This document shows positions 1-64,000 of a stretch of DNA of 64,000 nucleotides, in pieces (within the stretch, counting starts at the first letter, position 1; every line of letters starts with the position of its first letter). The stretch is from an uncultured bacterium. Its GTDB lineage: Bacteria > Chloroflexota > UBA5177 > JANWHV01. Under the pieces are notes generated by a model. It saw only the letters and a list, made by a program, of their open reading frames with translations. It did not search any database and was not told the DNA's origin. The position numbers and the translations under genes are program-made. Where the stretch lies: contig CAVSOU010000014.1 of NCBI GenBank assembly GCA_963729625.1, positions 64,001 to 128,000 on the forward strand. The letters run 5' to 3'.

Positions 1-660
1 AACTACCGTTGCGACCATGAGGGTTGGGAATAGCAGCGACAGCATACGCTGGTCCCACCTGCGGCCTGCCACAAACAGGCCCAGTCCCGTAACAAGTGCC
101 CAAACCATATGGATACTGGGCATCGCCGCGTACGGATCGTACCCGCCGAGCTCCCGCAACTCCTGTGCGGACGCGGTCATCATCGTCACGTCTTGCATGC
201 CGTATGGCTGACCTACAAGCACGAATCGGGGAGGCGCCACGGGATACCATGCCGCGATGAGTATACCGATGAACGTGGCAGCAATCGCGAGAATGCACAG
301 CCGTGTGAACAGGCGGGGCCTAAACAACAAGACCCAGAGCAGCAGTGAGGCTACCCACGGGACCTGGCCACCGGCATAGATCAGCTTGGACGCCGCCCGG
401 ACCGCGGTATCGTCAAGCAGGGGGCTGAGCAACGGCGGCCGACCGTGATGCAGTGCGAGATACTGGAGGCGAGGCTCGATCAGGATGCCCAATCGCTGCT
501 CGAGGCCCACCAGGGCCTCCGCGTGCTCATGCGCCAGAGCAGGCTCTTTCGGCACAGACCTATTGACGCGCCCGTAGAGCTCCAATGCGGCTATCGCCAC
601 GACAAGGTGCGGAGCCATGCGCGGCAGGTTCGCACTGACGCGCAACAGCCTGTGTCTCAT
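1..660 (-). CDS. PAP2/inositol-phosphoceramide-synthase-like membrane protein (3' end runs off window)
   Basis: Not in the ORF track. Manual translation from ATG at 660 (ATGA overlap with the upstream gene's stop) gives MRHRLLRV...WYPVAPPRF...YDPYAAMPSIHMVWAL, paralogous to 657..2045. Confidence 0.75.
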   Translation of the reverse strand, partial: MRHRLLRVSANLPRMAPHLVVAIAALELYGRVNRSVPKEPALAHEHAEALVGLEQRLGILIEPRLQYLALHHGRPPLLSPLLDDTAVRAASKLIYAGGQVPWVASLLLWVLLFRPRLFTRLCILAIAATFIGILIAAWYPVAPPRFVLVGQPYGMQDVTMMTASAQELRELGGYDPYAAMPSIHMVWALVTGLGLFVAGRRWDQRMLSLLFPTLMVATVV

Positions 661-2045
661 GATGCCCTTTCCCGACCAACGGCGCTCAGCGGTTGCCGCA
701 AGATCGTCGCAGGCGCCGCGTCGGCTTTTGCCACCCGGACACGAGCAATCAGCGGTAGCAGCGCGGCGGCAAGCCAGAGTACGGCACTGCCGAACCGAGC
801 GTTCGCATCGCCCGCGCCCACACATGTGCTGCCTACTACGAACAGGAAGCCGCAGTACCAGTCGGTCCTGTCAGCACGCGTGCATAGAATGTCACCATGC
901 TGGATCCGATGCCGAACGACTGGCGGCACGGTGGCCAAGCACACGAGCAAGCCAAGACCGATCGCGCGCTGCGCAGGATCGCTTGAAATGATCAGGATCA
1001 CTGCCATCGTGGCTCCGAGAGCGAGCGGGCGATCCAGGGGGCGCAGATTGGGATTGCTCCGACGCTCATGTACCGGAAATGCGGACGCGAAAGTACGCTT
1101 GTGATTGGCTCTTCGAGGGCGCCGTGCGCAGACCCTCACACGTGCGCGTTCAGCCAGAATGCACGCTACCACGAGCACCACGGACGCGATACAGTCCAGG
1201 ATGTAGTGGTTACCCGTGACGATTACGGTTGGCACCATGGCGGCCGGAAACAACGCGGCCAGGAGCCGTTGCCATGAGGATGTGGCTGCAGCGTACAGGC
1301 CGAGACCGGTCAGCGCTGCCCAGAGCATGTGAGTGCTCGGGAGCGATGCGAAGGGGTCAAACACGGACTGCCGCACGAGCGCCGCTTCTGACTGAAAAGG
1401 ATGAAGCACGTCAACGACCCCATACAGAGGGCCGGTCATGGCAAACCGTGGCGGCGCAACAGCATAGAGTGCGGAGAACGCGATCGCAAGCAACGTGCCG
1501 GCAACGAGTACGTTCCTTATCGGAGCGAACCGCTCTCGATGGAACACGTATAGCCAAAGTAACATCGCCGCCAACCAGTGCAGTTGACTACCTGCATAGA
1601 CCACGCGGACGATCTGCCGGATTGCGCCTCCGTCCAGAAGTCCGGAACCGGCAAGTGAGCCGTGCTGCAACGCAGCCCGCTGCACCGTTCCTTCGACCGC
1701 GATCCCGATGCGGCGCTCCAGGTCGATGAGCGCGGTCGCATGGGCGTGGGCGAGTGCGGTCTGGCGCGGCGCGCGCAGGCTGATGGCGCGATAGAGCTCG
1801 TAGCCACCCAACAGTATGATGACGTTCGGCACCGCCTGCTTGAGGTTCTTGCAGCACGCACACACGAGTGGCATGCGTGATGAGCGTTTGTACGAACGCA
1901 TCTCGCAGTTGCTCTTGCCGCGAGCCAGCAGGCGCGCGATCGCACCGGGGAAGTCTTTCGGGCTTCGACGCTGCGATTCGGTGCCGGCACTCAGCGGCAG
2001 CATTGTTGGCTCGCCCGCGTCGTCCCGCTGCCGAGAGATAGACAC
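657..2045 (-). CDS. PAP2/IPC-synthase-like (PAP2_3) membrane protein with extra C-terminal TM region; start uncertain (possibly ~1901)
   Basis: Motifs AVAPPRF, FASLPSTHMLWA, TGNHYILD; multiple TM helices. Confidence 0.75.
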   Translation of the reverse strand: MSISRQRDDAGEPTMLPLSAGTESQRRSPKDFPGAIARLLARGKSNCEMRSYKRSSRMPLVCACCKNLKQAVPNVIILLGGYELYRAISLRAPRQTALAHAHATALIDLERRIGIAVEGTVQRAALQHGSLAGSGLLDGGAIRQIVRVVYAGSQLHWLAAMLLWLYVFHRERFAPIRNVLVAGTLLAIAFSALYAVAPPRFAMTGPLYGVVDVLHPFQSEAALVRQSVFDPFASLPSTHMLWAALTGLGLYAAATSSWQRLLAALFPAAMVPTVIVTGNHYILDCIASVVLVVACILAERARVRVCARRPRRANHKRTFASAFPVHERRSNPNLRPLDRPLALGATMAVILIISSDPAQRAIGLGLLVCLATVPPVVRHRIQHGDILCTRADRTDWYCGFLFVVGSTCVGAGDANARFGSAVLWLAAALLPLIARVRVAKADAAPATILRQPLSAVGRERAS

Positions 2046-2517
2046 CTCAGGGCGTGGCTACATGCGCATCGCGATAAGCGGCCAAGCATGGGCAAGCCAC
2101 GGTTCAAGCAACTCATATCCTGATGCCCAAAACTCCACATTGGTTTCGCGCCGGATACCAGTATCAGTTAACCATGTGTCGAGCCTCAATTGTATTACCC
2201 ATTCGTGTGTTCGCGTTTCAGGGGGACGACAACGACCGCGATGCGCAGCACGTCGCACATGACGCTCGCGCGATCATGGCGGGTGTCAAGCTGCGGAATC
2301 GTGTTTCCGGCAGAGGCGGCCAGGCCATAGCCGAGCTGACGGTCGACAATTTGTGCTTCAGCCGGCCGCGCACAACAGTTCGCGTGCGTCACTCACCCAT
2401 GCCTTCATCCGCAGGGTCAACGTCCTGCCGCGCCTTAAGCAACCCGGCCCGAACCATCGGTTGCTTGTCTCCTCTGTGCCGGTCGGGATTGCTCGGGCGG
2501 GCTCCGTCGACCGCCCG

Positions 2518-3486
2518 TCACTTAATGGCGAGGGCGTTGGCCGGCGATCCTGAGCCGCCGATCTTGTTCAGCGGCGCCGCAGTAAACAATCCCTCGTACA
2601 CCCTGTCCGTAGCGCAATGCTGGGCGAGAGCGTCTAATACGAATAGCTCACCCACCGCGAGGCCCAGGAGTGGGATCATATGATAGTGCAAGAACCCGTC
2701 GACGCTGCGCACATCCGGAGGCAGCGACTCGACCGTGGGGCAGTCTGCCGCAACAGCCGCAAGATGATGATCCCAGAGCCACGCGAGCGTACAGTCCTCT
2801 CGAGAAAGCCCTGGGGCGGGAAAGTACGGCTGCGCCGCCAGCCATTCGCGTGTTGCCGGGGACGTGGTCTCATACCAGCCGATCCAACCAAACCGCAGAA
2901 GCAGAATATCGCCGTCCTCGAGCGACACACCCTGGTATTCCAGCGTGGCGTCGACGTCGTCTACGGTCACGACCACCTGTTGACTGTTGTCGACAGAGCG
3001 GCCTTGGCTCCGATAGTAGGCCTCGACATCGGCCAATACAAATCGCCCGGCGATGCCGCGACGTCCCCAGTTATCGATGCCGTTGCGGCTGCCAGGGCGC
3101 CCGGTGATGTCGTCTATTGTCCGACCGTTATAGTAGCCGTATTCAGGATGGGCCATATGTGATAGCGCGTCCCATTGGCTCGACGCTTGTGGCCAGAAGC
3201 TATCGTAGTGGTCGTCCGTTCCCGGATGGACGATCGGAGCGAGGTCGGTAATTGTGTGTTTTAGGGCGCGCCGGCCAAGGATCGGCGGGTTTGGCATTTC
3301 GAGGTCCCAGTTCAACGAGAAGACACGCCCTTTGCGCACCAGCGCGGCAGCACGGCGCACACGCTCGGGTGTGAGCAGATTGATGGTGCCAACTTCGTCC
3401 TCGGTGCCGAAGACGCCCCACGCCGAGTGGGCCGGTTTCGAAGTATCGATCGGCAGGCTCGCGTAGGTCGGCAGATTTGTGGTCAT
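2518..3486 (-). CDS. Cyclase family (kynurenine-formamidase-like) metal-dependent hydrolase
   Basis: WG..DEVGTINLLTP, SSQWDALSH, GDILLLRFG, GELFVLDAL, GGSGSPANALAI. Confidence 0.85.
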   Translation of the reverse strand: MTTNLPTYASLPIDTSKPAHSAWGVFGTEDEVGTINLLTPERVRRAAALVRKGRVFSLNWDLEMPNPPILGRRALKHTITDLAPIVHPGTDDHYDSFWPQASSQWDALSHMAHPEYGYYNGRTIDDITGRPGSRNGIDNWGRRGIAGRFVLADVEAYYRSQGRSVDNSQQVVVTVDDVDATLEYQGVSLEDGDILLLRFGWIGWYETTSPATREWLAAQPYFPAPGLSREDCTLAWLWDHHLAAVAADCPTVESLPPDVRSVDGFLHYHMIPLLGLAVGELFVLDALAQHCATDRVYEGLFTAAPLNKIGGSGSPANALAIK

Positions 3487-3549
3487 ACCCAACGCAGTAA
3501 CCCTCTCGTCACACTTGTTCTTCTCAACAACGGCGCTTGCCAGAGCGCG

Positions 3550-4338
3550 TCACTCCCGGTAGGCGGACAAAGCGCCAGTAATGTATGCCACGACCTCCTC
3601 GGCTGTGGTGCTCTTCTTCGGGAGATCCGCAACTTTTTGTCCACGGCGGAACACGACAACCCGGTTGCAGACCGACCACAGGTGTTCCATGTTGTGACTG
3701 ACGATGACCATGGCGATGCCGCGTTCGGCCATGCGTTCAATCAGCGACAGAACCTCGCGCGACTCGCGAACCCCCAGAGCCGCGGTGGGCTCGTCGAGCA
3801 GCATGCAGCGTTGACCCCAGAATGCTCCTCGCGCGATTGCCACGGCCTGGCGCTGGCCGCCCGACATCCGGTTGAGCGTGTTGGAGCGAAGGTCCGGAAT
3901 GCTGATGCTCAGCTCGGCAAGCGATGCAGCTGCCGCGGCGGCCATGGCTCGTTTGCGCATGGCAAGAAACGGCCGCATCCACCCCTGATAGACCGTCTCG
4001 CGCCCAAGGAAGAAGTTCTCGGCCACTGTAAACGAGCCCAACAGCGCGAGATCCTGATACACCGTCTCGATACCGTATTGGCGCGCATCGGCCGGCGAGG
4101 CAAGCGTCACCGGGACGCCATTTATAGCGATGTTCCCATGCGTCGGCATATAGACACCGGAGAGGATCTTGACGAAGGTTGACTTACCGGCGCCATTGTC
4201 TCCTACCAGACCCACGATGTCGTGATCCCAAACATCGAGCGAGACGTCATCTAGGGCCTGCACGCCGCCGAAGCGTTTGGAGATCGCGCTCGCGCGCACC
4301 AACGGGAGTGCGCCGGCGGACACATTCTCTTCTACCAT
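3550..4338 (-). CDS. Sugar ABC transporter ATP-binding protein
   Basis: Walker A GDNGAGKST, signature MSGGQRQ, Walker B LLDEPT, VYQDLAL. Confidence 0.93.
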   Translation of the reverse strand: MVEENVSAGALPLVRASAISKRFGGVQALDDVSLDVWDHDIVGLVGDNGAGKSTFVKILSGVYMPTHGNIAINGVPVTLASPADARQYGIETVYQDLALLGSFTVAENFFLGRETVYQGWMRPFLAMRKRAMAAAAAASLAELSISIPDLRSNTLNRMSGGQRQAVAIARGAFWGQRCMLLDEPTAALGVRESREVLSLIERMAERGIAMVIVSHNMEHLWSVCNRVVVFRRGQKVADLPKKSTTAEEVVAYITGALSAYRE

Positions 4339-4438
4339 CTGGGTACTCCCGTCTCGGCCTTGAGCGCAAACTGGATAGTCGCGCGTGACGGCGTCGTATC
4401 TCGACCTGGACAGGTCATGTTCGGGTCGTCGCACATGG

Positions 4439-5500
4439 TCATCCGCCTGACCGCGCGTAGCGCCTCCCCAATGTGCTGAGGGCAACGGCTACTACCAGCA
4501 GGCCTCCCGACAACATGTACTGAGCGAACGTCGAGGTACCAACGATAGCCAGCCCGTTGAATCCGACCGCCACGGTGATCACGCCGATGGCCGTCCCTAC
4601 CACGTGGAACTGGCCGTCGCGCAAGGCCGCCGAACCCAGGAAGGCGGCGGCATACGCTTGCAGCATATAGGCGTCGCCGGCGGTTGTGTCTCCACTGCCC
4701 AGGACAGACGCGGTCAAAATGCCGGTGGCGGCCGCGCAGACGCCCGCTATCGCGAAGGCCGCGATGCGCACGCCGTCCACACGGATGCCATAGCGCCGCG
4801 CGATGTCCGGATCGTCGCCTACTGCCCTGAAATGCTGGCTGAAAATCATGACATTAAGCAAGTACCAAGCCAGGGCAAGCACGACGAGCATGATGATGAT
4901 GGGATTCGGAATCCCCAGGGTGCTCCCCAGGCCGATTTGCACGAAGGACTGCGCAGAGGTCTTCAGGTCGACCGGGACGCCACCAGTGTAGGCATAGTTG
5001 AGTCCGACGATCAGCGTTCCGGTGCCCAGCGTAGCAATGAACGCGTTCACACCGAGCTTCGTCACGATGAATCCGTTGATCAGACCTATTACAACGCCCA
5101 ACATCAGCACGACCAGGATAGCCAACGGGATTGGCAGCCCCTGATTCGAGATCAGGCCGACCACCATGACGCACGCGAAGCTGGCGTGATAACCGATGCT
5201 CAAGTCAAAGTTGTTGGTAATAAGCGGCACGGTGAGTCCGGCGGCGATAATCATCGTGGGGGCAAGGTCGGTGATGACGTTGCGGGCGTTGCTAAAGGTG
5301 GCAAACGACGATGGTGCAAGGCTTGAGAAGATGATGATCAAGGTGCCTAAAGCCACGAGCGTGCCATAGGTGCCGAAGAAGGCCAGTAGCTGCAGTCGTA
5401 GCGACAAACGCGACGTTGCGGCCTGGTCAGCACGCGCTTCGGCCCGGCGAGATTGTGAATGTTCCACCGCCGCGTCGGGGACGTCGGCTCCGGACGACAT
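4439..5500 (-). CDS. Sugar ABC transporter permease (RbsC-like)
   Basis: FDLSIG, GLINGFIVTKLGVNAFIATLG; multi-TM; AAGGA RBS before ATG 5500. Confidence 0.92.
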   Translation of the reverse strand: MSSGADVPDAAVEHSQSRRAEARADQAATSRLSLRLQLLAFFGTYGTLVALGTLIIIFSSLAPSSFATFSNARNVITDLAPTMIIAAGLTVPLITNNFDLSIGYHASFACVMVVGLISNQGLPIPLAILVVLMLGVVIGLINGFIVTKLGVNAFIATLGTGTLIVGLNYAYTGGVPVDLKTSAQSFVQIGLGSTLGIPNPIIIMLVVLALAWYLLNVMIFSQHFRAVGDDPDIARRYGIRVDGVRIAAFAIAGVCAAATGILTASVLGSGDTTAGDAYMLQAYAAAFLGSAALRDGQFHVVGTAIGVITVAVGFNGLAIVGTSTFAQYMLSGGLLVVAVALSTLGRRYARSGG

Positions 5501-5640
5501 GCCTAGATTCCTTTCACAGCCTGGGACAAGTGGAAGGTCGACGGCCTGAGCCCGCCGCAGGCTCAGGCCGTGTCGATCGGGTGGCGGCCGAGCGCACGAA
5601 TGCCATGCATTCGACGACGCCACACCTGCGTCAGCGCATC

Positions 5641-6609
5641 TTACTTGATCTCAGGGTGGGCCTTGATGAACGAAGCGACGTTGTGCTTCGACACCAACAC
5701 GTAGACTTCTGGTATTGTGACGGGCACCCACTTAGAACCCTTGGCAGTAATAGCCGGAATGGCATCCACTAGCTTGCGACCCGTGCCCTGCAGATCGTGC
5801 CAGAGCGTAGCGGTCATCCAGCCAGCCTGAACCGCCTGCAGCGCGGGTGCGGTAGCGTTGAAGCTATAGACCTTGACACCTGTCCGGCCTGTTTGCTTCA
5901 GCGCCGCGATCGCTCCGAGAGCATTGTCGTCGTAGCAGTTATAGATCGCGAAGTTCTGTGCGCTGGACGCGGGGTTGGCGGCGAGCCAGGACAGCGTAAA
6001 GGACTTGGAGGTTTCCGCCGCGCCAGGAATCCTGATTTCATGTGAAGTCAACTGGATGCCAGGGTATTGCTTGACGGTCTGCTCGAGGTACGTGGCGCGC
6101 TCGAAACAAGGCAACCCAGGATGCCAGGTCAGGTTCAGCACCCTTCCCTTGCCCCCGTTGTCCTTGAGCAGCATGGCCACAACCGGATCGGGCGTGCCAT
6201 CGTCAGTATTCATGGAGATGCCAGGCGCCATGCCCCCGCCCAGCGTCAGCACCGGAATGCCGGCGGACTTGGCTGCGGTCAGCCCCTGGGTCAAGCCTTT
6301 GGAGCTAAAGGTCGTGATGAGAACGGCTGTAACACCCTTCTGCACGAGATCCGTGATCGCGATGTTTCCCTGCGTCAAGCTCCCGTTTGAGTCGATGGTT
6401 TGTACGGCATACCCTTTTGTCTTCGCGTACGCGGTCGTCGCGTAAACCATATTCTGCGTATCTTCATCCGACGCCGACATGGTTACAATGCCGAGCGACA
6501 ACCCGCCCTTGGCCGCAACCTGGTGGGGCGCGGTCGAAATGCCGCCCGCAACTAGCAAGCAAACAGCAACGGTCCTCAATACCGTTCGGCCACTATACAA
6601 TCCAAGCAC
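5641..6609 (-). CDS. Sugar ABC transporter substrate-binding protein (RbsB-like)
   Basis: Signal peptide, Peripla_BP_4-like fold (AGIPV, DDNALGAIAAL); GGAGG RBS before GTG. Confidence 0.9.
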   Translation of the reverse strand: MLGLYSGRTVLRTVAVCLLVAGGISTAPHQVAAKGGLSLGIVTMSASDEDTQNMVYATTAYAKTKGYAVQTIDSNGSLTQGNIAITDLVQKGVTAVLITTFSSKGLTQGLTAAKSAGIPVLTLGGGMAPGISMNTDDGTPDPVVAMLLKDNGGKGRVLNLTWHPGLPCFERATYLEQTVKQYPGIQLTSHEIRIPGAAETSKSFTLSWLAANPASSAQNFAIYNCYDDNALGAIAALKQTGRTGVKVYSFNATAPALQAVQAGWMTATLWHDLQGTGRKLVDAIPAITAKGSKWVPVTIPEVYVLVSKHNVASFIKAHPEIK

Positions 6610-6780
6610 TGTCTCGCCTCCGGCATATGCGTGCCACAGTGCACGCGTTCAATTCAATGGCTGCGTCATTGTTTGCGCTGTCCGTGATGAAATAGCCTCC
6701 ACTTCCTCCTTTCCCTGCTGGCGGAGGCCACATGCACAAAAGGTTGGGAATTCAGCAGGACGCCACCTGGTTCGGCCGAA

Positions 6781-6809
6781 ATCATAACGTTTTCCCAAGG
6801 CCATGTCAA
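6781..6809 (-). promoter_or_regulatory. Sigma70-type promoter for the ABC operon overlapped by a LacI-type operator
   Basis: Minus strand TTGACA-tggccttgggaaaacgt(17)-TATGAT; GAAAACGTTAT core resembles LacI/CcpA operators. Confidence 0.75.
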
Positions 6810-7130
6810 TAGGGTGCGATAGCCCAACCTCGTTGCGATTGCGCGGGGGACGTCGCACATACACGGTGTCAGGGCAGCACGCGGGCAGGCCTTGTCCTGT
6901 GCGCTGGCGTGCACAAGACATGTTCAGTAGCGTCATGCCACACGCGCTTCAGCTCTGGCCTGCGGCAGCTACCGACAGTCGTCCTGGTGATCGACGATTC
7001 AGGGCTGTGCGAGCAGCCCTTGCCCAGGCCCCGGCAACAGTGCGCGTTCCCGCGTGAGGCACAGAGTGATCTGCCAGCTACTCGATTCGCCGGCGCCATC
7101 CGGCTACGGCAGCGTCACCTGCCATTCACG

Positions 7131-7159
7131 TTGACATGGCACAGGGAAAACGTTATGAT
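7131..7159 (+). promoter_or_regulatory. Sigma70-type promoter for the LacI gene overlapped by a LacI-type operator
   Basis: TTGACA-tggcacagggaaaacgt(17)-TATGAT, near-identical inverted copy of 6781-6809. Confidence 0.75.
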
Positions 7160-7204
7160 GCGTGCCGATACGAATACGGCGCAGTCAAAGGGTGAGAGAT
7201 CAGC

Positions 7205-8251
7205 ATGGCGAATGAGACGATCGAAGACGTCGCCCGGCTGGCCGACGTGAGCATCGGCACGGTCTCTCGGGTGCTTAATGGCACCAAGCGGGTGAGTCCG
7301 CAAACGAGGGCGCGCGTGCTGGCCGCAATCGATCAGCTGCAGTATTCTCGCAATGCTGCAGCTCATCGTCTGCGCAGCCGTTCGACGAAGTCTGCGGCGC
7401 TGATAATGTCTCATCTGGCCAACCCCACGTTCGGACCGATTATCACAGGTATCGAGGAGACTCTCTCCGACCATGGCTACACGCTTATGCTGTGCGACTC
7501 CAATCAATCTGCTCAACGTGAAGCTCAGCATGTCGGCACGGTGGCGCAGGAGCGCATTGCCGGGCTGATCATCATACCATCTACGTTGTCCGGTGCCGTA
7601 CTGGAGCCCTTGTTCAGAAGGCACGTACCCATCGTCTGTCTTGACCGTCGACTGCACGACGTGTCGATCGACACGGTGATCCTGGACAACCGCAGGGCCG
7701 CACGGATGGCAACCGAACACCTGCTCAACCTGGGCCATCGCCGCATTGGACTGATTACGAGCATGATGTCGACGCCAGGCATCGAACGGCGTGAGGGGTT
7801 CGTCCACGCCCTGGAGGCGGCTGGAGTGCCGCTGGACGAGCGGCTCATCCGAGAAGGATCGTACACGGCGGATCGAGCCTATCAGGCTGCCACCGCGATG
7901 CTGAGCGAATCACCTCCGTCGGCACTTGTGGTGGCGAACTTCCCGATGGTGCTCGGAGCAATGCAGGCCCTGCACGAGCACGGTCTGACGGTCCCCGACG
8001 ACGTCTCGCTGGTCGGTGTCGACGACGCGCCCTGGCTCCCGTACATGCGTCCGCCTCTGACGGTAGTCAGCCAGCCCTACAAAGTGCTTGGGCAGACGGC
8101 GGCATGCATGTTGCTCGATCGCATCACAGGCGACAAATCCGGCGTGCCAGCGCGTGAGGTGATGCTCGATCCGTTCATGGTGATCCGGGGCTCGACTGCG
8201 CCGGTCGGCATGGCACGCGCGGGGAGCACCAAGATCTCCAGCACTCACTGA
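7205..8251 (+). CDS. LacI family transcriptional regulator
   Basis: TIEDVARLADVSIGTVSRVLN HTH; VPDDVSLVGVDD, PPLTVV. Confidence 0.95.
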   Translation: MANETIEDVARLADVSIGTVSRVLNGTKRVSPQTRARVLAAIDQLQYSRNAAAHRLRSRSTKSAALIMSHLANPTFGPIITGIEETLSDHGYTLMLCDSNQSAQREAQHVGTVAQERIAGLIIIPSTLSGAVLEPLFRRHVPIVCLDRRLHDVSIDTVILDNRRAARMATEHLLNLGHRRIGLITSMMSTPGIERREGFVHALEAAGVPLDERLIREGSYTADRAYQAATAMLSESPPSALVVANFPMVLGAMQALHEHGLTVPDDVSLVGVDDAPWLPYMRPPLTVVSQPYKVLGQTAACMLLDRITGDKSGVPAREVMLDPFMVIRGSTAPVGMARAGSTKISSTH

Positions 8252-8304
8252 ATTGGGGCGTAGGTACCACCCGAAGCCGGGCCACCGGCCGGACTACAAT
8301 GGGG

Positions 8305-8376
8305 CTGGGGTGCCAGGATTCGAACCTGGGAATGCCGGTTCCAAAGACCGGTGCCTTACCACTTGGCGACACCCCA
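8305..8376 (-). tRNA. tRNA-Gln (anticodon TTG), CCA not encoded
   Basis: TGGGGTGTCGCCAAGTGGTAAGGCACCGGTCTTTGGAACCGGCATTCCCAGGTTCGAATCCTGGCACCCCAG cloverleaf. Confidence 0.95.
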
Positions 8377-8385
8377 TCTGGTAGG

Positions 8386-8414
8386 AAGGTAGCGGTCGTC
8401 GTGCGCGTTGTCAA
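8386..8414 (-). promoter_or_regulatory. Putative promoter for tRNA-Gln
   Basis: Minus strand TTGACA-17 nt-TACCTT immediately upstream of the tRNA. Confidence 0.55.
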
Positions 8415-8637
8415 TGCAAATTCGCGCCGATCCCGTATGATGAATCTCGAGCATCTATTCATCGGGAGAGTGCATTCATGCGAGGATACACGTCGTCACG
8501 AGGTCCTCGAGCGCACGCCGATCCATGCCCTCTTTCCTCGGTTACGCGATACACTTGGCTAGGTTGCGGTTGGCTGTGACTCCGCCCGCTTCAGCCTCCG
8601 CTTCCCTGCATTTCGCACGTCATCACCTGGACGACGA

Positions 8638-10143
8638 GTGACGTTGCGCCTCATCAACCTGGTATTGTTTGCCGCATTGGTGCTCGGAACGTGTGGCATG
8701 GCGACGCCGCTGGCGAGGGCCGGCGGCGCGCCGATCTATGATCTGGGCGGCATTACCCTGCTCGTCCGGACTGGTGACGAACAGATTGATACGGCCGAGC
8801 GCTACGCACTTGCCGTGCTTGGGGCAGACTATGACGGCACGGTGCATACAGCGGCCACGGATTATTACTCCAATCCCTGGGTTCGCGACAGTTTCGCGTG
8901 GGGTATGTTGCCGTCGTTGCTCGATGCAAGCGTGGCGTCGTACACGTCTACCGAGCTCCAGTACTGGTTGCCGCGTCAGCAACGATTTGGCGGCTGGGTC
9001 ACCGCACCCGAATCCGGGTATTTCGACGAGACCGCAATCCTGATTTCCGCCGTGCTGGACGCATATGAGATTTCGGGCGACATCGGGCTGGTCCGTCAGG
9101 CTGTGCCGCGCCTTGTTCGCGGCTGGGCCTGGCTGCAACACAGCTACGTCAGTCCGGACCGCGGCAGCACTTACCTCCTGTATGCCAACGTGCCTCCTCA
9201 CGTTGCGACCGACTGGGCAGACCAGGTGGCGCGCAGTGGATATGCGACGCAACTCGAAGCGCTTTGGTATTCGGCGACGAACAGCCTTTCGATCATGGAG
9301 CGACTGCTGGGGAACCGCACCGCGTCAACCCAATTCGCCACATTTGCCTCTCACATTAGGTCCGACATCAACAGGATGCTCTGGACAACGGCTGCGCCTT
9401 ACGCGACAGATGCAGCCCCAGTCGGAGGTTTTGGCCATTATCGCTCCTGGTTGGGTCCTCGCGACTACTTCGAGCTCGACAGCAACTTCCTGTGTGTACT
9501 CTACGGCATCGCCGACAGTAGCCAGGCGCGAAGTATCACCGGATTCGTCCGGCAGCACCAGACCTATTTGCTTGGTCTGAACACGAGCTACGGCGTTCCG
9601 GCGAAGGTGCTCTACGGCGATTACGCCCCGGCGGATTATGCCGGCAGGCACGAACGCCTGGGCCCGGGCAAGTACCAGAACGGCTATTGGCCTATAGTAG
9701 GGTCTCTGGCCGCGATGGCCTTTGCGACGGTCGGCGACACTGCGGAATCCCGGGCAATTCTCGCACAGATCGGTGCGGCGTTCGTGCGCGAACGCGATGT
9801 TCGCGAGTGGTACACGCAGGACGGCGACGGATCGGGCGCGCCGGCGTTTCAGTGGGCTGCACGCATGTTCGTCACGGCACTGTACTCCGCGTATCTCGGC
9901 ATACAGCCCTACACCGTTGATCGAGGGGAGAGGCTGACGGCAGGAATCCAGCTGCGTGCTCCCGACGGAGGCGGCTCCGCGGATATCGCATTCCATGGAC
10001 GCACTCTTCACGTCTCGGTCGACCGATCAGGGTCGTCGCCCTACGTAGCGCTTAACGGAAGGATTCTACCTGGAACACAGGTTCCTGGCGCGCTGCTGTG
10101 CGCGGGTTGTACTTTGGAATCACGCTGGGGTTCGCCGGCCTGA
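8638..10143 (+). CDS. Secreted (alpha/alpha)6 six-hairpin glycoside hydrolase-like protein
   Basis: Signal peptide; WVRDS, DWAD, YQNGYWP, REWY, FQWAA motifs typical of GH63/GH78/GH116-like barrels. Confidence 0.65.
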   Translation: MTLRLINLVLFAALVLGTCGMATPLARAGGAPIYDLGGITLLVRTGDEQIDTAERYALAVLGADYDGTVHTAATDYYSNPWVRDSFAWGMLPSLLDASVASYTSTELQYWLPRQQRFGGWVTAPESGYFDETAILISAVLDAYEISGDIGLVRQAVPRLVRGWAWLQHSYVSPDRGSTYLLYANVPPHVATDWADQVARSGYATQLEALWYSATNSLSIMERLLGNRTASTQFATFASHIRSDINRMLWTTAAPYATDAAPVGGFGHYRSWLGPRDYFELDSNFLCVLYGIADSSQARSITGFVRQHQTYLLGLNTSYGVPAKVLYGDYAPADYAGRHERLGPGKYQNGYWPIVGSLAAMAFATVGDTAESRAILAQIGAAFVRERDVREWYTQDGDGSGAPAFQWAARMFVTALYSAYLGIQPYTVDRGERLTAGIQLRAPDGGGSADIAFHGRTLHVSVDRSGSSPYVALNGRILPGTQVPGALLCAGCTLESRWGSPA

Positions 10144-10147
10144 GCTG

Positions 10148-10156
10148 TGCTAAAAT
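10148..10156 (+). promoter_or_regulatory. Extended -10 promoter for tyrS
   Basis: TG-c-TAAAAT ~35 nt before ATG 10190. Confidence 0.5.
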
Positions 10157-10189
10157 CCCTAAGAGATTTTGCCGAACGCAAGGTGTAAA

Positions 10190-12247
10190 ATGCGCTTTCG
10201 TATCGATTCCAGACTGCTTGATCGCTTCCCGAATGCATGCATTGGACTCGTTGTCGCCTACGATCTCGACAACCGCGGGAACAGCCCGGTCATCACAAAT
10301 CTGCTGAGGAGCTCCGAATCGGATGTGCGGGAGCGATTCGCGACCGAGAACATGCTCGCGTTGCCCGCGTTTGTCACGTGGCATGAAGCATTTGCCAGGC
10401 TGGGCATGAGCGCAAAGCGATTCAAGATCTCGGTCGAAGCGCTGGCTGCACGTGTGCTGAAGGGCGCGCGACTGCCCGACCTGAATCCCGCCGTCGATCT
10501 GGCCAATGCATTATCCCTCAAGTACTTGCTCCCTCTTGGCGCTCACGACGTCGATCGCCTTCGTGGAGACATCGTCGTCGGCCCCGTACGCCCAGGGGCG
10601 GCGTTCACTCCGATGGGCGGCTCGAAGCCTGAAACGGTCGATCTGGAGGAGATCGTGTACGCGGACGACCAGGAGGTGCGCACGCGAAGGTGGGTGTGGC
10701 GGGAGGGCGAGCATTCACGGGTCACGGCCACGACGCGAACGGTGTTGTTTCCCATCGATGGGTGGATTGGACTCAACGATTCGGATGTGCGTTCGGCAAA
10801 GGTCGAGCTCGCTACCCTCCTCGAGGAGCAGCTCGGCGCGCATGTACGGACGTTCTTCCTGGATCGAAGCACTCCCGAAGCGGTGCTGGAACCCGACGAT
10901 TCGCGTCAGGATCAGCCCATTTCTACCCACGATGGGTTTCGCATGGCCGGAGTCGCGTATCGCGAGATTCCCTCCGAGCCGGTCACCGTCAAGGCGGAAG
11001 CTCTCGAGCCGGTGGTTGAGCAAGCGCGGCCAACGATCCGTCGCGCCGGGCCCTGGGGCAAGCAGGACGCGATCTCCAGCCTGCTGAATCGGGCCACCGA
11101 ACATGTCGTGATCCGTGAAGAGCTGGAGGGGCGGCTGCGAAGCGGCGACCGACTGCGCGTTAAGCTCGGGATCGATCCGACGAGTCCCCATGTGCATATC
11201 GGCCATGCCGTCGTATTGCGGAAGCTTCGTGCCTTTCAGGACCTTGGGCACACGATCTGCCTCGTCATCGGCGACTTCACAGCTCAAATTGGCGACACAT
11301 CCGACAAGTCGGCCATGCGACAGATGCTCTCCGAGGAAGACGTTTATCAGCACCTGACAACCTACAAGAAGCAGATATCTCAAATACTCGACGAGTCGAA
11401 AGTCGAGTGGAGCTACAACACCGACTGGCTAGGCTCGCTTCGCTTCAAGGACGTGGTCGGACTGGCGGCCAATTTCACCGTCGCTCAGATGCTTGAGCGC
11501 GAGAGCTTCGCCAAACGCTACGAAGCTGGACAGTCGATCGGTCTGCAGGAGTTCCTGTACCCGCTGATGCAGGGGTACGATTCGGTCGCTCTGAAAGCAG
11601 ACGTCGAAGCAGGCGGCACGGACCAGCTCTTCAACTTGATTGCCGGTCGCACGTTGCAGCGTGCATTCGGGCAGCCGCCGCAAGCAGTGCTCACCTGCCC
11701 ACTCCTGCTGGGCCTCGACGGCCGCAAGATGAGTAAGTCGTACGGTAACTTCATCGCACTTGACGAGCCGGCCAAAGATATGTACGGGAAAGCAATGTCC
11801 TTTCCGGACGAGCAGATTCTTCCATGCTTCGAGCTTTGCACAGACGTTCCGCTCGATGAGCTGGACACCATCGCGGACGCGCTGGAGGCAGGGCAGAATC
11901 CAATGATCGCGAAGAAGCGGTTGGCCTTCGAGATCACACGACTTTACCACTCCGAGGCGGCGACCCGATCGGCTCAAGAGGCATTTGAACGCGAGGTGCA
12001 GCGCAGGGAACGCCCTGCCGACATTCCAGTCGTCACGCTTGACCGTGGAGGTGAGTGGCTGCTGGCGGACCTCGTCGTGGCAACGGGCCTCTCCAAATCA
12101 AAGGGTGAGGCGCGGCGAAAGGCCGCTGAGGGCGCCGTGTACTACGACAATACACGTGTCATTGATCCACTGGCGTCCATAGAGGTCCGGGATGGCATGG
12201 TGATCAAGCTCGGCAGGCACTATCGCCAACTCCGACTACCCACATAA
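10190..12247 (+). CDS. tyrS: Tyrosine--tRNA ligase with N-terminal B3/4 (PheT-editing-like) domain
   Basis: C-terminal ~390 aa: KLGIDPT, HIGH, YPLMQGYDS, GGTDQLFN, KMSKS, S4-like tail. N-terminal ~230 aa: SVEALAARVLKG, LPDLNPAVDLAN..SLKYLLPLGAHDVD, EIVYAD, RRWVWRE. Confidence 0.93.
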   Translation: MRFRIDSRLLDRFPNACIGLVVAYDLDNRGNSPVITNLLRSSESDVRERFATENMLALPAFVTWHEAFARLGMSAKRFKISVEALAARVLKGARLPDLNPAVDLANALSLKYLLPLGAHDVDRLRGDIVVGPVRPGAAFTPMGGSKPETVDLEEIVYADDQEVRTRRWVWREGEHSRVTATTRTVLFPIDGWIGLNDSDVRSAKVELATLLEEQLGAHVRTFFLDRSTPEAVLEPDDSRQDQPISTHDGFRMAGVAYREIPSEPVTVKAEALEPVVEQARPTIRRAGPWGKQDAISSLLNRATEHVVIREELEGRLRSGDRLRVKLGIDPTSPHVHIGHAVVLRKLRAFQDLGHTICLVIGDFTAQIGDTSDKSAMRQMLSEEDVYQHLTTYKKQISQILDESKVEWSYNTDWLGSLRFKDVVGLAANFTVAQMLERESFAKRYEAGQSIGLQEFLYPLMQGYDSVALKADVEAGGTDQLFNLIAGRTLQRAFGQPPQAVLTCPLLLGLDGRKMSKSYGNFIALDEPAKDMYGKAMSFPDEQILPCFELCTDVPLDELDTIADALEAGQNPMIAKKRLAFEITRLYHSEAATRSAQEAFEREVQRRERPADIPVVTLDRGGEWLLADLVVATGLSKSKGEARRKAAEGAVYYDNTRVIDPLASIEVRDGMVIKLGRHYRQLRLPT

Positions 12248-12327
12248 CGTGGTGCGTGGATGGCGTATGAAGCGCTGAGATCTCGGCAAACATACGTGCA
12301 ACACGTGCTCTATACCGGAAGCCAATC

Positions 12328-13107
12328 ATGGCTGAACTAGGACCTGGTGAAGCAGTCTATCGCAACCTCTGCGAGATGTGGCGCTCAGTTGGACGCCATT
12401 CAGGCGGCAACTCGAGTTTCGTGGTCGAGGATCGCGAAGACATGCTTCTCGTCAAGTCGCAGTTTGCGCATCGCGTGCCGCACATGGTTCTGGATCCGCG
12501 GGTGACGCCGGGGATGGAACACGCATGGACTCGATCGATCATCCGGGAGTGGGCAGGAGAATCGGTCGCAGTCATGGTCGAAATCCCACCGGGCACGGAA
12601 GGTGGAGCTCTGGCTGCTTCGTTGCGCGAGGAAGGGTTCGTACGCGGAATGCGACCGTCCATCGGCATGACGCTCGAAGCGAAGCCAGCGTTTGACGTGC
12701 GAGACGATGCTTCGATTTCGCTCGCCAGCGACGGAGCGGACCTTGACGAGGCTCGCGAGGTGCTTGGGTCGGTGTTTGGCCTTCCGAGCCATGTTTTCGC
12801 ATTCTATACGCCACCGCACGTGGTCCGCACGTTTATTCTGCGTGAGTTTGGGATCGGGGTTGCCGCCGCGTGCCTGTGCCCGTTCGCCGGCGTCGCCGGC
12901 GTGTATAGCGTCGGCGTACTGCCAACTTCTCGCGGGAAAGGGTGTGCGCGACGTCTGGTGCTGTATGTGCTCAGCCAGGCCGCGCAAATGGGGCTGACAA
13001 CCGCCGTGCTGTCCTGTGAACACCACCTGGCACCGCTGTACCGCAGCCTTGGCTTCTCTGTCCGCTGCGAGCTGACAACATATTGGCTGGAGTCAGCGTG
13101 GCGATGA
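12328..13107 (+). CDS. GNAT family N-acetyltransferase
   Basis: VYSVGVLPTSRGKGCA (motif A), LYRSLGF. Confidence 0.8.
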   Translation: MAELGPGEAVYRNLCEMWRSVGRHSGGNSSFVVEDREDMLLVKSQFAHRVPHMVLDPRVTPGMEHAWTRSIIREWAGESVAVMVEIPPGTEGGALAASLREEGFVRGMRPSIGMTLEAKPAFDVRDDASISLASDGADLDEAREVLGSVFGLPSHVFAFYTPPHVVRTFILREFGIGVAAACLCPFAGVAGVYSVGVLPTSRGKGCARRLVLYVLSQAAQMGLTTAVLSCEHHLAPLYRSLGFSVRCELTTYWLESAWR

Positions 13108-13190
13108 TCGGTTCCTGTAGTCCATGTTACTGCCGTCGCGCGGGCTCTGTGCTACCCTAAACAGCGGCTCGCGACACCCCCATCCGATGA

Positions 13191-15596
13191 GTGAACTGGG
13201 ACATGATTACCGACAAAGCGCTGCACACGCTTGAATATGACCGGGTCCTCGGCAAGGTCGCGGGGCACACCAGCTTCTCGCTGAGCAAGGAAATGGTTCT
13301 TGCTCTGCAGCCTTGCACCGAGCTCGACGAAGTGCAAGAACTGCAGGGCCGCGTTGCAGAGGCAATGCGCGTGCTCGATTCGCGCGCGGACGTTTCGCTG
13401 GGCGGCGCGCACGATATTCGCCAGGATGTCACGCGCGCGGCTCTTGGAGGAACACTTGACCCCGCCCAGCTGCTCGAGATCCTGGGCACGCTCGAGTGCG
13501 CTGAGCGCGTTCGCGGCACGCTCGCGCGCCTCACCGCCGACGACTATCCCTGGCTCGTGCAACTCCGAACTCGAATAGGCACGTTCAGGGAAATCATCGC
13601 TTTGATCCTTCAGACTGTGAGCCAGCAGGGTGAGATCCTGGATTCGGCCAGTCCGGCGCTTGCAAAGATTCGTGTCGATCTTCGGCTGGCCTATCAGCGT
13701 CTCATGGATCGCCTGCAGAGCATTCTGAGCTCACAGACGTACCGCAACGCGATACAGGAACCGATCATTACGATGCGCAACGGCCGCTACGTCATACCGG
13801 TGCGATCGGACATGCGTGGCGTCGTGCGGGGCGCCGTGCATGACCATTCGTCAAGCGGGGCAACCCTCTACGTAGAACCATTTCAGACCAGCGAGCTGAA
13901 CAACCGCTGGCGAGAGCTGCAGCTTCAAGAGCAGGAAGAGATCGCGCGCATTCTGCGCGTCATATCCGAACGTATTGCCTCGCAGGCGCCGTCGCTTCTA
14001 ACCACCGTCAATGCACTGGCGGAGTTTGACGTGACGCTCGCAAAGGCGCGTTTTGGCGGCTCCGTGCACGGCACGCTCCCGGTACTGGCAGCCGACGGCA
14101 GGGTCGATTTGCTCCAGGCCCGACATCCGCTGCTGTCCGGACACGTGGTGCCGATCAGTGTGCGGCTGGGCGACGAGTTTCGCCAGCTGCTCGTCACGGG
14201 TCCGAATACTGGCGGCAAGACCGTTGCGCTGAAGACGGTAGGGCTGCTCACGCTCATGGCACAGTCGGGGATTCCCATTCCTGCTGAATCGGGATCGCGC
14301 GTTGCGGTATTCGACGGCGTCTTTGCGGACATCGGCGATGAGCAAAGCATCGAACAAAGTCTCAGTACGTTTAGCAGCCATATGAACAACATTATTCGCT
14401 TACTTGACGAGCTGACCGACCGCAGCTTGCTCTTGCTCGATGAGCTGGGTGCGGGCACCGATCCCGCCGAAGGATCCGCGCTTGCGCGATCCCTGCTCAC
14501 ATACTTGCTAAAGACGCCCGCGCGCGTGATGGCCACAACCCACTATAGCGAGCTCAAGGCCTTTGCCTCGACGACTGACGGCGTGGAGAATGCGAGCGTC
14601 GAGTTTGACATCGACACACTCTCGCCGACGTTTCGCTTGAGCATTGGGTTGCCCGGACGGAGCAACGCACTTGCCATAGCCTCTCGTCTCGGCCTGCGGC
14701 CTGAGATCATCGACGGCTCGAGGGAGTTTCTCAGCTCTGAAGAGACGCGCGTAGAGACCATGCTCGCGCAAATAGCTCATGATCGCGAGACCGCGGCGGA
14801 GCTCTATGCCGCGGCCACCGAGGCTCAGAGACGCGCATCAGAGCTTCGATCTCGGCTCGAACAAGAGGTAGAATCGGTTCTTCACGAGCGAGACAGCATC
14901 CTGCGCGCGGCACGAGCAGCCGCCGAAGCCAGTGTGAGTGACCTTCGGCGCGAGCTTGACCGGGCTGAGGCGGAAATGCGCGTGCATGGCTCAACGCAGA
15001 CGGTCACGCTAGCGGCTCTGCGCGATCGCGTCGAGCGCGCATCCGAGCACCAGGCCAAGGCGCTTGCGGAGCCCGCAAACTCCATCCTCCAGGCAGCGCC
15101 GCCATCAGCTCCGATTTCAGACCGAGCAATTAGCGTGGGCGACCGCATACAGGTACTTCGCACGGGGCAGGACGGGACCGTAAGTGCTATCCCGCCCGGA
15201 AGAAGCGACATTGAAATCCAGATCGGCGCGTTCAAGATGCGCGCCAAGCTGAAGGACGTTCGTCTCGTCGCCCGCTTGGAGGATCTTGCGCCTGTGGACG
15301 AGTCGCGCTATGGTGGCGGGACACAGATAGTAAGAAGCGCAGGACCGGCGCCGAGCCTGGACTTCGACATGCGCGGTTGGAGAGTGGACGAAGTCATACC
15401 CGAGCTCGAGCGCTACCTCAACGACGCATACATGTCGAACATGCCGTTCGTCAGGATCATACATGGGAAGGGAACTGGCGCGCTTCGACAGGTCGTCCGT
15501 GAGGAGCTCGCGACCAATCCGCTGGTCAGCTCGTTTAAGGGCGCCGATGATCACGCGGGTGGCGAAGGAGTGACGATCGCGCACCTGGCCGTGTAG
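13191..15596 (+). CDS. mutS2: Endonuclease MutS2
   Basis: TGPNTGGKT, DIGDEQSIEQSLSTFS, DELGAGTDP, C-terminal Smr IIHGKGTG. Confidence 0.96.
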   Translation: MNWDMITDKALHTLEYDRVLGKVAGHTSFSLSKEMVLALQPCTELDEVQELQGRVAEAMRVLDSRADVSLGGAHDIRQDVTRAALGGTLDPAQLLEILGTLECAERVRGTLARLTADDYPWLVQLRTRIGTFREIIALILQTVSQQGEILDSASPALAKIRVDLRLAYQRLMDRLQSILSSQTYRNAIQEPIITMRNGRYVIPVRSDMRGVVRGAVHDHSSSGATLYVEPFQTSELNNRWRELQLQEQEEIARILRVISERIASQAPSLLTTVNALAEFDVTLAKARFGGSVHGTLPVLAADGRVDLLQARHPLLSGHVVPISVRLGDEFRQLLVTGPNTGGKTVALKTVGLLTLMAQSGIPIPAESGSRVAVFDGVFADIGDEQSIEQSLSTFSSHMNNIIRLLDELTDRSLLLLDELGAGTDPAEGSALARSLLTYLLKTPARVMATTHYSELKAFASTTDGVENASVEFDIDTLSPTFRLSIGLPGRSNALAIASRLGLRPEIIDGSREFLSSEETRVETMLAQIAHDRETAAELYAAATEAQRRASELRSRLEQEVESVLHERDSILRAARAAAEASVSDLRRELDRAEAEMRVHGSTQTVTLAALRDRVERASEHQAKALAEPANSILQAAPPSAPISDRAISVGDRIQVLRTGQDGTVSAIPPGRSDIEIQIGAFKMRAKLKDVRLVARLEDLAPVDESRYGGGTQIVRSAGPAPSLDFDMRGWRVDEVIPELERYLNDAYMSNMPFVRIIHGKGTGALRQVVREELATNPLVSSFKGADDHAGGEGVTIAHLAV

Positions 15597-15599
15597 CTG

Positions 15600-15791
15600 C
15601 TATTGCAGGAGGAGCTCAAAGTTGGGCTCTTCGCGCTCGCCCGTGATGCGCTTCACAAGCCTGCCGGTCAGACCGGCGACATCGTCACCGAAGATCGCGG
15701 CAAGCGTCGATCCCAGGCCGAGACCCAAAGCGATACCAACAAGCATGCCCAGGAAGAACGGCTTCCGCCTCGAAGCAACCTTCTCGCTCAC
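15600..15791 (-). CDS. Small single-TM hypothetical protein
   Basis: FFLGMLVGIALGLGLGSTLAAIFG hydrophobic helix; follows rsfS. Confidence 0.55.
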   Translation of the reverse strand: MSEKVASRRKPFFLGMLVGIALGLGLGSTLAAIFGDDVAGLTGRLVKRITGEREEPNFELLLQ

Positions 15792-15816
15792 ACCCTGCAG
15801 CCAATCAGGTTCAACA

Positions 15817-16209
15817 CTACTGCAACCGCACAACGATCTGCGCCTGCTCCCACAGCTGCTCCAACCGATAGTAGGCTCGTTGATCGGCGGTCATGATGTG
15901 CAGGATCACGTCACCGTAGTCGAGTAGCACCCACCCATCGGCAGGAGTACCCTCGCGTTTGTAGGGCGGAACGTCTAGCGCGTCGAGAGCTTCCTCAACG
16001 CCCTCGGCGATTGCCCGAATCTGTCGTTCGACGACGGCAGAACAGATAACAAAGTAGTCAGCTAGACTTGAGATCTTGCGAACGTCGAGCAGTACGATAT
16101 CCAGTGCTTTTTTGTCGGAGGCCGCGTCCACCATCTTGCGCGCGGTGTCAAGCGAGCTCAGCGCAGGGAGCCTGCTCTCAGGGAGCGAATCTTCGAAATG
16201 CATCGTCAT
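15817..16209 (-). CDS. rsfS: Ribosome silencing factor RsfS
   Basis: DKKALDIVLLDV, ADYFVICS, WVLLDYGDVILHI, RAYYRLEQLW. Confidence 0.95.
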   Translation of the reverse strand: MTMHFEDSLPESRLPALSSLDTARKMVDAASDKKALDIVLLDVRKISSLADYFVICSAVVERQIRAIAEGVEEALDALDVPPYKREGTPADGWVLLDYGDVILHIMTADQRAYYRLEQLWEQAQIVVRLQ

Positions 16210-16356
16210 GTGGCTGATTGTACCATTGGCCACGGAACCACGAAATAGCCTGAGGTGGACGCGACTGCACGATGGCGCCTGATGGAGTCCGTCAGCCATG
16301 CATACCACATGATCCGGTGCAGTCCTCCGGTCGAGTGCCGTTGAGGGCGCTGGCAA

Positions 16357-18888
16357 TTACGTGCTCGGTGTCTCGTAGCTCGATTCCGACAGGCGCACGC
16401 TTCCTTGTTCGTCGCGGAACGAAGCGCCCAGCCGGTGCATCAGCGTCCTGCGGATCCGATTCATCGTCTTGTCGACTTCGTCGTCAGTCAGGGTGCGGTC
16501 ACCAGTCTGAAAATCAAGTGCAAAGGCGAGACTCTTCTTGGCTGCCGGCAGTTGATCGCCCCGGTAGACGTCGAAAAGCGTGATTGCAGCCAAGAGTCCT
16601 TTGGCTGACCGCCTGACTTCATCAAGCACGGTTTCCGCCTGGCACGAGGTGTCGACCACGACGGCGATGTCGCGCTTTGCCACCGGCTGGCGCGGATAGT
16701 CCGCAAAGGTTCGCTCGTGAGAGGCGCGGGCGGCAAGCGCATCGAAATCGAGCTCGGCGATATACGCGCGTCTGGGTGGGAGGTCCCATCGGCCGGCAAT
16801 CGTCGGATGCAGCTCGCCGAGGAATCCGAGCGAGACGCCGCCGAGCTCCAGCGATGCCGCACGGCCAGGGTGCAGCAACGGATGGGCGCGGGCGACCATC
16901 GACCAACCGCCCACTCCTAGCCGCTGAAGCAGCGTCTCGACCACTCCCTTAATATCGAAGAAGTCGAAGCTTTCACGACCAGTTGCCCAGGATACGCCCT
17001 CCCTCATGCCGGCCATGGCGACCGCAAGGACCCGCCGCTCAATGGGCAACCCCTCGCGTTTGGCAACTGAACAGACGTCCAGCTCGAAGAATGCCGCGCG
17101 CTCCTCACCCAAGCGCAGATTGTCGCGAAGCGCCTCGAGCAGTCCAGCCAGCAGCGTTGGGCGCAAGAACTCCCGGTCCGGGCTCAACGGATTCACGACA
17201 CGCACTGCGGAAAAAGTGCTTTCGCCGGAGGCAAGGGCTGTGGGGTTGGGCAATATGTGCGCGAGCCAGGGTTCAGACGCACTTTCTGGCCGAAGCAGGG
17301 ACAGCGAGCGGATGCTTGTGAGACCACTGCTGCTGGCTTCGTCCAGGCCGCAACCAAGCAGGATTGTCCTCGCGGGCCAATAGTGCTGGAGTCCAACGGA
17401 TTCGGGCCGGGGAGGAACCGAACCTTCGAGCAGCGTCTCGGGGATCGCGTCAAAGCCGGTGACGCGCGCCACCTCCTCCACGAGATCGGCGGCTCCGTCC
17501 AGGTCCTCGCGCCACCACGGAACGGTCACTCGGAGAGCGCTGTCACTCACAGTCTTCGTGACGAACCCTAGCGACGTCAGATTGGAAACGATAGTGTCGG
17601 TCGGCCAGTCGACGCCAAGCAGTCGTTTGACTTCTGAGGTCGAGAAATCAATGATCTGGGGTGCCGGATCGTCGCCTCCAACCCACATCACGTCCGATTC
17701 GACACGGCCACCTCCCAGCTCGGCTATCAGCGTTGCAGCGCGCCGCGCGGCCCTTGCCGCCAACTGAACCGGCAGGCCCTTCTCGAAGCGAGTCGACGCC
17801 TCAGTACGAAGGCCGAGCGCGACGCTGGTTCGCCGGATGCTGCGAGCGTTGAAGGTGGCGGCCTCCAGCAGGATGTTCGTGGTCGTCCCGCCAACTTCGG
17901 TGTTCTGGCCGCCCATGATCCCGGCGATGCCGATAGCGTGGCTGGCGTCGACGATCAGCAGCATGTCCTGCGTGAGCTCGCGTTCGACGCCGTCCAACGT
18001 GACGATCTGCTCGCCTTCTCGTGCCCTTCTCACGCGCAGGCTGGGGCCCGCCAGCGTGTCCAGGTCGTACGCGTGCAACGGTTGACCGAGCTCCAACATG
18101 ACATAATTCGTGACATCCACAACATTGTTGATTGCTCGCACTCCGGCGGCCTGGAGCCGGTCGGCAAGCCACTGCGGCGATGGGCCAATTGTAATCCCCC
18201 CGATCACACATGCGGATACACGCCTGCATAGATCAGGGTCTTCGATTGCCAGGGTAACGTCGGTCCGTGTCGTCGCAGGAAAGTCTTCCGGTTGGGGCAG
18301 AGCCCGGAGGGTGCCTCCGGTCACAGCCGATACCTCACGCGCCATGCCATATATCGACAGGCAATCAGGCCTGTTCGGAGTGATATCGAGCTCGAGCACC
18401 CATTCGCCGATCAGATGCGACAAAGGCTGCCCGGGAACGGCCTGCCGGCCCGATCCAAGCTGGATCGCCGAGGCATCAAGGATCAGGATTCCCTCATGAT
18501 TATCATTGAGGCCAAGCTCTTTGCCCGAACAGACCATTCCCTCGGAACGAATGCCCCTCAGCACCTTTCCCTCGAGCGGCCTGTCCTGACCGGGCAGCGT
18601 CTTGCCTACGCCGATATATGGCACGAGAGCGCCCTCGAAGAGATTTGGGGCGCCAGTGACCACAGTTTGGGTCCGGCCGCCGAGGTCGAGCGTAGCCAGC
18701 AGGAGGTTGTCGGCGTTCGGGTGTCTGTCGAGCCGTTGCACCCTGGCGACGAGAATCTCATCGAAGCGGCTACCGGTGTTCTCGACGCGTTCCACGAGCG
18801 ATCCGCTTGACGTCAGACGCTCGGCCAGTTGCTTTGGCGAGAGCTGGACGTCCACGTACGATTGAAGCCATCCCAGCGGTAGTCTCAT
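16357..18888 (-). CDS. pheT: Phenylalanine--tRNA ligase beta subunit
   Basis: HPNAD, ITPNRPDCLS, INNVVDVTNYVMLELGQPLHAYD, FDX-ACB C-terminus. Confidence 0.97.
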   Translation of the reverse strand: MRLPLGWLQSYVDVQLSPKQLAERLTSSGSLVERVENTGSRFDEILVARVQRLDRHPNADNLLLATLDLGGRTQTVVTGAPNLFEGALVPYIGVGKTLPGQDRPLEGKVLRGIRSEGMVCSGKELGLNDNHEGILILDASAIQLGSGRQAVPGQPLSHLIGEWVLELDITPNRPDCLSIYGMAREVSAVTGGTLRALPQPEDFPATTRTDVTLAIEDPDLCRRVSACVIGGITIGPSPQWLADRLQAAGVRAINNVVDVTNYVMLELGQPLHAYDLDTLAGPSLRVRRAREGEQIVTLDGVERELTQDMLLIVDASHAIGIAGIMGGQNTEVGGTTTNILLEAATFNARSIRRTSVALGLRTEASTRFEKGLPVQLAARAARRAATLIAELGGGRVESDVMWVGGDDPAPQIIDFSTSEVKRLLGVDWPTDTIVSNLTSLGFVTKTVSDSALRVTVPWWREDLDGAADLVEEVARVTGFDAIPETLLEGSVPPRPESVGLQHYWPARTILLGCGLDEASSSGLTSIRSLSLLRPESASEPWLAHILPNPTALASGESTFSAVRVVNPLSPDREFLRPTLLAGLLEALRDNLRLGEERAAFFELDVCSVAKREGLPIERRVLAVAMAGMREGVSWATGRESFDFFDIKGVVETLLQRLGVGGWSMVARAHPLLHPGRAASLELGGVSLGFLGELHPTIAGRWDLPPRRAYIAELDFDALAARASHERTFADYPRQPVAKRDIAVVVDTSCQAETVLDEVRRSAKGLLAAITLFDVYRGDQLPAAKKSLAFALDFQTGDRTLTDDEVDKTMNRIRRTLMHRLGASFRDEQGSVRLSESSYETPST

Positions 18889-18923
18889 GCATTACTGCAG
18901 CTTTCGCCGCCATTCCCTTCGAA

Positions 18924-19964
18924 CTACGCAAACTGCCGCAGGAAGCGCAGGTCATTTGCATTCAATAGCCGGATGTCGTTGATGCCGTAGCGCATCATCG
19001 TGATGCGCTCAGGGCCCATGCCGAACGCAAAGCCACTGAACTTGGCGGGATCGTAGTCCATGTTCCTCAGAACCTGAGGATGCACCATTCCTGCGCCGCT
19101 GATCTCCAACCAACCTTCATACTTGCACGTGCGGCAGCCTTCTCCACCACAGACGAGACACGAAAAATCGAATTCGGCGCTGGGTTCGGTGAACTGGAAA
19201 TGATGCGGGCGGAACCGCACTTTGCAGCCCAGTATTTGCTTGGCAAAGCTGGCGAGAACGCCTTTCAAGTCACTGAAGGTCACATGCTTATCCACTGCCA
19301 GACCTTCGCACTGCCAGAAGTAGCTCAAATGCGAGGCATCTTCCTGATCGCGGCGGAAACACCGCCCGGGAGCGATGATCCGCACAGGAGGACGTTGGCT
19401 CAGCATCACGCGCGCTTGCACGGGCGACGTATGCGTGCGCAGCACGATGCCTCCGGGCACATCCACGTAGAAGGTGTCCATCGTATCGCGTGATGGACTG
19501 TCCTGCGGGATGTTAAGCAGCTCGAAGTTGTACTTGTCCCACTCGACCTCCGGCCCTTCGGCCACCGTGAAACCCATAGAGCCAAAGATCCGTACCAGGT
19601 CACGCAGCGTTTCACGCACAGGATGAGGCAGACCGAGCCGCGGGTTTCTGGCTGGAAGGCTGACGTCGACGGCTTCTCGATCGAGACTGTTCAGCAAGGC
19701 GGCCTGCTGGAGACTCGCACGCGCCGCTTCGTGCGCCGCCTCGAGCACCTTCTTCGCCTCGTTCATGGCCTGGCCTGCTACCGGCCGTTCTTCTCGCGGA
19801 AGTGCGCCTAACCCCTTGAAATGAGCGGTCAGCGCTCCGTTCGTGCCGAGGTACTTGATGCGCCACTGTTCCAGGGCAGCCAGGCCATCGAGACCGATGA
19901 GCGCGGATTCTGCTTCGCTGCGAAGCGCCTGTAGCCGCGCCACAAACTCGTGTGCCTCATTCAC
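18924..19964 (-). CDS. pheS: Phenylalanine--tRNA ligase alpha subunit
   Basis: LRTHTSPVQ, FQFTEPSAE, GAGMVHP, GFAFGMGPER. Confidence 0.97.
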   Translation of the reverse strand: MNEAHEFVARLQALRSEAESALIGLDGLAALEQWRIKYLGTNGALTAHFKGLGALPREERPVAGQAMNEAKKVLEAAHEAARASLQQAALLNSLDREAVDVSLPARNPRLGLPHPVRETLRDLVRIFGSMGFTVAEGPEVEWDKYNFELLNIPQDSPSRDTMDTFYVDVPGGIVLRTHTSPVQARVMLSQRPPVRIIAPGRCFRRDQEDASHLSYFWQCEGLAVDKHVTFSDLKGVLASFAKQILGCKVRFRPHHFQFTEPSAEFDFSCLVCGGEGCRTCKYEGWLEISGAGMVHPQVLRNMDYDPAKFSGFAFGMGPERITMMRYGINDIRLLNANDLRFLRQFA

Positions 19965-20069
19965 GTTGAAAGTACTCCATCATCTTCTCATTGCCATCCC
20001 TGGCGTTCTTCAGCAGTCAACCGTTGCCCGCATCGGCTTCGCCGTGCAACGGGAACAGGCTGGCTCATC

Positions 20070-20879
20070 TCATCGCATCGGCTTGATGCGGACATCCGGC
20101 CGCTCGGACCGCGCCAATCCAAGGTGTTCGGCAAGATCGCCCTTGTTCAAAGCGATGCAAAGGCGATCAAACGAGTCGACGAAGAGCAACGCGGCACCTA
20201 CCGGAGCGTCGTCAAACGTGCGCGTGATCTGAACCTCGATCACCTTGTTGCCGACGTCGACGGATGCTTGCATGGCGGCGCCAAGCACCGCAAGAAGATC
20301 GGCGGGAGCGGCCAGAGCCAGGCTGCCAAATTCATTGACTGCTACCACCTTCGTGCGTATCTCATCACCGGCGATCGTGCTGACAGGCTCAAGTAGTCTC
20401 ACCAGCGTCGAGTGGTCGATGGTAGGTCCCAACAGGTGCATTGTCACGCCGTGCGAGACATGGGCAGCCGCAGGGCAAAAGATATCGCGCGCGTGGAATG
20501 TATTCGACACAGGCTGGTGGCGGAAGTCCGGGACCGTCAGCTCGACCGCCGATTCTATGCCACCGAGCGCCTCAGCGGCCGCGATCAGCAGGCCGTTGTC
20601 GGGTCCAATCAGGATGTCGCCGCGCCGCGCCGCAATGGCGATCGGCCTGCGCATTGTGCCAACGCCGGGATCGACAACTGCCACGTGCACGCATTGCGGA
20701 AAATGGCGAACCACCGATCGAAGCATCCAGGAGCCGGACTCGACGTCAAAATGCGGGATGCTGTGCGAGATGTCGACGACTATCGCTCGCGGGCTAATCG
20801 AGGCGATAACGCCCTTGCACTGGCCCACCGACGAATCGCTCAAGCCGAAGTCCGTGAGAAACGAGATAATGGCGTCCAC
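20070..20879 (-). CDS. DUF62 SAM hydroxide adenosyltransferase (SAM hydrolase; chlorinase/fluorinase superfamily)
   Basis: FLTDFG, VVDPGVGTMRR, GPDNG, SNTFHARDIF (Asp-Arg-His triad of the hydrolase subgroup). Confidence 0.9.
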   Translation of the reverse strand: MDAIISFLTDFGLSDSSVGQCKGVIASISPRAIVVDISHSIPHFDVESGSWMLRSVVRHFPQCVHVAVVDPGVGTMRRPIAIAARRGDILIGPDNGLLIAAAEALGGIESAVELTVPDFRHQPVSNTFHARDIFCPAAAHVSHGVTMHLLGPTIDHSTLVRLLEPVSTIAGDEIRTKVVAVNEFGSLALAAPADLLAVLGAAMQASVDVGNKVIEVQITRTFDDAPVGAALLFVDSFDRLCIALNKGDLAEHLGLARSERPDVRIKPMR

Positions 20880-20889
20880 GACCTTCACC

Positions 20890-21160
20890 GCCCTGAATAA
20901 CGCGCTGAACAACATGACAGCCGGACAATCGCTGGGGCGAAGCCGGCTGCGTCGCGGTACCACCCAGATTCACGGCGAGCCAAACAGGTTCGCCGCCTCT
21001 GCCCCGGGTAACGGTCGGTGCCGCGGCAGCCTTGCGCGCGACGCGCTGAACTGCCGGCTCAGGAGTGAATAACGCGGTTCGTCGCCGGTTCAAGCGCTTG
21101 CAGCCGCGGCGCTTAATCTCTGGAAATGGCGTGAACTTCCGCGCGCGTCTCCGTCACTGC
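20890..21160 (-). ncRNA. T-box riboswitch, Phe (UUC specifier)
   Basis: Minus strand: GCAGTGA...TGAGC GA-motif, AGAGA bulge, GCTG distal loop, TTC+A specifier at 21069-21067, CCGTTA stem IIA/B, T-box AATCTGGGTGGTACCGCG (20970-20953) with GCG/CGC and GGG/CCC antiterminator pairing. Confidence 0.9.
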
Positions 21161-21186
21161 GTGTTGACAATGTATCACAGAGCGAT

Positions 21187-21215
21187 TTGCCTGCCGAGGA
21201 TGCCTGCTCTACACT
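21187..21215 (+). promoter_or_regulatory. Putative promoter for tRNA-Ile2
   Basis: TTGCCT-17 nt-TACACT, 20 nt upstream of the tRNA. Confidence 0.45.
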
Positions 21216-21234
21216 CGAAGCATGCGCGGCGCGA

Positions 21235-21307
21235 GGGCCCTTAGCTCAGCGGTTAGAGCTCCCGACTCATAATCGGTTGGTCCCCGGTTCGAATCCGGGA
21301 GGGCCCA
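21235..21307 (+). tRNA. tRNA with CAT anticodon, most likely tRNA-Ile2 (lysidine)
   Basis: GGGCCCTTAGCTCAGCGGTTAGAGC...GACTCATAATC...GGTTCGAATCC...GGGCCCA; C4-G69/C5-G68 acceptor pairs like E. coli ileX. Confidence 0.9.
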
Positions 21308-21319
21308 CTCTTCTCTTGA
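21266..21319 (+). repeat. attL direct repeat (54 bp)
   Basis: ctcataatcggttggtccccggttcgaatccgggagggcccactcttctcttga. Confidence 0.93.
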
Positions 21320-21399
21320 ATGAGAGAAACCAACAAAGCCAACGGGCCGATTGGCTGCAAGCACATCGTTCCTCATCGCCGAGAATCCGATGGCCAAGA

Positions 21400-21575
21400 T
21401 GCGTCGCCCATGGTCGGACAGAAGCTTGTCCCCGTCGCATCCGACGACGACCTGGATAAGCTGCTGAACACCGTGCGCGGACACGACTTTCTCTCGATTC
21501 GGGATCGGGCCATCATCGCGCTTCTTGCCGACACAGGCATGCGACTTACCGCGTGCACGGACATCGAGGTAGCGA
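21400..21575 (+). pseudogene. Tyrosine recombinase/integrase fragment
   Basis: SDDDLDKLLNTV...RDRAIIALLADTGMR (box I catalytic Arg); no HxxR or Tyr box follows. Confidence 0.75.
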
Positions 21576-21845
21576 GTCCCCGCGGTTCCCAGAACGGGCT
21601 GCCCATCTCCCGCCTGGTTCCCATGCAGGAGGCTGGGACTCTCCCATCGCCCGTCGATCCGCTAGCCCTGACCCTGGCACGCCCGACGGCGCTGCGACGC
21701 CTGTTCCAGTCGCTGCGGCACGCCCGCGGTGTACGCAGCCGGTGCCGGTCGGAAGAGATTCAGCCGGCATTGATCGACGCGGTCGCTCCTGCGGGGCGCA
21801 ACTTTGCAGCATATGTCCCCTTTCTAGCCGAGGCCAGAGAGTGCA

Positions 21846-24800
21846 TCATCCAGTCTTCGTCCACTGGCCGGGCAGCAGTGCCCCACGGTCCAGACATGGA
21901 TCGAAGCCGGCTCGGCTGATGATCAGCAGATTCTTCTGGCGCAACCAGCGATAGACGCCTGGAGGGGGATCCTGGTGTGGATTGTCCGAGCAGAAGCCGT
22001 TCTGATTTGCCGGCAAGTAGCCGGTCATGGTAAGGCGGCCGGCCGGCGTGGCCGTGAAGTACTCTTCGACCATGAAGTCGGGGCTCGCCACGTCGACCGC
22101 AGCGCCGGTGTGCACGCTCACGGGAGAGAAGCCGACCCAGCCAGGTCCGATCGTGATTGTGGGCTCGGTGCCTACCCAGTCGGAGGTATTCGGGTCGTGG
22201 GCGGCAATCCCGTCCGCGTTCTGAAAGGTGCGGCGATACGTGCCTACGAGCGAAGCAGGCACAGTCGTCACGATCGCGGGCCGGGACACCGGCTGCTCGC
22301 CGAACAGGAGCGCGGCCACGTGCAGGCCAACGTCCTCGGCACTATTTTGCAGCTCGTTGCCAAATATGACGATCGTCACTCCCGCGTCGGGAAAGCGCAT
22401 GTTGAGGGTGGAAAAGCTATTCCATGCGCTGTCGGTGTAGATCACGCGGCGGCCGAGCGCGGTGCCTATCTGCCACAGGTAGCCTATCCCGCGCGGGGCA
22501 ATCCCAGGGTCCGTCTGGCCGATGCTCGCACGTGGGGCAAAGAGCGTGGCCAAATACGGGCGCGAGAGCAACTTTCCGGCGAACAGCGCGTTGTCATAGG
22601 CGTAGACGTCATGCACAGTGGTATATGCCTGAAAGGAGTCGTTATACACGGTGTTGTGATCCAGATCGGCGCCGTGGTAGGCGCGCGCAACGACGCTCGA
22701 TGCCATGGCATCGGTGAGCCGCCAGGTGTTCTTCATACCGAGGGCGCTCAGGTTGCTGTTGAGGACGAAGTTCTCCCAGGACCCGTGGGAGGTCTGCTCG
22801 ATAATCGTGCCGAGGACAAGCGCGCCGCACGTTGAGTAGTTGATAGTCGAACCGATCCGCCCAAAGAGACCGCGCAACGGCATGTCCTGACACCGTCCGA
22901 TCGACCACTGGGTGGTCTGGCCGGCACTGCCCCAGCTGTAATCGGGCAGACCGGCGGTGCCGTCGAGCACCATGCGCACGGTGATCTGCCTCCAGCTTGG
23001 TGGGCAGCTCGAGAGGTACGTGCAGATCGGCGTTTGCCAGGCCAGCCTGCCGCGTTGGATCAGTTGCAGGGCGCCCAGGACGGAGAGGCTGTCACTGACG
23101 CCGACGGCCGGATAGGTAGTGGCGGGCGTGTTGGGGGAACGGTGCAGGCGATCGGCCAGGCCATAGCCCTTCTCCAGCACGACCGCGCCCTGTCGCGCCA
23201 CCAGCACGGTGCCACTGAGCTGTTGATGTGCCGCGAGGTCACCCAGATAAGCGTCGACGGTGGCGGCAAGGCTCGGCGGCCGTGTCGCCATCGACGCGCG
23301 CGCCCACACGCCTATTGCCACGACGACCAGCATCGCTAGCAGCCCGGCCGCGGCCGCCAATCGGTGGCGCCGTACCAAGGGCCGTGCTACCACCCGTGCC
23401 TCCGCGTGCAGCGCGGCTACGGCGGCTTCCAGCTCCTTGGCCGACTGGAAGCGCCGTCCCGGATCCTTTGCCAGGGTCTTCTGGATCAGGGCGTCCCAGC
23501 CAGCCGGGATGGCGGGATTGAGGCTGCTGGGCCGAGGCGGGTCGTCCTGCACGTGCTTAATCGCCACGGTCAGTGCGTCCTCCCCCTCGAAGGGCGGCCG
23601 GCCGGTCACCATGTGGAAGAGCAGGGCGCCGAAGGCGTAGATATCGGTGCGGCCGTCGATCCTCTTCCCCGCGATCTGCTCCGGGGCCATGTAGAGGGGA
23701 GTGCCTATACGCATGCCGGTGGTAGCAATCGTCTGCGGCGAGGCGTCGGGCTGGAGGAGGCGCGCGATGCCGAAGTCGGTTACTTTGACCTGGTCGTCGC
23801 CCACCACCATGACGTTGTCCGGCTTGATGTCGCGGTGCACGATCCCCTGCGCATGGGCGTACGTAAGTGCCGCAGCCACCTGCAGAGCCAGCCGCTTGGC
23901 GCGAGGCAAAGGCAGCGGCACAGTGCGGAGAATCTGGCCAAGCGTAGGGCCGTCGAGTAATTCCATGATGATACAGCAAGCATGTTGCTCGGCGAACGTA
24001 TCGTGGATCCGCACGATGTTGGGGTGGGACAACGTGGAGAGCATTGCGCCTTCCTGCTGGAAGCGCAGCAGGACGTCGAGGTCGATCTCTGTTCGGGCCA
24101 GCACCACCTTGGCGGCTACCATGGCGCCGGTCGCGCGGTCGCGGGCGCGGAAGACCCGCCCCATGGCCCCGGCGCCGATCTCCCCCTGCAGCTCCAGCCG
24201 TCCACCAAGTGACCTGGTCAGTTGGTCGATAAGCCGAGGATTGCCCTTGGTACGCCGGTAGACAAAGCCCGCGAACTCCTCCGAGACCTCATGCTGGCCC
24301 ATTTCGGCCGCCACCATGCTCGTGGTCTCCTCCAGCGACAGGCGACGCAGGCCCAAGCGCTCCATCACGCCTTCGCGTGCCAGGGCCTGCACCAGCTGGG
24401 AAAGCTCGGGGTGCTCCTCGCCGAGCCGCGCATCACGGAAGCTTCCGGCCAGCAGGATACGCGAACCGCGGATTGCCCGGGCCAAGTGCCCGAGCAGCCG
24501 GAGGCTCTGGCCGTCGGCCCAGTGCAGGTCGTCCAGTAGCAGCGCCAGCGGGACAGACTGGGCGACGAGCTTCAGCAGATCGGCCACAGCGCCGGCGATC
24601 TGCTGCTGTTCCACTGTGCTTGACGCCAGCGCAGTGCTACCGGCCTGCGCCTCGCGGATCAACACTTGGATCCTCGCCCAGCGCCGTTTTACCTCCGCTT
24701 GCGAGCCGGCCGGCACGGCTGCGACTAGGTCGGTGAGCGCTTCCACAAAGAGATAGTGGGGAGTGGTCTGCTCGGCGGGGTAGCAACGACCCGTCGCCAC

Positions 24801-25265
24801 TACGCAGCCGCGACTTCGAGCTTCGACCATCAGCTCCTGTACAAGCCGCGTCTTCCCTATTCCCTGCTCGCCATGGAGCAGGACCAACTGTCCTTCGCCC
24901 TCCATCGCTGCCTCCAGCAAAGCCCAGAGACGCCCCCGCTCTTCCTCCCGCGCCACCATCGGCCGGGCCGGCAGAGCGCCAAGAAAGCTGCCTTCGGGCG
25001 GGCCGTCATCGGTCGGTGCTATGGCAGTCGCGGCCAGTGCCGCGTGCTCGAACATCGCGCGATCCACCGCCGACAGTCCGAGGGCATCGGCCAGCCGGCG
25101 TACCGTGTAGGCTCGGGGACGGGTCTTGACGCTGCGTTCAAGGTCGCTGATAGCGCGCACGCTCAACCCGGCGTGGTCAGCCAACTCTTCCTGGGTCAAG
25201 CCTACGGCGACCCGGAAACGGCTGAGGAGGCTGGCGAAACCGGGCGGCTGTGCAGGGTCCATCAC
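21846..25265 (-). CDS. Multidomain signalling protein: XRE-HTH, AAA/STAND NTPase, Ser/Thr kinase, TM, extracellular beta-lactamase-fold domain
   Basis: LTQEELADHAGLSVRAISDLER; GEQGIGKT and LLLDDLHWAD; GAGAMG, VAAK, HRDIKPDN, DFG, YMAPE; TM LAAAAGLLAMLVVVAIGVW; LSGTVLVARQG..GYGLADR. Confidence 0.88.
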   Translation of the reverse strand: MMDPAQPPGFASLLSRFRVAVGLTQEELADHAGLSVRAISDLERSVKTRPRAYTVRRLADALGLSAVDRAMFEHAALAATAIAPTDDGPPEGSFLGALPARPMVAREEERGRLWALLEAAMEGEGQLVLLHGEQGIGKTRLVQELMVEARSRGCVVATGRCYPAEQTTPHYLFVEALTDLVAAVPAGSQAEVKRRWARIQVLIREAQAGSTALASSTVEQQQIAGAVADLLKLVAQSVPLALLLDDLHWADGQSLRLLGHLARAIRGSRILLAGSFRDARLGEEHPELSQLVQALAREGVMERLGLRRLSLEETTSMVAAEMGQHEVSEEFAGFVYRRTKGNPRLIDQLTRSLGGRLELQGEIGAGAMGRVFRARDRATGAMVAAKVVLARTEIDLDVLLRFQQEGAMLSTLSHPNIVRIHDTFAEQHACCIIMELLDGPTLGQILRTVPLPLPRAKRLALQVAAALTYAHAQGIVHRDIKPDNVMVVGDDQVKVTDFGIARLLQPDASPQTIATTGMRIGTPLYMAPEQIAGKRIDGRTDIYAFGALLFHMVTGRPPFEGEDALTVAIKHVQDDPPRPSSLNPAIPAGWDALIQKTLAKDPGRRFQSAKELEAAVAALHAEARVVARPLVRRHRLAAAAGLLAMLVVVAIGVWARASMATRPPSLAATVDAYLGDLAAHQQLSGTVLVARQGAVVLEKGYGLADRLHRSPNTPATTYPAVGVSDSLSVLGALQLIQRGRLAWQTPICTYLSSCPPSWRQITVRMVLDGTAGLPDYSWGSAGQTTQWSIGRCQDMPLRGLFGRIGSTINYSTCGALVLGTIIEQTSHGSWENFVLNSNLSALGMKNTWRLTDAMASSVVARAYHGADLDHNTVYNDSFQAYTTVHDVYAYDNALFAGKLLSRPYLATLFAPRASIGQTDPGIAPRGIGYLWQIGTALGRRVIYTDSAWNSFSTLNMRFPDAGVTIVIFGNELQNSAEDVGLHVAALLFGEQPVSRPAIVTTVPASLVGTYRRTFQNADGIAAHDPNTSDWVGTEPTITIGPGWVGFSPVSVHTGAAVDVASPDFMVEEYFTATPAGRLTMTGYLPANQNGFCSDNPHQDPPPGVYRWLRQKNLLIISRAGFDPCLDRGALLPGQWTKTG

Positions 25266-25470
25266 GTGACTTTCTGCAAAAGGCTGAGCAGGGCGCTCTT
25301 GGCGATCGCACTACCCAATCTGCCGGGCAGTACAAGTGACACGTCTATGTTACTTATGACACAATAGCGCTGTCGCCGCGAGGTGCTCGTGCCTCACTGG
25401 ACGGTTGCGACACCGAGGCGCGCTTGTGCGCGAACGACAGGTCGGATCGTTGCACGCCGGGAGATCAACA

Positions 25471-26511
25471 ATGAGTGTCAACCGAACACGACGAGCACTG
25501 CGGCTGGCGATCAGCACATTCCTGCTGCTTGGTGTTGTGTGGCTGCCGGGACGGACCCAGGCGATCGGTACTGCACGGCCGGCTGCTGCTAGACCAGACT
25601 GGACCGCGCAGACCTCCGGCACCAGCGTCTACTTGGACGACGTCGACTGCCCGAACACGACCACCTGCTTCGCCATAGGTCACGACGGCACGCTCCTCGC
25701 GACCACCAACGGGGGCGAAACGTGGACCCGACAGACGTCCGGTACCGCGGAAGTGCTATACGGCATTAGCTGCCCGAGCGCTACCAGGTGTGTTGCCGTG
25801 GCACTCGACGGCACGATTCGCGCGACTGCCGACGGCGGGAAGTCGTGGATCCTGCAGAACTCCGGCACGGAGAACTCTCTGGCGAAAGTGAGCTGCCCGA
25901 GCACTACGACCTGCCTCGCCGTGGGTCCACAAGGCACCATTCTTGGCACCAACAACGGCGGCAAGAGCTGGAGCAGGCAGGTATCCATTACCTCAAACGA
26001 CTTCACCGGCCTCAGCTGCCCGAGCACGCGGATTTGCTTCATAGTAGGTGTGAACGGCACCATCCTGACTAGCACCAACGAGGGCAGCAAGACGCCGACC
26101 TGGAGCCTGCAAACCTCCGGCACCCTGGACTTTCTGATCGGCCTCAGTTGCCCAAGCACCACTACGTGCCTCGCCACGGGAGACAACGATGCCATCCGGG
26201 TCACCACTAACGGCGGTAGGGCGTGGAAGCTACTCACGTCCAACACCAGTTCGTGCAGAACACATGGCCCTGGGTGCGCGACAATGAGTATCAGCTGTCC
26301 AAGCGTCACCACCTGTTTTGCCATGACAGACCTGGGCACCTTTGTGGCCACCAGGAACGGGGGCAAGACGTGGGTCCCGCAAACTGCCCCGAAGCTACCT
26401 CAGAATCCTGCCCATCCTACGTGGGCGCGGATGGCTTATCTGGACTGTCCGAGCACCAGCACCTGCTTCGCCGTGGGCGACAGGGGCGTCATCCTGCGCC
26501 TTCGGAGATAG
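25471..26511 (+). CDS. Secreted BNR/YCF48-like 7-bladed beta-propeller protein
   Basis: Signal peptide and seven ~41-aa repeats W..QTSGT...L..SCPS..TC.AVG..GTI..T.NGG. Confidence 0.85.
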   Translation: MSVNRTRRALRLAISTFLLLGVVWLPGRTQAIGTARPAAARPDWTAQTSGTSVYLDDVDCPNTTTCFAIGHDGTLLATTNGGETWTRQTSGTAEVLYGISCPSATRCVAVALDGTIRATADGGKSWILQNSGTENSLAKVSCPSTTTCLAVGPQGTILGTNNGGKSWSRQVSITSNDFTGLSCPSTRICFIVGVNGTILTSTNEGSKTPTWSLQTSGTLDFLIGLSCPSTTTCLATGDNDAIRVTTNGGRAWKLLTSNTSSCRTHGPGCATMSISCPSVTTCFAMTDLGTFVATRNGGKTWVPQTAPKLPQNPAHPTWARMAYLDCPSTSTCFAVGDRGVILRLRR

Positions 26512-26953
26512 CAGCTTCCATCGAAGCGACCACATCAATAGTGCGCGGGTCGCCGCCGGTCATCATGGCTCTGGATCTCAGTCACCCGTGTCCCGCTCCG
26601 CAGATTCACGCTCGGTTGCATCGTCAACGGCAGGATCCGCTGACGCCCATACAGCGTCGAACGTGGCAGTCAGGCCGGCCGCCGCGCTGCCACGGGGCGT
26701 CGCAGTCACCCCCCTGTTCGTCGCCGGAGTGATGCGCGCCAGTCGGCGCCTGCGTTCCCGAGTCGGCGACTCCGGAACATCCTGCTAATCCCGAGAACTT
26801 GCGCGCCTGCCGGGCATTGTGTGGGTCTTGTGTGGGTTCGCACGTGGGAAACGAACAGCCACGGGTCCAGAGTGGATCACAGGGATGGCAGGCGGTGGGA
26901 GGTGCGATACGCGTAGCGACCTGAGAATAGCGCGGGGAAGGAGGGGAACCACA

Positions 26954-27229
26954 GTGCCTACCTACATGGTTGAACGTGTCCTGCCAGGCGCCACAGTGGA
27001 ATCGCTCGAGGCCATGTGCCAACAGCTTCAACGCACGTGCAACGGCACTGCCGAGGGCAGCGAAGTGCGCTACCTGCGCAGCACGTTCACGCCGGGCGAC
27101 TCACGCTGCCGCTGCCTGTTCGAGGCGCCCAACGATGACCTGGTGCAGGCGATGAACGAGGTGGCTCAGATCCCGTATATCCGGACCCTTCTCGCCGTGG
27201 AGCTTATCCCCAACGACGTGAAAGAGTAG
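26954..27229 (+). CDS. DUF4242 / SCO4226-like small protein
   Basis: PTYMVERVLPG, VRYLRSTF.P.DSRCRCLFEAPN..V...N; GGAGG RBS. Confidence 0.75.
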   Translation: MPTYMVERVLPGATVESLEAMCQQLQRTCNGTAEGSEVRYLRSTFTPGDSRCRCLFEAPNDDLVQAMNEVAQIPYIRTLLAVELIPNDVKE

Positions 27230-27497
27230 CCCATGGTGACACGTTGACGTCTCCTGCGCGCCTACGGGATCGATATGCAATCTCGCAGCACGACTGCACG
27301 GACCGCGGCATCGCGGCCGAGGATGACTAACCTACCAAGAGAAAGAGGATGGGATGAAACAGCTGGCTGGATGCCGGCCGGGACAAGGCTCTGAGTCCTC
27401 GGATTGCAATTGATTCGACCGCATGGACCATCTGTCTGCTTGCGCAGTCACCCGATCGGCAAGCGGCAGTGGGTGACCGTTCAGGAAGGAATAGAGC

Positions 27498-28592
27498 ATG
27501 AAACGATTCCTCGTTCTCCTCCTCGCCAGCCTGGTCATGGGCATAGGGGCCCCAGCGCTCCAGACGCACGCAGCGAATCACAGCACGTTGGCGGCGGCCA
27601 TGGGAACGCCGCCTACCACGCTGGGCGCGCAGATCGAAACGTATCTCACGGGGCTCGCGGCCAAGAACCAGCTGAGCGGCGTTGTGCTGGTGGCATGGCA
27701 CGGCACGGTGCTCCTGAGCCACGGCTATGGCATGGCCGACCGGGAGCACTCGGTGGCCAACTCACCAAGCACGAAGTATCCGCTCGCCGGCATCAGCTTT
27801 GCCATGTCACTGGTCGCCGCCCTCAAACTGGAGGAGCAGCGCACGCTCCACGACGGGGCGCTGGTCTGCGCCTATTTGCCCTCCTGCCCGGCCGCCTGGA
27901 AGCACCTCACTATCGGTATGGTGATTGACAACACAGCCGGACTTCCCAACTGGGATTGGGAGCATCAGGGGAACACGGTCGCAGATTCGCTGGCCGGCTG
28001 CCAGTCCGAGGCACTGAGCATCACGGTGGACTACCAGAACTGCACAGTTATCGTGCTGGGCACCATCTTCGAGAAAGTGACGGGCAAGCCGTGGGCTACC
28101 GTGATGCGCGCCGCACTCTTCGGGCCGGCCGGCATGGCGCACAGCGGCAGGATAACGGACGCGTTAGTGCCGCCCGCAAGAGCCAGTGCCTACTCGGGCG
28201 ACCAACCGAACCCCGGCACGCACTTCAACACCTACTATCACGTCTACGCCACGCTGCAGGATGTCTACGCGTACGACAACGCCATCTTCGGGGGAAAGAT
28301 CATCTCACAGCATGCCCTGCAGCGGCTCCTGGCACCGAAAACCGAAGTCTCACCGCCCGACGCGGGCATCACCGCTGAGCAGCAGGCTGCGCAATGGAAG
28401 CTCGGGACGCTCGGCGGACATCGAGTAGTCCTTACCACTGGCAGCTCCGCCGCGTTCACTGCGGCCAACGTGCGCTTCCCTAATGACGACGTGACGGTCA
28501 TTGTCCTCAGTAATGAAGATCAGAACGACGTGGAGGCTGTGGCTGTGCAGCTGGCCGAGCTGGTCCTTGGTATACGTCCGACGCCGGCGTAG
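27498..28592 (+). CDS. Secreted beta-lactamase/serine-hydrolase-fold protein lacking catalytic motifs
   Basis: Signal peptide; LSGVVLVAWHG..GYGMADRE, DDVTVIVLSN; the SxxK position reads AGISF. Confidence 0.82.
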   Translation: MKRFLVLLLASLVMGIGAPALQTHAANHSTLAAAMGTPPTTLGAQIETYLTGLAAKNQLSGVVLVAWHGTVLLSHGYGMADREHSVANSPSTKYPLAGISFAMSLVAALKLEEQRTLHDGALVCAYLPSCPAAWKHLTIGMVIDNTAGLPNWDWEHQGNTVADSLAGCQSEALSITVDYQNCTVIVLGTIFEKVTGKPWATVMRAALFGPAGMAHSGRITDALVPPARASAYSGDQPNPGTHFNTYYHVYATLQDVYAYDNAIFGGKIISQHALQRLLAPKTEVSPPDAGITAEQQAAQWKLGTLGGHRVVLTTGSSAAFTAANVRFPNDDVTVIVLSNEDQNDVEAVAVQLAELVLGIRPTPA

Positions 28593-28828
28593 GTTGGGGA
28601 CCCGGCAGCCACCATGGGCGTTAGGAGCAACATTCGAATCGCGGGACGCCGACCTGAGGCGGTCGGTGAATGAGGCGGCTCACGTCCCCGACGGCCGGAT
28701 GGTCGTCGCCTTCGACCTCACCTCGGATGCACGCATGGGCGGAGCACAGATAGGCTTCCGACGCACCTCGTACCTAGAGCAATGCAAAACGGGCACATGG
28801 AAGTGCACAGCGAAAGGAAGAAGACGAG

Positions 28829-30694
28829 ATGAGACGACTGATCATAGCGATCTGTCTGGTGCTTGTGGGATGGTGCGGCACGGGTCTGGAGGGAGGTCAA
28901 GCTCTGGCCGCCTCGCTCTGCGTTGGAGGTGGACCTGGCTGCTACTCGACAATTGCTGCAGCCATCACTGCAGCGCACGACGGCGATGTGATTCGCATTG
29001 GCCCAGGCACATTCGCCGGGGGCATCAGCATCGACGTCAGTGTGCAGATCATTGGGGCGGGAGCGGGCGCGACGATCATCTCGGGCGGGGGCCCGGTAGT
29101 GACGATCGGGATTCCGAACGCGGCCGCGGAACCAACCGTGAGTATCGCTGGCGTGACGGTGACCGGCGGCGTGAACCATACCTTCCCCAGCCCCTCGGAC
29201 GCAGAAGGAGGCGGCATCTATGTCTCCCCCTCTGTCGGAGGAGGCGCCCTCACCACGGTGACGATATTCAACTGCGCCATTAGCGGAAACAGCGCCCAGT
29301 CGCTCGTCGGTGACGGAGATTCACCGTCCAACTCCACCAGCAGAGGCGGCGGCATCGCTAACTCCGGGACCTTGGCGCTCGTCAACACTACGGTGAGCGC
29401 CAACACTGCGGCTTGGCATATCAGCCCGGCGCCGGAGCCGGACTTTGACAAAGCCGAGGGCGGCGGCATCGCGAACAATGGCACGGGCACGTTGACCCTG
29501 CGCAACAGCACCGTCAGCGGCAACAGCGCGACTCTCACCACGACTGAGACCTCACGTGGCGACGGGGTAGGTGGCGGAGGCATTCTCAACCAAAATACAA
29601 CGCTGACCGTAGAGAATAGCACCATCGTCAATAACACTGCGAGCTCCGTCACCGCGGCGACCACAAACTTCGACTACGCCATCGGCGGAGGCGTTTTCTC
29701 TGGTGGCACACTGACCGTCAAGAACAGCACGGTCGGCGGCAACTCGGTCAGCTTCTCCACGGCGGCAGTGCAACCCAACCTGTTCGTGCACGGGGGTGGG
29801 ATCGAAGACGGCGGCACGGCGAACATCGACGGGACCGCCGTCAGCGGCAACTCCGTGACGGCGACGACCACCTCGCTAGACGCTAATAGCGGCGTCGGCG
29901 TGGTGGGCGGCGGCATCCACGTCGATGGGACGGCGACCATCCGGGGCAGCCAGATTACCGACAACAGCGTGACGACGACTGCGTACGGCGGCTTTGCCGC
30001 GGCCAACGGCGGCGGCATCGACGACGACGGCTCCCTCGTCCTGCTGGCCAGCAGCGTCCGCGACAATCACACCAGCACCACCCTGACGTCCACGCAGACC
30101 GGTGCGAGTGCCTTTGCCACCGGCGGCGGCATGGATGTGGACGGATCGGCCTCTGTTCTGGGCACGACCTTTAGCGGCAATAGCGCCACGTCGACGACTC
30201 CCGCGGCGACAGCCCCGTTCCCAGGCGGCACCTACGCCTTGGGGGGAGGACTCAATGTCGCGGGCGGGGACGTTCCGGTAGCGACGGTGGCTATGACGGA
30301 TAGCATCGTCGTCGGCAACCGCACCTCTGCCAATTCCACCTCAGGCACGGCGGATGGACCGGGCGGTGGCATCGCAAACAGCGGCATGCTGACCATGCGC
30401 AACACTGCCGTGGGCAACAACACCTCCAGCGCAAACGGCCCTAGCGGTTTCGCGGGAGGCGGGGGCATATGGAACGATCTTCCCCCAGGCCCGCCGTCCC
30501 ATCTGGCTCTCACCGACAGCGCGATCAGCCGCAACAGTGCGATTGGGAGTAGTCAGGGTATCACGGTGCAGGGCGGAGGCCTGTTCAGCGGCTCTAGCGA
30601 CGGCTCGACGGTGATGGCGACCAGGATCGTCATCGCCTTGAACACGCCGGGCAACTGCTACCCACTGCACGTCGTTTCAGGCTGCTTTGGCTAG
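28829..30694 (+). CDS. Secreted right-handed beta-helix (polymorphic GGGI repeat) protein
   Basis: Signal peptide; TIAAAI..A.DGD.I.IGPGTF; many GGGI.N.G.L.L.NSTVSGNSA repeats. Confidence 0.82.
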   Translation: MRRLIIAICLVLVGWCGTGLEGGQALAASLCVGGGPGCYSTIAAAITAAHDGDVIRIGPGTFAGGISIDVSVQIIGAGAGATIISGGGPVVTIGIPNAAAEPTVSIAGVTVTGGVNHTFPSPSDAEGGGIYVSPSVGGGALTTVTIFNCAISGNSAQSLVGDGDSPSNSTSRGGGIANSGTLALVNTTVSANTAAWHISPAPEPDFDKAEGGGIANNGTGTLTLRNSTVSGNSATLTTTETSRGDGVGGGGILNQNTTLTVENSTIVNNTASSVTAATTNFDYAIGGGVFSGGTLTVKNSTVGGNSVSFSTAAVQPNLFVHGGGIEDGGTANIDGTAVSGNSVTATTTSLDANSGVGVVGGGIHVDGTATIRGSQITDNSVTTTAYGGFAAANGGGIDDDGSLVLLASSVRDNHTSTTLTSTQTGASAFATGGGMDVDGSASVLGTTFSGNSATSTTPAATAPFPGGTYALGGGLNVAGGDVPVATVAMTDSIVVGNRTSANSTSGTADGPGGGIANSGMLTMRNTAVGNNTSSANGPSGFAGGGGIWNDLPPGPPSHLALTDSAISRNSAIGSSQGITVQGGGLFSGSSDGSTVMATRIVIALNTPGNCYPLHVVSGCFG

Positions 30695-31101
30695 CATCCG
30701 GCAGATTGGCCCGCCCGGCCCGTGGCGACCATCAGCGTCTGGACCACTGCAGGGACCGGGGCAGGACCTGACCGGCTGACGATTCGCGACGGCCCCGACA
30801 CGCCGGGGCAGCAAGGAGTGCGCTTGCTGCCCCGGTGACCCTGTTGGAGAAGTAGCCACTACCGCTGTCACCATCGTCTGTGTGCTCCAGTCAACCATGA
30901 TGCCGATCTCCGAGATCGTCAACACCTGGTACTCTAGGATCAAGCCTCAGCGCATGATCGAACTGGGTCGGATGGGCAGGGTCGTGACCAGATGAGGGAC
31001 GGGCCGAGGACCTTCCGTTGGGAGCAACCAACAATGCACTTTTCGTTGCGCCTCCGGACCCTGGTGGCCTCTGGTAAGCACATCGCTCTGGAGCTGCCCA
31101 C

Positions 31102-31155
31102 CTCATAATCGGTTGGTCCCCGGTTCGAATCCGGGAGGGCCCACTCTTCTCTTGA
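31102..31155 (+). repeat. attR direct repeat (54 bp)
   Basis: Identical to 21266-21319. Confidence 0.93.
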
Positions 31156-31389
31156 GGAAGACGAGCACACCGCCCGAACTTATCTTATCCGGCTGAGCGC
31201 GGCGCTCGAGCACCAACCGGATCGTATGATCTCTAGCAGGCAGATCTTGGTGCATGGCGCTGTCGATTTTTGCTTAGCAGTTCGAGCGGGGCATCCTCGC
31301 CGCGAACCGCAGTCCAGGACCATCAGCGCGTACATCGAGGCGCCGCACTTCTTCAATTCTTACCAACGCATCCGACCCCAGAGCTGCCA

Positions 31390-31847
31390 GTGATGTTGTG
31401 GTGACCTGCGAAGGGTCGGGGGTTGCGTCGCGCACCACGACGGAGATTGCCAATCCGTGCGTGGTGATTGAAGTGCTGTCTGAGAGCACCGAGCATTACG
31501 ACAGGACGCAGAAGTTCGAATACTACCGTGCCTGTGAGAGCTTGCTCGAGTATGTGTTGGTTAACACGGATCGGCAGCTCGTGGAGGTGTATCGGCGAGA
31601 CCCCGATGGGCACTGGGGCCTCTTCAGCATGCATGGCCCGGCCGACAGCGTGCGGTTGGCCGCGCTCGACGTCACCTTCCCGGTGAGTACCCTCTATGAG
31701 CGCACCGATGTGCCCGAGACACTCCCAGCCAAGAGCGCTCGCCCCGGACGGCGCCGACGGACCTGGATGGCACGCATGGGCCCGCCAGCTGCCCCTGCTG
31801 GGCCAGATCGCCCAAGCGGAAGCCAGAAGGCATCTGCGCGCAGGTAA
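31390..31847 (+). pseudogene. Uma2 family endonuclease-fold fragment (N-terminus missing)
   Basis: DVVVTC..NPCVVIEVLSESTEHYDR..KFEYYR..SLLEYVLV; similar to the C-terminal part of 35647..36231. Confidence 0.7.
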
Positions 31848-32080
31848 TAGCTGCCGCCAGGACCGCACGTATCCGCGCCTTGTTCAGATCGATCCCTCCA
31901 ATGCGGGTACGGCCAAGGTGGGACGAGGTCGGCACGGGTCGGACGCCGCGCCGGAGACGAGGGCCCGATCCAGCTTGAAGATGGAGTCCAGCCAGCGATT
32001 GACCATGCCGCGCAGTCGGGCCACCAGCGCCGGAAAGCGGGGCAGGACCTGGCCGATCCACAGGGCCGGTTCAGGCCTTC
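31780..32080 (-). pseudogene. Frameshifted transposase-like remnant
   Basis: Two frames join: LPRFPALVARLRGMVNRWLD... and GRTRIGGIDLNKARIRAVLAA...PSGF; recalled similarity to an uncharacterised IS-like protein family. Confidence 0.4.
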
Positions 32081-32658
32081 CACCATCTGGGCGGACTTGC
32101 CGCCGCCCCCGGCTTGCTGGTTCTACCGATGTGTGGCTTCGAAGGCGTGGTGCCGAGCGCTTTCTCCAGGAGGGGCGGCGCACAGAGCGGCGTGCCAGCA
32201 GACACGGTGCGCTCGGCCCGCCATGTACGTGCAGTCGTAGCACACGGTGCGCCTGGTCTCCACGGGCTGAAAGGTGTACACGACTGGAGCGCCAGTCACG
32301 CGCGGTGCGGAGACGGTGTACTACAGACCATCGCGATCCACATGGCCTGGTCGATGTCGTGCTGCGCCACGTTCAGCGACGCAAGTGGTGGGCCGGCTTG
32401 GAGCGGTTGCATCCGGTGCACCGCTCCACGCGACGTCAACCACCAGTACGAGCGAAATGAGTGCGACTAGGCGTCGCAGCACGGTCTGTTTCCTTCCTGT
32501 ATGGCATTAACTGGTACGCTTCACGGCGTACAAGGGGGAAGATCGAGATGGCTATGCGCTCGCCATGGACATCGCGCGACGTCACCTCTCGAACGGCCAG
32601 CGTTCTGCTATCGTAGTGAAAGCCCAGTCCGCCAAGGTGTCAGCGGGCATTGGAAACG

Positions 32659-32943
32659 CTAGGACGCAGCGTACGCCCGCTCGCCGTCTACGATTGGTGC
32701 AGCCTCTCGCACCTGGACTGCGTTCAACCAAAGGCCCGTTGCGGCGCACGCCAACGCGTCGCGAGCGATGTGCAGCGCCTCGTCAGGATCGTTCGCCTGT
32801 ACTGTGGCACGGGCCGACAGATGGTTGTCGCGATAGGAGACGGCGCCGCCAAACGGCTGCAACAACTCCACAATGCTTTCGGCAGTCACATCACTCAGGA
32901 CCGTCGATGCACGGAATTCCATGTCTACGTCCCATTCTCGCAT
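32659..32943 (-). CDS. Putative antitoxin-like partner of the HicA-like gene
   Basis: Directly downstream of the HicA-like ORF, with RBS; alpha/beta pattern ATVQANDPDEALHIARDAL. Confidence 0.45.
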   Translation of the reverse strand: MREWDVDMEFRASTVLSDVTAESIVELLQPFGGAVSYRDNHLSARATVQANDPDEALHIARDALACAATGLWLNAVQVREAAPIVDGERAYAAS

Positions 32944-32954
32944 CGTCTGCCCTC

Positions 32955-33161
32955 TCATTTCTCTGGCGGGGGCCAAATCAATCCTTGCCGCCGCGGTGTC
33001 GCGAGTAAGTTCCGAATGGAGCGCACATCAGATGGTGTGCCCGATCCGATAACAGTCTGCTTTGTCGGGTCTGGCGGAGTGAACTTCGGATGGCCCTTGG
33101 TGGTCACGTCTACTGTCCAACCTTGGTCGCGCGCAGCACGCTCAAGATCACGCAGTTGCAT
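32955..33161 (-). CDS. HicA-like small toxin protein
   Basis: L..AA.DQGW.V..T.KGHPKF.PP...GTPSD.R...NL; conserved GH in a dsRBD-like fold. Confidence 0.6.
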   Translation of the reverse strand: MQLRDLERAARDQGWTVDVTTKGHPKFTPPDPTKQTVIGSGTPSDVRSIRNLLATPRRQGLIWPPPEK

Positions 33162-33715
33162 GACGTTGACCGCACATGCCGTCTATCCCGATCACCCTTC
33201 CGTATCCCCGATCCCCTGTGTCGATACCCATACTTCTAGGGCATCTGTACCAGATTCTAGCATGCCGGTATGTCTTTCGCTACGCACCGCAAGAACTTGC
33301 GGGCGACGTCAAGGCAAACGTGCTGGACGGTCGCCTCCCAGCGTGCGCCCCGGAACGACACGCCACCGGCACAGAACGGCCGGACGCTGGCGCTGGCTCG
33401 CTCGCCAACCGCGTCCGGCCACGCACGGTGCTACGACCGTTAGGCGAGGATGCATCCTGTTGCCTCAGCGGCGGCTATATGCGAGTATCGGCAATCTACG
33501 ACCACCATCGGATGGCCGCTGTCCAGGGCTGTACCGGTTTGCGAAGCGCCGGTTGAGCGTTCCAGGATTCGATTGGGGCGGTCACGCCGGTGCAGAGTCT
33601 CGACGGAGATGGACAACGAATAGTCTCGGTTTTGCCACCGTGCGAGTACTCCCTACAATGAAAGGACGGCGCCGGTCCATTAGTGAGACCGGGTCATGTT
33701 GAGAAGAGGTCGTTC

Positions 33716-34054
33716 ATGCCTGTCACCACCACGGGTCTCGAGTACGAGGATGTAACCGTTGGCAGCGGCGAGAGTCCGCGTTCCGGGCAGAAGGTGTCCG
33801 TGCACTACACCGGCACGCTGACGAACGGCACGAAGTTCGATTCGAGTCGCGATCGCAACACGCCCTTTTCGTTTACGCTCGGCCTTGGCCAGGTGATAGC
33901 CGGGTGGGACGAAGGCGTGGCAACCATGCGCGTGGGCGGCAGACGAAAGCTTACAATTCCGTCGAGACTTGCCTATGGCGCTCGCGGTGTTCCAGGGGTG
34001 ATTCCATCTGGCGCCACGCTCGTCTTCGACGTCGAGCTGCTCGGTATCGGCTGA
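33716..34054 (+). CDS. FKBP-type peptidyl-prolyl isomerase
   Basis: [45 protein letters not shown]. Confidence 0.97.
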
Positions 34055-34125
34055 CGTGATCGGTCCGCAGGCAAGTCGGCCGTCCGTCGGCGCTCCGCCC
34101 ACTGGTATCCCTGCGAAGCGCGACG

Positions 34126-34956
34126 GTGGATCTGCCTCCGACAGGTCTCGTCCTGCTCTCAGTTTTGGCCGTACAGCTCGGGGCAGCCCTGGCAAAGGCG
34201 CTCTTCCACGAACTGGGTTCCAGCGGCACGGTGCTCCTGCGCATCGGCTTCGGCGCCGCGATCCTGCTTGCCGTGCGGCGGCCGAAGGTCCGCGGCTATG
34301 CGCGGGCCGACTATGGCATTGTCTTGCTCTTCGGCCTGACCATTGCCGCGATGAACAGCTGCTTCTATGCGTCGATCGCCAGGATTCCGCTGGGCGTCGC
34401 GGTGACTATCGAGTTCGTGGGGCCGCTGGCGGTGTCCGTTCTCGGCTCGCGCCGGCGCCTGGACCTGCTCTGGAGCGCTCTGGCGGCAGCGGGTATCGTG
34501 CTCCTGGCTCCGTGGGGCGGCACGGCACTTGATCCGCTGGGCGTGCTGCTCGCGCTGCTGGCGGCCGCCGGCTGGGCAGCGTATATCGTGCTCAACGTGC
34601 GTGTCGGCCGCGCGTTCAAGGGACAGACAGGTCTGGCGCTGGCTATGGGAGTCGCGTGGGTGGCCGCGCTGCCTCTCGGCTTCGCCGTAGCTGGCCCAGT
34701 GCTCGGGAATCCACGGCTGCTGTTGCTGGGACTCGGCGTAGCGGTACTATCGACCGTGATCCCGTTTTCGTTGGAGCACGCCGCGTTGAAGCGACTGCCG
34801 GCAAAGGTCTTCAGCGTTCTGATGAGCGTCGAGCCTGCGGTTGCCGCGCTCGTGGGCGCGATCGCGCTGAAGGAGGCTTTGGGCCTGCGTGCCCTCCTGG
34901 CCCTGGCAAGCGTCTCGATGGCCGCCGTCGGCAGCGCGCGTACGGACGAGCCGTAA
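34126..34956 (+). CDS. EamA family transporter (RhtA-like)
   Basis: VQLGAALAK.LF, FYASIARIPLGVAVTIEFVGPL, MSVEPAVAAL. Confidence 0.92.
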   Translation: MDLPPTGLVLLSVLAVQLGAALAKALFHELGSSGTVLLRIGFGAAILLAVRRPKVRGYARADYGIVLLFGLTIAAMNSCFYASIARIPLGVAVTIEFVGPLAVSVLGSRRRLDLLWSALAAAGIVLLAPWGGTALDPLGVLLALLAAAGWAAYIVLNVRVGRAFKGQTGLALAMGVAWVAALPLGFAVAGPVLGNPRLLLLGLGVAVLSTVIPFSLEHAALKRLPAKVFSVLMSVEPAVAALVGAIALKEALGLRALLALASVSMAAVGSARTDEP

Positions 34957-35026
34957 CTTGAAAGCGACATGGCGACGGAGTTTCGGTCGCGCCGTGCCCA
35001 ATAGCAGCGAGGGAGGATTGTGACCC

Positions 35027-35506
35027 ATGGCAGCAGAGTCGAGTTCCTGTTGGGCGTTCTATTCGGGCTGGGAAGATTACCAACGACTGCTGGTTGGCGC
35101 CGTCGATCCGCTCGCGGACGCGCAGATGCAACACACGATAGCGGCAGAATTGCGATCGATCGGCATGCTCGCCACGCATATCGTGCGCACGCGCGCTGCC
35201 TGGCTCTATAAGGTGCTAGGCGAGGGCGGTGCAGAGGTGGCAGCAATCGCGGCATGGGATGATAACGCGAGAGACGCGCCGTCGGCGGCCGAGCTCGTGC
35301 GTGGACTCGAGGTCACATTCGCCGCCTGGAAGTCCTGTCTGCAGCGCTGGACGTCACAAGATCTCGACGCGGTCTTCCACGACGGGCCGGACGAAGTGGG
35401 TCGCGGCTGGATTATCTGGCATGTAATCGAGCACGACCTGCATCACGGCGGAGAGCTCTCCTACTCGCTGGGCGCGCTCGGCCTGGCCGGGCTCAGCCTT
35501 CCTTAG
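35027..35506 (+). CDS. DinB family protein
   Basis: RSIG....H and WIIWHVIEHDLHHGGE His triad. Confidence 0.88.
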   Translation: MAAESSSCWAFYSGWEDYQRLLVGAVDPLADAQMQHTIAAELRSIGMLATHIVRTRAAWLYKVLGEGGAEVAAIAAWDDNARDAPSAAELVRGLEVTFAAWKSCLQRWTSQDLDAVFHDGPDEVGRGWIIWHVIEHDLHHGGELSYSLGALGLAGLSLP

Positions 35507-35646
35507 GGGCGTGCCGCGCACGAGATTCGACTGCCGGTCTCCACGTCCCACGGCCAACCTCGACGGGTCTCCCGGCGTAGGCGTGCCTCCGCGGTCGAGC
35601 GGGACTCGGCAGCCGGCAGGATCAGGCCGCGCCGCAGACAGCGGCG

Positions 35647-36231
35647 CTATTCCGCAGGCGTCTCCGGCACATCCGTGCGGTGGTAGATCGCCTCCACCGA
35701 AAACCTCACGCCGATCGCCGGCAGATCGACCTCGTCACGCGGCCCATAGAAACGGAACAGGCCCCACCCCTCGGCGGTACGCCGATAGACCTCGACGCGC
35801 TGATACTGCGTGGCAACCAGCACGTACTCCTGGAGGGACGGGCAGGCGCGATAGTCGTCCCATTTACGGCCGCGGTCCTTATCTTCTGTGCTGTCAGAGA
35901 GCACTTCGAAGACCGCGCGGGGTTCGACCACCTCGGTCATGTCTCTTGTTGCCTGATCGAGGGCCGAACACGACACCACCACATCGGCATACGTGTAGCG
36001 GCTGTCTGAGACCCGAGTTGCTAGATCGGAATTGTAGGCAATGCATGGCCCGTCGCCAAAAGCGCTATCTAGCAGACCCGAGATATTCATCGCGATCCGC
36101 GAGTGAGCAGCCGAGCCCCCGGCCATTGCGTAGACATATCCGTCGATGTACTCGTGCCTCACCTCGCTCGAACGTTCGAGCCGGCGCCACTCGTCGACAG
36201 TCATACGCGCATCTTGCCGGTTGGCAACCAT
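35647..36231 (-). CDS. Uma2 family endonuclease-fold protein
   Basis: RHEYIDG.VYAMAGGS..H, EVLSDSTE..DRG.K...Y. Confidence 0.9.
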   Translation of the reverse strand: MVANRQDARMTVDEWRRLERSSEVRHEYIDGYVYAMAGGSAAHSRIAMNISGLLDSAFGDGPCIAYNSDLATRVSDSRYTYADVVVSCSALDQATRDMTEVVEPRAVFEVLSDSTEDKDRGRKWDDYRACPSLQEYVLVATQYQRVEVYRRTAEGWGLFRFYGPRDEVDLPAIGVRFSVEAIYHRTDVPETPAE

Positions 36232-36400
36232 AGCGGACCCTCCACACGACATGGTAGCGCCTTCGGCTGAATGCCGAGCGCCGACTCTCGGCCAAGTGGG
36301 GCGGAGTTGAGGGGCAGGCCGGCATGAGTCGGCGGCGAAGGTCGCACGTTGAATTGTGGCTGTGTGAGGGCACGGCGTCGGTCGATTGGCGGCGTGACGG

Positions 36401-37156
36401 CTACTTCAGCGCGATCCCGTCTCGGACAGAATCTGCCACGCCGATGCTCGTACAAGGAGTGTCGTCGAAAAGCTCCGTGACCACCATATCGGATTTGTAG
36501 ATGCTTTCGTTTCCATGACGCAAAGGACTGATGGTGGTCTTCCGCATCGCATGAGCCGACAGCATTCCGCGCAAACAGTCCGTCAGCATATGACTGATCA
36601 CGTTGTGCGCATCCTCGAGGTGCGGAATCGACTTGTGCCGCACCACGATGGCGAGCTCAACAAGCGATAACGCCTCGCCGCCCTCGAACCCCAAGAGCGC
36701 CGCTGTGCGCATTCCACGTTTGCGCGCCAGTGCGAGTCCTTCGATCACGTTTGGCGAGTTTCCGCTGGTGCTCACAGCCAGCGCCAGGTCGCCCGGCCGG
36801 CCGCACGTGCGCAGTACCTCCGAGAAGACGCTGCTAAACCCTATATCGTTTGCCAGGGCGGTCATCGTCGACGCCATGGACACGAGAGAGAGACAGCGGA
36901 TGCCGGGCGCGCCAGGCACGCGCGTGCCCTTGCTCAGGTCGCACGCCATGTGGTCCGCGGTTGCCGCGCTGCCGCCGTTGCCGAACACATAGACGTTGCG
37001 GCCGGACTCGTTCACCGAAAAGACAAGCCTCGCCAAGCCTGCGACGTCGTCGAGAGGAATCACATCGAGAATCGTGTGCATCGACGCCAGGTAATCCTGG
37101 GCCACGCGCTGCGCATTCAAGCTTCCGGCCACATCGACGTCCTGGATCTGATGCAT
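36401..37156 (-). CDS. gmhA: SIS-domain phosphoheptose isomerase
   Basis: FGNGGSAATADH, TALAND, STSGNSPNV, EDAH. Confidence 0.85.
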   Translation of the reverse strand: MHQIQDVDVAGSLNAQRVAQDYLASMHTILDVIPLDDVAGLARLVFSVNESGRNVYVFGNGGSAATADHMACDLSKGTRVPGAPGIRCLSLVSMASTMTALANDIGFSSVFSEVLRTCGRPGDLALAVSTSGNSPNVIEGLALARKRGMRTAALLGFEGGEALSLVELAIVVRHKSIPHLEDAHNVISHMLTDCLRGMLSAHAMRKTTISPLRHGNESIYKSDMVVTELFDDTPCTSIGVADSVRDGIALK

Positions 37157-37408
37157 GTGCTCCCGAACCTTTCTGCCCCGCGTCCGCCACGAAAGTTGCC
37201 CCCAGTTTAGCACGAATGCCACATTTGTGGCGAGTCCGCCAAATGGCCTCGCCTCCTGCGGGTCACCTCGGTTCTCCATCGAGTTGCCCGCTCGGTGCGC
37301 GATTGTCCAGCGACGGCGAGGTCTGCGCCGCATTCAGGCAACGCCTCCCGTTCACGTCGGTCCTTCGGGGCTCGGCGGAGGCGACGTGACACAGGGCTCA
37401 CGCATACG

Positions 37409-37438
37409 TTGACACCGGGAAAACTGCCGCGGTATGGT
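37409..37438 (+). promoter_or_regulatory. Putative promoter for the hddA operon
   Basis: TTGACA-18 nt-TATGGT. Confidence 0.4.
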
Positions 37439-37570
37439 TACACCGAGTTGAAGCGAACCAGGACAGGACCGGCGATGCGGTCTTTGTCGATGCCGGGCGG
37501 CTCCTCCGGCGTGGCAGACGGCCTCGTTATCGTACGGGAACCAGAGGTCACGCTCCGGCCCGGAGGGCTG

Positions 37571-38587
37571 ATGGTTATCGCGCGCGCCCCTATGCGTATC
37601 AGCTTCGCCGGTGGTGGAACCGACCTCCCGGCATACTACGAGCAGCACGGGGGGCAAGTTCTCAGTGTGTCGATCGATAAGTACATCTACGTGACCATTC
37701 AGCCGTCTCGCGCCGGCGTTCAGGTCACGTCACCGGATGAGGGCGTTCAGGCGCCTGAGACGATTCCCACAGATGCGCCGGGCATTCGCCTTCCACTACT
37801 CGTTGCCGATCGCTGCGCTCCCGGCAGAAATCTCCGTTTGTTCATAGCCGGGGAAGTGCCCTCGGGCACCGGACTCGGCAGCTCCAGCGCGTTGACAGTC
37901 GCCCTCATTGCCGGGCTCGGCGCCTACGCAGGCGATGAGCGTAGCGCGGTAGAGATCGCGGAACTGGCGTGCGAGCTCGAGATTGACTATCTCGGCTCGC
38001 CGATTGGCAAGCAGGATCAGTACGCCAGCGCCGTCGGCGGCATGAACGCGCTGACGTTCAACCGTGATGGCAGTGTCGACGTGGAACCGATTCGCTTAAC
38101 GCCGGACGTTCTCGACACGCTCGAGCGCAGGCTCATGCTCTTCTTCCTGGGCACGCGCCGCAACGCTGGTTCTGTGCTCGCAAGCCAGCGACGCCAGAGC
38201 GCGGCAGGCAATCCACAAACCATAGCTGCCCTGGGCGCCATGATGGCGCTTGCCGGGGACATGCGCCACGAACTTGTGCGTGGCGACCTCGAACGCTTTG
38301 GCTCGCTCCTTCACGACTCATGGATGCAGAAGCGCCAGGTGACCAGCGGCATCACCACGAGCTATATCGATCGGTGTTATACGGTCGCGCGACAAGCGGG
38401 CGCTACGGGTGGAAAGGTCGCGGGCGCAGGCGGCGGTGGTTTCCTGCTGTTGTACTGCCGTGAGGACCACCAGGTAGCGGTCACGGGCGCGCTTGAGCCG
38501 CTCGGCCTTGCGCGCCTGCCATTCGATTTCTCTGCCGCTGGCGTACAAGTCGTGCTCAATAACCCACTGCTGGACGCTTCGCGATGA
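37571..38587 (+). CDS. hddA: GHMP kinase, D-glycero-alpha-D-manno-heptose-7-phosphate kinase
   Basis: APMRISFAGGGTD, PSGTGLGSSS, IGKQDQYASAVGG, GAGGGGF. Confidence 0.88.
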   Translation: MVIARAPMRISFAGGGTDLPAYYEQHGGQVLSVSIDKYIYVTIQPSRAGVQVTSPDEGVQAPETIPTDAPGIRLPLLVADRCAPGRNLRLFIAGEVPSGTGLGSSSALTVALIAGLGAYAGDERSAVEIAELACELEIDYLGSPIGKQDQYASAVGGMNALTFNRDGSVDVEPIRLTPDVLDTLERRLMLFFLGTRRNAGSVLASQRRQSAAGNPQTIAALGAMMALAGDMRHELVRGDLERFGSLLHDSWMQKRQVTSGITTSYIDRCYTVARQAGATGGKVAGAGGGGFLLLYCREDHQVAVTGALEPLGLARLPFDFSAAGVQVVLNNPLLDASR

Positions 38588-40083
38588 CACCCGAGGCGAG
38601 CACCGGCGCACTGGGATCTGGCGCCGGTGTGTGGCCCGGACCGGCACTGAACGAGCGCCGCTGGTGGTTGCTTGTCGTCGCGCTCCTGGCTGTGCTGGAC
38701 TCCCTGCTTATCGTGCTCGCACTATTTGTTGCGTACAAGCTTCGGTTTGGCAATGGACTGCTGGACGATACATTCTCGCTTGCACGCATCCGCGACACTC
38801 GGCCGGAGTTTTACGAGAAGCTCGTGCTGATCTTCAGCGTGTTGAGCGTTCTGATCTTTGCGTCCATGGGTTCGTATTATCGCCGCAACGTCCTGAGAGG
38901 CTCGATCCTCTATCAGCAAGTCTTCCTTGGCACCGGGCTTGCGGCACTGCTGGTCGAGTTCGTGAGCTATCTGTCCGACCGCCAGTACGCGATTGCGCGT
39001 GGCTGGTTGTTGCTGGCTTGGCTCCTCGGCGCCCTGGCCGTTGCCCTTGGCCGATTCGCCGGTCGCCGAGTCTTGCGCGCGGTCCATCGCGCCGGCATCC
39101 TCGTGCAGCCGGCGATTATCGCCGGCATCGGCCACGAAGGACAAATCCTCGAATGGCACCTGCGCCGCTCTCAGGAGGAGGGTATTCGAGTGATCGGGTA
39201 CGTCGACTCCGTCGCCCCCGTGGGACAGGATGTTCCGGGAGGGCTCCACGTGCTCGGCCACATCGACGACCTTCCTAACCTTATCGGACATCATCGGGTC
39301 GGCCTGGTGCTCCTTGCGACATCGGACCTCTCGCACGTCGATGCGCTCCGGGTCTTACAGCGTGTCATGCCCACTCCGGCCGAGTTATCGTTGGCGCCGG
39401 ACCTGTTTCGCATGTTGACCACTGGCGGCCACCTGCGCCGGATCGGCGGCGATGCTCTTCTGGTAGTCGATAAGGTGCGCATTACCGGTCTGGACGCAGT
39501 GCTCAAGGGTGTCCTTGACATCGTGGGCGCACTCACCCTGCTCGTTCTCACTTCGCCCCTATGGCTGGCGGTCGCGATCGCGGTCAAGATCACGTCGCCA
39601 GGCCCGCTGCTGTCGCGCCACGCGGCGCTGGGGGTAGGTGGGCGACAGTTCAACGCGCTGAAGTTCCGCACTACCCGATTCGGCGCCGGCGACGACGCGG
39701 ACGATGCAACCCAGGACAGGCTCGTGCGCGGACTTCCCGTGCGACAGAATCCGAATGCAACGGCGCTGGGGCGATTTCTCATTCGCTTCAGCCTGGACGA
39801 GCTACCGCAGTTGTTGAACGTGTTTGCCAGGCAGATGAGCCTTGTCGGCCCCTACAAGATTGATCCGCGGCAGGCGTCTTTGTACGGCGACCGCCAGCTG
39901 GCCCTGTTCACAGTTCGCCCCGGTATCACCGGAGTATGCCAGATACACGGGCGCGGCGAGCTAACGGTAGAGGAACGCTCGCTGCTCGACGCGGAGTATG
40001 TCCGCACCTACACGATCTGGCGCGACCTCCAGATCCTGGCTGCTTCTATCCCCGCCGTGGTTCGCGGGACCGCGGCATACTGA
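38584..40083 (+). CDS. Polyprenyl glycosylphosphotransferase (WcaJ/WbaP-like sugar transferase)
   Basis: N-terminal TMs, CoA-binding-like region, KFRT, SLDELPQLLNV, MSLVGP, RPGITG. Confidence 0.88.
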   Translation: MTPEASTGALGSGAGVWPGPALNERRWWLLVVALLAVLDSLLIVLALFVAYKLRFGNGLLDDTFSLARIRDTRPEFYEKLVLIFSVLSVLIFASMGSYYRRNVLRGSILYQQVFLGTGLAALLVEFVSYLSDRQYAIARGWLLLAWLLGALAVALGRFAGRRVLRAVHRAGILVQPAIIAGIGHEGQILEWHLRRSQEEGIRVIGYVDSVAPVGQDVPGGLHVLGHIDDLPNLIGHHRVGLVLLATSDLSHVDALRVLQRVMPTPAELSLAPDLFRMLTTGGHLRRIGGDALLVVDKVRITGLDAVLKGVLDIVGALTLLVLTSPLWLAVAIAVKITSPGPLLSRHAALGVGGRQFNALKFRTTRFGAGDDADDATQDRLVRGLPVRQNPNATALGRFLIRFSLDELPQLLNVFARQMSLVGPYKIDPRQASLYGDRQLALFTVRPGITGVCQIHGRGELTVEERSLLDAEYVRTYTIWRDLQILAASIPAVVRGTAAY

Positions 40084-40279
40084 ACACTCGTTCAGGCGCA
40101 GGCTGCAGCAGACGGATGTTGTACGAGTCGAGAGACCTCAGTGTGTGGCGGCGCTATGCCGGGCAAGGTCTCGCCGTGGAATTGCTTCCTATTGACCACT
40201 AATGGCTTCAACAGCCACCATACGGTGAGAGAGCGTCGCGGACGACCTCGCATATGGTCGAATCCTGCGCAGGAGAGGT

Positions 40280-40903
40280 TTGGCCGTGGCGAATGTGCCG
40301 GAACGATATCCGGAGGATCAGCCGCTCCGGCGGTCAGCCGTGTTTCTCGATCGCGACGGGGTTATCTGCGCCAATCGAGCTGATTACGTGCTTAGCTGGG
40401 AGCAGTTCAGTTTTTTGCCCGGAGCGCTTAAAGCCCTTGCGTTGCTCGCCGCAGCCAAGCGACCGGTAATCGTCGTGACCAATCAGACGATTGTCGGCAA
40501 GGGCTTGATTAAGCCGGAGATACTGGACGACATGCACGCGCGCATGTGTGGTGCAGTGCAGTCCAAAGGCGGCTCGATACTCGATGTACTGTATTGCCCG
40601 CACCTGACGGGCGAGCACTGCTCGTGTCGCAAGCCCAAGCCCGGCCTGTTGCTGATGGCTGCCGAGCGGCACGGCATCGACCTGAGCGAGAGCTTCTACG
40701 TCGGCGATGCGCTGAGCGACGTACAGGCAGGACAGGCCGCGGGATGCCGATGCGTGCTGGTGGAGTCTGGTCGCGGCCGGTCGCAGGTGCTGCGCGAGGA
40801 GGCGCGGTTCCTCCGCAACTATCACGAGGCCGGCGATCTGCTTGGCGCCGTCAAGTGGATCCTGGCGCAGCGCACCGGCGCCAGCCGGGGACACCGTCAA
40901 TGA
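40280..40903 (+). CDS. gmhB: D,D-heptose-1,7-bisphosphate phosphatase (HAD IIIA)
   Basis: FLDRDGVI, VTNQ, CPH..E.CSCRKPKPG, VGD..SD. Confidence 0.9.
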   Translation: MAVANVPERYPEDQPLRRSAVFLDRDGVICANRADYVLSWEQFSFLPGALKALALLAAAKRPVIVVTNQTIVGKGLIKPEILDDMHARMCGAVQSKGGSILDVLYCPHLTGEHCSCRKPKPGLLLMAAERHGIDLSESFYVGDALSDVQAGQAAGCRCVLVESGRGRSQVLREEARFLRNYHEAGDLLGAVKWILAQRTGASRGHRQ

Positions 40904-41124
40904 CAGGAGCGCAAACGACCGCGAATTCCGCGCATTCGGCGGAGGTCCCGTCAGCTCAGTCGATCGTAGTTGCCGAGTTCGGGCTCGAGCGCCATCGTCC
41001 TTCCTCCTCGCACTACTGTACATCATGCCGCGGGCCGATGCCGCGTGCCCAGCACACCGCTTCCGGGTCGATTCGGACAGTCGCCGGCCTGTGCGCACGT
41101 GCTGAGTCCGCGCGGAGGCAGCTG

Positions 41125-42005
41125 ATGCGCAGGGTGCGCATTGCCGTGATTCCGGCGGCGGGACTCGGCTCGCGTATGCTGCCTGCCACAAAGGCGATTC
41201 CCAAAGCGCTATTGCCGGTCGTGGACAAGCCGGTGATCCAGTACATCGTGGAGGAGGCGGCAGCCAGCGGGATCGAGCTGGTTGTCATAGTCGTTGGGCG
41301 AGGACAATCGGCGATCGCCGACCATTTCGATCGCTGCTTCGAGCTGGAACGGCGACTGGAGCTGGCCGAGCAGCACGCGATGCTGGTAGCCGTGGTGGCG
41401 ATCTCGAAGCTGGCCGAGATCGCGATCGTGCACCAGCCCGAGCCGTTGGGGAACGGGCACGCCGTCTGGTGCGCACGCGACGTGGTGGGCGACGAGCCGT
41501 TCGCCATGCTGTGGGGCGACGGCATCGTGCAGGCAGGCGAGCCGTGCCTCGCACAATGCTGCGCGTGTACGAGCGGACCGGCGCCTCAGTCCTGGCTGCG
41601 AAGCGCGTGCCGGCCGACCAGGTGGATCGCTACGGCATCATCGACGGCGATCCGGTAGGCGAGCGAACCTTCAGAGTGCGCGCGATCGTAGAGAAGCCGG
41701 CAGTCGGGGCAGCGCCGTCGAACCTGGCACAGGTGAAGGGCTGCGTGTTCACCAACCGCCTGATGGCGCTGCTGGGCCAGACCCCAGCCAAGCTGGGCGG
41801 CGAGATCTGGCTCGCGGACGCCATCGACGCGCTGCTGGCCGAACAGCCGGTGTACGCAGAGTTGGTGGAGGGCCTCCACGTCGACACGGGGAGCCCGCTG
41901 GAGTGGATCCAGGCCAACGTCGAGGTCGCGATACGTCGCGACGATGTGGGGCCGGCGCTGCGCGCGTATCTGAAGCAGTTGGCGGCATCCTGGACTGACG
42001 GCTGA
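41125..42005 (+). pseudogene. galU: UTP--glucose-1-phosphate uridylyltransferase-like gene with a frameshift near 41556
   Basis: AVIPAAGLGSRMLPATKAIPK in one frame; MLRVYE...VEKP..APSNLA, GGEIWLADAI in the next; junction gcacaatgctg lacks one base. Confidence 0.8.
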
Positions 42006-42238
42006 ATCGCAGATACCGCAGATGCGCTCCAGATGACGCAGATGTGTGCTCCAAGCTGCGACCTTCAGTTGCAGATAAGGCCGTCACCGATGGCAAGCGC
42101 CGGCCGGGTGAACGCACCGCGGAACGAGTAGGCTTGAGTGCTCAGCTCTGAAAGGCACCGCATCGCTCGGGCACGCCCCGCTCCAGAAGCTTCTTGGTGG
42201 TCACTGAATGGGGTATAGTAGCTCAAGGAGGAAGGACG

Positions 42239-42919
42239 ATGGCACTCGAACAGGCACAACCCTGGTCCTTCGACGACGTCTGGCCGCCCAACGATACCGA
42301 GGTGAGCTGCTTGGGAACCAACCTGCACCAGACGACAATCGCCAACCTCCGTTGGGGGCTTAACGAGGCCGCGAGAGTGAGCCACGTACCCGACCGGCCG
42401 CTGCCCTGGACTGCTCTGAGCCAGACGCTCCTCCTGGGCTGCCAGCGGCCCGATGGCTCCTACTACCGTACGTATCCGGATCTGTTCGTCTACCTGACTG
42501 AGGTGGATCCGGATCGAAGCTCGATGTCAGTAGGAGTCGACGGCCCTCCGGCATTGATCGTGGAGGTGTTGAGCGAGTCCACCTATGAAACGGACATTGA
42601 CCATGCACGCGGCAAAGGCTACAGCTACGCACGGGCCGGCGTGCCGGAATACATCTCGCTGGATCCGACCGGACAATACATTGCCGGCGTTGTCGCTTGG
42701 CGACTGGCAGGAGATCGCTACCGCGTCTGGGAACCGGGACCGGACGGCCGCTGGAATAGCGAGCAGCTCCCCGTGGCTATCGCGCTCGAGGGCGCCCGGG
42801 CGGTCGTCTACCTATCGAACGGGAAGCGCATGCTCGCCGAGGGCGAAGTCGAGGCAGCGCTTGCCGAAAAGGACGCGGAAATCGCGCGGCTGAGGCGCCT
42901 GCTCGAAAATAGCCGGTAG
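42239..42919 (+). CDS. Uma2 family endonuclease-fold protein
   Basis: YPDLFV, PALIVEVLSEST...D, K..SYARAGVPEY; AGGAGG RBS. Confidence 0.85.
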   Translation: MALEQAQPWSFDDVWPPNDTEVSCLGTNLHQTTIANLRWGLNEAARVSHVPDRPLPWTALSQTLLLGCQRPDGSYYRTYPDLFVYLTEVDPDRSSMSVGVDGPPALIVEVLSESTYETDIDHARGKGYSYARAGVPEYISLDPTGQYIAGVVAWRLAGDRYRVWEPGPDGRWNSEQLPVAIALEGARAVVYLSNGKRMLAEGEVEAALAEKDAEIARLRRLLENSR

Positions 42920-43004
42920 CCAGCCTGTCGACGTGCAGCTGGCGGCACCCATTCTTGCTCGATCTCGCCTGAGTCTGGTACACCCACTGTGCCGCTGGTC
43001 GTCA

Positions 43005-43650
43005 ACAGGATGGAGCTGGCCTTGCGGCTCGGAGCTGACCCCGATCTGGACGGACGAACGCGCGTCAATCCGCACAACCAGTACGCCGTGAGCAAGTACA
43101 CGCAGGAGTTGTGGCGTTGAACCTGGGCCGTCGTTACGCGATACCCACGGTGTGCATGCGGTACTCGATCGTTCAGGGCCGGCGGCAGAGCTTCACCAAC
43201 GCTTACTCCGGCGTGCTACGTATTTTCGCCACGCGGATGTTGTTCGGCAAGGCCCGGTGGCGTATGAGGACGGCCTCAGTTGCGCGACTACGTCTACGTC
43301 GGCGACGTGGCGAAAGCCAATCTCCTGGTGCTCGAGGACCGCGGGCGGACTACCTCAGCCTCAATGTCGGAGGCGGAAACGCGATGACGGTGCTGCAATT
43401 TGGCGAGATGGTGGCGAGGGCCGTTGGCAAGGACATTCAACCCCAGACGCCCGGCCAATATCGCTTCGGTGACACGCGCCACGTGTTCTCGGACACGGCC
43501 GCACTGCGAGCGCTCGGCTGGACTACGACCAGGGCGCCGCAGGCGGTCGTGGACGAGTATGTGGCCTGGGCGGCCAACCAGCCCGATCTGCGGGATACCT
43601 ACGAGAACGCGGAACGCGAGATGCTACGCACGGGTACGTTCGGCTGGCGA
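43005..43650 (+). pseudogene. NAD-dependent epimerase/dehydratase C-terminal remnant with several frameshifts
   Basis: PHNQYAVSKYTQE (YxxxK), RYSIVQG, YEDG, RDYVYVGDVAKAN, YRFGDTRH spread over three frames; Rossmann N-terminus absent. Confidence 0.75.
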
Positions 43651-43787
43651 CGAGCGCCGGGTCGAGGGTCGGCTGCCGCCGATCCTCAAAAGGTGCGCGA
43701 CTGCCTACCACTACCGAGCCAGCGGTCGCGTTCAGTTGCTCGACTCTGATGCATGCCGCGTCGACACGTGCCGTGCCTATCTTCACC

Positions 43788-44135
43788 TTAGCTGGACTTG
43801 GCAAGCCTTGGCCGCAGAATCTGCACCTGCTCCTTGAGGTAGGCACGTAGCCACTGCCGATCGGGGACGCACGCCTGTGAGACTACCGTGTGACCAACCA
43901 TAATCACGGGTGTGCGCCAGCCACCGCGAACCAGGGCCTCGATGAAGTGAGACCGCCACGATCGCGTCCGTACGACGAAATGCCACTGGCCGAGCTCTTT
44001 AGCGACACTCTCGACCACGGCAAGCGCGATCTCACACTCATGATGAGCCTGGCCGCGTCGTCGCCCAACCCCGTCGCTGCGCACAAAGACGGTGATCTGG
44101 ATTCGCTCCCGTGACAGGTGGATAATCTCTCCCAT
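43788..44135 (-). CDS. Small thioredoxin/glutaredoxin-fold-like hypothetical protein
   Basis: GGAGG RBS before ATG 44135; ITVF...ECE.A...V...GGWRTPVIMVG..VVSQ..VPD. Confidence 0.5.
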   Translation of the reverse strand: MGEIIHLSRERIQITVFVRSDGVGRRRGQAHHECEIALAVVESVAKELGQWHFVVRTRSWRSHFIEALVRGGWRTPVIMVGHTVVSQACVPDRQWLRAYLKEQVQILRPRLAKSS

Positions 44136-44544
44136 CGCAGAACCTCCCTTCCACCACGTGAGCCGGCCTATCGATCCTCGGCCGCGAAGGACTCGTCGGA
44201 CACCGTCCACCAAGGCCAATTGACGAAGTAGCACACTCGCATCGTTGGGCTTCCGCAGTCTTTCAGCCGGCCGCCGTCACTGACGAACGTCCTGGTGTCA
44301 CGGCTTGTGCCGCTTCACATCCTCAACACTGGCACAAGTATAGCATTGCACGATCAGGGGACTGATCCCCTAGCCGTCCTAATCATATACCTCAGACGCG
44401 CGGATAGACTAACCCCGTGCAGATATCTTTCCGACAAGGTTTACTATCGCCATCACTCAGCCGTTCGAGGCCGCCCGGGACAGGAAAGACCCGCCAGAGG
44501 TCGTCTGGCGGGTCTATGTCGGTTTATCAAGACAGCGGCACGCA

Positions 44545-45453
44545 TCACATGGAGGCAGCGACCGCCAGAAGGTCCTTGATCGTCAACCTGGACTGTGTGA
44601 CGTTGCTGCTGATATCGTAGCTGGTGGTCAAGCGTGTCCACAGTACGTGGACCAACTCGTTGCCGTGTTTTGCCTTGATATCGACGACCGTCCCCTTGAC
44701 AATCCCTGTACCCTTCTTGCCGGCGTTAATGGTCACAACCTGAGGTTTCACACCGGGATAAATGACGGTGCTGAGGCCGTTCCTCATGTTCACATAGAAG
44801 GACGCATACGCGCCTTCGTCGCTCGGGAGGTTCTTGGGCGCGTACTGGAGGAATGCTGAGGCGGGCGACTGCTGGTCCTGCGCAGGGTCCACGTGGATGA
44901 GCTCCAGCGTAAAGCCCTTGGGCACGTACGTCGGGGCGATCACGTACAGCGCAGGTACAAGTGCGTTTGCCATCTGCAGAGCCTTCTTTTGGTCAAGCCC
45001 GGTGCCAAGCCTTCTCAGACCCGACTCCAAGACGACCGCGGCCGGCAGGCCGGATTTCTGAGTCGGCGCCGGCTTGGGAGTAGCCGTGGGGGCACCCGGC
45101 CTCTTTGACGTTGGAGTGCCCTTCGCGACTGGTGTAGACGTGTGTGTCCGGGATACCGTGGCCGACGCGCTTGCGGCGACACGTGGTGTCGGTGTTCCCG
45201 ATTGGGTCGCGACCGCGGAAGCGCTCGGGGTGGCTTGCGTTGTCGCAGCCCGGGGTGTCGACGTTCCCGATTGGGTCGCGACCGCGGAAGTGCTCGGGGT
45301 GGCTTGCGCTGTCGCAGCCACTGTTGGCGTCGCGACGTCCGATGTGCTTGACGATGCGGAGCGTGCCTCAGCGCCACTGCTTCCGATGCCACTGCCGATC
45401 ACCAAGACGGTGGCCACGGACGAAGTGAGCAATGTCTTCCATGATCTTCTCAT
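44545..45453 (-). CDS. Secreted hypothetical protein with Thr/Ala/Ser/Pro-rich linker
   Basis: Signal peptide, low-complexity repeats, C-terminal globular domain (APTYVPKGF). Confidence 0.7.
   Translation of the reverse strand: MRRSWKTLLTSSVATVLVIGSGIGSSGAEARSASSSTSDVATPTVAATAQATPSTSAVATQSGTSTPRAATTQATPSASAVATQSGTPTPRVAASASATVSRTHTSTPVAKGTPTSKRPGAPTATPKPAPTQKSGLPAAVVLESGLRRLGTGLDQKKALQMANALVPALYVIAPTYVPKGFTLELIHVDPAQDQQSPASAFLQYAPKNLPSDEGAYASFYVNMRNGLSTVIYPGVKPQVVTINAGKKGTGIVKGTVVDIKAKHGNELVHVLWTRLTTSYDISSNVTQSRLTIKDLLAVAASM
45185..45320. repeat. 69-bp (23-aa) in-frame tandem duplication
   Basis: gttcccgattgggtcgcgaccgcggaag at 45194 and 45263; encodes AATxQATPSxSAVATQSGTxTPR twice. Confidence 0.85.
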
Positions 45454-45695
45454 CGGGTGTGCGACTCCATATTGCTTGACGCACGGCCGTCGCTGCCAAT
45501 CTGCATCAGGTCATGAGACTTGAGGCGACCCAATGGCCGCCTGAGGCAGCATACGCGCCGGCTACGTGCCGTGACGCATCCGTAGCGATGGTCCGGCGTT
45601 CAGTCCTAGTCGAGGAGATGGTAGTCTGCTACAGGTCCGCAGGGCATCTCCAACGGTGGTTACTATAGCAGAGGGCGCAGTACTGCACAAATGAA

Positions 45696-46739
45696 TTGGG
45701 GGATTATTTGTCGGCTCGTGCGCGATTCCTGGGCAAACGTCCCTCGGCGATCCTGGTCTGGCTGAACGGCGCGCTTGGCGATACGATTCTCTCCTATCCT
45801 GCCCTTCACGCGTTGCGCATGTGGGCACCGCCGGCCGTGGTGTCGGTGGCCGGACAACGCGACTACCTTAGCTTCGCGCTCGATCTCGGCCTCGTTGACA
45901 GGTTACAAGCCCCAGACGGCGTCCTTGCCACCACGCTATTCTCCAACGATCGGCCGACTGGCCGCGTGCCGGCAGATCTCGCCATCGTGTGGAGCAGTGC
46001 CTATTCCGAACTCGAGCACCGCCTGCTGGAGCTAGGCGTGCCGGTAGTACTCGGCGCGGCGCCTCGGGGTGGCGAAGGCGTGCACCAGGCAGAATACCTC
46101 CTGTCAACCCTGGAGCCGCTTGGGATCCCTCCGACGATAGGGTTACCTACGTTGAAGGCCCGAAACCTGCCGGTAGATCGCGATCTGGACCACAGCAGGC
46201 TGCCGGGCTCACGCTGTGTGTTGCTCCATCCGGGGGCGGGCGCACTGTGGAAACGGTGGCCGCTGACCGGTTTCATGGCGCTTGCCGACAAGCTTCGCGG
46301 CAGAGGCTACACGGTAAAATGGACCTGTGGGGAGGCGGACGCCGACATTCGCAATGCACTTCAGTCCGGTGCGCACGCCGAACAGCTGCTTCCCGCGCTG
46401 GAGCTGCGGAATCTCGCAGCACTGATGCCGCGCTTCAGTCTGGTCGTCTCGGGCGACACCGGCATCGCCCATCTGGCGGCACTTTGTGGCACTCAGACGC
46501 TCACGCTCTTCGGCCCAACCGATTGCAAGCGGTGGCGGCCGCTTGGTCCTTCATCGTATGTGCTCGAGGCGCCAAACGTCTGCGGCGGCACATGGGCCCG
46601 CGACGCGGCAGCGGTACAAAGGACGGAGGAGCCGCGCTTGCGCCGCTGCGCCGGTGAGTTGCCGGAGCCATGCCGGTGCCTCGCCGCGATCCCTCCGGAA
46701 GCCGTCGTCGAGCGGAGCCTGTTGCTGCTTACGCGGTAA
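45696..46739 (+). CDS. Glycosyltransferase family 9 (heptosyltransferase-like)
   Basis: GALGDTIL, HPGAG..WKRWP, SGDTGIAHLAA..G..TLTLFGPT. Confidence 0.9.
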   Translation: MGDYLSARARFLGKRPSAILVWLNGALGDTILSYPALHALRMWAPPAVVSVAGQRDYLSFALDLGLVDRLQAPDGVLATTLFSNDRPTGRVPADLAIVWSSAYSELEHRLLELGVPVVLGAAPRGGEGVHQAEYLLSTLEPLGIPPTIGLPTLKARNLPVDRDLDHSRLPGSRCVLLHPGAGALWKRWPLTGFMALADKLRGRGYTVKWTCGEADADIRNALQSGAHAEQLLPALELRNLAALMPRFSLVVSGDTGIAHLAALCGTQTLTLFGPTDCKRWRPLGPSSYVLEAPNVCGGTWARDAAAVQRTEEPRLRRCAGELPEPCRCLAAIPPEAVVERSLLLLTR

Positions 46740-47238
46740 AGCAGGTCGACGTCGCAGCGCCGGCAGCCGGCGACACGGACGTGGCGATGAGAGGGCCGTC
46801 CAGGTATGCCGCGACCGTCACTTCCACCATCCTTCCGCGCACCAGCAGCGTCCGAGCGTTGCAAGGTTCCCGCTGTGCAACGGCGTTGGCGAGTCGGACC
46901 CGATATCGGTTGCCGCCGAGCGCGAGATCGAGCATGCCGAAGGCAGGATCGTACGCCTCCACCGTTGCCTGCATCGCCAATGTCCTCGGAATGTCTCGTG
47001 ATGGCGCCGAGCGACTGTGCGCAGCTGGGTGCGGTGTGGCGACGGGGGCTGGCCTCGAATCGATCTGCTGCATCCAGAGGCCCAACCCGCAGACAAGTGC
47101 CGCCAGCGCGACGGTCCAAGCCAGTCCCGATCTCGGCCTACCTGCGAGTGCGCTACAGGCCCCGCGATCTCTCGACCGCGCTCCCGGAGCATCTGTCAGA
47201 CTCGGCGCAATCACGGTAACTACGCTCTCAGGGCTCAT
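46729..47238 (-). CDS. Hypothetical membrane-anchored protein
   Basis: Single TM followed by a small beta-rich domain; overlaps the rarA stop. Confidence 0.5.
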   Translation of the reverse strand: MSPESVVTVIAPSLTDAPGARSRDRGACSALAGRPRSGLAWTVALAALVCGLGLWMQQIDSRPAPVATPHPAAHSRSAPSRDIPRTLAMQATVEAYDPAFGMLDLALGGNRYRVRLANAVAQREPCNARTLLVRGRMVEVTVAAYLDGPLIATSVSPAAGAATSTCFTA

Positions 47239-48547
47239 CCCGGAGCAACCTCAGGCGTTCCTGAATCGATCGTTCTTTGCCGCGGTCCGATGGTTCATAG
47301 AAGCGACTTCCTGCGATGTTGTCGGGCAGGCCTTGCTGCTTCACGTAGGCGCCCTCAAAGTCGTGCGCGTACTTGTAGCCCTCACCAAAGCCGAGCTCGC
47401 GCATGAGCGACGTAGGTGCGTTGCGCAAGTGGAAGGGTACCGGGTCATTTCGCGTTCTTGCCACGGCCTCACAAGCCGCCGAGTATGCTTTATAGACGCT
47501 GTTGCTTTTGGCGGTTACCGCGAGATAGATAGCCGCCTCAGCCAGCGCCAGATCGCCCTCGGGGCGGCCTATGAAGTGAACTGCCTGCTGGGCGGCCATT
47601 GCGACCACCAGCGCTTGTGGATCGGCCATGCCGATATCTTCGGATGCGAAACGGACCATTCGCCTCGCGATGTACAGCGGGTCTTCGCCGGCCTGCAACA
47701 TTCGGGCAAGCCAGTAGACCGCTCCATCGGGGTCGCTTCCACGCAGCGTCTTGTGCAGTGCAGAGATGATGTCATAGTGCTGTTCACCGGTCTTGTCGTA
47801 TAGCAGGGATCGTTGCTGGACAATATCCTGGACGAGGGGCGCGTCGATCTCCATGGTCTCGCCTGAGCCGCCAAAGGTATTGGCGCACAGCTCAAGCGCG
47901 TTTAGCGCCACGCGAGCATCGCCGTTTGCCAGGTTGACGAGCGCCTCCAACGCATCGTCGGCAATCGATATGCCGCGATCTCCAAGTCCGCGCTCAGCGT
48001 CACTCAATGCCCGGCGCATGATGGTCGCGATGTCGTCGTCGGACAGCGCACTCAGCATGTACACCCGGCATCGAGACAGCAGCGCGGCGATCACCTCGAA
48101 CGACGGATTCTCGGTTGTGGCGCCAATGAGCCGGATCGTGCCGTCTTCGACGTGCGGGAGAATCGCGTCCTGCTGCGCTTTATTGAATCGGTGGATCTCG
48201 TCGATGAACAGGAGGGTGCGCTGCCCCGTAAGCTTTAGCCGGTTACGAGCATCTTCAACGATTCGACGCAGGTCGGCAACCCCGGCGGTCACAGCGCTCA
48301 CTTGCACAAACAGCTGACCTGTCGCACCGGCAAGGGCCCGAGCCAGTGTCGTCTTGCCGCTGCCGGGAGGTCCCCAGATGATAATAGACCCCGGGTTTCC
48401 ACCTTCGATGGCACGCCGCAGCGGCCGGTCCGGTCCAAGCAACTCCTGATGGCCGACAATCTCGTCCAGGCTGCGCGGCCGCATGCGGGCCGCCAACGGC
48501 GTCGAGGTCTCGAGCACTTCCCTGCTAGACGAAAACAAGCTGTCCAT
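47228..48547 (-). CDS. rarA: Replication-associated recombination protein A
   Basis: PLAARMRP, WGPPGSGKTT, FIDEIHRFNKAQQD, GATTENPSF, VPFHLRNAPT. Confidence 0.96.
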   Translation of the reverse strand: MDSLFSSSREVLETSTPLAARMRPRSLDEIVGHQELLGPDRPLRRAIEGGNPGSIIIWGPPGSGKTTLARALAGATGQLFVQVSAVTAGVADLRRIVEDARNRLKLTGQRTLLFIDEIHRFNKAQQDAILPHVEDGTIRLIGATTENPSFEVIAALLSRCRVYMLSALSDDDIATIMRRALSDAERGLGDRGISIADDALEALVNLANGDARVALNALELCANTFGGSGETMEIDAPLVQDIVQQRSLLYDKTGEQHYDIISALHKTLRGSDPDGAVYWLARMLQAGEDPLYIARRMVRFASEDIGMADPQALVVAMAAQQAVHFIGRPEGDLALAEAAIYLAVTAKSNSVYKAYSAACEAVARTRNDPVPFHLRNAPTSLMRELGFGEGYKYAHDFEGAYVKQQGLPDNIAGSRFYEPSDRGKERSIQERLRLLRDEP

Positions 48548-48597
48548 TCATCGCAGGGTACCACCACTGTCCGTATAGTTGGCGGTAAAATGTGGTT

Positions 48598-51438
48598 CTA
48601 CCCAGGAACTCCCTGGTCCGCGAGCGCCGCCTGTCCGTCCTTTCTGAGAAGAACCTGGTCGACGACAACTTTGACGTTGTTGGAGGCGGTCCAAACACTT
48701 CCGTGCGCTTCGGGGCGCAGACCTGTCGCGGAATTCGCCGAAACCGCAACCACGGAATTCGCGGGGGCCGGGTAATTCATCGTCAACATTTGTCCATCCG
48801 CCCCGTAGAATGTTGCGCTGACCGTCGTGGAGATGTTTGTCGGGTTGAAGATGTACTCGGTCTCGGTGAACTGAGATGTGTCGCCGGTCGCAAAGGTCCA
48901 CTGGCTGGCGGCGACCTGCCGCCCTTCAATACTGGCGCCGGTGTGGCTACCTACATTCGGCGAACCGCCATAGTACTGGGCTTCCTCCGCAATGACCGGG
49001 ACGTCGCTCACAACATGAACGGCGATGGGGCTACGCTTCACACTCGCAAGCAACGTGTGCAATTCGAAGGTGCCCCGTTGGCCCGCCTCGATTGTCAGGG
49101 GCAGTGTGCCGGTGAGAGGTCCCGATCCGCCGTCCACGGTTGCAGTAATATGGGCAGTTTGCGTCATGGGGTCCACGATGCTGATAAACGACTGATCGCC
49201 CGAGAGTATTGATGCGTAGCCGAAATACCAATCCTTGCCGGGACTGGGGATGCCCGGCTTGACCCCAGCGCCAAACTTGCCGGAGCCGACCCCATCGCCC
49301 CAGTATTCAACGCGCTCGGCGACGATCGGCTGGCTGGCGACGACACTCGTGCTGAAGGACTTACCAGGCAACACGCTGCGAAGGTTGAGCGTGTAGCGTC
49401 CGAAAGGTACGAGCGTCGCCGCGATTGGAACGGACGAGCCGACCGTCGGATACAGGGTGACAGTCATGGTCACCGGCTGCGCGAATGGATTCAACACGGT
49501 GAGGTACGGCTGGAACGTAACGCCGCTGTACCCTTCGGCAAAGTACCAGGTCGACTGCGGCGCGGCCTGTCCCGGGCTGAAGTCAGAGTCGAGAATCTGC
49601 TGCTTGGCGTTAGTCCGCGTAATAGTTCGCTCCGCAAAAATAGGCACGCTTGCCTTTACGATGGCGGACACGATCTTATCCGGGCCGACATCGTTGTTCA
49701 CATCCTCGATGACGACGCTGTGCGCTGCCAGCGATATCGGCACGGAGCGTGTGCTCCCGTCTGGCAGCTGGTAACTGATCGTGCCCTGAGAGGCCACGTT
49801 TCCCACGTTCAACAGCCCGATGGTCTCATGGAAGAAGACGTTGGGTCCCTGACCGGTGTAGCCTTCCGCGAAGTACCACTGGCTACTGGCCCGCAGCGAC
49901 ACGGTGATTCCGGCATCAACCACGATATTCGACCGCATGCCCTGAACCTGGACCGAATATGGTCCCGGTGCCATTCCCAACGGCAACACAAGAGTGGCGC
50001 TAAATGCGCCCGTGGCATCCGTAGCAGGTAGCGGTCCCTGTACGCTGAGCACCGTCCCGCTGATCGAGAACGTAACGGGCTCGCTTCCGCCAAAGCCCTG
50101 GCCCGATGCGGTCACGAAAGCGCCCGGAGAGGCGTCAGTTGGATTGATCGCAAAAGAGGGAGGAACCTGGGCGTTCAGCGTGTAGCTCGCGCTGGCATGA
50201 TCGCCGCCCGTCCCGCTGATGGACAAGGAATACGGTATTCCCGGCTGTAGTGTGGGCAGGAGCGTCACGGTCGCCGTGAACGCTCCCGTGGCGTCTGGTA
50301 CTCCAACGGAGCCAACAGGCGGCTTGAACAGCCGCGTGGTGATGAACAAGTTCTCGTGCGGCACGAAGCCCGAGCCGGTGATGGTAACCTGGGACCCTGG
50401 GATCGCTGCCTGCGGAGATATCGTTATTCGGGCGTAGGCCGCGAACGTGACGATTCCAACCGCCGATGCTCCGCTCGTGATGCCACGGGCAGTGATCGTG
50501 CCCGGGCGTATTGGATCGGCCTGGTGGGGAATGTTGATTCGAGCGGTGGCGGATCCCGCGCTACCGGCATCGGTGGGCGTATTCGTCAGCGCAAAAGAAT
50601 TGAGTCCGGTGTCGTAGTATTTCAACGCAAACGTCACTGGCTCGCCGGCTTGAAACCCGTTCGCTTCCACCGTCACTGTTGCCCCGACCGGCGCGGGATT
50701 TGGCGAGATGCCGACTGAACCTGGAGGCGCAAGCACATCGAGCGTAATAGACGCCGAATCAGCCACGCCCAATCCGTTCGCGCTTCCCGCGAGCAGCAGC
50801 AGTTGATTGCCGGCCGGGGCTTCGGCCGGAAGGGTTAGCGACAACGCGGCGTTCCCAGCTTCGTCCGCGACCGCGTTGGTCACGGCGCCGGCGGGAAGCG
50901 GCTGACCTCCAAGCGTCGCCGAGAGCGTGTCGAGGGGCGCAAAGCCGGATCCATGGATCGTCATCTGGGTGCCAGCAGTGCCGACAAGACCCATACCCCC
51001 GACTATCGCTGCATGTAGCACGGTCCCGGTAATCAATTGGGCGGCCCCCAGGCCGGAGTTGCCGACTTCCGAAGCAACGACCCTGTTAACTCCCTGCACG
51101 TCGATGCCGAACGGAAGGCGGAGAGGCGAGCCCCCCGCACCGCCCACTGTCCCGTTCGAATCCGTTGCAAGATAGCCGATAGTTGACACTCCGGAACTCG
51201 TCTCCACACTGACGGCAACGCTGACGGGCTTCCCAGGGGAGCCAGGGTCAAAGCCGGTGCCGCGCACCTGGATGACGCCGTGCGGCACGACCATCGTCGG
51301 GCTAACGCTTATCGACGGAGCGGGCGTGTGAGCGTGGCGAGCCGAGACTGATGTTGGCACGCACAGCGCCGCAAGCAGCAGGCAGGCCGCGGATGCCCGG
51401 GTCATAACAGTGTTCACAAGACTCCGTCTTTTGTTCAC
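48598..51438 (-). CDS. Secreted surface protein: tandem Ig-like repeats plus four WYFAEG-type (DUF5719-like) repeats
   Basis: Signal peptide; ISP...PG..VT..G.GF.P.E repeats; QWYFAEG, TWYFAEG, DWYFGY, QWTFATG. Confidence 0.78.
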   Translation of the reverse strand: MNKRRSLVNTVMTRASAACLLLAALCVPTSVSARHAHTPAPSISVSPTMVVPHGVIQVRGTGFDPGSPGKPVSVAVSVETSSGVSTIGYLATDSNGTVGGAGGSPLRLPFGIDVQGVNRVVASEVGNSGLGAAQLITGTVLHAAIVGGMGLVGTAGTQMTIHGSGFAPLDTLSATLGGQPLPAGAVTNAVADEAGNAALSLTLPAEAPAGNQLLLLAGSANGLGVADSASITLDVLAPPGSVGISPNPAPVGATVTVEANGFQAGEPVTFALKYYDTGLNSFALTNTPTDAGSAGSATARINIPHQADPIRPGTITARGITSGASAVGIVTFAAYARITISPQAAIPGSQVTITGSGFVPHENLFITTRLFKPPVGSVGVPDATGAFTATVTLLPTLQPGIPYSLSISGTGGDHASASYTLNAQVPPSFAINPTDASPGAFVTASGQGFGGSEPVTFSISGTVLSVQGPLPATDATGAFSATLVLPLGMAPGPYSVQVQGMRSNIVVDAGITVSLRASSQWYFAEGYTGQGPNVFFHETIGLLNVGNVASQGTISYQLPDGSTRSVPISLAAHSVVIEDVNNDVGPDKIVSAIVKASVPIFAERTITRTNAKQQILDSDFSPGQAAPQSTWYFAEGYSGVTFQPYLTVLNPFAQPVTMTVTLYPTVGSSVPIAATLVPFGRYTLNLRSVLPGKSFSTSVVASQPIVAERVEYWGDGVGSGKFGAGVKPGIPSPGKDWYFGYASILSGDQSFISIVDPMTQTAHITATVDGGSGPLTGTLPLTIEAGQRGTFELHTLLASVKRSPIAVHVVSDVPVIAEEAQYYGGSPNVGSHTGASIEGRQVAASQWTFATGDTSQFTETEYIFNPTNISTTVSATFYGADGQMLTMNYPAPANSVVAVSANSATGLRPEAHGSVWTASNNVKVVVDQVLLRKDGQAALADQGVPG

Positions 51439-51623
51439 GTTCTTTCCCTACACTAATGGAGTTGCATCCTTGAGGTCTGATATGAGGGCCACGCCTCTGG
51501 GTGTAACCGACTCGCTGGTACCATGGCAACGTACACGGGCGCAGCGCGACTGTTGGAGCTTGTTCCGAGTCCCGTCCGCGGTCCGGAAGCGAGTTCGTGC
51601 CGCCACCACGATTGGAGTGTAGT

Positions 51624-53033
51624 ATGGTCGAAGCCGCCGGGGTAGATTACCTTCGGGCTTTCCCTGATTTCGAGCAGGGAAATGTGACCGCTGCCGAGGC
51701 GCTTGGGCTTTCGCGCGTGCTGGCACTGCTCGAGGCGGTAGGATCACCTCATCTGCGGCTGCCGGTGGTTCATATCGCCGGTACGAAGGGCAAAGGTTCG
51801 ACTGCAGCATCAGTGGCCGCTATTGCAATGGCGGCGGGCTACCGGACAGGCTTGTTTACCCAGCCGCATCTCGTGAGGTTGAACGAACGGTTCGCCGTAG
51901 ATGGCAAGTTCCTGGACGATGCGACGTTGTCAACGATAATGCTCGCACAAATCAAGCCTGCCGTGGAGCGGATCGCCCAACGCGGTGTCTTGGGCATACA
52001 ACAGTTCGAAGCGCAAGTGGCTCTGGCCTTGCTCTGGTTTGAGGCCGCGCACGTCGATGTCGCCGTGCTCGAGGTCGGGCTGGGGGGCAGATTAGACGCG
52101 ACAAACGTCGTGCCTTGCCCGCTCGTTACGGTGTTGACAAGTATCGGGCTCGACCACACCGCCATCCTCGGTGCCACTCTTCCGCTGATAGCCGCGGAGA
52201 AGGCTGCAATTGTCAAGGCCCAGGTGCCGGTTGTGGCTTCGCCGCAAAAGGCCGAAGTGGTTCGAGTCTTCGAAGAACGTTGCCGGCGGATGAACGCGCC
52301 TCTCCTGCTTGGAGACAGGGATTGGCAAGTAACTGCAGCGCGGACCGACATTTCCGGCACGAGCTTCGACCTGCGATTTGACGTAGGAGAAAATGGGCCA
52401 AGAGGGAGCAGCTCAGCCGTGAGCAAACTACAGGTCCCAAGTAGCGATTCAGGCCTCCGAGCATTGCGTACGCCGTTGCGGGGCGTGTACCAGGCCTGGA
52501 ACGGTGCCGCGGCAGCAGTGGCGTCGCTGGTGATCGCCAGACGGCTTACTCGTATTGACGAGATGGCGATCAGGCGCGGGCTTGCGTGGACTGCATGGCC
52601 GGGCCGGCTGCAGACAATTGCTGTCAATCCGACAGTCATCGTCGATGGAGCGCATACCCCCGAGTCGGCCGCAGTGCTCTCCGTCGCGGTATCTGAGCTG
52701 TACCGTGGCAGGAAGATCGTGCTCGTTTGCGGTGTGCAGGCTGACAAGGACATACCGGGCATCGCCGAGCCACTTGCGAGGCTGGCCAGCCAGGTCGTCG
52801 CCACTGCGGCCCATCATAGACGAGCCGCTACCTCGCTTGCCGTCGCCAGTGCCTTCCGTGCCACCGGGCATGCCCACGTGGTGCAAAGGTCTGAGCCGAT
52901 GGATGCGATGGCTCTAGCACTCACCATGGCTGGAGCTGACGGCGTCGTTCTTGTCACAGGCTCACTCTATCTCGTCGGGGCGGTCCTCGAGGGTGCCGGC
53001 GTGGATCCTTGGACGCCGTTCCACGAGAGATGA
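51624..53033 (+). CDS. folC: Folylpolyglutamate synthase/dihydrofolate synthase
   Basis: HIAGTKGKGS, EVGLGGRLDATN, IGLDH, WPGR, DGAHTP. Confidence 0.95.
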   Translation: MVEAAGVDYLRAFPDFEQGNVTAAEALGLSRVLALLEAVGSPHLRLPVVHIAGTKGKGSTAASVAAIAMAAGYRTGLFTQPHLVRLNERFAVDGKFLDDATLSTIMLAQIKPAVERIAQRGVLGIQQFEAQVALALLWFEAAHVDVAVLEVGLGGRLDATNVVPCPLVTVLTSIGLDHTAILGATLPLIAAEKAAIVKAQVPVVASPQKAEVVRVFEERCRRMNAPLLLGDRDWQVTAARTDISGTSFDLRFDVGENGPRGSSSAVSKLQVPSSDSGLRALRTPLRGVYQAWNGAAAAVASLVIARRLTRIDEMAIRRGLAWTAWPGRLQTIAVNPTVIVDGAHTPESAAVLSVAVSELYRGRKIVLVCGVQADKDIPGIAEPLARLASQVVATAAHHRRAATSLAVASAFRATGHAHVVQRSEPMDAMALALTMAGADGVVLVTGSLYLVGAVLEGAGVDPWTPFHER

Positions 53034-53968
53034 GCAAGAACCCTCTGCTCGTAGTTACTGGCCCAACGGCGAGCGGCAAGACCGTGGTGGGAATCGACGT
53101 CGCTCGTGCGTTCGACGGCGAGATCGTTAATGCCGATTCCCGCCAGGTCTACCGTGGAATGGATGTGGGTACAGCGAAGCCGACGGCGGTCGAGCAAGCG
53201 GAGGCCAAGCACCATCTTCTCGACATCGTCGAGCCGGATGAGGACTTCTCGCTTGGCCTGTACATCAAGCTGGCGCATGCCGCAATCGCGGAGATTCATG
53301 CGCGAGGAAAGCTTCCGCTGCTCGTCGGCGGGACGGGCCTCTACGCACGGGCAGTAAGCCAGGGCTTCGACGTGCCGGAGGTTGCACCAAACCGTGACCT
53401 TCGTCGCAGGCTGGAGAATGAGGCAGCGGAGGATGGCCCTGTCGCCTTGCTGGAGCGGCTCAAGACCGTCGACCCGGTGAGCGCCGCCCGTATCGACCGG
53501 CATAACGTCCGGCGGATTATTCGCGCAATTGAGGTGACGGAGGCGCTGGGGGAGCCGTTCTCGGCCCGCCGGCGCAGCGCGGCGCAGTACGATTCACTCA
53601 CGATAGTCCTTGTCGCCGACAAGCCTCTGCTGTTCGAGAGGGCTGACGAGCGCCTGACTGCCATGATGCGCAACGGGTTCCTGTCCGAGGTGGCGCGTCT
53701 TCTCAATGCCGGATACAGCCTGGAACTGCCGTCCATGTCCGCGGTGGGCTACCGTGAGCTTGCTCGTCACCTACGAGCCGAATGCGTGTTGAAGGAGGCG
53801 CTCGAGGCTACGCGGAGCAGTACGCGCGCGTTCATCAAGCGCCAGCTGACGTGGTTCAGGGCGGACGCCGGAGTCCGCCGAGTGGATATCTCGCACGGTG
53901 ACGTGAACGAGACTGCGCGCCGGCTGGTAGGTAGGTGGCTCGCATCGACAGCTGGCGGGAGATCGTGA
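53030..53968 (+). CDS. miaA: tRNA dimethylallyltransferase
   Basis: GPTASGKT, DSRQVYRGMDVGTAKP, VGGTGLY, KRQLTWF. Confidence 0.97.
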   Translation: MSKNPLLVVTGPTASGKTVVGIDVARAFDGEIVNADSRQVYRGMDVGTAKPTAVEQAEAKHHLLDIVEPDEDFSLGLYIKLAHAAIAEIHARGKLPLLVGGTGLYARAVSQGFDVPEVAPNRDLRRRLENEAAEDGPVALLERLKTVDPVSAARIDRHNVRRIIRAIEVTEALGEPFSARRRSAAQYDSLTIVLVADKPLLFERADERLTAMMRNGFLSEVARLLNAGYSLELPSMSAVGYRELARHLRAECVLKEALEATRSSTRAFIKRQLTWFRADAGVRRVDISHGDVNETARRLVGRWLASTAGGRS

Positions 53969-55575
53969 TGCCGCTTCCGTTGGCGGGCCGGGCGCGGGTT
54001 GCAATGGGTCTGCCGTTATCGGTCGGCTTCGGGCTCCTTTGCCTGTACCTTTTGACTTTTCCAGGCAGCATATCACCGCATTCAAGCGACGGGCGTGCAA
54101 TGTATCTCGTCACGCAATCGCTCGTCGACCGGCGAGACATCGCCATCCAACCATCGATGCCGAGCGAAGTCGCCGTGGCACCTGGCTGGCGCACCATTCC
54201 TATTCCTCGGACGTCCTGCCCCACGGAGCCCGCCGTAATCGGCATTGGGCAGAGCGCTGGAGGGCCGTTCTACAGCAAGTACGGCATCGGCCAGTCAGTG
54301 GCAGCCATCCCCCTGTACGTGGCGGGGCTCGCGGTGGCGCATCTGGTTCCGGCAGCTGTGCGCAACGAAGCTGCCACGTTCGTCACTAGCGCCTACACAT
54401 CGGTGATCACGGCGCTGACCTCGGCACTGCTCTGCGCGCTGGCCCTGCGACTCGGCTGGACGCGAATGGTAGCCTTGTCGCTTGCGGTACTTTATGGCGT
54501 GTCGACACCTGCGTGGGCCTATACGACCAGCTTTTTCAGCGAGCCGACTGTCGCACTTTTCCTGCTGGGCGCACTCGCGGCGGTGATGTGGGACGTCGAC
54601 GTGGGATCACCGGTTGCGGCCCTCTTGGCGGGCTGCTGCCTCGGCGGGGCAATACTGACGCACGCGGCGGACACTGCGTTTTACGTGCCGCTTTTCATTC
54701 TGTACGTGGCGGTGCAGTCAAACCCGCACCGTCGAATCGGGTTGATCGTGGCGGTGGCCGCGCCTGTTCTGGTTGCCCTCGGCGTCTGTGCTTGGTACGA
54801 CGTGGCGCGATTCGGCTCGCCGCTCACGACGGGCTATGGAATTGTCGGCGACGTGCACGATCTGCACCCGCCTCACACCCTGCAAGCATTCTGGGAGGGA
54901 GTCTACGGCCCGCTTCTGAGCCCAGGTAAGGGGCTCGTGTTGTACGCTCCCGTCCTTCTGCTTCTGCCCTGGGCACTGGCTCGCTTCTGGAGAAGCGCTG
55001 CTCCCGCAGCATGGCTCATCGCAGGCGTCCTGGCCGTCGCGGTGCTCGCCCACGCGAACACGCTGATCGTGTGGCTCGGGGGGTGGGCCTGGGGGCCTCG
55101 CTTCATGATCCCGGTGCTACCGATACTCGTCCTTCCGCTGGGCGCGCTTCTCGACGGTTGTCGTGTCGCAGTGCGACGACTATTCTGGATTGTTGGCGCG
55201 CTCGGCACACTCGTTCAGGTGCCCGCGGTGATCCTCGACAAGAACGCGTACATAGCTTTCCTCGCCACGAACCGATGCATCTGGGATGCCGAGAACCTCT
55301 ACAAGTGGCACCCCGCGTACTCACCGCTGATCGGACAATGGGAGCGTGTGCTCGACCGTTCGACCTACTCCGTGCATAGCCTGGCGGACCGCGGCCCCAC
55401 TGCCTTCAACATAGCCACCGGTATCTTCGTTCCCGCGCCACGCCCATGGTGGTCGCTGCTCTCGGACCAGGGCGCAAGGCACCCAGTGCTCGTTGTCGTC
55501 ATCGCCATTCTGGCCGCGGGCACGGCACTTGCGGCAAGCGCGGCCCTTCGCTTGGCTCGACCTGCCCGAGACTAA
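53965..55575 (+). CDS. Integral membrane GT-C-type (PMT-like) glycosyltransferase, putative
   Basis: Many TMs; SSDG loop, YSKYGIGQS, FSEP, SPGKGL..YAP, WAWGPRF. Confidence 0.65.
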   Translation: MMPLPLAGRARVAMGLPLSVGFGLLCLYLLTFPGSISPHSSDGRAMYLVTQSLVDRRDIAIQPSMPSEVAVAPGWRTIPIPRTSCPTEPAVIGIGQSAGGPFYSKYGIGQSVAAIPLYVAGLAVAHLVPAAVRNEAATFVTSAYTSVITALTSALLCALALRLGWTRMVALSLAVLYGVSTPAWAYTTSFFSEPTVALFLLGALAAVMWDVDVGSPVAALLAGCCLGGAILTHAADTAFYVPLFILYVAVQSNPHRRIGLIVAVAAPVLVALGVCAWYDVARFGSPLTTGYGIVGDVHDLHPPHTLQAFWEGVYGPLLSPGKGLVLYAPVLLLLPWALARFWRSAAPAAWLIAGVLAVAVLAHANTLIVWLGGWAWGPRFMIPVLPILVLPLGALLDGCRVAVRRLFWIVGALGTLVQVPAVILDKNAYIAFLATNRCIWDAENLYKWHPAYSPLIGQWERVLDRSTYSVHSLADRGPTAFNIATGIFVPAPRPWWSLLSDQGARHPVLVVVIAILAAGTALAASAALRLARPARD

Positions 55576-55619
55576 GGCCGTGGCGTCGTCGATGCCGACC
55601 CGCCGTGACGTGCGGCCAG

Positions 55620-57041
55620 CTATTTGCCGATACAGAAGTCGGCAAAGATGCGGTCGAGCACCGCTTCGCTGACATTCAGGCCGGTCACGCTGCCCAGGGC
55701 ATCAAGCGCCTCGCGCAAGTCGATGCAGACGAGTTCCACGGGCCTCCGCTCCGTCAGACCATGAATGGTTCTATCGAGACCTTCGACCGCATCGCGAAGA
55801 GCCTGCGCCTGTCGAGCATTCTCGACCAGCGTGTCCTCGGCGTTCAGAGAGCCATCGCCGAGCGCCGCGCGTGCCAACGCATCCTCGAGAGCGTCGAGCC
55901 CCTCGCCGGATACGGCGGAACATCGCACGGTGTCTGTAGGGCGCCAAGGAGTGATGGCGACGCCGATCTCAGCGCCGGGAGCATACACGGGCCTGGCGGA
56001 CAAGTCACACTTGTTCTCCGCGATGATCAGCGGAGCAGTCGGTGCCAATTGTCGCACGATCGTTGCCGCATCGAGATCCGCCGGATCGATCGCGCTCGTC
56101 GAGTCGACGGTAAGGACGACAACCCCAGCGGATCGTATCGCTGCCCGACTGCGTTCAACTCCCATCTTCTCGACCAAGTCGTCGGTACCGGTAAGGCCGG
56201 CGGTGTCGACAAGGAACATCGGCAAACCGTGGATATCCGCAGCCTCCTCGAGCGTATCCCGAGTGGTGCCGGCGACCGGCGTAACGATTGCCCGGTCCCG
56301 TCGCAACAATGCGTTGAGCAGGCTAGACTTGCCGACATTGGGCTTGCCCGCGAGCACGACCCTCACGCCGTCACGTAAGAGGGCTCCGTGCGCGGCCCGA
56401 CTGAGGAGAGCTGCAACGCGAGCGCGTGCGTCGCCTAGCGCCTGGATATGCTCTTCGGTTTGCTTCTCCGGCAGGCCTTCCTCGACGAAGTCGATTGTTG
56501 CTTCGAAATACGCGAGCGCTCCGGTCACGATACGCACAATCGGCTCCAGGCGCATCCCAAGCGCTCCGGTCACACCTTGCGCGGCGACCTGCGCCGCGGT
56601 AGGACTTCGCGCACGGACGAGCTCCACCACCGATTCGGCCTGCGCAAGGTCCAGCCTGCCGTTGAGAAAGGCACGCAGCGTGAACTCGCCGCGTTTCGCG
56701 AGGACTGCTCCGGATTCAAGGCAGCACCCGACGATCGCCTGCAAGACCACGGGGCTGCCGTGGCACTGAAACTCCACAACATCCTCGCCGGTATACGAGT
56801 GGGGCGCAGCCATGTAACACATCAGGCAGTCGTCCAGCATCGCGTTTGTCCGCGGATTGCGCGCGACTCCGTGCACGAGCCGGTGGCTCCGCAGCCGAAC
56901 CGACCGGCGGTCAGGCGAAAACAACGTGAGCGCAATCGCCCGCGCCGCCGGGCCGCTCAGGCGAACGATCCCGATGCCACCTTCGCCCGGGGGAGTCGCG
57001 ACGGCGACGACAGTTGTATCAGAGCCGATCATACTCCACAA
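55620..57041 (-). CDS. mnmE: tRNA modification GTPase MnmE
   Basis: ATPPGEGGIGIVRLSG, GKPNVGKSS, GTTRD, DTAG, C-terminal FCIGK. Confidence 0.97.
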   Translation of the reverse strand: MWSMIGSDTTVVAVATPPGEGGIGIVRLSGPAARAIALTLFSPDRRSVRLRSHRLVHGVARNPRTNAMLDDCLMCYMAAPHSYTGEDVVEFQCHGSPVVLQAIVGCCLESGAVLAKRGEFTLRAFLNGRLDLAQAESVVELVRARSPTAAQVAAQGVTGALGMRLEPIVRIVTGALAYFEATIDFVEEGLPEKQTEEHIQALGDARARVAALLSRAAHGALLRDGVRVVLAGKPNVGKSSLLNALLRRDRAIVTPVAGTTRDTLEEAADIHGLPMFLVDTAGLTGTDDLVEKMGVERSRAAIRSAGVVVLTVDSTSAIDPADLDAATIVRQLAPTAPLIIAENKCDLSARPVYAPGAEIGVAITPWRPTDTVRCSAVSGEGLDALEDALARAALGDGSLNAEDTLVENARQAQALRDAVEGLDRTIHGLTERRPVELVCIDLREALDALGSVTGLNVSEAVLDRIFADFCIGK

Positions 57042-57861
57042 GTCGCCGTTCGGCCTGCTCGAAGGTCGGAATCCCCTCGATGCCGAAATGCTCTACATGG
57101 AACGAAGCGACAACCGCGGCGAAGCGGGCAGCAGCAATCGCGTCCTTCGTGCTGTAGTACCGAATTAGGAATGCTGCGGAGAACACATCGCCGGCGCCAT
57201 TGTCGTCGACCTCGTCAACCGGAAATGCCGGGATCTTGGTTGATCTGTCGCCCTCAAACACGGTTGCACCGTGATTGCCGTCGGTCAGGACGACAATCTT
57301 ATGAGCCGCACGATAGAAACCGATAACCCCCCGCTGTTCGCCAATATCCTCTTCACTCAGGAAGCTGATTTCGACGGGGGGCGCCCATGCCAGCATCTTG
57401 TCCGCGGCAAGTGGGTGAACGTGCCCGTCCGATCCCCAATCTCGGAGCCAGCCTTGCACGGACGCTCCACGCAGCGAGCCCTCAAATGATGCGATCAGGT
57501 CATGATCGATTTCCTGCGCCAGAGGACCGAAATGAACCAACGGCATGTTCTTCCACTCGGGAGGAACACTGTTCGACCGAAGCGGCGCCGCTACATCGGT
57601 GATGTACTGCTCACGCACGCCGTTCACGAAGACATGCGTGAACGTACACCAGACGGAAGACGGCACGTTATGTACTCTGACGCCGCTTGGAATCACACTG
57701 GACACGCCTTCTTCGGGCATGCTGGTCAGCACGTGCACGTCGGCGCCGAGGCGCAGCGCGGTGACCGCCGCGAACAGCGCGGTGCCGCCCCATTCTCGCC
57801 CATTTGGTGTGTGGTCTACGGTGACGTGACCAATGACCAGATACGGAATAGTGTCGCTCAC
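57019..57861 (-). CDS. PfkB family carbohydrate kinase
   Basis: IGHVTVD, GGT, DDNGAGDVFSAAF; GTGA overlap with the jag stop. Confidence 0.88.
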   Translation of the reverse strand: MSDTIPYLVIGHVTVDHTPNGREWGGTALFAAVTALRLGADVHVLTSMPEEGVSSVIPSGVRVHNVPSSVWCTFTHVFVNGVREQYITDVAAPLRSNSVPPEWKNMPLVHFGPLAQEIDHDLIASFEGSLRGASVQGWLRDWGSDGHVHPLAADKMLAWAPPVEISFLSEEDIGEQRGVIGFYRAAHKIVVLTDGNHGATVFEGDRSTKIPAFPVDEVDDNGAGDVFSAAFLIRYYSTKDAIAAARFAAVVASFHVEHFGIEGIPTFEQAERRLVEYDRL

Positions 57862-58757
57862 CGCGCGCCCTGGCGTGGCGAGATGACAACACACCGGTTT
57901 GGCTCCTCGCCGACGCTGTTCGTGACGACCCACGGACTGTTCTGCAGCGTCATGTGGACGACACGCCGCTCGTTGGCTGGCATCGGATCGAGCTTGATCT
58001 CGTGGTGGATTTGACGAACGCGCGACGCTTGGCGATTGGCGAGCGAACGCAAAGTCTCCTCCCGGCGAACGCGGTAGTGTTCTACGTCCACAATGACTTT
58101 GCACCATCGATTGACTCGGCGCCCCACGATCGCGTTGACCAGATACTGCAGCGACCCCAGCGTGTCACCGTGCCTGCCGATCAGAAGGCCGAGGTCGTCA
58201 CCGAGCACGTCCACGACGACTGGATTGGCAGAGCTACGAATGGTTGCCGACGCGGTGAGTCCCATCCGAGTGAGGAGCTCGCGTACTACCTCCACGGCGA
58301 CCTCGGCGACGGCGCTGTTGTCGGGTCGCGCGATCTCCTGCTGATCGCCGTTCTGCTGTTCATCGTCGACATACGCAGTCGGTGCGGAAGCCAGTACTGA
58401 TTCCACAGCCGCGATCGGCAGGTCTCTACCAGCTTCAGCCGCCTGTTTTCGCGCGCGCGACACCAATGGCGACTGTTCGGCGCCAGGGTCGAGCGCGTCA
58501 CGCGTCTGCACGGCGGGCGACTGTTGCGAAGCCGGGCGCGCGACTTCGGGTGCACGCCGGGACAGGATTGCCTTGGGCATCGCGAGGATTCGGGCATTCT
58601 CGCCGCCCATCCCCAGGAAGCCCTTGCTGCCTTCGCTGATGACGGTGACGTCGATTTCGTCTGCCGACAATCCGAGGCGCTGCTGCGCTTCCAATATGGC
58701 GTCGGCGACCGTCTTGGCGCTCACAGTAATGCTCTGGCTGCCCCGCTCACTCGTCAC
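57858..58757 (-). CDS. jag: RNA-binding protein Jag/EloR (KhpB)
   Basis: Jag_N (KTVADAI, KGFLG), KH (LIGRHG.TL..LQ), R3H (ERRVVH). Confidence 0.95.
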   Translation of the reverse strand: MTSERGSQSITVSAKTVADAILEAQQRLGLSADEIDVTVISEGSKGFLGMGGENARILAMPKAILSRRAPEVARPASQQSPAVQTRDALDPGAEQSPLVSRARKQAAEAGRDLPIAAVESVLASAPTAYVDDEQQNGDQQEIARPDNSAVAEVAVEVVRELLTRMGLTASATIRSSANPVVVDVLGDDLGLLIGRHGDTLGSLQYLVNAIVGRRVNRWCKVIVDVEHYRVRREETLRSLANRQASRVRQIHHEIKLDPMPANERRVVHMTLQNSPWVVTNSVGEEPNRCVVISPRQGAR

Positions 58758-59758
58758 TTCTTCGCTCCTTTGGCGCTCGGTCGCCCCCTGGAATTCCCCC
58801 GCGCGTGTCGCTGCGCATAGCGATCCATCTTCGTCGAGGGGATAGCAGCATCGTTCCCCCCACTCCCCACGCGAGGAGTGCCGTCGAGAGTGCGCCGTTC
58901 AAGCTGACGCGTCATCTCAGCCTTCGCCTGAGCCTCCTTGGCAGCGAAGGCGCGTGCCACGACGCCGCCCTGCCCGCTCCTCGACTGAGCAGACGGCGCC
59001 CCGGATACGTCGGCGTAGGGGATGGAGAATGGATCTGTGAAGAGACTGCCAAATCCGCCGACAAAGTATTGAATGAGCATCATCAAGAAGTTTGACGTAA
59101 CCCAATAGACCGCAAGCCCTGACGGATATGTCCACGCGAAGACCACGATCATGATTGGGAAGAACTGCATGATCTGGTTCATCTGGCGTTGCTGCGGATC
59201 GTTGGTCGGATTGAGCATCATGCGCTGCTGGATCCACTGCGTGATGCCGGCCACGATCGGCAGAATATGCGTTGGATCGGCTTTCCCGAGGCCGTTGTAG
59301 AGCCAGATGAAATCGGCTTGGTAGAGGTCCCAGTGCGGGAGGTTGGGGAAACCCTTGGGAAAGGCAGTGCTATGGTGGACGGCGACCCAACTCTTGAGCT
59401 TGGCGGAGTCGTTTGCCAGTGTCCTGAGCACCAGGAACAAGCTCCAGAGAATCGGAATCTGGATAAGCGGCAGGATGCAGCCCAGAGCCGGGTTGTGGTT
59501 GTGCTCGCGATACAGCTCCATCATCGCTTTGGACAGCGCTTCGCGGTCTTTCCCGTGCTTCTTCTGAAGCTCCTTAATTTGCGGGCTGAGGATCATCATC
59601 TTCTTCGCGGACCGCATCTGCACGACATACAGTGGCGACAGGGCTCCGCGAATGATCAGCGTGAAGAGGATGATGGCGACGCCGTAGCTCAGCGTGAGGT
59701 GCGTGAGATTCGTGATGAGCCAGTACAATGGTCTCTGAAAGACCAAGAAGATATCCAC
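58754..59758 (-). CDS. yidC: Membrane protein insertase YidC (no periplasmic domain, basic C-terminal tail)
   Basis: YGVAIILFT, GCILPLIQIPI, PSGLAVYW..SN. Confidence 0.95.
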   Translation of the reverse strand: MDIFLVFQRPLYWLITNLTHLTLSYGVAIILFTLIIRGALSPLYVVQMRSAKKMMILSPQIKELQKKHGKDREALSKAMMELYREHNHNPALGCILPLIQIPILWSLFLVLRTLANDSAKLKSWVAVHHSTAFPKGFPNLPHWDLYQADFIWLYNGLGKADPTHILPIVAGITQWIQQRMMLNPTNDPQQRQMNQIMQFFPIMIVVFAWTYPSGLAVYWVTSNFLMMLIQYFVGGFGSLFTDPFSIPYADVSGAPSAQSRSGQGGVVARAFAAKEAQAKAEMTRQLERRTLDGTPRVGSGGNDAAIPSTKMDRYAQRHARGNSRGRPSAKGAKK

Positions 59759-59791
59759 TGGGACCTTCTCCTGCCGCAGATTCCCTGCGGG

Positions 59792-60001
59792 CTACGGCAC
59801 CGGGTCGTAGCCGCCCTTGCTCCAGGGGTGGCAACGCCCGAGCCGCCTACATGTTAACTGCAAACCCTTAAGCGCTCCATAGCGGTCGATCGCCTCCTCG
59901 CTGTATGCGGAGCAGGTTGGATAAAACCGACAGGAGCTCGGCAGGAGTGGGCTAATCACTCGTCGATACAACCACACGACGCCGATCAATACGTGCTTCA
60001 T
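59792..60001 (-). CDS. yidD: Membrane protein insertion efficiency factor
   Basis: CRFYPTCSAY, RCHPW..GGYDPVP. Confidence 0.95.
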   Translation of the reverse strand: MKHVLIGVVWLYRRVISPLLPSSCRFYPTCSAYSEEAIDRYGALKGLQLTCRRLGRCHPWSKGGYDPVP

Positions 60002-60067
60002 ATGTGCCGCGCACGATTGGGAAAATCCCAATCAGATGCATAGTCTCCATGCAAGAACGCGCCCACG

Positions 60068-60415
60068 CTAGGGCACTGTCGTCAACAGCTTGGCGGCCGC
60101 GAGCTGGCGAATGACGGCGTCGCCGACTTCGCCGAACGAACGCTGCGCCAAAGCAGGCCTGCCTATGATTACCACGTCGAATCCCTGTCGCAGCTGCGGA
60201 AGAACGCCGCGCACAATCTCGCGCAGTACGCGCTTCACATGGTTACGCACGTGAGCCTTACCCACACGCTTGCTCACCGTGAACCCGATCCGCGTCACCG
60301 GCCCTCCAGTATATACGGCGGTTACTACCAGCAAGGAGTGCGACCAGGCGCGGCCCTCTCGGCGCACCCGCGCAAAATCTTCAGTACGACGCAAGCGATG
60401 CTCACGTGGCAACAT
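60068..60415 (-). CDS. rnpA: Ribonuclease P protein component
   Basis: RIGFTVSKRVGKAHVRNHVKRVLRE. Confidence 0.95.
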   Translation of the reverse strand: MLPREHRLRRTEDFARVRREGRAWSHSLLVVTAVYTGGPVTRIGFTVSKRVGKAHVRNHVKRVLREIVRGVLPQLRQGFDVVIIGRPALAQRSFGEVGDAVIRQLAAAKLLTTVP

Positions 60416-60424
60416 AGATTCGCG

Positions 60425-60559
60425 CTAAATCGTCAGGCTATGCCGTCCCTTAAGCCTGCGAGCCTTGAGTACGCGCCGCCCGTTGGATGTGGCCATGCGG
60501 GCGCGAAACCCATGCTTGCGCTGCCGCTTTAGCTTCTTCGGTTGCCAAGTTCGCTTCAT
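60425..60559 (-). CDS. rpmH: 50S ribosomal protein L34
   Basis: Below the ORF-track cutoff; manual translation [44 protein letters not shown]. Confidence 0.96.
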
Positions 60560-60699
60560 GGAGTAAGGATTCCCCCTCTACCGGTCAAGTATAGCAAAGG
60601 CCCAGGTTAACGGCCTTCACGATTATAGCGGTTCCAGCGTGTTTCGCGGCAAGCCGCGCCAAACGCGGTCGTGTCTTCAGCCGATTGGCGGCAACGCGC

Positions 60700-61326
60700 C
60701 TACCACCATGAGGAATAGCGCTCTTCTGTCCACGGATCGCCGTGCATGTGGTATCCGTTGCGCTCCCAGAATCCTGGCTCTTCGTGGTCGAGGAATTCCA
60801 GTCCGCGTACCCACTTGACGCTCTTCCAGAAGTACAGATGCGGCACCACGAGGCGGACCGGCCAGCCATGGTCCGGCTCGAGATCGCGATCGTCGTGCTT
60901 CAGCGCGAAGAGATTCTCGTCGCGGTCGAAGTCGGTCATCGCGAGATTGGCCGAGAATCCTTGTTCCGCGTGCACCAGCACGTGCGAAGCGGATGCAGAC
61001 GGTCGCGCCAACCGAAGAAGCTCCTTGACCGCGACGCCTTCCCATACGTTGTCGAGCTTCGACCACCGCGTCACGCAGTGAATGTCATTCCGCCTGGTGA
61101 CACGCGGCAGATCCTGGAACTGCTGCCAGCCAATTGTCAAAGGGTTATCGACCAAGCCCGAAAGCCTGAAGTCCCAGACCGAAAGGTCCACTCGAGGGAC
61201 GCTCCCGTAGTGCAGCACGGGCCACTTGGTGGTCAACTGCTGGCCGGGCGGGACGCGTGCCGCGATCTCCGGCGCCAGCTGGTGCGGTTTCAGCAGCGAC
61301 ATATATCCTCGATTCGGTTCTTGCAT
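60700..61326 (-). CDS. Sulfite-oxidase-like molybdopterin oxidoreductase (YuiH-like)
   Basis: RVPPGQ, DIHCVTRWS, HGWPVRLVVPHLYFWKSVKW, GFWERNGYH..GDPW.EER. Confidence 0.92.
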   Translation of the reverse strand: MQEPNRGYMSLLKPHQLAPEIAARVPPGQQLTTKWPVLHYGSVPRVDLSVWDFRLSGLVDNPLTIGWQQFQDLPRVTRRNDIHCVTRWSKLDNVWEGVAVKELLRLARPSASASHVLVHAEQGFSANLAMTDFDRDENLFALKHDDRDLEPDHGWPVRLVVPHLYFWKSVKWVRGLEFLDHEEPGFWERNGYHMHGDPWTEERYSSWW

Positions 61327-61426
61327 TCACTACCCTGAGGGTATCACGGTTGGCGAATCGCTTCGCCGCGCACTACGCTAGAGGGCGGCCCTGTGCGTGT
61401 TAGGTCCGGGGTATGAAGGGAATCGC

Positions 61427-62953
61427 ATGTCAGCTGCGGTCATGAAGCAGGAGACCGGGACGCACGTACTCGAGTCCTGGATCGATCTGGTCTGGATGGC
61501 AGGATTGATCGTCTCCGCCGTGCTCTACTATCAGGCCTCGAGCTTCTTGCTCAGCATGATCTTCCTGGCAGTGCTTGCCTGCCTGTGTTGGTTGCGCTCG
61601 TCTCTAGCGGTGGTTCTGGTGCCGTTGGCCGTTCCCCTCCACATGTTGCCGAAGACGCTGCACGTCGGGCACAGCCCGAGCTTCTCTCTTGGCGAGACGG
61701 TTATCGTCCTGCTCGCGGTTATCGTCGCAATCCAGCAACTGATGAGCTTTGCGCGGGACCCTCGCGACATGTCGCTTGTGCATCGCTTGCTGCCTTCGAC
61801 GCCGTTTCTTTGGCCGGCCCTGGCGTTTCTGCTCGCCGCGACCATAGCCACCGCGCACGCGCAATTCCACACGGTCGCACTGCGCGGCTATCGGTGGTGG
61901 GTCGTGGAGCCGATGCTGTACTACTGGTTAGTGCTGCAGCGGCTTCGCTCGCAGCAGGGCGCCGCTCTGCTGGCTCTCGCGCTTGCTGCCGCGGGAACGG
62001 TGATAGCAGCGCTTGGTGCTTGGCAGATTCTATTCCGGCCCCATGATCTCGTGAACGCGAGTACAATCGGGCAGCATTTCGTTGCCGCTGTGTACCAGAA
62101 CGAGAATAACCTGGCTCTGCTCATCGATCGCGCACTTCCGATGGCCTTTGCGCTTGCCATCGAGCCGGGGTGGATGACGCTGTTCAGCTCAGCGCCGCAA
62201 CCGGGCGAATCCCGCCGGACCGAACGTTGGGTTCAGGGCGGACTCGCCTTCGCCTGCGCCCTAATGGCATATATCTTGTACCGTACTGGCTCGCGCGGCG
62301 GCGAGCTCGCTACGTTGATCTGCGCGGCCGCGCTGATGATTGCCTGGCAGCGGCGGAATCGCATTGCACTTGCGGTCGCGGCCGGTGTCGCCGTCCTTGC
62401 ACTGATCCTGGTGCGCCACCGCATCGCAGACTTTCTGAATGGAAGTCATGGGCTCTCCAACGGTGCGCATGAATCCGTGTGGCGGAGCGCAGTGAGGATG
62501 CTTCGTGACCACCCTATCTTCGGTGTCGGGCCAGACAACTTCCTGTACTACTACTCAAACGACAGTACGTGCGCTCCGAACCACATCGCGCACTGGTACT
62601 ATAGCCAGGACAATCAGACGAATTTCGAGCGGTGCATCTCACACCCGCACAACATGATTCTGGATTTCTGGCTCAGCACGGGCATCCTCGGTCTCATAGC
62701 CAGCCTGGCGCTTCTCGGCATGTTCGCCATCCTCGGCGTGCGGGCCTTGAGGTCGGCGGCCATTGCGCAAAGAGGCCCTCTTCTCGGCTCGCTGGCAGCA
62801 ATGCTCGCTCTTGTCATCCATGGTGAAGTGGATAACTCGTACTTCCTCCCCGACCTTGCCGTGTACTTCTGGCTTTGCCTGGGGATCGTGACGCTGTTGC
62901 AGGACGACACACGGGATCACGGGTTCAGGCAAAAGCTCAGAAGCTCGTGCTGA
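61427..62953 (+). CDS. O-antigen ligase-like membrane protein
   Basis: NENNLA, TGSRGG, W..A..M.RDHPIFGVGPDNF, HPHN, GILGL. Confidence 0.85.
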   Translation: MSAAVMKQETGTHVLESWIDLVWMAGLIVSAVLYYQASSFLLSMIFLAVLACLCWLRSSLAVVLVPLAVPLHMLPKTLHVGHSPSFSLGETVIVLLAVIVAIQQLMSFARDPRDMSLVHRLLPSTPFLWPALAFLLAATIATAHAQFHTVALRGYRWWVVEPMLYYWLVLQRLRSQQGAALLALALAAAGTVIAALGAWQILFRPHDLVNASTIGQHFVAAVYQNENNLALLIDRALPMAFALAIEPGWMTLFSSAPQPGESRRTERWVQGGLAFACALMAYILYRTGSRGGELATLICAAALMIAWQRRNRIALAVAAGVAVLALILVRHRIADFLNGSHGLSNGAHESVWRSAVRMLRDHPIFGVGPDNFLYYYSNDSTCAPNHIAHWYYSQDNQTNFERCISHPHNMILDFWLSTGILGLIASLALLGMFAILGVRALRSAAIAQRGPLLGSLAAMLALVIHGEVDNSYFLPDLAVYFWLCLGIVTLLQDDTRDHGFRQKLRSSC

Positions 62954-63245
62954 ACTGCTTGTTAAGGTAATTCGCGACGGAATCCACCGCGGTCGACATA
63001 GTCGGAAACACCGTGATGAACGCAACCACCCCGATGGCTACGATGATCACGAACTCCAGTAGCACGATAGTCTCCTCGGAGAGCAACGTGTTTCGCAGTG
63101 AGTCTGCCATCTGCTCGAAAATCGAGGCGCGCCGTACCCGCACCGCCGGCGCGGGCGGGACGCGCACTCTCACCTTCGGCGAGGGCACCTGGGCCTGTTG
63201 CAGGGCCTGCGGGTCCTCGGGCAGTTGAGGCGAAGACGTAGCCAT
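62937..63245 (-). CDS. Small membrane protein, Flp-pilin-like C-terminus
   Basis: GGAGGAG RBS; LLSEETIVLLEFVIIVAIGVVAFITVF resembles Flp EG..xEY-hydrophobic helix. Confidence 0.5.
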   Translation of the reverse strand: MATSSPQLPEDPQALQQAQVPSPKVRVRVPPAPAVRVRRASIFEQMADSLRNTLLSEETIVLLEFVIIVAIGVVAFITVFPTMSTAVDSVANYLNKQFSTSF

Positions 63246-63453
63246 TAAGGGACACTCCTCCCGGTCAGATTATGGCAGCGCGACCGCGCGCACCGAACAG
63301 GGTTCTCCAGCCACTCGTCCCGCTTGGCTCGGGCGCGCCGGTCCTGCACGCGGGACAGTATGGCAACCGGAAGCGAACGCCGAGGGTTCACCTCTGCCCC
63401 ACGGGATTGTATCACGTTGGGTCGGCGCATCGTCCAGCCGAGGAACTACATAC

Positions 63454-64000
63454 TTACTTTCGCGGCAGCGCCACAGCCTGCCTGATGCCTTCGGCAATGA
63501 CGTGTCCCGGACGCGCACGGTCTTGAAGGGGCAGATCGCGAAGCTCGACCACCGAGGCTCGACCAGCGCCGTCGACCATCTCGATCGACGCACGTTCATC
63601 AATCCTGAACACCGCGACCACCGGACCGGTCTTGTCGCTGATGCGGATGCTCTTCACGCCGCCACCGTCGCGACCCTGCAGGGGATACTCGGACATTGCA
63701 GCCCGCCGCCCCACGCCGGCAGCCGTAAGCACTACAACCTGCGCGCCACCCAGCGCAACGGCGCCACGTAGAACCACGTCTCCGGTGTCGAGCCGAATGC
63801 CGCGCACGCCGCCAGCCAGCCGCTTCGTCACGCGTACGTCGTCTGAGGAGAATCGAATGGCCTTTCCCTGGCGCGTGTGCAGCAGCAACTCGGCGTCGGC
63901 AGCGGCGGGCTCGACCGACAGCAACTTGTCGTCAGGGTCCAGATTGATCGCTGCAAGAGGAGCCGCTCGCGCATGGAGGTACTCTGCTGTCGGAGCGCGC
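63454..64000 (-). CDS. DNA gyrase/topoisomerase IV subunit A, C-terminal pinwheel (partial)
   Basis: Repeats GKAIRF..DVR...R.AGGVRGIRL and EYPLQGRDGGGVK; ORF enters from the window edge. Confidence 0.85.
   Translation of the reverse strand, partial: RAPTAEYLHARAAPLAAINLDPDDKLLSVEPAAADAELLLHTRQGKAIRFSSDDVRVTKRLAGGVRGIRLDTGDVVLRGAVALGGAQVVVLTAAGVGRRAAMSEYPLQGRDGGGVKSIRISDKTGPVVAVFRIDERASIEMVDGAGRASVVELRDLPLQDRARPGHVIAEGIRQAVALPRK

Follow-up and report, generated by a model that had tools for sequence, protein, structure and literature searches.

The window analysed here is a stretch of 64,000 nucleotides from an uncultured Chloroflexota bacterium, in which a tyrosyl-tRNA synthetase (TyrRS) is joined to an N-terminal B3/4 domain resembling aminoacyl-tRNA deacylases. 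Reading of the ORFs in the window gives an open + strand frame without a break from 10169 or 10190 to 12247, in agreement with the original prediction of a single uninterrupted 685-aa ORF at 10190-12247. We chose ATG 10190, which yields a 685-aa protein, as the start because it matches the conserved M-x-F N-terminus (M1/F3) of the orthologues. The encoded protein comprises a CtdA-type B3/4 domain, a linker, and a complete TyrRS bearing the HIGH and KMSKS motifs. The features of the locus are as follows:

10180..10185, + strand: Shine-Dalgarno-like AAGGTG, 4 nt upstream of ATG 10190 (direct sequence reading)
10190..12247, + strand: full-length fused gene, 685 aa and stop codon (uninterrupted ORF; alternative TTG start at 10169)
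10190..10885, + strand: CtdA-type B3/4 aminoacyl-tRNA deacylase-like domain, residues 1-232 (Pfam, PDB matches, fold comparison)
10505..10507, + strand: Asn106, equivalent to CtdA N105 (alignment to 9mkl)
10538..10546, + strand: Gly117-Ala118-His119; Gly117 corresponds to CtdA G116, and His119 replaces CtdA pocket residue E118 (alignment)
10682..10705, + strand: Thr165-Glu172 (TRRWVWRE); Thr165 replaces CtdA C166, and Glu172 lies at CtdA Q173 (alignment)
10751..10756, + strand: Pro188-Ile189; Ile189 corresponds to CtdA pocket residue I189, and Pro188 is clade-specific (alignment)
10886..11065, + strand: linker, residues 233-292, predicted to be disordered (AlphaFold model, alignment)
11066..11992, + strand: TyrRS catalytic (Rossmann) region, residues 293-601 (HIGH at 11195-11206, KMSKS at 11726-11740)
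11993..12244, + strand: C-terminal S4-like tRNA-binding domain of TyrRS, residues 602-685 (Pfam, pLDDT >90)
17710..18228, - strand: B3/4 domain of PheT from the same genome, given for context (PF03483 at 227.9 bits, within an open frame of 844 aa)

All of the motifs named in the original prediction are present: SVEAL (residues 81-85), LPDLNPAVDLAN (95-106), LPLGAHD (114-120), RRWVWR (166-171), HIGH (336-339), and KMSKS (513-517). Around the gene, a promoter scan of 9800-13300 returned 0 sites, terminator-like sites were no commoner than in shuffled sequences, and an Rfam scan of 7000-22000 found nothing but two tRNAs, with no RNA leader for the fused gene. The gene's sequence words occur in three DNA sequencing runs, at shares of 0.06-0.14; no RNA run is listed. 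The local order of a glycoside-hydrolase-like gene, the tyrS fusion, GNAT, and MutS2 is shared within the genus alone (genomes G190 and G172), which is why we no longer considered the GNAT downstream of the fusion a partner.

The synthetase part matches Pfam tRNA-synt_1b at residues 320-601 (E 2.7e-74) and NCBIfam tyrS TIGR00234 at residues 293-660 (337 bits; cut-off 113.8). Pfam SYY_C-terminal at residues 610-667 falls just below its 27-bit cut-off with 26.8 bits, and the S4 match is weak. Among solved structures, the synthetase part is closest to 6bqy (E 2e-95), followed by T. thermophilus 1h3e (E 7e-87). The claim of a complete TyrRS is thus supported, and this is the only TyrRS that we found in the 87%-complete genome, where a second match to the tyrS profile scores just 30.6 bits. 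Judged by these matches, the fused protein is the organism's housekeeping TyrRS, and the B3/4 domain, attached to the sole TyrRS found, therefore rides on an essential enzyme. Four residues, D369, Y457, Q461, and D464, are invariant in 76 fused orthologues and align to D78, Y169, Q173, and D176 of B. stearothermophilus TyrRS, which we take to be its tyrosine-binding residues. Because these residues are invariant, we rejected the idea of a relaxed TyrRS active site.

The N-terminal domain matches Pfam B3_4 (PF03483) at residues 64-192 with an E-value of 4.3e-25 (88.7 bits; gathering cut-off 29.3), and a Pfam search of the protein identified none of the other PheT domains. Among proteins of known structure, its closest sequence matches are to CtdA (9f7e, E 2e-19; 9mkl, E 5e-16), a free-standing canavanyl-tRNA-Arg deacylase (PMC10018355, PMC12268091, PMC12449066). 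The predicted structure of the domain (pLDDT 90.4) overlays on CtdA 9f7e and 9mkl with VIA Z-scores of 25.2 and 25.1, over 220 and 219 of 231 residues, respectively, and contains the CtdA-specific helical insert. The two proteins share the whole fold and the essential Asn and Gly residues; the fused domain's partner is TyrRS, whereas CtdA is free and tied to the ArgRS system. The B3/B4 domain of the PheRS beta subunit (6oz5, 1pys) has PF03483 and the core fold in common with it (Z ~14 over 170 residues), with differing inserts and marginal sequence similarity (E ~1e-3). Both domains have the Asn equivalent to E. coli N254 and, where E. coli has F267, an aromatic residue or His (PMC12449066), but PheRS has a His (E. 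coli His265) where the fused domain has Gly117 (PMHAFD versus PLGAHD). The PheRS editing domain also sits inside PheT, where it hydrolyses Tyr- or m-Tyr-tRNA-Phe. By sequence match and modelled fold, then, the N-terminal domain belongs with stand-alone CtdA rather than with PheT, as had been proposed.

We compared the three parts of the protein across the 76 fused orthologues. The B3/4 domain has 46 positions that are at least 90% conserved, and the mean frequency of the most common residue is 0.59 in this domain, 0.66 in the TyrRS core, and 0.18 in the linker; as measured by these frequencies, the B3/4 domain and the TyrRS core are under similar constraint. The linker, anticipated at ~60 aa, appears in the AlphaFold model as a stretch of low confidence (pLDDT <50 at residues 236-245 and 250-282) between flanking domains with pLDDT >90. 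It is unconserved and varies in length from 8 to 75 aa. A complex prediction of the B3/4 domain with the TyrRS body gave a score of 0.00 in two runs without controls and is uninformative on docking.

Both parts occur in one protein in 116 of the best 120 database matches, and the fusion is therefore neither a chance event nor an assembly artefact. Relatives with two separate genes, the case that would have spoken against a genuine fusion, form a minority: in genomes G171 and G238, a TyrRS of this subtype is unfused, and a free B3/4 gene lies elsewhere. The fusion occurs in at least 20 of 301 sampled Chloroflexota genomes, and 0 of 13 unfused TyrRS proteins of the other subtype placed in the tree carry a B3/4 domain. 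The Chloroflexota fusion involves a T. thermophilus-type TyrRS. A second fusion, in a Bacilli lineage (L090; 13 full-length 90% clusters), involves a B. stearothermophilus/S. aureus-type TyrRS, and its B3/4 domain is sister to free-standing proteins (SH-aLRT 99). Phylogeny and synthetase type together indicate that the B3/4-TyrRS fusion arose independently twice.

CtdA-like domains are also fused to other synthetases. Database sequences contain the LysRS-fused B3/4 proteins mentioned in the original prediction, and ArgRS fusions as well (P0205, P0215, P0221, P0237, and others, all unstudied). These belong to the same domain family and follow the same order of N-terminal domain, linker, and complete synthetase, except P0237, in which the domain is C-terminal. 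Their domains fall in other clades, with an acidic residue (E/D) at position 119 and, like CtdA, mostly Cys at 165. In two trees, a branch with SH-aLRT 97 sets all TyrRS-fused domains apart from the ArgRS- or LysRS-fused ones, 0 of 19 of which fall on the TyrRS side. Both are quick-search trees of uncertain rooting, and in the smaller one the PheT outgroup joined within the TyrRS-type side; they force at least five changes of the TyrRS label and two to four of the ArgRS label, some of which may be losses.

We next consider the residues lining the putative pocket. Across 165 family rows, S81, E83, L85, R88, N106, G117, D120, R166, W168, W170, and R171 are each at least 85% conserved, and every one of the 76 fused orthologues has W168. 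The CtdA residues matching N106 and G117 inactivate the enzyme when mutated, N105A among these mutants (PMC12449066). Asn106 is present in 31 of 32 TyrRS-fused rows and 156 of the 165 family rows, and Gly117 in 31 of 32 TyrRS-fused rows. In contrast, the canavanine-pocket residues E118, C166, and Q173 of CtdA are not kept, and H119, T165, and E172 stand in their place. Within the TyrRS-type clade, 84 of 88 rows have His at position 119, 85 of 88 have Thr at position 165, and 91% have Pro at position 188. Of the 77 rows outside the clade, 54 have E or D at position 119, 51 have Cys at position 165, and 0% have Pro at position 188. Since this pocket differs from that of the sole characterised members of the family, hydrolysis in the TyrRS-type clade is an extrapolation.

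The published CtdA-2 group, a clade separate from CtdA-1, lacks Cys166 and is found mainly in Chloroflexi, Bacillota, and archaea; its members are described as uncharacterised (PMC12449066). Thr165 and the spread of taxa fit this published description, and by these two marks, the taxa and the loss of Cys166, the fused domain probably corresponds to CtdA-2.

Pocket and partner vary together. Residue 119 is His in 30 of 32 TyrRS-fused domains (Phe and Tyr in the other two), Glu in 15 of 15 ArgRS-fused domains, and Asp in three and Glu in one of four LysRS-fused domains. The aligned PheRS position is Phe or Tyr, and PheRS binds Tyr in that pocket. In these alignments, residue 119 tracks the fused synthetase, a pattern that rests on few independent events. 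This match across ArgRS, LysRS, and TyrRS fusions offers a testable rule for the targets of free-standing B3/4 proteins.

Beyond the observed architecture, family membership, conservation, recurrence, and pocket-partner covariation, we infer hydrolytic activity, a tRNA-Tyr target, and sparing of Tyr-tRNA-Tyr. We consider it somewhat probable that the domain is an active aminoacyl-tRNA deacylase tethered to TyrRS, clearing a tyrosine look-alike from tRNA-Tyr. In this model, TyrRS would charge tRNA-Tyr while a flexible tether holds the CtdA-family deacylase nearby, and a pocket with His119, Thr165, and Pro188 in place of the Glu, Cys, and non-Pro residues of CtdA would admit an aromatic look-alike and exclude tyrosine. 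Mischarged tRNA-Tyr could be hydrolysed by flipping over of its 3' end or by recapture right after release. Candidate analogues include L-DOPA, ring-substituted tyrosines, and natural antimetabolites such as azatyrosine. The functional idea first put forward, a proofreading TyrRS or a tethered trans-editor, is partly supported, in that it fits the conservation, the covariation, and the two independent fusions. Several observations count against the deacylase model: the canonical tyrosine-binding residues give no hint of a relaxed synthetic site requiring editing, 217 of the 301 sampled genomes of the phylum have no CtdA-like match at E<=1e-5, the 13 unfused TyrRS proteins of the other subtype lack the domain, no TyrRS lies within ~4 kb at 8 of 8 loci of close free-standing relatives, such relatives share no conserved neighbour (at most four of 56 loci), and residue 172 of the present protein is Glu, whereas 79 of 88 clade members carry Gln there.

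A tethered trans-editor would instead clear m-Tyr, DOPA, or Tyr from tRNA-Phe or other tRNAs, with carriage on TyrRS serving co-expression or localisation. The disordered linker of variable length suits such a role, as do the unlinked domains in G171 and G238 and the many phyla in which close homologues are free proteins (56 of the 80 best loci), cultured Bacillota such as Desulforamulus aeronauticus DSM 10349 and Paenibacillus apiarius included. The structural relative PheRS B3/B4 also acts on tRNA-Phe (PMC12449066). However, the genome's PheT has its own full B3/4 domain, the only other B3/4 found in the genome, both independent fusions are on TyrRS, 0 of 36 TyrRS-type fused domains are on another synthetase, and the pockets of ArgRS- and LysRS-fused relatives fit their own partner's amino-acid class. 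We regard this alternative as unlikely. Rather improbable, too, is a non-catalytic accessory domain that binds or hands over tRNA-Tyr or regulates TyrRS without hydrolysis. Appended tRNA-binding domains are common on synthetases, and a B3/4 fusion to tRNA_bind is known (P0218), but H119 (95%), T165 (97%), and N106 (98%) are among the most conserved residues of the clade. Conservation of the pocket-lining positions together with the essential Asn and Gly is the pattern expected of a ligand pocket, not of a mere RNA-binding surface.

D-Tyr is the classic non-cognate substrate of TyrRS, and the domain might supplement or replace the D-aminoacyl deacylase DTD. Three of four fusion-carrying genomes of one genus (g14) have no DTD match, but DTD (PF02580) is present in the source genome (E 1.3e-49) and in 16 of 20 other fusion-carrying genomes searched; with DTD in 17 of 21, D-Tyr, one of the substrates first put forward for assay, is a very unlikely target. 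It is equally hard to credit that an internal start at ATG 10943 (Met252) yields free TyrRS and leaves the fusion protein minor: Met252 lies in a linker motif (GFRMAG, 10934-10951) of the form GFxMxG found in 27 of 126 fused proteins, and four of the best 120 matches are TyrRS-only proteins of 420-484 aa, but the conservation of GFxMxG lies at the protein level, the linker of many orthologues is just 8-9 aa long and lacks such a Met, and the four short proteins lie on 2-9 kb contigs and may be truncated calls.

Returning to proofreading, a broader version of this reading, to which we give slightly less than even chances, is that the His/Thr-pocket branch of the CtdA family is dedicated to proofreading tRNA-Tyr, with a natural tyrosine antimetabolite as its target. 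It would act in cis in many Chloroflexota as well as in the Bacilli lineage, and as a trans-acting editor across many Bacillota, Desulfobacterota, and Synergistota. The branch would then belong to a modular system whose common fold, its pocket tuned to each partner, has repeatedly been joined to ArgRS, LysRS, and TyrRS. TyrRS is a textbook example of reliance on the synthetic site alone and is usually said to need no proofreading; to our knowledge, it is not listed among synthetases with an editing domain. If the model holds, TyrRS would join the synthetases that edit, and a function would be assigned to the large CtdA-2-like family, gut Bacillota members included. A conserved, twice-evolved fusion of a deacylase fold suggests that some bacteria meet a tyrosine analogue that escapes the synthetic site; this would implicate a natural antimetabolite or a form of damage not yet recognised. 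Such editing modules could also help to clean engineered TyrRS/tRNA pairs for genetic code expansion.

Our literature search found no B3/4-TyrRS or B3/4-ArgRS fusion in print, within a coverage that leaves out most subscription journals, where one may still exist. The CtdA papers (PMC10018355, PMC12268091, PMC12449066) do not mention a fusion, and the CtdA supplement does not contain "tyrosine" or "tyrosyl". Among 202 ORFs flanking free-standing homologues at 56 loci, the largest common family occurs in four loci and gives no substrate lead. Deacylase folds that exist both free and built into a synthetase are known from the cis/trans editing pairs ProRS INS with YbaK/ProXp, AlaRS with AlaX, and ThrRS N2 with ThrRS-ed (PMC12449066), although the folds themselves differ from B3/4. 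In one cluster representative (P0187), a YbaK-type editing domain lies ahead of the B3/4-TyrRS fusion.

The open reading frame at window 10169/10190–12247 (+) is single and uninterrupted. Its ATG at 10190 is preceded by AAGGTG at 10180–10185 and opens a 685-residue protein, P0001, whose N-terminus agrees with the M-x-F that is conserved among its orthologues. The original prediction of a B3/4 domain and a complete tyrosyl-tRNA synthetase (TyrRS) in one chain is borne out by Pfam and NCBIfam matches to both parts (tyrS, 337 bits against a cut-off of 113.8), and every motif that it named is found.

Features of P0001 (encoded at 10190–12247, + strand)
Residues 64–192: B3_4 domain (Pfam E 4.3e-25)
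Residues 320–601: tRNA-synt_1b (Pfam E 2.7e-74)
Residues 336–339: HIGH motif
Residues 513–517: KMSKS motif
Residues 610–667: TyrRS C-terminal domain (Pfam 26.8 bits, slightly below the 27-bit cut-off)

An AlphaFold2 model of P0001 built on 76 orthologues (mean pLDDT 90.5) predicts two domains at high confidence, with a stretch between them in which pLDDT drops below 50 (residues 236–245 and 250–282), and its pTM of 0.61 leaves the mutual placement of the domains undefined. The original prediction had looked to a conserved linker in relatives; instead, the linker is unconserved and ranges from 8 to 75 residues (median 35) among fused orthologues. One short motif stands out within it, GFRMAG followed by YRE (window 10934–10951, residues 249–254), modeled as two short low-confidence strands; it fits the pattern GFxMxG, present in 27 of 126 fused proteins, and Met252 corresponds to ATG 10943, an internal start suggested earlier.

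By both sequence and predicted structure, the N-terminal domain of P0001 is of the free-standing CtdA type rather than the PheT type, as originally proposed. Its closest solved sequences are CtdA structures 9f7e (E 2e-19) and 9mkl (E 5e-16), while PheRS beta chains reach only ~1e-3. A model of the isolated domain (pLDDT 90.4, pTM 0.89) aligns with both CtdA structures over 219–220 residues (Z 25), compared with ~170 residues of the PheRS beta B3/B4 domain (Z ~14). CtdA is described in the available text of PMC12449066 as a canavanyl-tRNA-Arg deacylase with a pocket formed by N105, G116, E118, C166, Q173 and I189, and inactivated by N105A, G116H/W and Q173G. Transferred through the 9mkl alignment, these positions correspond to N106, G117, H119, T165, E172 and I189 of P0001; the residues essential for activity are thus kept, and those shaping the canavanine pocket are altered.

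The TyrRS part is complete and belongs to the T. thermophilus/6bqy subtype (E 7e-87 and 2e-95). D369, Y457, Q461 and D464 align with the tyrosine-binding residues D78, Y169, Q173 and D176 of the B. stearothermophilus enzyme and are invariant across the 76 fused orthologues. In the host genome (G000; 5.4 Mb, 87% complete), P0001 is the sole TyrRS found, and the only other B3/4 domain is that of PheT, likewise within the window. One normal tRNA-Tyr of 84 nt with a long variable arm lies at C7:254503–254586. ARAGORN also calls a 79-nt tRNA-Tyr(gta) with a poor cloverleaf at C11:247911–247989, which is perhaps spurious or a pseudo-tRNA.

The same architecture recurs in related genomes, as the original prediction anticipated: 116 among the best 120 listed whole-protein matches, with identities down to ~43%, carry both parts in one chain of 635–1148 residues, and those with a named source are Chloroflexota “tyrosine--tRNA ligases”. 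The longest, P0058 (1148 residues), also carries glycosyltransferase domains. At least 20 of 301 sampled genomes of the phylum, including G000 and the unpublished G226, have a CtdA-like match in an open frame of 650–761 residues, spanning nine family codes; all 12 such loci fetched encode TyrRS in the same frame. None of our conclusions relies on G226. Fusions account for 24 of the best 80 loci in named genomes, 23 of these being labeled Chloroflexota (including Chloroflexia, Dehalococcoidales and Ca. Chlorohelix); the remaining 56 are free-standing, from Bacillota, Desulfobacterota, Synergistota and others.

Used alone as the query of an exhaustive search, the domain returned 2609 relatives at E ≤ 1e-3. 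We assigned partners for the best 150 representatives by local phmmer, and Pfam and NCBIfam served to check sets of 30 and 12 of them.

Partners of the CtdA-like domain among the best 150 representatives
Free-standing or otherwise combined: 116
TyrRS fusions: 15
ArgRS fusions: 15
Class I LysRS fusions: 2 (one N-terminal, one C-terminal)
Class II LysRS fusions: 2

ArgRS- and LysRS-fused examples are P0136, P0165, P0177, P0205 and others, and P0215, P0237, P0221 and P0244; P0136 has two B3/4 copies ahead of ArgRS. A single case, P0187 (825 residues), joins a YbaK-type tRNA_edit domain, B3/4 and TyrRS, so that one TyrRS carries two unrelated deacylase folds. Combinations with a GNAT acetyltransferase (ahead of B3/4), a GatA-like amidase and a YtpR-like tRNA_bind domain occur once each (proteins listed: P0239, P0252 and P0218).

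In our alignments, pocket position 119 tracks the fused partner. It is His in 30 of 32 TyrRS fusions (Phe and Tyr in the other two), Glu in all 15 ArgRS fusions, and Asp in three and Glu in one of four LysRS fusions; at position 165, 31 of 32 TyrRS fusions carry Thr, and 9 of 15 ArgRS fusions carry Cys. The TyrRS-type clade is set apart most clearly by F68, H119, T165 and P188, three of which lie at or beside mapped CtdA pocket residues. We built B3/4 trees of 166 rows and, with a mixture model, 94 rows, the rows being the 150 matches nearest a His-type query plus 16–20 further fused proteins added by hand. In both, which are quick searches with an uncertain root, a branch of SH-aLRT 97 sets apart a group that includes all TyrRS-fused domains and none of the 19 ArgRS- or LysRS-fused ones. 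Few independent events underlie the pocket–partner pattern.

If each fused domain binds an analogue of its partner’s amino acid, as canavanine is to arginine for CtdA, synthetases for basic amino acids should bear an acidic pocket and TyrRS one with His or an aromatic residue, which is the pattern seen. Taken with the Phe or Tyr of PheRS at the aligned position 119, this match leads us to propose that P0001 is a TyrRS carrying a tethered deacylase, which would act on tRNA-Tyr wrongly charged with an aromatic tyrosine analogue. Being flexibly tethered, the domain would probably work by recapture or 3′-end sampling rather than through a fixed translocation channel, because the linker is variable and unconserved and free homologues exist. 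Several observations count against this reading: the active site of TyrRS appears canonical, most sampled genomes of the phylum lack the CtdA-like domain (84 of 301 have a match), and we saw no conserved neighbor of the free-standing relatives. Glu172, which is Gln in most of the TyrRS-type clade, likewise counts against it.

D-Tyr, a substrate named by the original prediction, is an unlikely target, given that a D-Tyr-tRNA deacylase (DTD, PF02580) gene is present in G000 and in 16 of 20 other fusion-carrying genomes searched. Three of the four fusion-carrying genomes of genus g14 (G027, G063 and G001, the last 99% complete) have no DTD match.

In a tree of Chloroflexota TyrRSs (29 fused, 17 unfused), two subtypes separate: a T. 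thermophilus-like one with all fused and four unfused enzymes, and a B. stearothermophilus-like one with the remaining 13, among them those of the window’s own class. Only two changes of the “fused” label are needed on this tree, and groupings such as P0001 with P0003 and P0008 with P0012 recur in the B3/4 and TyrRS trees, which is consistent with the two parts having long been passed on as one gene. Separate genes in relatives, named at the outset as part of what would refute the fusion, do occur as a minority, in two of the four unfused genomes (G171 and G238, each with a free B3/4 gene elsewhere and no TyrRS within ~4 kb), against the 116 fused chains among the best 120 matches. The window’s genus has the T. 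thermophilus type and five sampled same-class relatives (families f2 and f3; loci L106–L110) the B. stearothermophilus type, a difference indicating that the TyrRS subtype was swapped within the class.

Sequence comparison also identifies a second, independent fusion. In an Erysipelotrichaceae-labeled MAG (Bacilli), L090:824–2773 encodes a B3/4 domain with a His/Thr pocket fused to the other, B. stearothermophilus-type TyrRS (1jii, E 4e-110; 2ts1, E 6e-110). This lineage is represented by 13 full-length clusters at 90% identity, drawn from several sources (P0266–P0278), and free-standing proteins form the sister group of its B3/4 domain (SH-aLRT 99); the fusion is young.

The fused proteins are named simply tyrosine--tRNA ligase in databases. 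“Fused” and “fusion” are absent from the available text of the CtdA papers PMC12449066, PMC12268091 and PMC10018355, the available supplement table of CtdA carriers (PMC12449066) has no tyrosine-ligase entries, and further literature searching returned nothing on such synthetase fusions. We rate the protein as a synthetase that acquired a known editing fold, with a predicted function, and as of real interest for the aminoacyl-tRNA synthetase field.

Genes flanking the fusion in the window
8638–10143 (+): 501-aa protein with a weak MGH1-like glycoside hydrolase match (E 3.4e-7)
12328–13107 (+): GNAT acetyltransferase, 81 nt downstream of the fusion gene
13191–15596: MutS2, next after the GNAT gene

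The downstream GNAT gene is a weak lead, since GNAT–B3/4 fusions occur elsewhere. The order fusion–GNAT–MutS2 is kept only within the genus, where the upstream 501-aa gene is also syntenic with the fusion gene.

Follow-up and report, generated by a model that had tools for sequence, protein, structure and literature searches.

Several described systems share part of their design with the receptor reported here. The PknB/Stk1 PASTA kinases are, like it, bitopic Hanks kinases with the N-terminus inside and the C-terminus outside the cell; in both, the extracellular module is related to the penicillin-binding-protein world and probably reads cell-wall material. In BlaR1 and MecR1, an extracellular beta-lactamase-fold sensor is built into a membrane protein that serves a cytoplasmic transcriptional response; BlaR1 itself has four transmembrane (TM) helices and a zinc protease, its fold is class D and offers a Ser that can be acylated, and its repressor is a separate protein. 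Regulators of the ToxR/CadC type have the receptor's general layout, that is, an N-terminal cytoplasmic DNA-binding domain (an OmpR-like winged helix in ToxR and CadC), one TM helix, and a sensor at the extracytoplasmic C-terminus. The AfsR/MalT-like HTH-AAA_16-TPR regulators of Chloroflexota and Actinomycetota share its logic, in which the output domain is N-terminal and an NTPase acts as the switch; kinase-STAND pairings are represented by AfsK-AfsR and PknK, in which the parts are separate or differently ordered, and PknD is not known to have an N-terminal HTH-AAA_16. Pab87, SurE, and DAP, which are active SxxK enzymes, resemble the receptor's ectodomain in placing a lipocalin-like beta domain after the beta-lactamase fold. 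The order kinase-TM-NHL is given for PknD-type proteins in PMC1262709.

We analysed a window of 64,000 nucleotides (the whole stretch of DNA under study), in which a preliminary description had placed a receptor kinase and a secreted paralogue of its ectodomain. Both ORFs are present, and the receptor is a real, undescribed variant of the bacterial receptor kinase/STAND regulators. The features of the two genes are as follows:

21846..25265, minus strand: receptor gene (1139 aa; order HTH, AAA_16, kinase, TM, putative pseudo-beta-lactamase, lipocalin-like)
25056..25238, minus strand: XRE-type HTH, residues 10-70 (HTH_3, E 4.8e-11; HTH_31, E 7.3e-10)
24204..24956, minus strand: AAA_16 (STAND-type) NTPase with three-helix lid, residues 104-354 (AAA_16, E 2.3e-24; secondary structure of the model)
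23415..24197, minus strand: Hanks-type Ser/Thr kinase domain, residues 357-617 (Pkinase, E 4.6e-53)
23283..23369, minus strand: single TM helix, residues 633-661 (Kyte-Doolittle window maximum 2.5)
22311..23270, minus strand: extracellular beta-lactamase-fold (PF00144/S12-like) domain, residues 666-985 (Pfam, HMM alignment, model, Foldseek)
21849..22310, minus strand: C-terminal extracellular beta-rich domain with two Cys, residues 986-1139 (mostly strands in the model)
27498..28592, plus strand: secreted 364-aa putative pseudo-beta-lactamase, paralogue of the kinase ectodomain (Pfam, pairwise and HMM alignment)

The receptor likely starts at the ATG at 25262, one codon inside the listed GTG. 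Pfam delimits HTH_3 (residues 16-66), AAA_16 (104-266), Pkinase (359-609), and Beta-lactamase (673-979; E 2.7e-31), and the one strong hydrophobic stretch, 633-661, is preceded on the cytoplasmic side by residues rich in Arg. The order of domains first proposed is borne out, and so is the N-in/C-out topology: the receptor is a bitopic membrane protein with HTH, NTPase, and kinase in the cytoplasm and the beta-lactamase-fold and lipocalin-like domains outside. The HTH matches 434 repressor-type HTH structures in sequence, is modelled as part of five helices at residues 10-80, and is strongly conserved, many of its columns being invariant among 35 sequences. In the NTPase, Walker A (G132-T139) and Walker B (D245-D246) are invariant or nearly so across the family; a winged-helix or TPR part is absent and the kinase comes directly after the three-helix lid, in agreement with the earlier statement that the usual TPR sensor, held by the nearest kinase-less relatives, is missing. 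The kinase had been called intact, and it is: the Pkinase match (180.7 bits) exceeds its cutoff (31.7), and all of the catalytic motifs (K386, E405, HRD 477-479, N484, DFG 497-499, and APE 527-529) are present and (nearly) invariant in the family, as are, without exception, T512, T515, and T516 of the activation loop. The best Foldseek matches of the kinase domain are PknB and PknA (35-40% identity, TMt 0.77-0.87).

The ectodomain model has a pLDDT of 87.4. Its C-terminal module (986-1139, ~155 aa), which was absent from the preliminary description, appears from the model to be lipocalin/DUF3471-like; the DUF3471 lead is weak (Atlas score 0.77), and the module is kept in seven of the nine other aligned kinases (named P0001, P0002, and P0004-P0007). 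Over both modules, the best Foldseek match is Pab87 (2qmi; E 7e-24, TMq 0.64), followed by SurE (6ksv, 6ksu) and DAP (1ei5); the beta-lactamase-fold domain also has Foldseek matches to the R61 DD-peptidase, 3tg9, DltE, an FmtA-like protein, and D-amino-acid amidase.

The secreted protein has a signal peptide (a hydrophobic stretch at residues 3-23, then THA/AN) and a Beta-lactamase match at 50-347 (Pfam, E 1.1e-32). It is 39% identical to the kinase ectodomain over 336 aa (E 1e-84), an alignment that contains all four of the motifs quoted in support of their paralogy, and each domain has less identity to active relatives (26-31%) than to the other domain. In a tree from a quick search, with SH-aLRT support only, they fall in sister subclades of one pseudo-enzyme clade, and the subclade of the secreted copy holds free or propeller-fused forms. 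Its closest named relatives are Deinococcus proteins (62-64% identity); because of this and of its place in a sister subclade, the sequences identify the two copies as ancient paralogues and not as a recent duplication.

Both domains have lost the SxxK and HxG motifs, as had been noticed at the outset. In the HMM alignment, the Ser/Lys columns of SxxK are G/D in the kinase ectodomain and G/F in the secreted protein (in which 'LAGISFAM' aligns with 'LASVTKPI' of EstB), and the motif-3 His of HxG is T in both; the ~30%-identical relatives retain Ser, Lys, and His. Across 106 active relatives, the columns are 100% S, 100% K, and 91% H; across the 34 core rows of the pseudo clade, Ser is replaced by G in 79% and His by T in 100%, the Lys-equivalent position has no consensus (its top residue reaches only 24%), and Gly replaces the His of HTSG in 94%. 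The motif-1 helix and several other active-site columns are degenerate as well; the Tyr of motif 2 and its neighbours are conserved (≥88% of the 34 rows), and the secreted copy keeps Y-x-N. Both beta-lactamase-fold domains are thus predicted to be catalytically dead. The extra Cys residues said to be shared are four matching ones, that is, C748/C754 and C792/C813 of the receptor (invariant in 10 of 10 kinases) and C124, C130, C168, and C182 of the secreted protein; the first pair is found in active relatives too, the second is not.

The receptor's full architecture occurs in at least 18 other proteins, which shows that the fusion is no assembly chimera; the count is based on nine of 12 matches, on 13 rows out of the 38 that bear a kinase in a listing of 120 relatives, and on P0204, P0224, and P0274. 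In the same set of 38, the ectodomain is an NHL/SGL-type propeller in 17, Bmp only in one, DUF6923 only in one, and no recognised family in five, and one row has a different build; the domain order on the shared chassis was checked for P0074, P0083, P0091, and P0120. In P0091 the ectodomain slot holds a true ligand-binding domain (Bmp/PnrA-like, 119 bits). Across 34 relatives that differ in their ectodomains, identity over the cytoplasmic 640 aa is 51-73% and the lid-kinase junction (F334, R337, R338, T339, G341, L353-R356, L359) is invariant; the ectodomains of the kinases are 33-67% identical. The architecture, which had not been recognised, is one member of a small, undescribed, modular family with interchangeable ectodomains (pseudo-beta-lactamase, NHL/DUF6923 propeller, or Bmp/PnrA-type substrate-binding protein).

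Among the relatives listed, the nearest kinase-less ones are HTH-AAA_16-TPR proteins, whose N-terminal 350 aa are 35-49% identical to the receptor's and have the same HTH and NTPase; judged by these alignments, kinase, TM helix, and ectodomain occupy the place of the TPR sensor. The Atlas holds many Pkinase+AAA_16 clusters, listed without domain order. Compared with the PASTA kinases, the receptor lacks PASTA repeats (NF033483 reaches 304.5 of the 450 required and covers residues 351-630 only), its ectodomain is a whole, apparently dead S12 fold plus the lipocalin-like domain, and HTH and STAND NTPase precede the kinase. The likeness to BlaR1 drawn in the preliminary description is conceptual only; the fold is class C/S12-like and not class D, the Ser is absent, Pfam found no Peptidase_M56, and the kinase-NTPase-HTH output is in the same chain. 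In contrast to ToxR and CadC, the HTH is of the XRE/434 type and ~550 aa of NTPase and kinase lie between it and the membrane; a minimal XRE-HTH-TM-NHL version of that layout is the Chloroflexi ORF L013 (HTH, one hydrophobic helix, NHL repeats, no kinase), whose HTH is 47% identical to the receptor's and whose neighbour, 38 bp away, is a gene for a beta-lactamase fold in which T..N replaces S..K. Unlike Pab87, SurE, and DAP, the receptor and the secreted copy are without SxxK, and they are kinase-anchored or, in the secreted copy, alone without a second domain. As in the PknD type, NHL propellers lie outside the cell in the sister member P0074; the receptor differs from PknD in having a pseudo-beta-lactamase ectodomain and not a propeller.

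Both genes are on a 9.8-kb island between tRNA-Met and a 59-nt repeat of the 3' part of this tRNA, in agreement with the first reading of the locus as island-borne. Its remaining features are:

21235..21308, plus strand: tRNA-Met (CAT), integration site and left end of the island (ARAGORN; Rfam RF00005, 68.9 bits)
21261..21319, plus strand: left member of the 59-nt repeat pair, made up of the 3'-terminal 48 nt of the tRNA and the next 11 nt (repeat search)
21443..21571, plus strand: tyrosine-recombinase (integrase) remnant in ORF 21320-21919, ~43 residues matched (PF00589 positions 5-46)
25266..25470, no strand: intergenic region that separates the kinase gene from the divergent genes for secreted proteins, a candidate site of operator and promoter (sequence)
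25471..26511, plus strand: secreted BNR/Ycf48-like beta-propeller (PSII_BNR, E 4.9e-14; hydrophobic N-terminus)
26819..27229, plus strand: small protein resembling SCO4226, of the nickel-responsive family (PF14026, E 1.9e-12, matched from residue 49 on)
28829..30694, plus strand: final island gene, for a secreted Gly-rich repeat protein of 621 aa (hydrophobic N-terminus; two families of internal DNA repeats)
31097..31155, plus strand: right member of the 59-nt repeat pair, a partial 3' portion of tRNA-Met that marks the island's right boundary (repeat search)

The direct repeats are 97% identical and spaced 9836 nt apart; a 23-nt pattern taken from them has two sites (none in 100 shuffles), and neither ARAGORN nor Rfam calls a tRNA at the right copy. 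The integrase-like remnant matches PF00589 as a 62-aa piece (E 6.4e-4, under the gathering score), and the whole ORF has no match at E≤1e-3. The propeller gene, two genes upstream of the free paralogue, contains a five-copy family of 35-nt DNA repeats, and its product has eight Cys pairs at close spacing, of which seven are CX5C and one is CX6C. The real start of the SCO4226-like gene is likely the ATG at 26966. The 621-aa protein, which has no Pfam family, is probably a beta-helix; its N-terminus has a weak NosD-family match (E 1.2e-6, under the cutoff). In the intergenic region, one sigma-70-like site was found (25336-25365, plus strand), no more than in shuffles, whose mean is 1.8, and a clear operator-like repeat was not seen, with one imperfect 9-nt inverted repeat only.

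We tentatively favour, at somewhat short of an even chance, an explanation that leads from ligand sensing to transcription. The dead beta-lactamase domain would be the extracellular sensor, and its ligand, bound without acylation, would most likely be a D-amino-acid-containing peptide or cell-wall fragment, given the descent from DD-peptidase, D-aminopeptidase, and D-Ala-esterase relatives. The old active-site pocket may not be the functional site, because the Lys-equivalent has no consensus and the motif-1 helix and pocket columns are degenerate. Ligand occupancy would alter kinase dimerisation and autophosphorylation of the activation loop (T512, T515, T516); the kinase state would reach the NTPase switch either through the invariant junction of lid and kinase or by cis or trans phosphorylation; and the switch would govern oligomerisation and DNA binding of the membrane-tethered HTH, which would control the divergent genes for the propeller, the free pseudo-beta-lactamase, and the repeat protein. 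The free paralogue would most likely be an extracellular capture or buffer protein for the same ligand class, and not a recent duplicate of the receptor; it may also serve as a decoy or co-receptor. Speaking for this reading are the swappable ectodomains, among them the true ligand-binding one of P0091, the replaced catalytic residues, the ancestry of the fold, and L013 with its neighbouring gene; the intergenic region without a clear operator, the Deinococcus affinity of the secreted copy, and the precedent of RodZ (see below) speak against it.

Other explanations assign the parts differently. The dead domain could be a protein-protein docking scaffold, so that the receptor reports assembly of an extracellular complex with the island's secreted proteins (propeller, free paralogue, repeat protein) or with a cell-surface partner; we regard this as unlikely. 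The pseudo clade conserves its pocket columns poorly, free members are repeatedly fused to beta-propellers (DUF6923/DUF5074 in P0188, P0189, and P0191; P0010 and P0018 by precomputed Pfam domains; and, beyond the core clade, Kelch in the pseudo form P0254), two kinases (P0008 and P0009) combine pseudo-beta-lactamase and propeller, and the island encodes its own propeller near the free paralogue; however, the conserved motif-2 Tyr and its neighbours fit a retained cleft, and the island's BNR/Ycf48-like propeller differs in type from the YVTN/DUF6923 propellers of the fusions. We give a smaller chance, and consider it distinctly unlikely, that the receptor is a PknB-like envelope-surveillance kinase in which HTH-NTPase is a regulatory or localisation module and the neighbours are unrelated cargo. 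DNA binding is not a given for the XRE-type HTH of a bitopic membrane protein, RodZ being an example, and in RodZ-type proteins the XRE-like HTH serves protein contacts; this precedent, the closeness of the kinase domain to PknB and PknA, and the intergenic region without a visible operator-like repeat agree with such a role. Strong conservation of the HTH in 35 sequences, its resemblance to 434 repressor-type DNA-binding domains, its position as the only candidate output domain in the HTH-AAA_16-TPR relatives, and L013, which joins HTH directly to TM helix and propeller in a kinase-less protein, argue against it.

An anti-phage or other conflict system, in which STAND NTPase and kinase sense envelope attack and shut the cell down by phosphorylation, is improbable. 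The receptor is island-borne, its kinase domain matches PD-T4-6 and mad6 (PADLOC) and MADS6 and PglW (NCBIfam), all under the cutoffs, and STAND NTPases are common in conflict systems (PMC10907252); but these matches are limited to the generic kinase domain (residues ~350-650), PADLOC matches none of the four other island proteins, the flanking ORFs scanned include no defence genes, and the sensor is outside the cell, with an HTH as output domain and not a nuclease, protease, or TIR. We consider it very improbable that the beta-lactamase-fold domains keep hydrolase or acyl-transfer activity via a relocated nucleophile: a relocated Ser-Lys pair was looked for, and the ectodomain columns of the 10-kinase alignment have no invariant Ser or Lys, which, with the replacements of Ser, Lys, and both His residues listed above, outweighs the retained motif-2 Tyr (88% of the 34 rows) and the Y-x-N of the secreted copy.

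A second co-location of a receptor with a free form is possible for the kinase P0008 and for P0018, on the sole basis that 11808 is given as the longest contig for each.

Both open reading frames named in the preliminary description, 21846–25265 on the minus strand and 27498–28592 on the plus strand, were found exactly as described. Their placement on an island was also borne out: the island starts at a tRNA-Met gene, and its far end carries a direct repeat of the 3′ part of that tRNA. The repeat is 59 nt long (the last 48 nt of the tRNA and 11 nt more), with copies that are 97% identical and 9,836 nt apart; its 23-nt match was obtained in 0 of 100 shuffles. Adjoining the tRNA is a stretch of ∼43 residues that resembles the start of an integrase catalytic domain (PF00589, E 6.4e-4, 20 bits vs. 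a cutoff of 27.1) and that, judged from its sequence, is a remnant at best. The G+C content of the island is slightly but not distinctively higher than that of its surroundings (0.652–0.654 at 22–26 kb vs. 0.599–0.624 at 16–22 kb; values of 0.63–0.66 recur elsewhere in the window). On either side lie ordinary chromosomal genes (pheST, tyrS, mutS2, mnmE, yidC, jag, and miaA), and between the repeats the receptor gene occupies one strand and four genes the other:

21235–21308, tRNA-Met at the island boundary
21846–25265, minus strand, the receptor (1139 aa)
25471–26511, plus strand, secreted BNR/Ycf48-like propeller containing eight Cys pairs, each closely spaced
plus strand, with the secreted genes, small SCO4226-like protein
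27498–28592, plus strand, secreted dead beta-lactamase (the secreted paralogue, 364 aa)
28829–30694, plus strand, secreted 621-aa Gly-rich protein with recurring ‘GGGI’ units and no Pfam family

The receptor is assembled from the following parts (residue numbers):

16–66, HTH_3 (Pfam)
104–266, AAA_16 (Pfam, 87.2 bits vs. a cutoff of 32.6)
359–609, Pkinase (PF00069, 180.7 bits vs. a cutoff of 31.7)
633–661, TM helix, the single strong membrane-spanning stretch in a hydropathy scan
666–1139, ectodomain
673–979, Beta-lactamase (PF00144, E 2.7e-31)

With one TM helix preceded on its N-terminal side by the Arg-rich RPLVRRHR, the receptor is predicted to be N-in/C-out. Its HTH is of the XRE/434 type according to both Pfam and structure-linked sequence matches. 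We checked the Gly loop, VAIK Lys, αC Glu, HRD, Asn, DFG, and APE elements of the kinase in alignments of 10 and 35 sequences; K386, E405, H477–D479, N484, D497–G499, and P528 are invariant or nearly so, as expected for the intact Hanks kinase originally proposed, and in the same alignments both Walker A (G132–T139) and Walker B (D245–D246) of the NTPase are invariant. The STAND-type NTPase was said to lack its usual TPR sensor, and Pfam indeed gives neither TPR nor any other repeat family in the receptor. The model of residues 1–640 (pLDDT 86.7, pTM 0.69) contains a five-helix HTH, a P-loop domain, and three lid helices (311–354) that are followed immediately by the kinase N-lobe, the strands of which begin at residue 357; this cytoplasmic model contains neither a winged helix nor repeats. 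In the PDB it matches kinase domains, PknB and PknA first.

The preliminary description allowed that the fusion might be an assembly chimera. This is ruled out by further proteins with the same architecture: nine full-length relatives from a search with the ectodomain, six from a search with residues 1–350, and three from later searches. When the external part was searched against long proteins only, 12 matches were obtained; the nine that combine HTH, AAA_16, Pkinase, and Beta-lactamase domains are 38–66% identical to the receptor in that part. The query with residues 1–350 listed 120 proteins, from which the ectodomain counts were taken. A kinase domain is present in 38 of those listed: 13 have a PF00144 ectodomain, 17 have propellers of NHL/SGL/SBBP-type families (one also with Bmp), one has Bmp only, one has DUF6923 only, five have no recognized external family, and one has a different build. 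The other 82 of the 120 listed are kinase-less, mostly HTH-AAA_16-TPR proteins of ∼1000 aa; the few named ones are from Chloroflexota, Ktedonobacterales, or Trebonia. Overall, named relatives of the HTH-AAA_16-kinase chassis point to Chloroflexota/Ktedonobacterales, and those of the stand-alone (free) form to Deinococcus.

The order HTH-AAA_16-kinase-ectodomain was checked in representative relatives. Across 34 relatives the cytoplasmic 640 residues are 51–73% identical regardless of the ectodomain, with an invariant junction between lid and kinase; ectodomain identity among the kinases is 33–67%. In two database proteins (P0008 and P0009), a DUF6923/YVTN propeller follows the dead domain and replaces the C-terminal module. 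In two others (P0120 and P0156), an adenylate/guanylate cyclase domain follows the HTH and precedes AAA_16, the kinase, and the NHL propellers. For both of the chassis paralogues P0082 (beta-lactamase ectodomain) and P0083 (DUF6923), the listed longest contig is 61980, so one genome may hold several receptors of the family side by side.

The ectodomain and the secreted protein are paralogues, as had been proposed (39% identity over 336 residues, E 1e-84), and the four shared motifs pointed out earlier are all seen in their alignment; the window contains no third copy of this kind. The secreted protein matches PF00144 over residues 50–347 (E 1.1e-32), and the two domains score 109.4 and 114 bits vs. 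a cutoff of 27. Its N-terminal signal-like stretch (residues 3–23, then THA/AN, in a hydropathy scan) predicts that it is secreted. Using two ∼30%-identical relatives that retain GS(I/L)TKQF, Y-x-N, and H-G-G as reference, we located the positions of the catalytic motifs. The claim that SxxK and HxG are missing holds in both domains: at the Ser/Lys columns the kinase has G..D and the secreted protein G..F, and the His of motif 3 is Thr in both. In the second motif (YxN) the Tyr is present in both; the secreted protein also retains the Asn, for which the kinase has Thr. Likewise, ‘LASVTKPI’ of EstB (1ci8) lines up with ‘LAGISFAM’ of the secreted paralogue.

The same losses characterize a larger group, the core pseudo clade, that is, 34 beta-lactamase-fold sequences (kinase ectodomains and free forms) that were compared column by column with 106 active sequences.

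Top residue and its share at catalytic-motif columns (column; core pseudo clade; active relatives)
Ser; G 79%; S 100%
Lys; T 24%, no consensus; K 100%
Tyr of motif 2; Y 88%; Y 99%
His of HTSG; G 94%; H 92%
Motif-3 His; T 100% (34/34 rows); H 91%

Columns G782, F895, G897, N955, and T944 are conserved specifically in the pseudo clade, and the comparison finds its ancestral pocket degenerate. A catalytic Ser-Lys pair might instead have moved elsewhere in the fold; however, the ectodomains of 10 aligned kinases share no invariant Ser or Lys, which argues against a relocated pair. The extra Cys residues described as common to both domains are only partly distinctive: the second pair is confined to the kinases and the subclade of the window's free form, but the CxxxxxC pair also occurs in active relatives. 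Both window domains have the PF00144 fold by profile, and the ectodomain also by structure, without the hydrolase residues. Although these residues are missing, relatives are labelled ‘serine hydrolase’ or ‘CubicO group peptidase (beta-lactamase class C family)’ in source databases.

A six-sequence profile of the pseudo clade, searched against 1.84 billion representatives, gave 64,588 matches at E ≤ 1e-3 and 3,312 at E ≤ 1e-30. We aligned 188 sequences (the window's kinase, earlier search matches, and 146 new top matches) to the domain HMM and kept the 163 that cover at least 80% of the domain, dropping 25. Ser and Lys are both retained in 105 of the 163; they are missing in 42 sequences shorter than 960 aa and in 16 of kinase length. 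A quick maximum-likelihood tree (SH-aLRT support only) was then built from all 58 dead forms and the first 25 of the 105 active ones. In this tree the core dead clade (34 rows) has a support of 97 and includes a kinase-ectodomain subclade (17 rows, support 96), a third subclade of six free rows, and a nine-row subclade (support 99) with the window's secreted protein, two Deinococcus proteins, propeller-fused forms, and the ectodomains of P0008 and P0009; further Ser/Lys losses are scattered among the active relatives. Three apparent free forms in the kinase subclade (P0192, P0199, and P0247) are actually N-terminally cut kinase fragments.

A recent duplication of the ectodomain within the island is rejected: the two copies are 39% identical vs. 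62–64% for the secreted copy and its Deinococcus relatives, and in the quick tree they fall in sister subclades. Their separate subclades within one dead clade identify them as old paralogues of one dead lineage. A scan of contigs listed 80 loci, all free forms with 23–37% identity, of which 78 keep S..K; none of the 80, which include neither the window's own genome nor the Deinococcus genomes, has a kinase fusion. Outside the window, the single hint that kinase and free form are co-located is that the listed longest contig is 11808 for kinase P0008 and for free form P0018 alike.

The structure model of receptor residues 666–1139 (mean pLDDT 87.4, pTM 0.85) was compared with the PDB using Foldseek. 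The best matches to both domains are Pab87 (2qmi, E 7e-24), SurE, and D-aminopeptidase, in which a lipocalin-like domain comes after a beta-lactamase fold; the Atlas lead for the last 155 residues is DUF3471 (score 0.77), which is weak and agrees with the lipocalin-like reading. The first domain matches a Bacillus halodurans PBP (3tg9, TMt 0.83), the R61 DD-peptidase, DltE, an FmtA-like protein, and D-amino-acid amidase, and class C enzymes are also among the fold matches of the ectodomain. These matches place the ectodomain in the lineage of D-stereospecific peptidases and esterases.

At the membrane the receptor resembles a PASTA/PknD-type kinase and in the cytoplasm a STAND regulator; its output would resemble that of a tethered factor of the ToxR type. 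The receptor differs from each of these systems. The likeness to BlaR1 and PASTA kinases drawn in the preliminary description is conceptual and does not amount to family membership: Pfam finds neither Peptidase_M56 nor a PASTA family in the receptor, the fold is class C/S12 and not the class D of BlaR1/MecR1, the acylatable Ser is absent, and the PASTA-kinase model (NF033483, PknB_PASTA_kin) gives 304.5 bits vs. a cutoff of 450 with a match over 351–630 only. With canonical STAND proteins it shares the P-loop NTPase with Walker A and B, but not the winged-helix module or the C-terminal TPR/WD40/LRR sensor. With ToxR-like regulators it shares a putative N-terminal cytoplasmic DNA-binding domain, one TM helix, and a C-terminal ectodomain as probable sensor; however, their DNA-binding domain is an OmpR-type winged helix, whereas that of the receptor is XRE/434-type. 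The pairing of kinase and AAA_16 is in itself widespread (Atlas clusters in Cyanobacteriota, Myxococcota, Chloroflexota, and Acidobacteriota), and relatives already carry automatic composite names in source databases. The architecture had not been recognized earlier; our searches found the relatives described here, and in the full-text literature outside subscription journals they found no account of this domain order or of a bacterial kinase whose ectodomain has a beta-lactamase fold. In the accessible parts of two papers (PMC1262709 and PMC2877116), beta-lactamase is mentioned only as a Pkn2 substrate. The receptor belongs to an undescribed family that combines features of known types.

One relative has a Bmp/PnrA-like substrate-binding fold in the ectodomain slot and others have propellers, so we infer that this is a sensor slot. 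In the mechanism we propose, the dead beta-lactamase domain would bind an ancestral-type substrate as ligand, without acylation; occupancy would shift kinase pairing and activation-loop phosphorylation; the signal would reach the NTPase switch via the rigidly conserved junction or by phosphorylation; and the membrane-tethered HTH, ToxR-like, would alter transcription of the divergent secreted-protein genes. One locus (L013, on contig JAICWV010000092.1 of a Chloroflexi MAG) bears on the last step. At 7570–11020 it has a 716-aa ORF with an XRE-HTH (47% identical to that of the window's receptor), one hydrophobic helix, and NHL propellers, without NTPase or kinase; this ORF converges with a beta-lactamase-fold gene 38 bp away, in which T..N replaces S..K. 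As one case, the locus supports the idea of a tethered HTH and a loose tie to dead beta-lactamases. An HTH-AAA_16 ORF also lies in L013, at 4511–5836. The candidate operator region between the receptor and propeller genes (25266–25470) contains no evident operator in promoter and inverted-repeat scans. The degenerate pocket, this region, and the single hint of co-location are weak points of the mechanism. Of the original interpretation, the architecture, the topology, the kinase and NTPase motifs, the lost hydrolase residues, and the island stand; the function is entirely what we infer. The receptor family is conserved and modular, and the retired enzyme is probably its sensor.

If this model holds, a receptor Ser/Thr kinase, a STAND switch, and a membrane-tethered transcription factor, which are usually studied separately, would be found in series in one polypeptide on a mobile island, and a whole beta-lactamase/PBP fold would be a clear case of an enzyme turned non-catalytic receptor. 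The retired fold would bear on the sensing of cell-wall-derived or D-amino-acid peptides and on the labels that annotation pipelines give such genes, and the chassis with its swappable ectodomains supplies natural chimeras for studying how signals from outside the cell are relayed through one TM helix to an NTPase switch. A bolder reading, which we regard as speculative and rather unlikely, is a ‘transmembrane STAND’ receptor: an NLR-like NTPase that a Hanks kinase and a single TM helix couple to an outside sensor, with an output head that binds DNA, all in one chain, with cassette ectodomains, an enzyme fold retired to a receptor for D-peptides or cell wall, and free copies as co-receptors or buffers. 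If true, this would amount to the bacterial equivalent of fusing a receptor kinase with an NLR in one protein.

Rfam gives only two tRNAs as RNA genes in the window, and PADLOC matches only the generic kinase domain of the receptor. The Cys pairs of the BNR propeller (25471–26511) are seven CX5C and one CX6C, mostly ‘CPSxTTC’ and roughly one per blade, and they are mirrored in the DNA by a 35-nt repeat family of five copies. The 621-aa repeat protein has a weak N-terminal NosD-family match as its sole match and is thus probably a β-helix. Putative endonuclease genes of the Uma2 family lie directly after the right island repeat (31398–31847) and at 42194–42919. The tyrosyl-tRNA synthetase at 10169–12247 (tRNA-synt_1b, 250 bits) is a 692-aa fusion with an N-terminal B3_4 domain, the usual place of which is the PheRS β subunit. 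A sugar-nucleotide/polysaccharide set (SIS, GHMP kinase, Bac_transf, nucleotidyl transferase, and heptosyltransferase-like GT9) spans 36401–47000, and an O-antigen-ligase-like gene is located at 61397–62953. Finally, P0014, a 367-aa protein from another source, is 87% identical to the secreted paralogue, and its middle stretch is the same as the window's alternative-frame ORF 27404–27928; this copy carries two frame shifts that compensate each other and reflect either a sequencing error or genuine variation.
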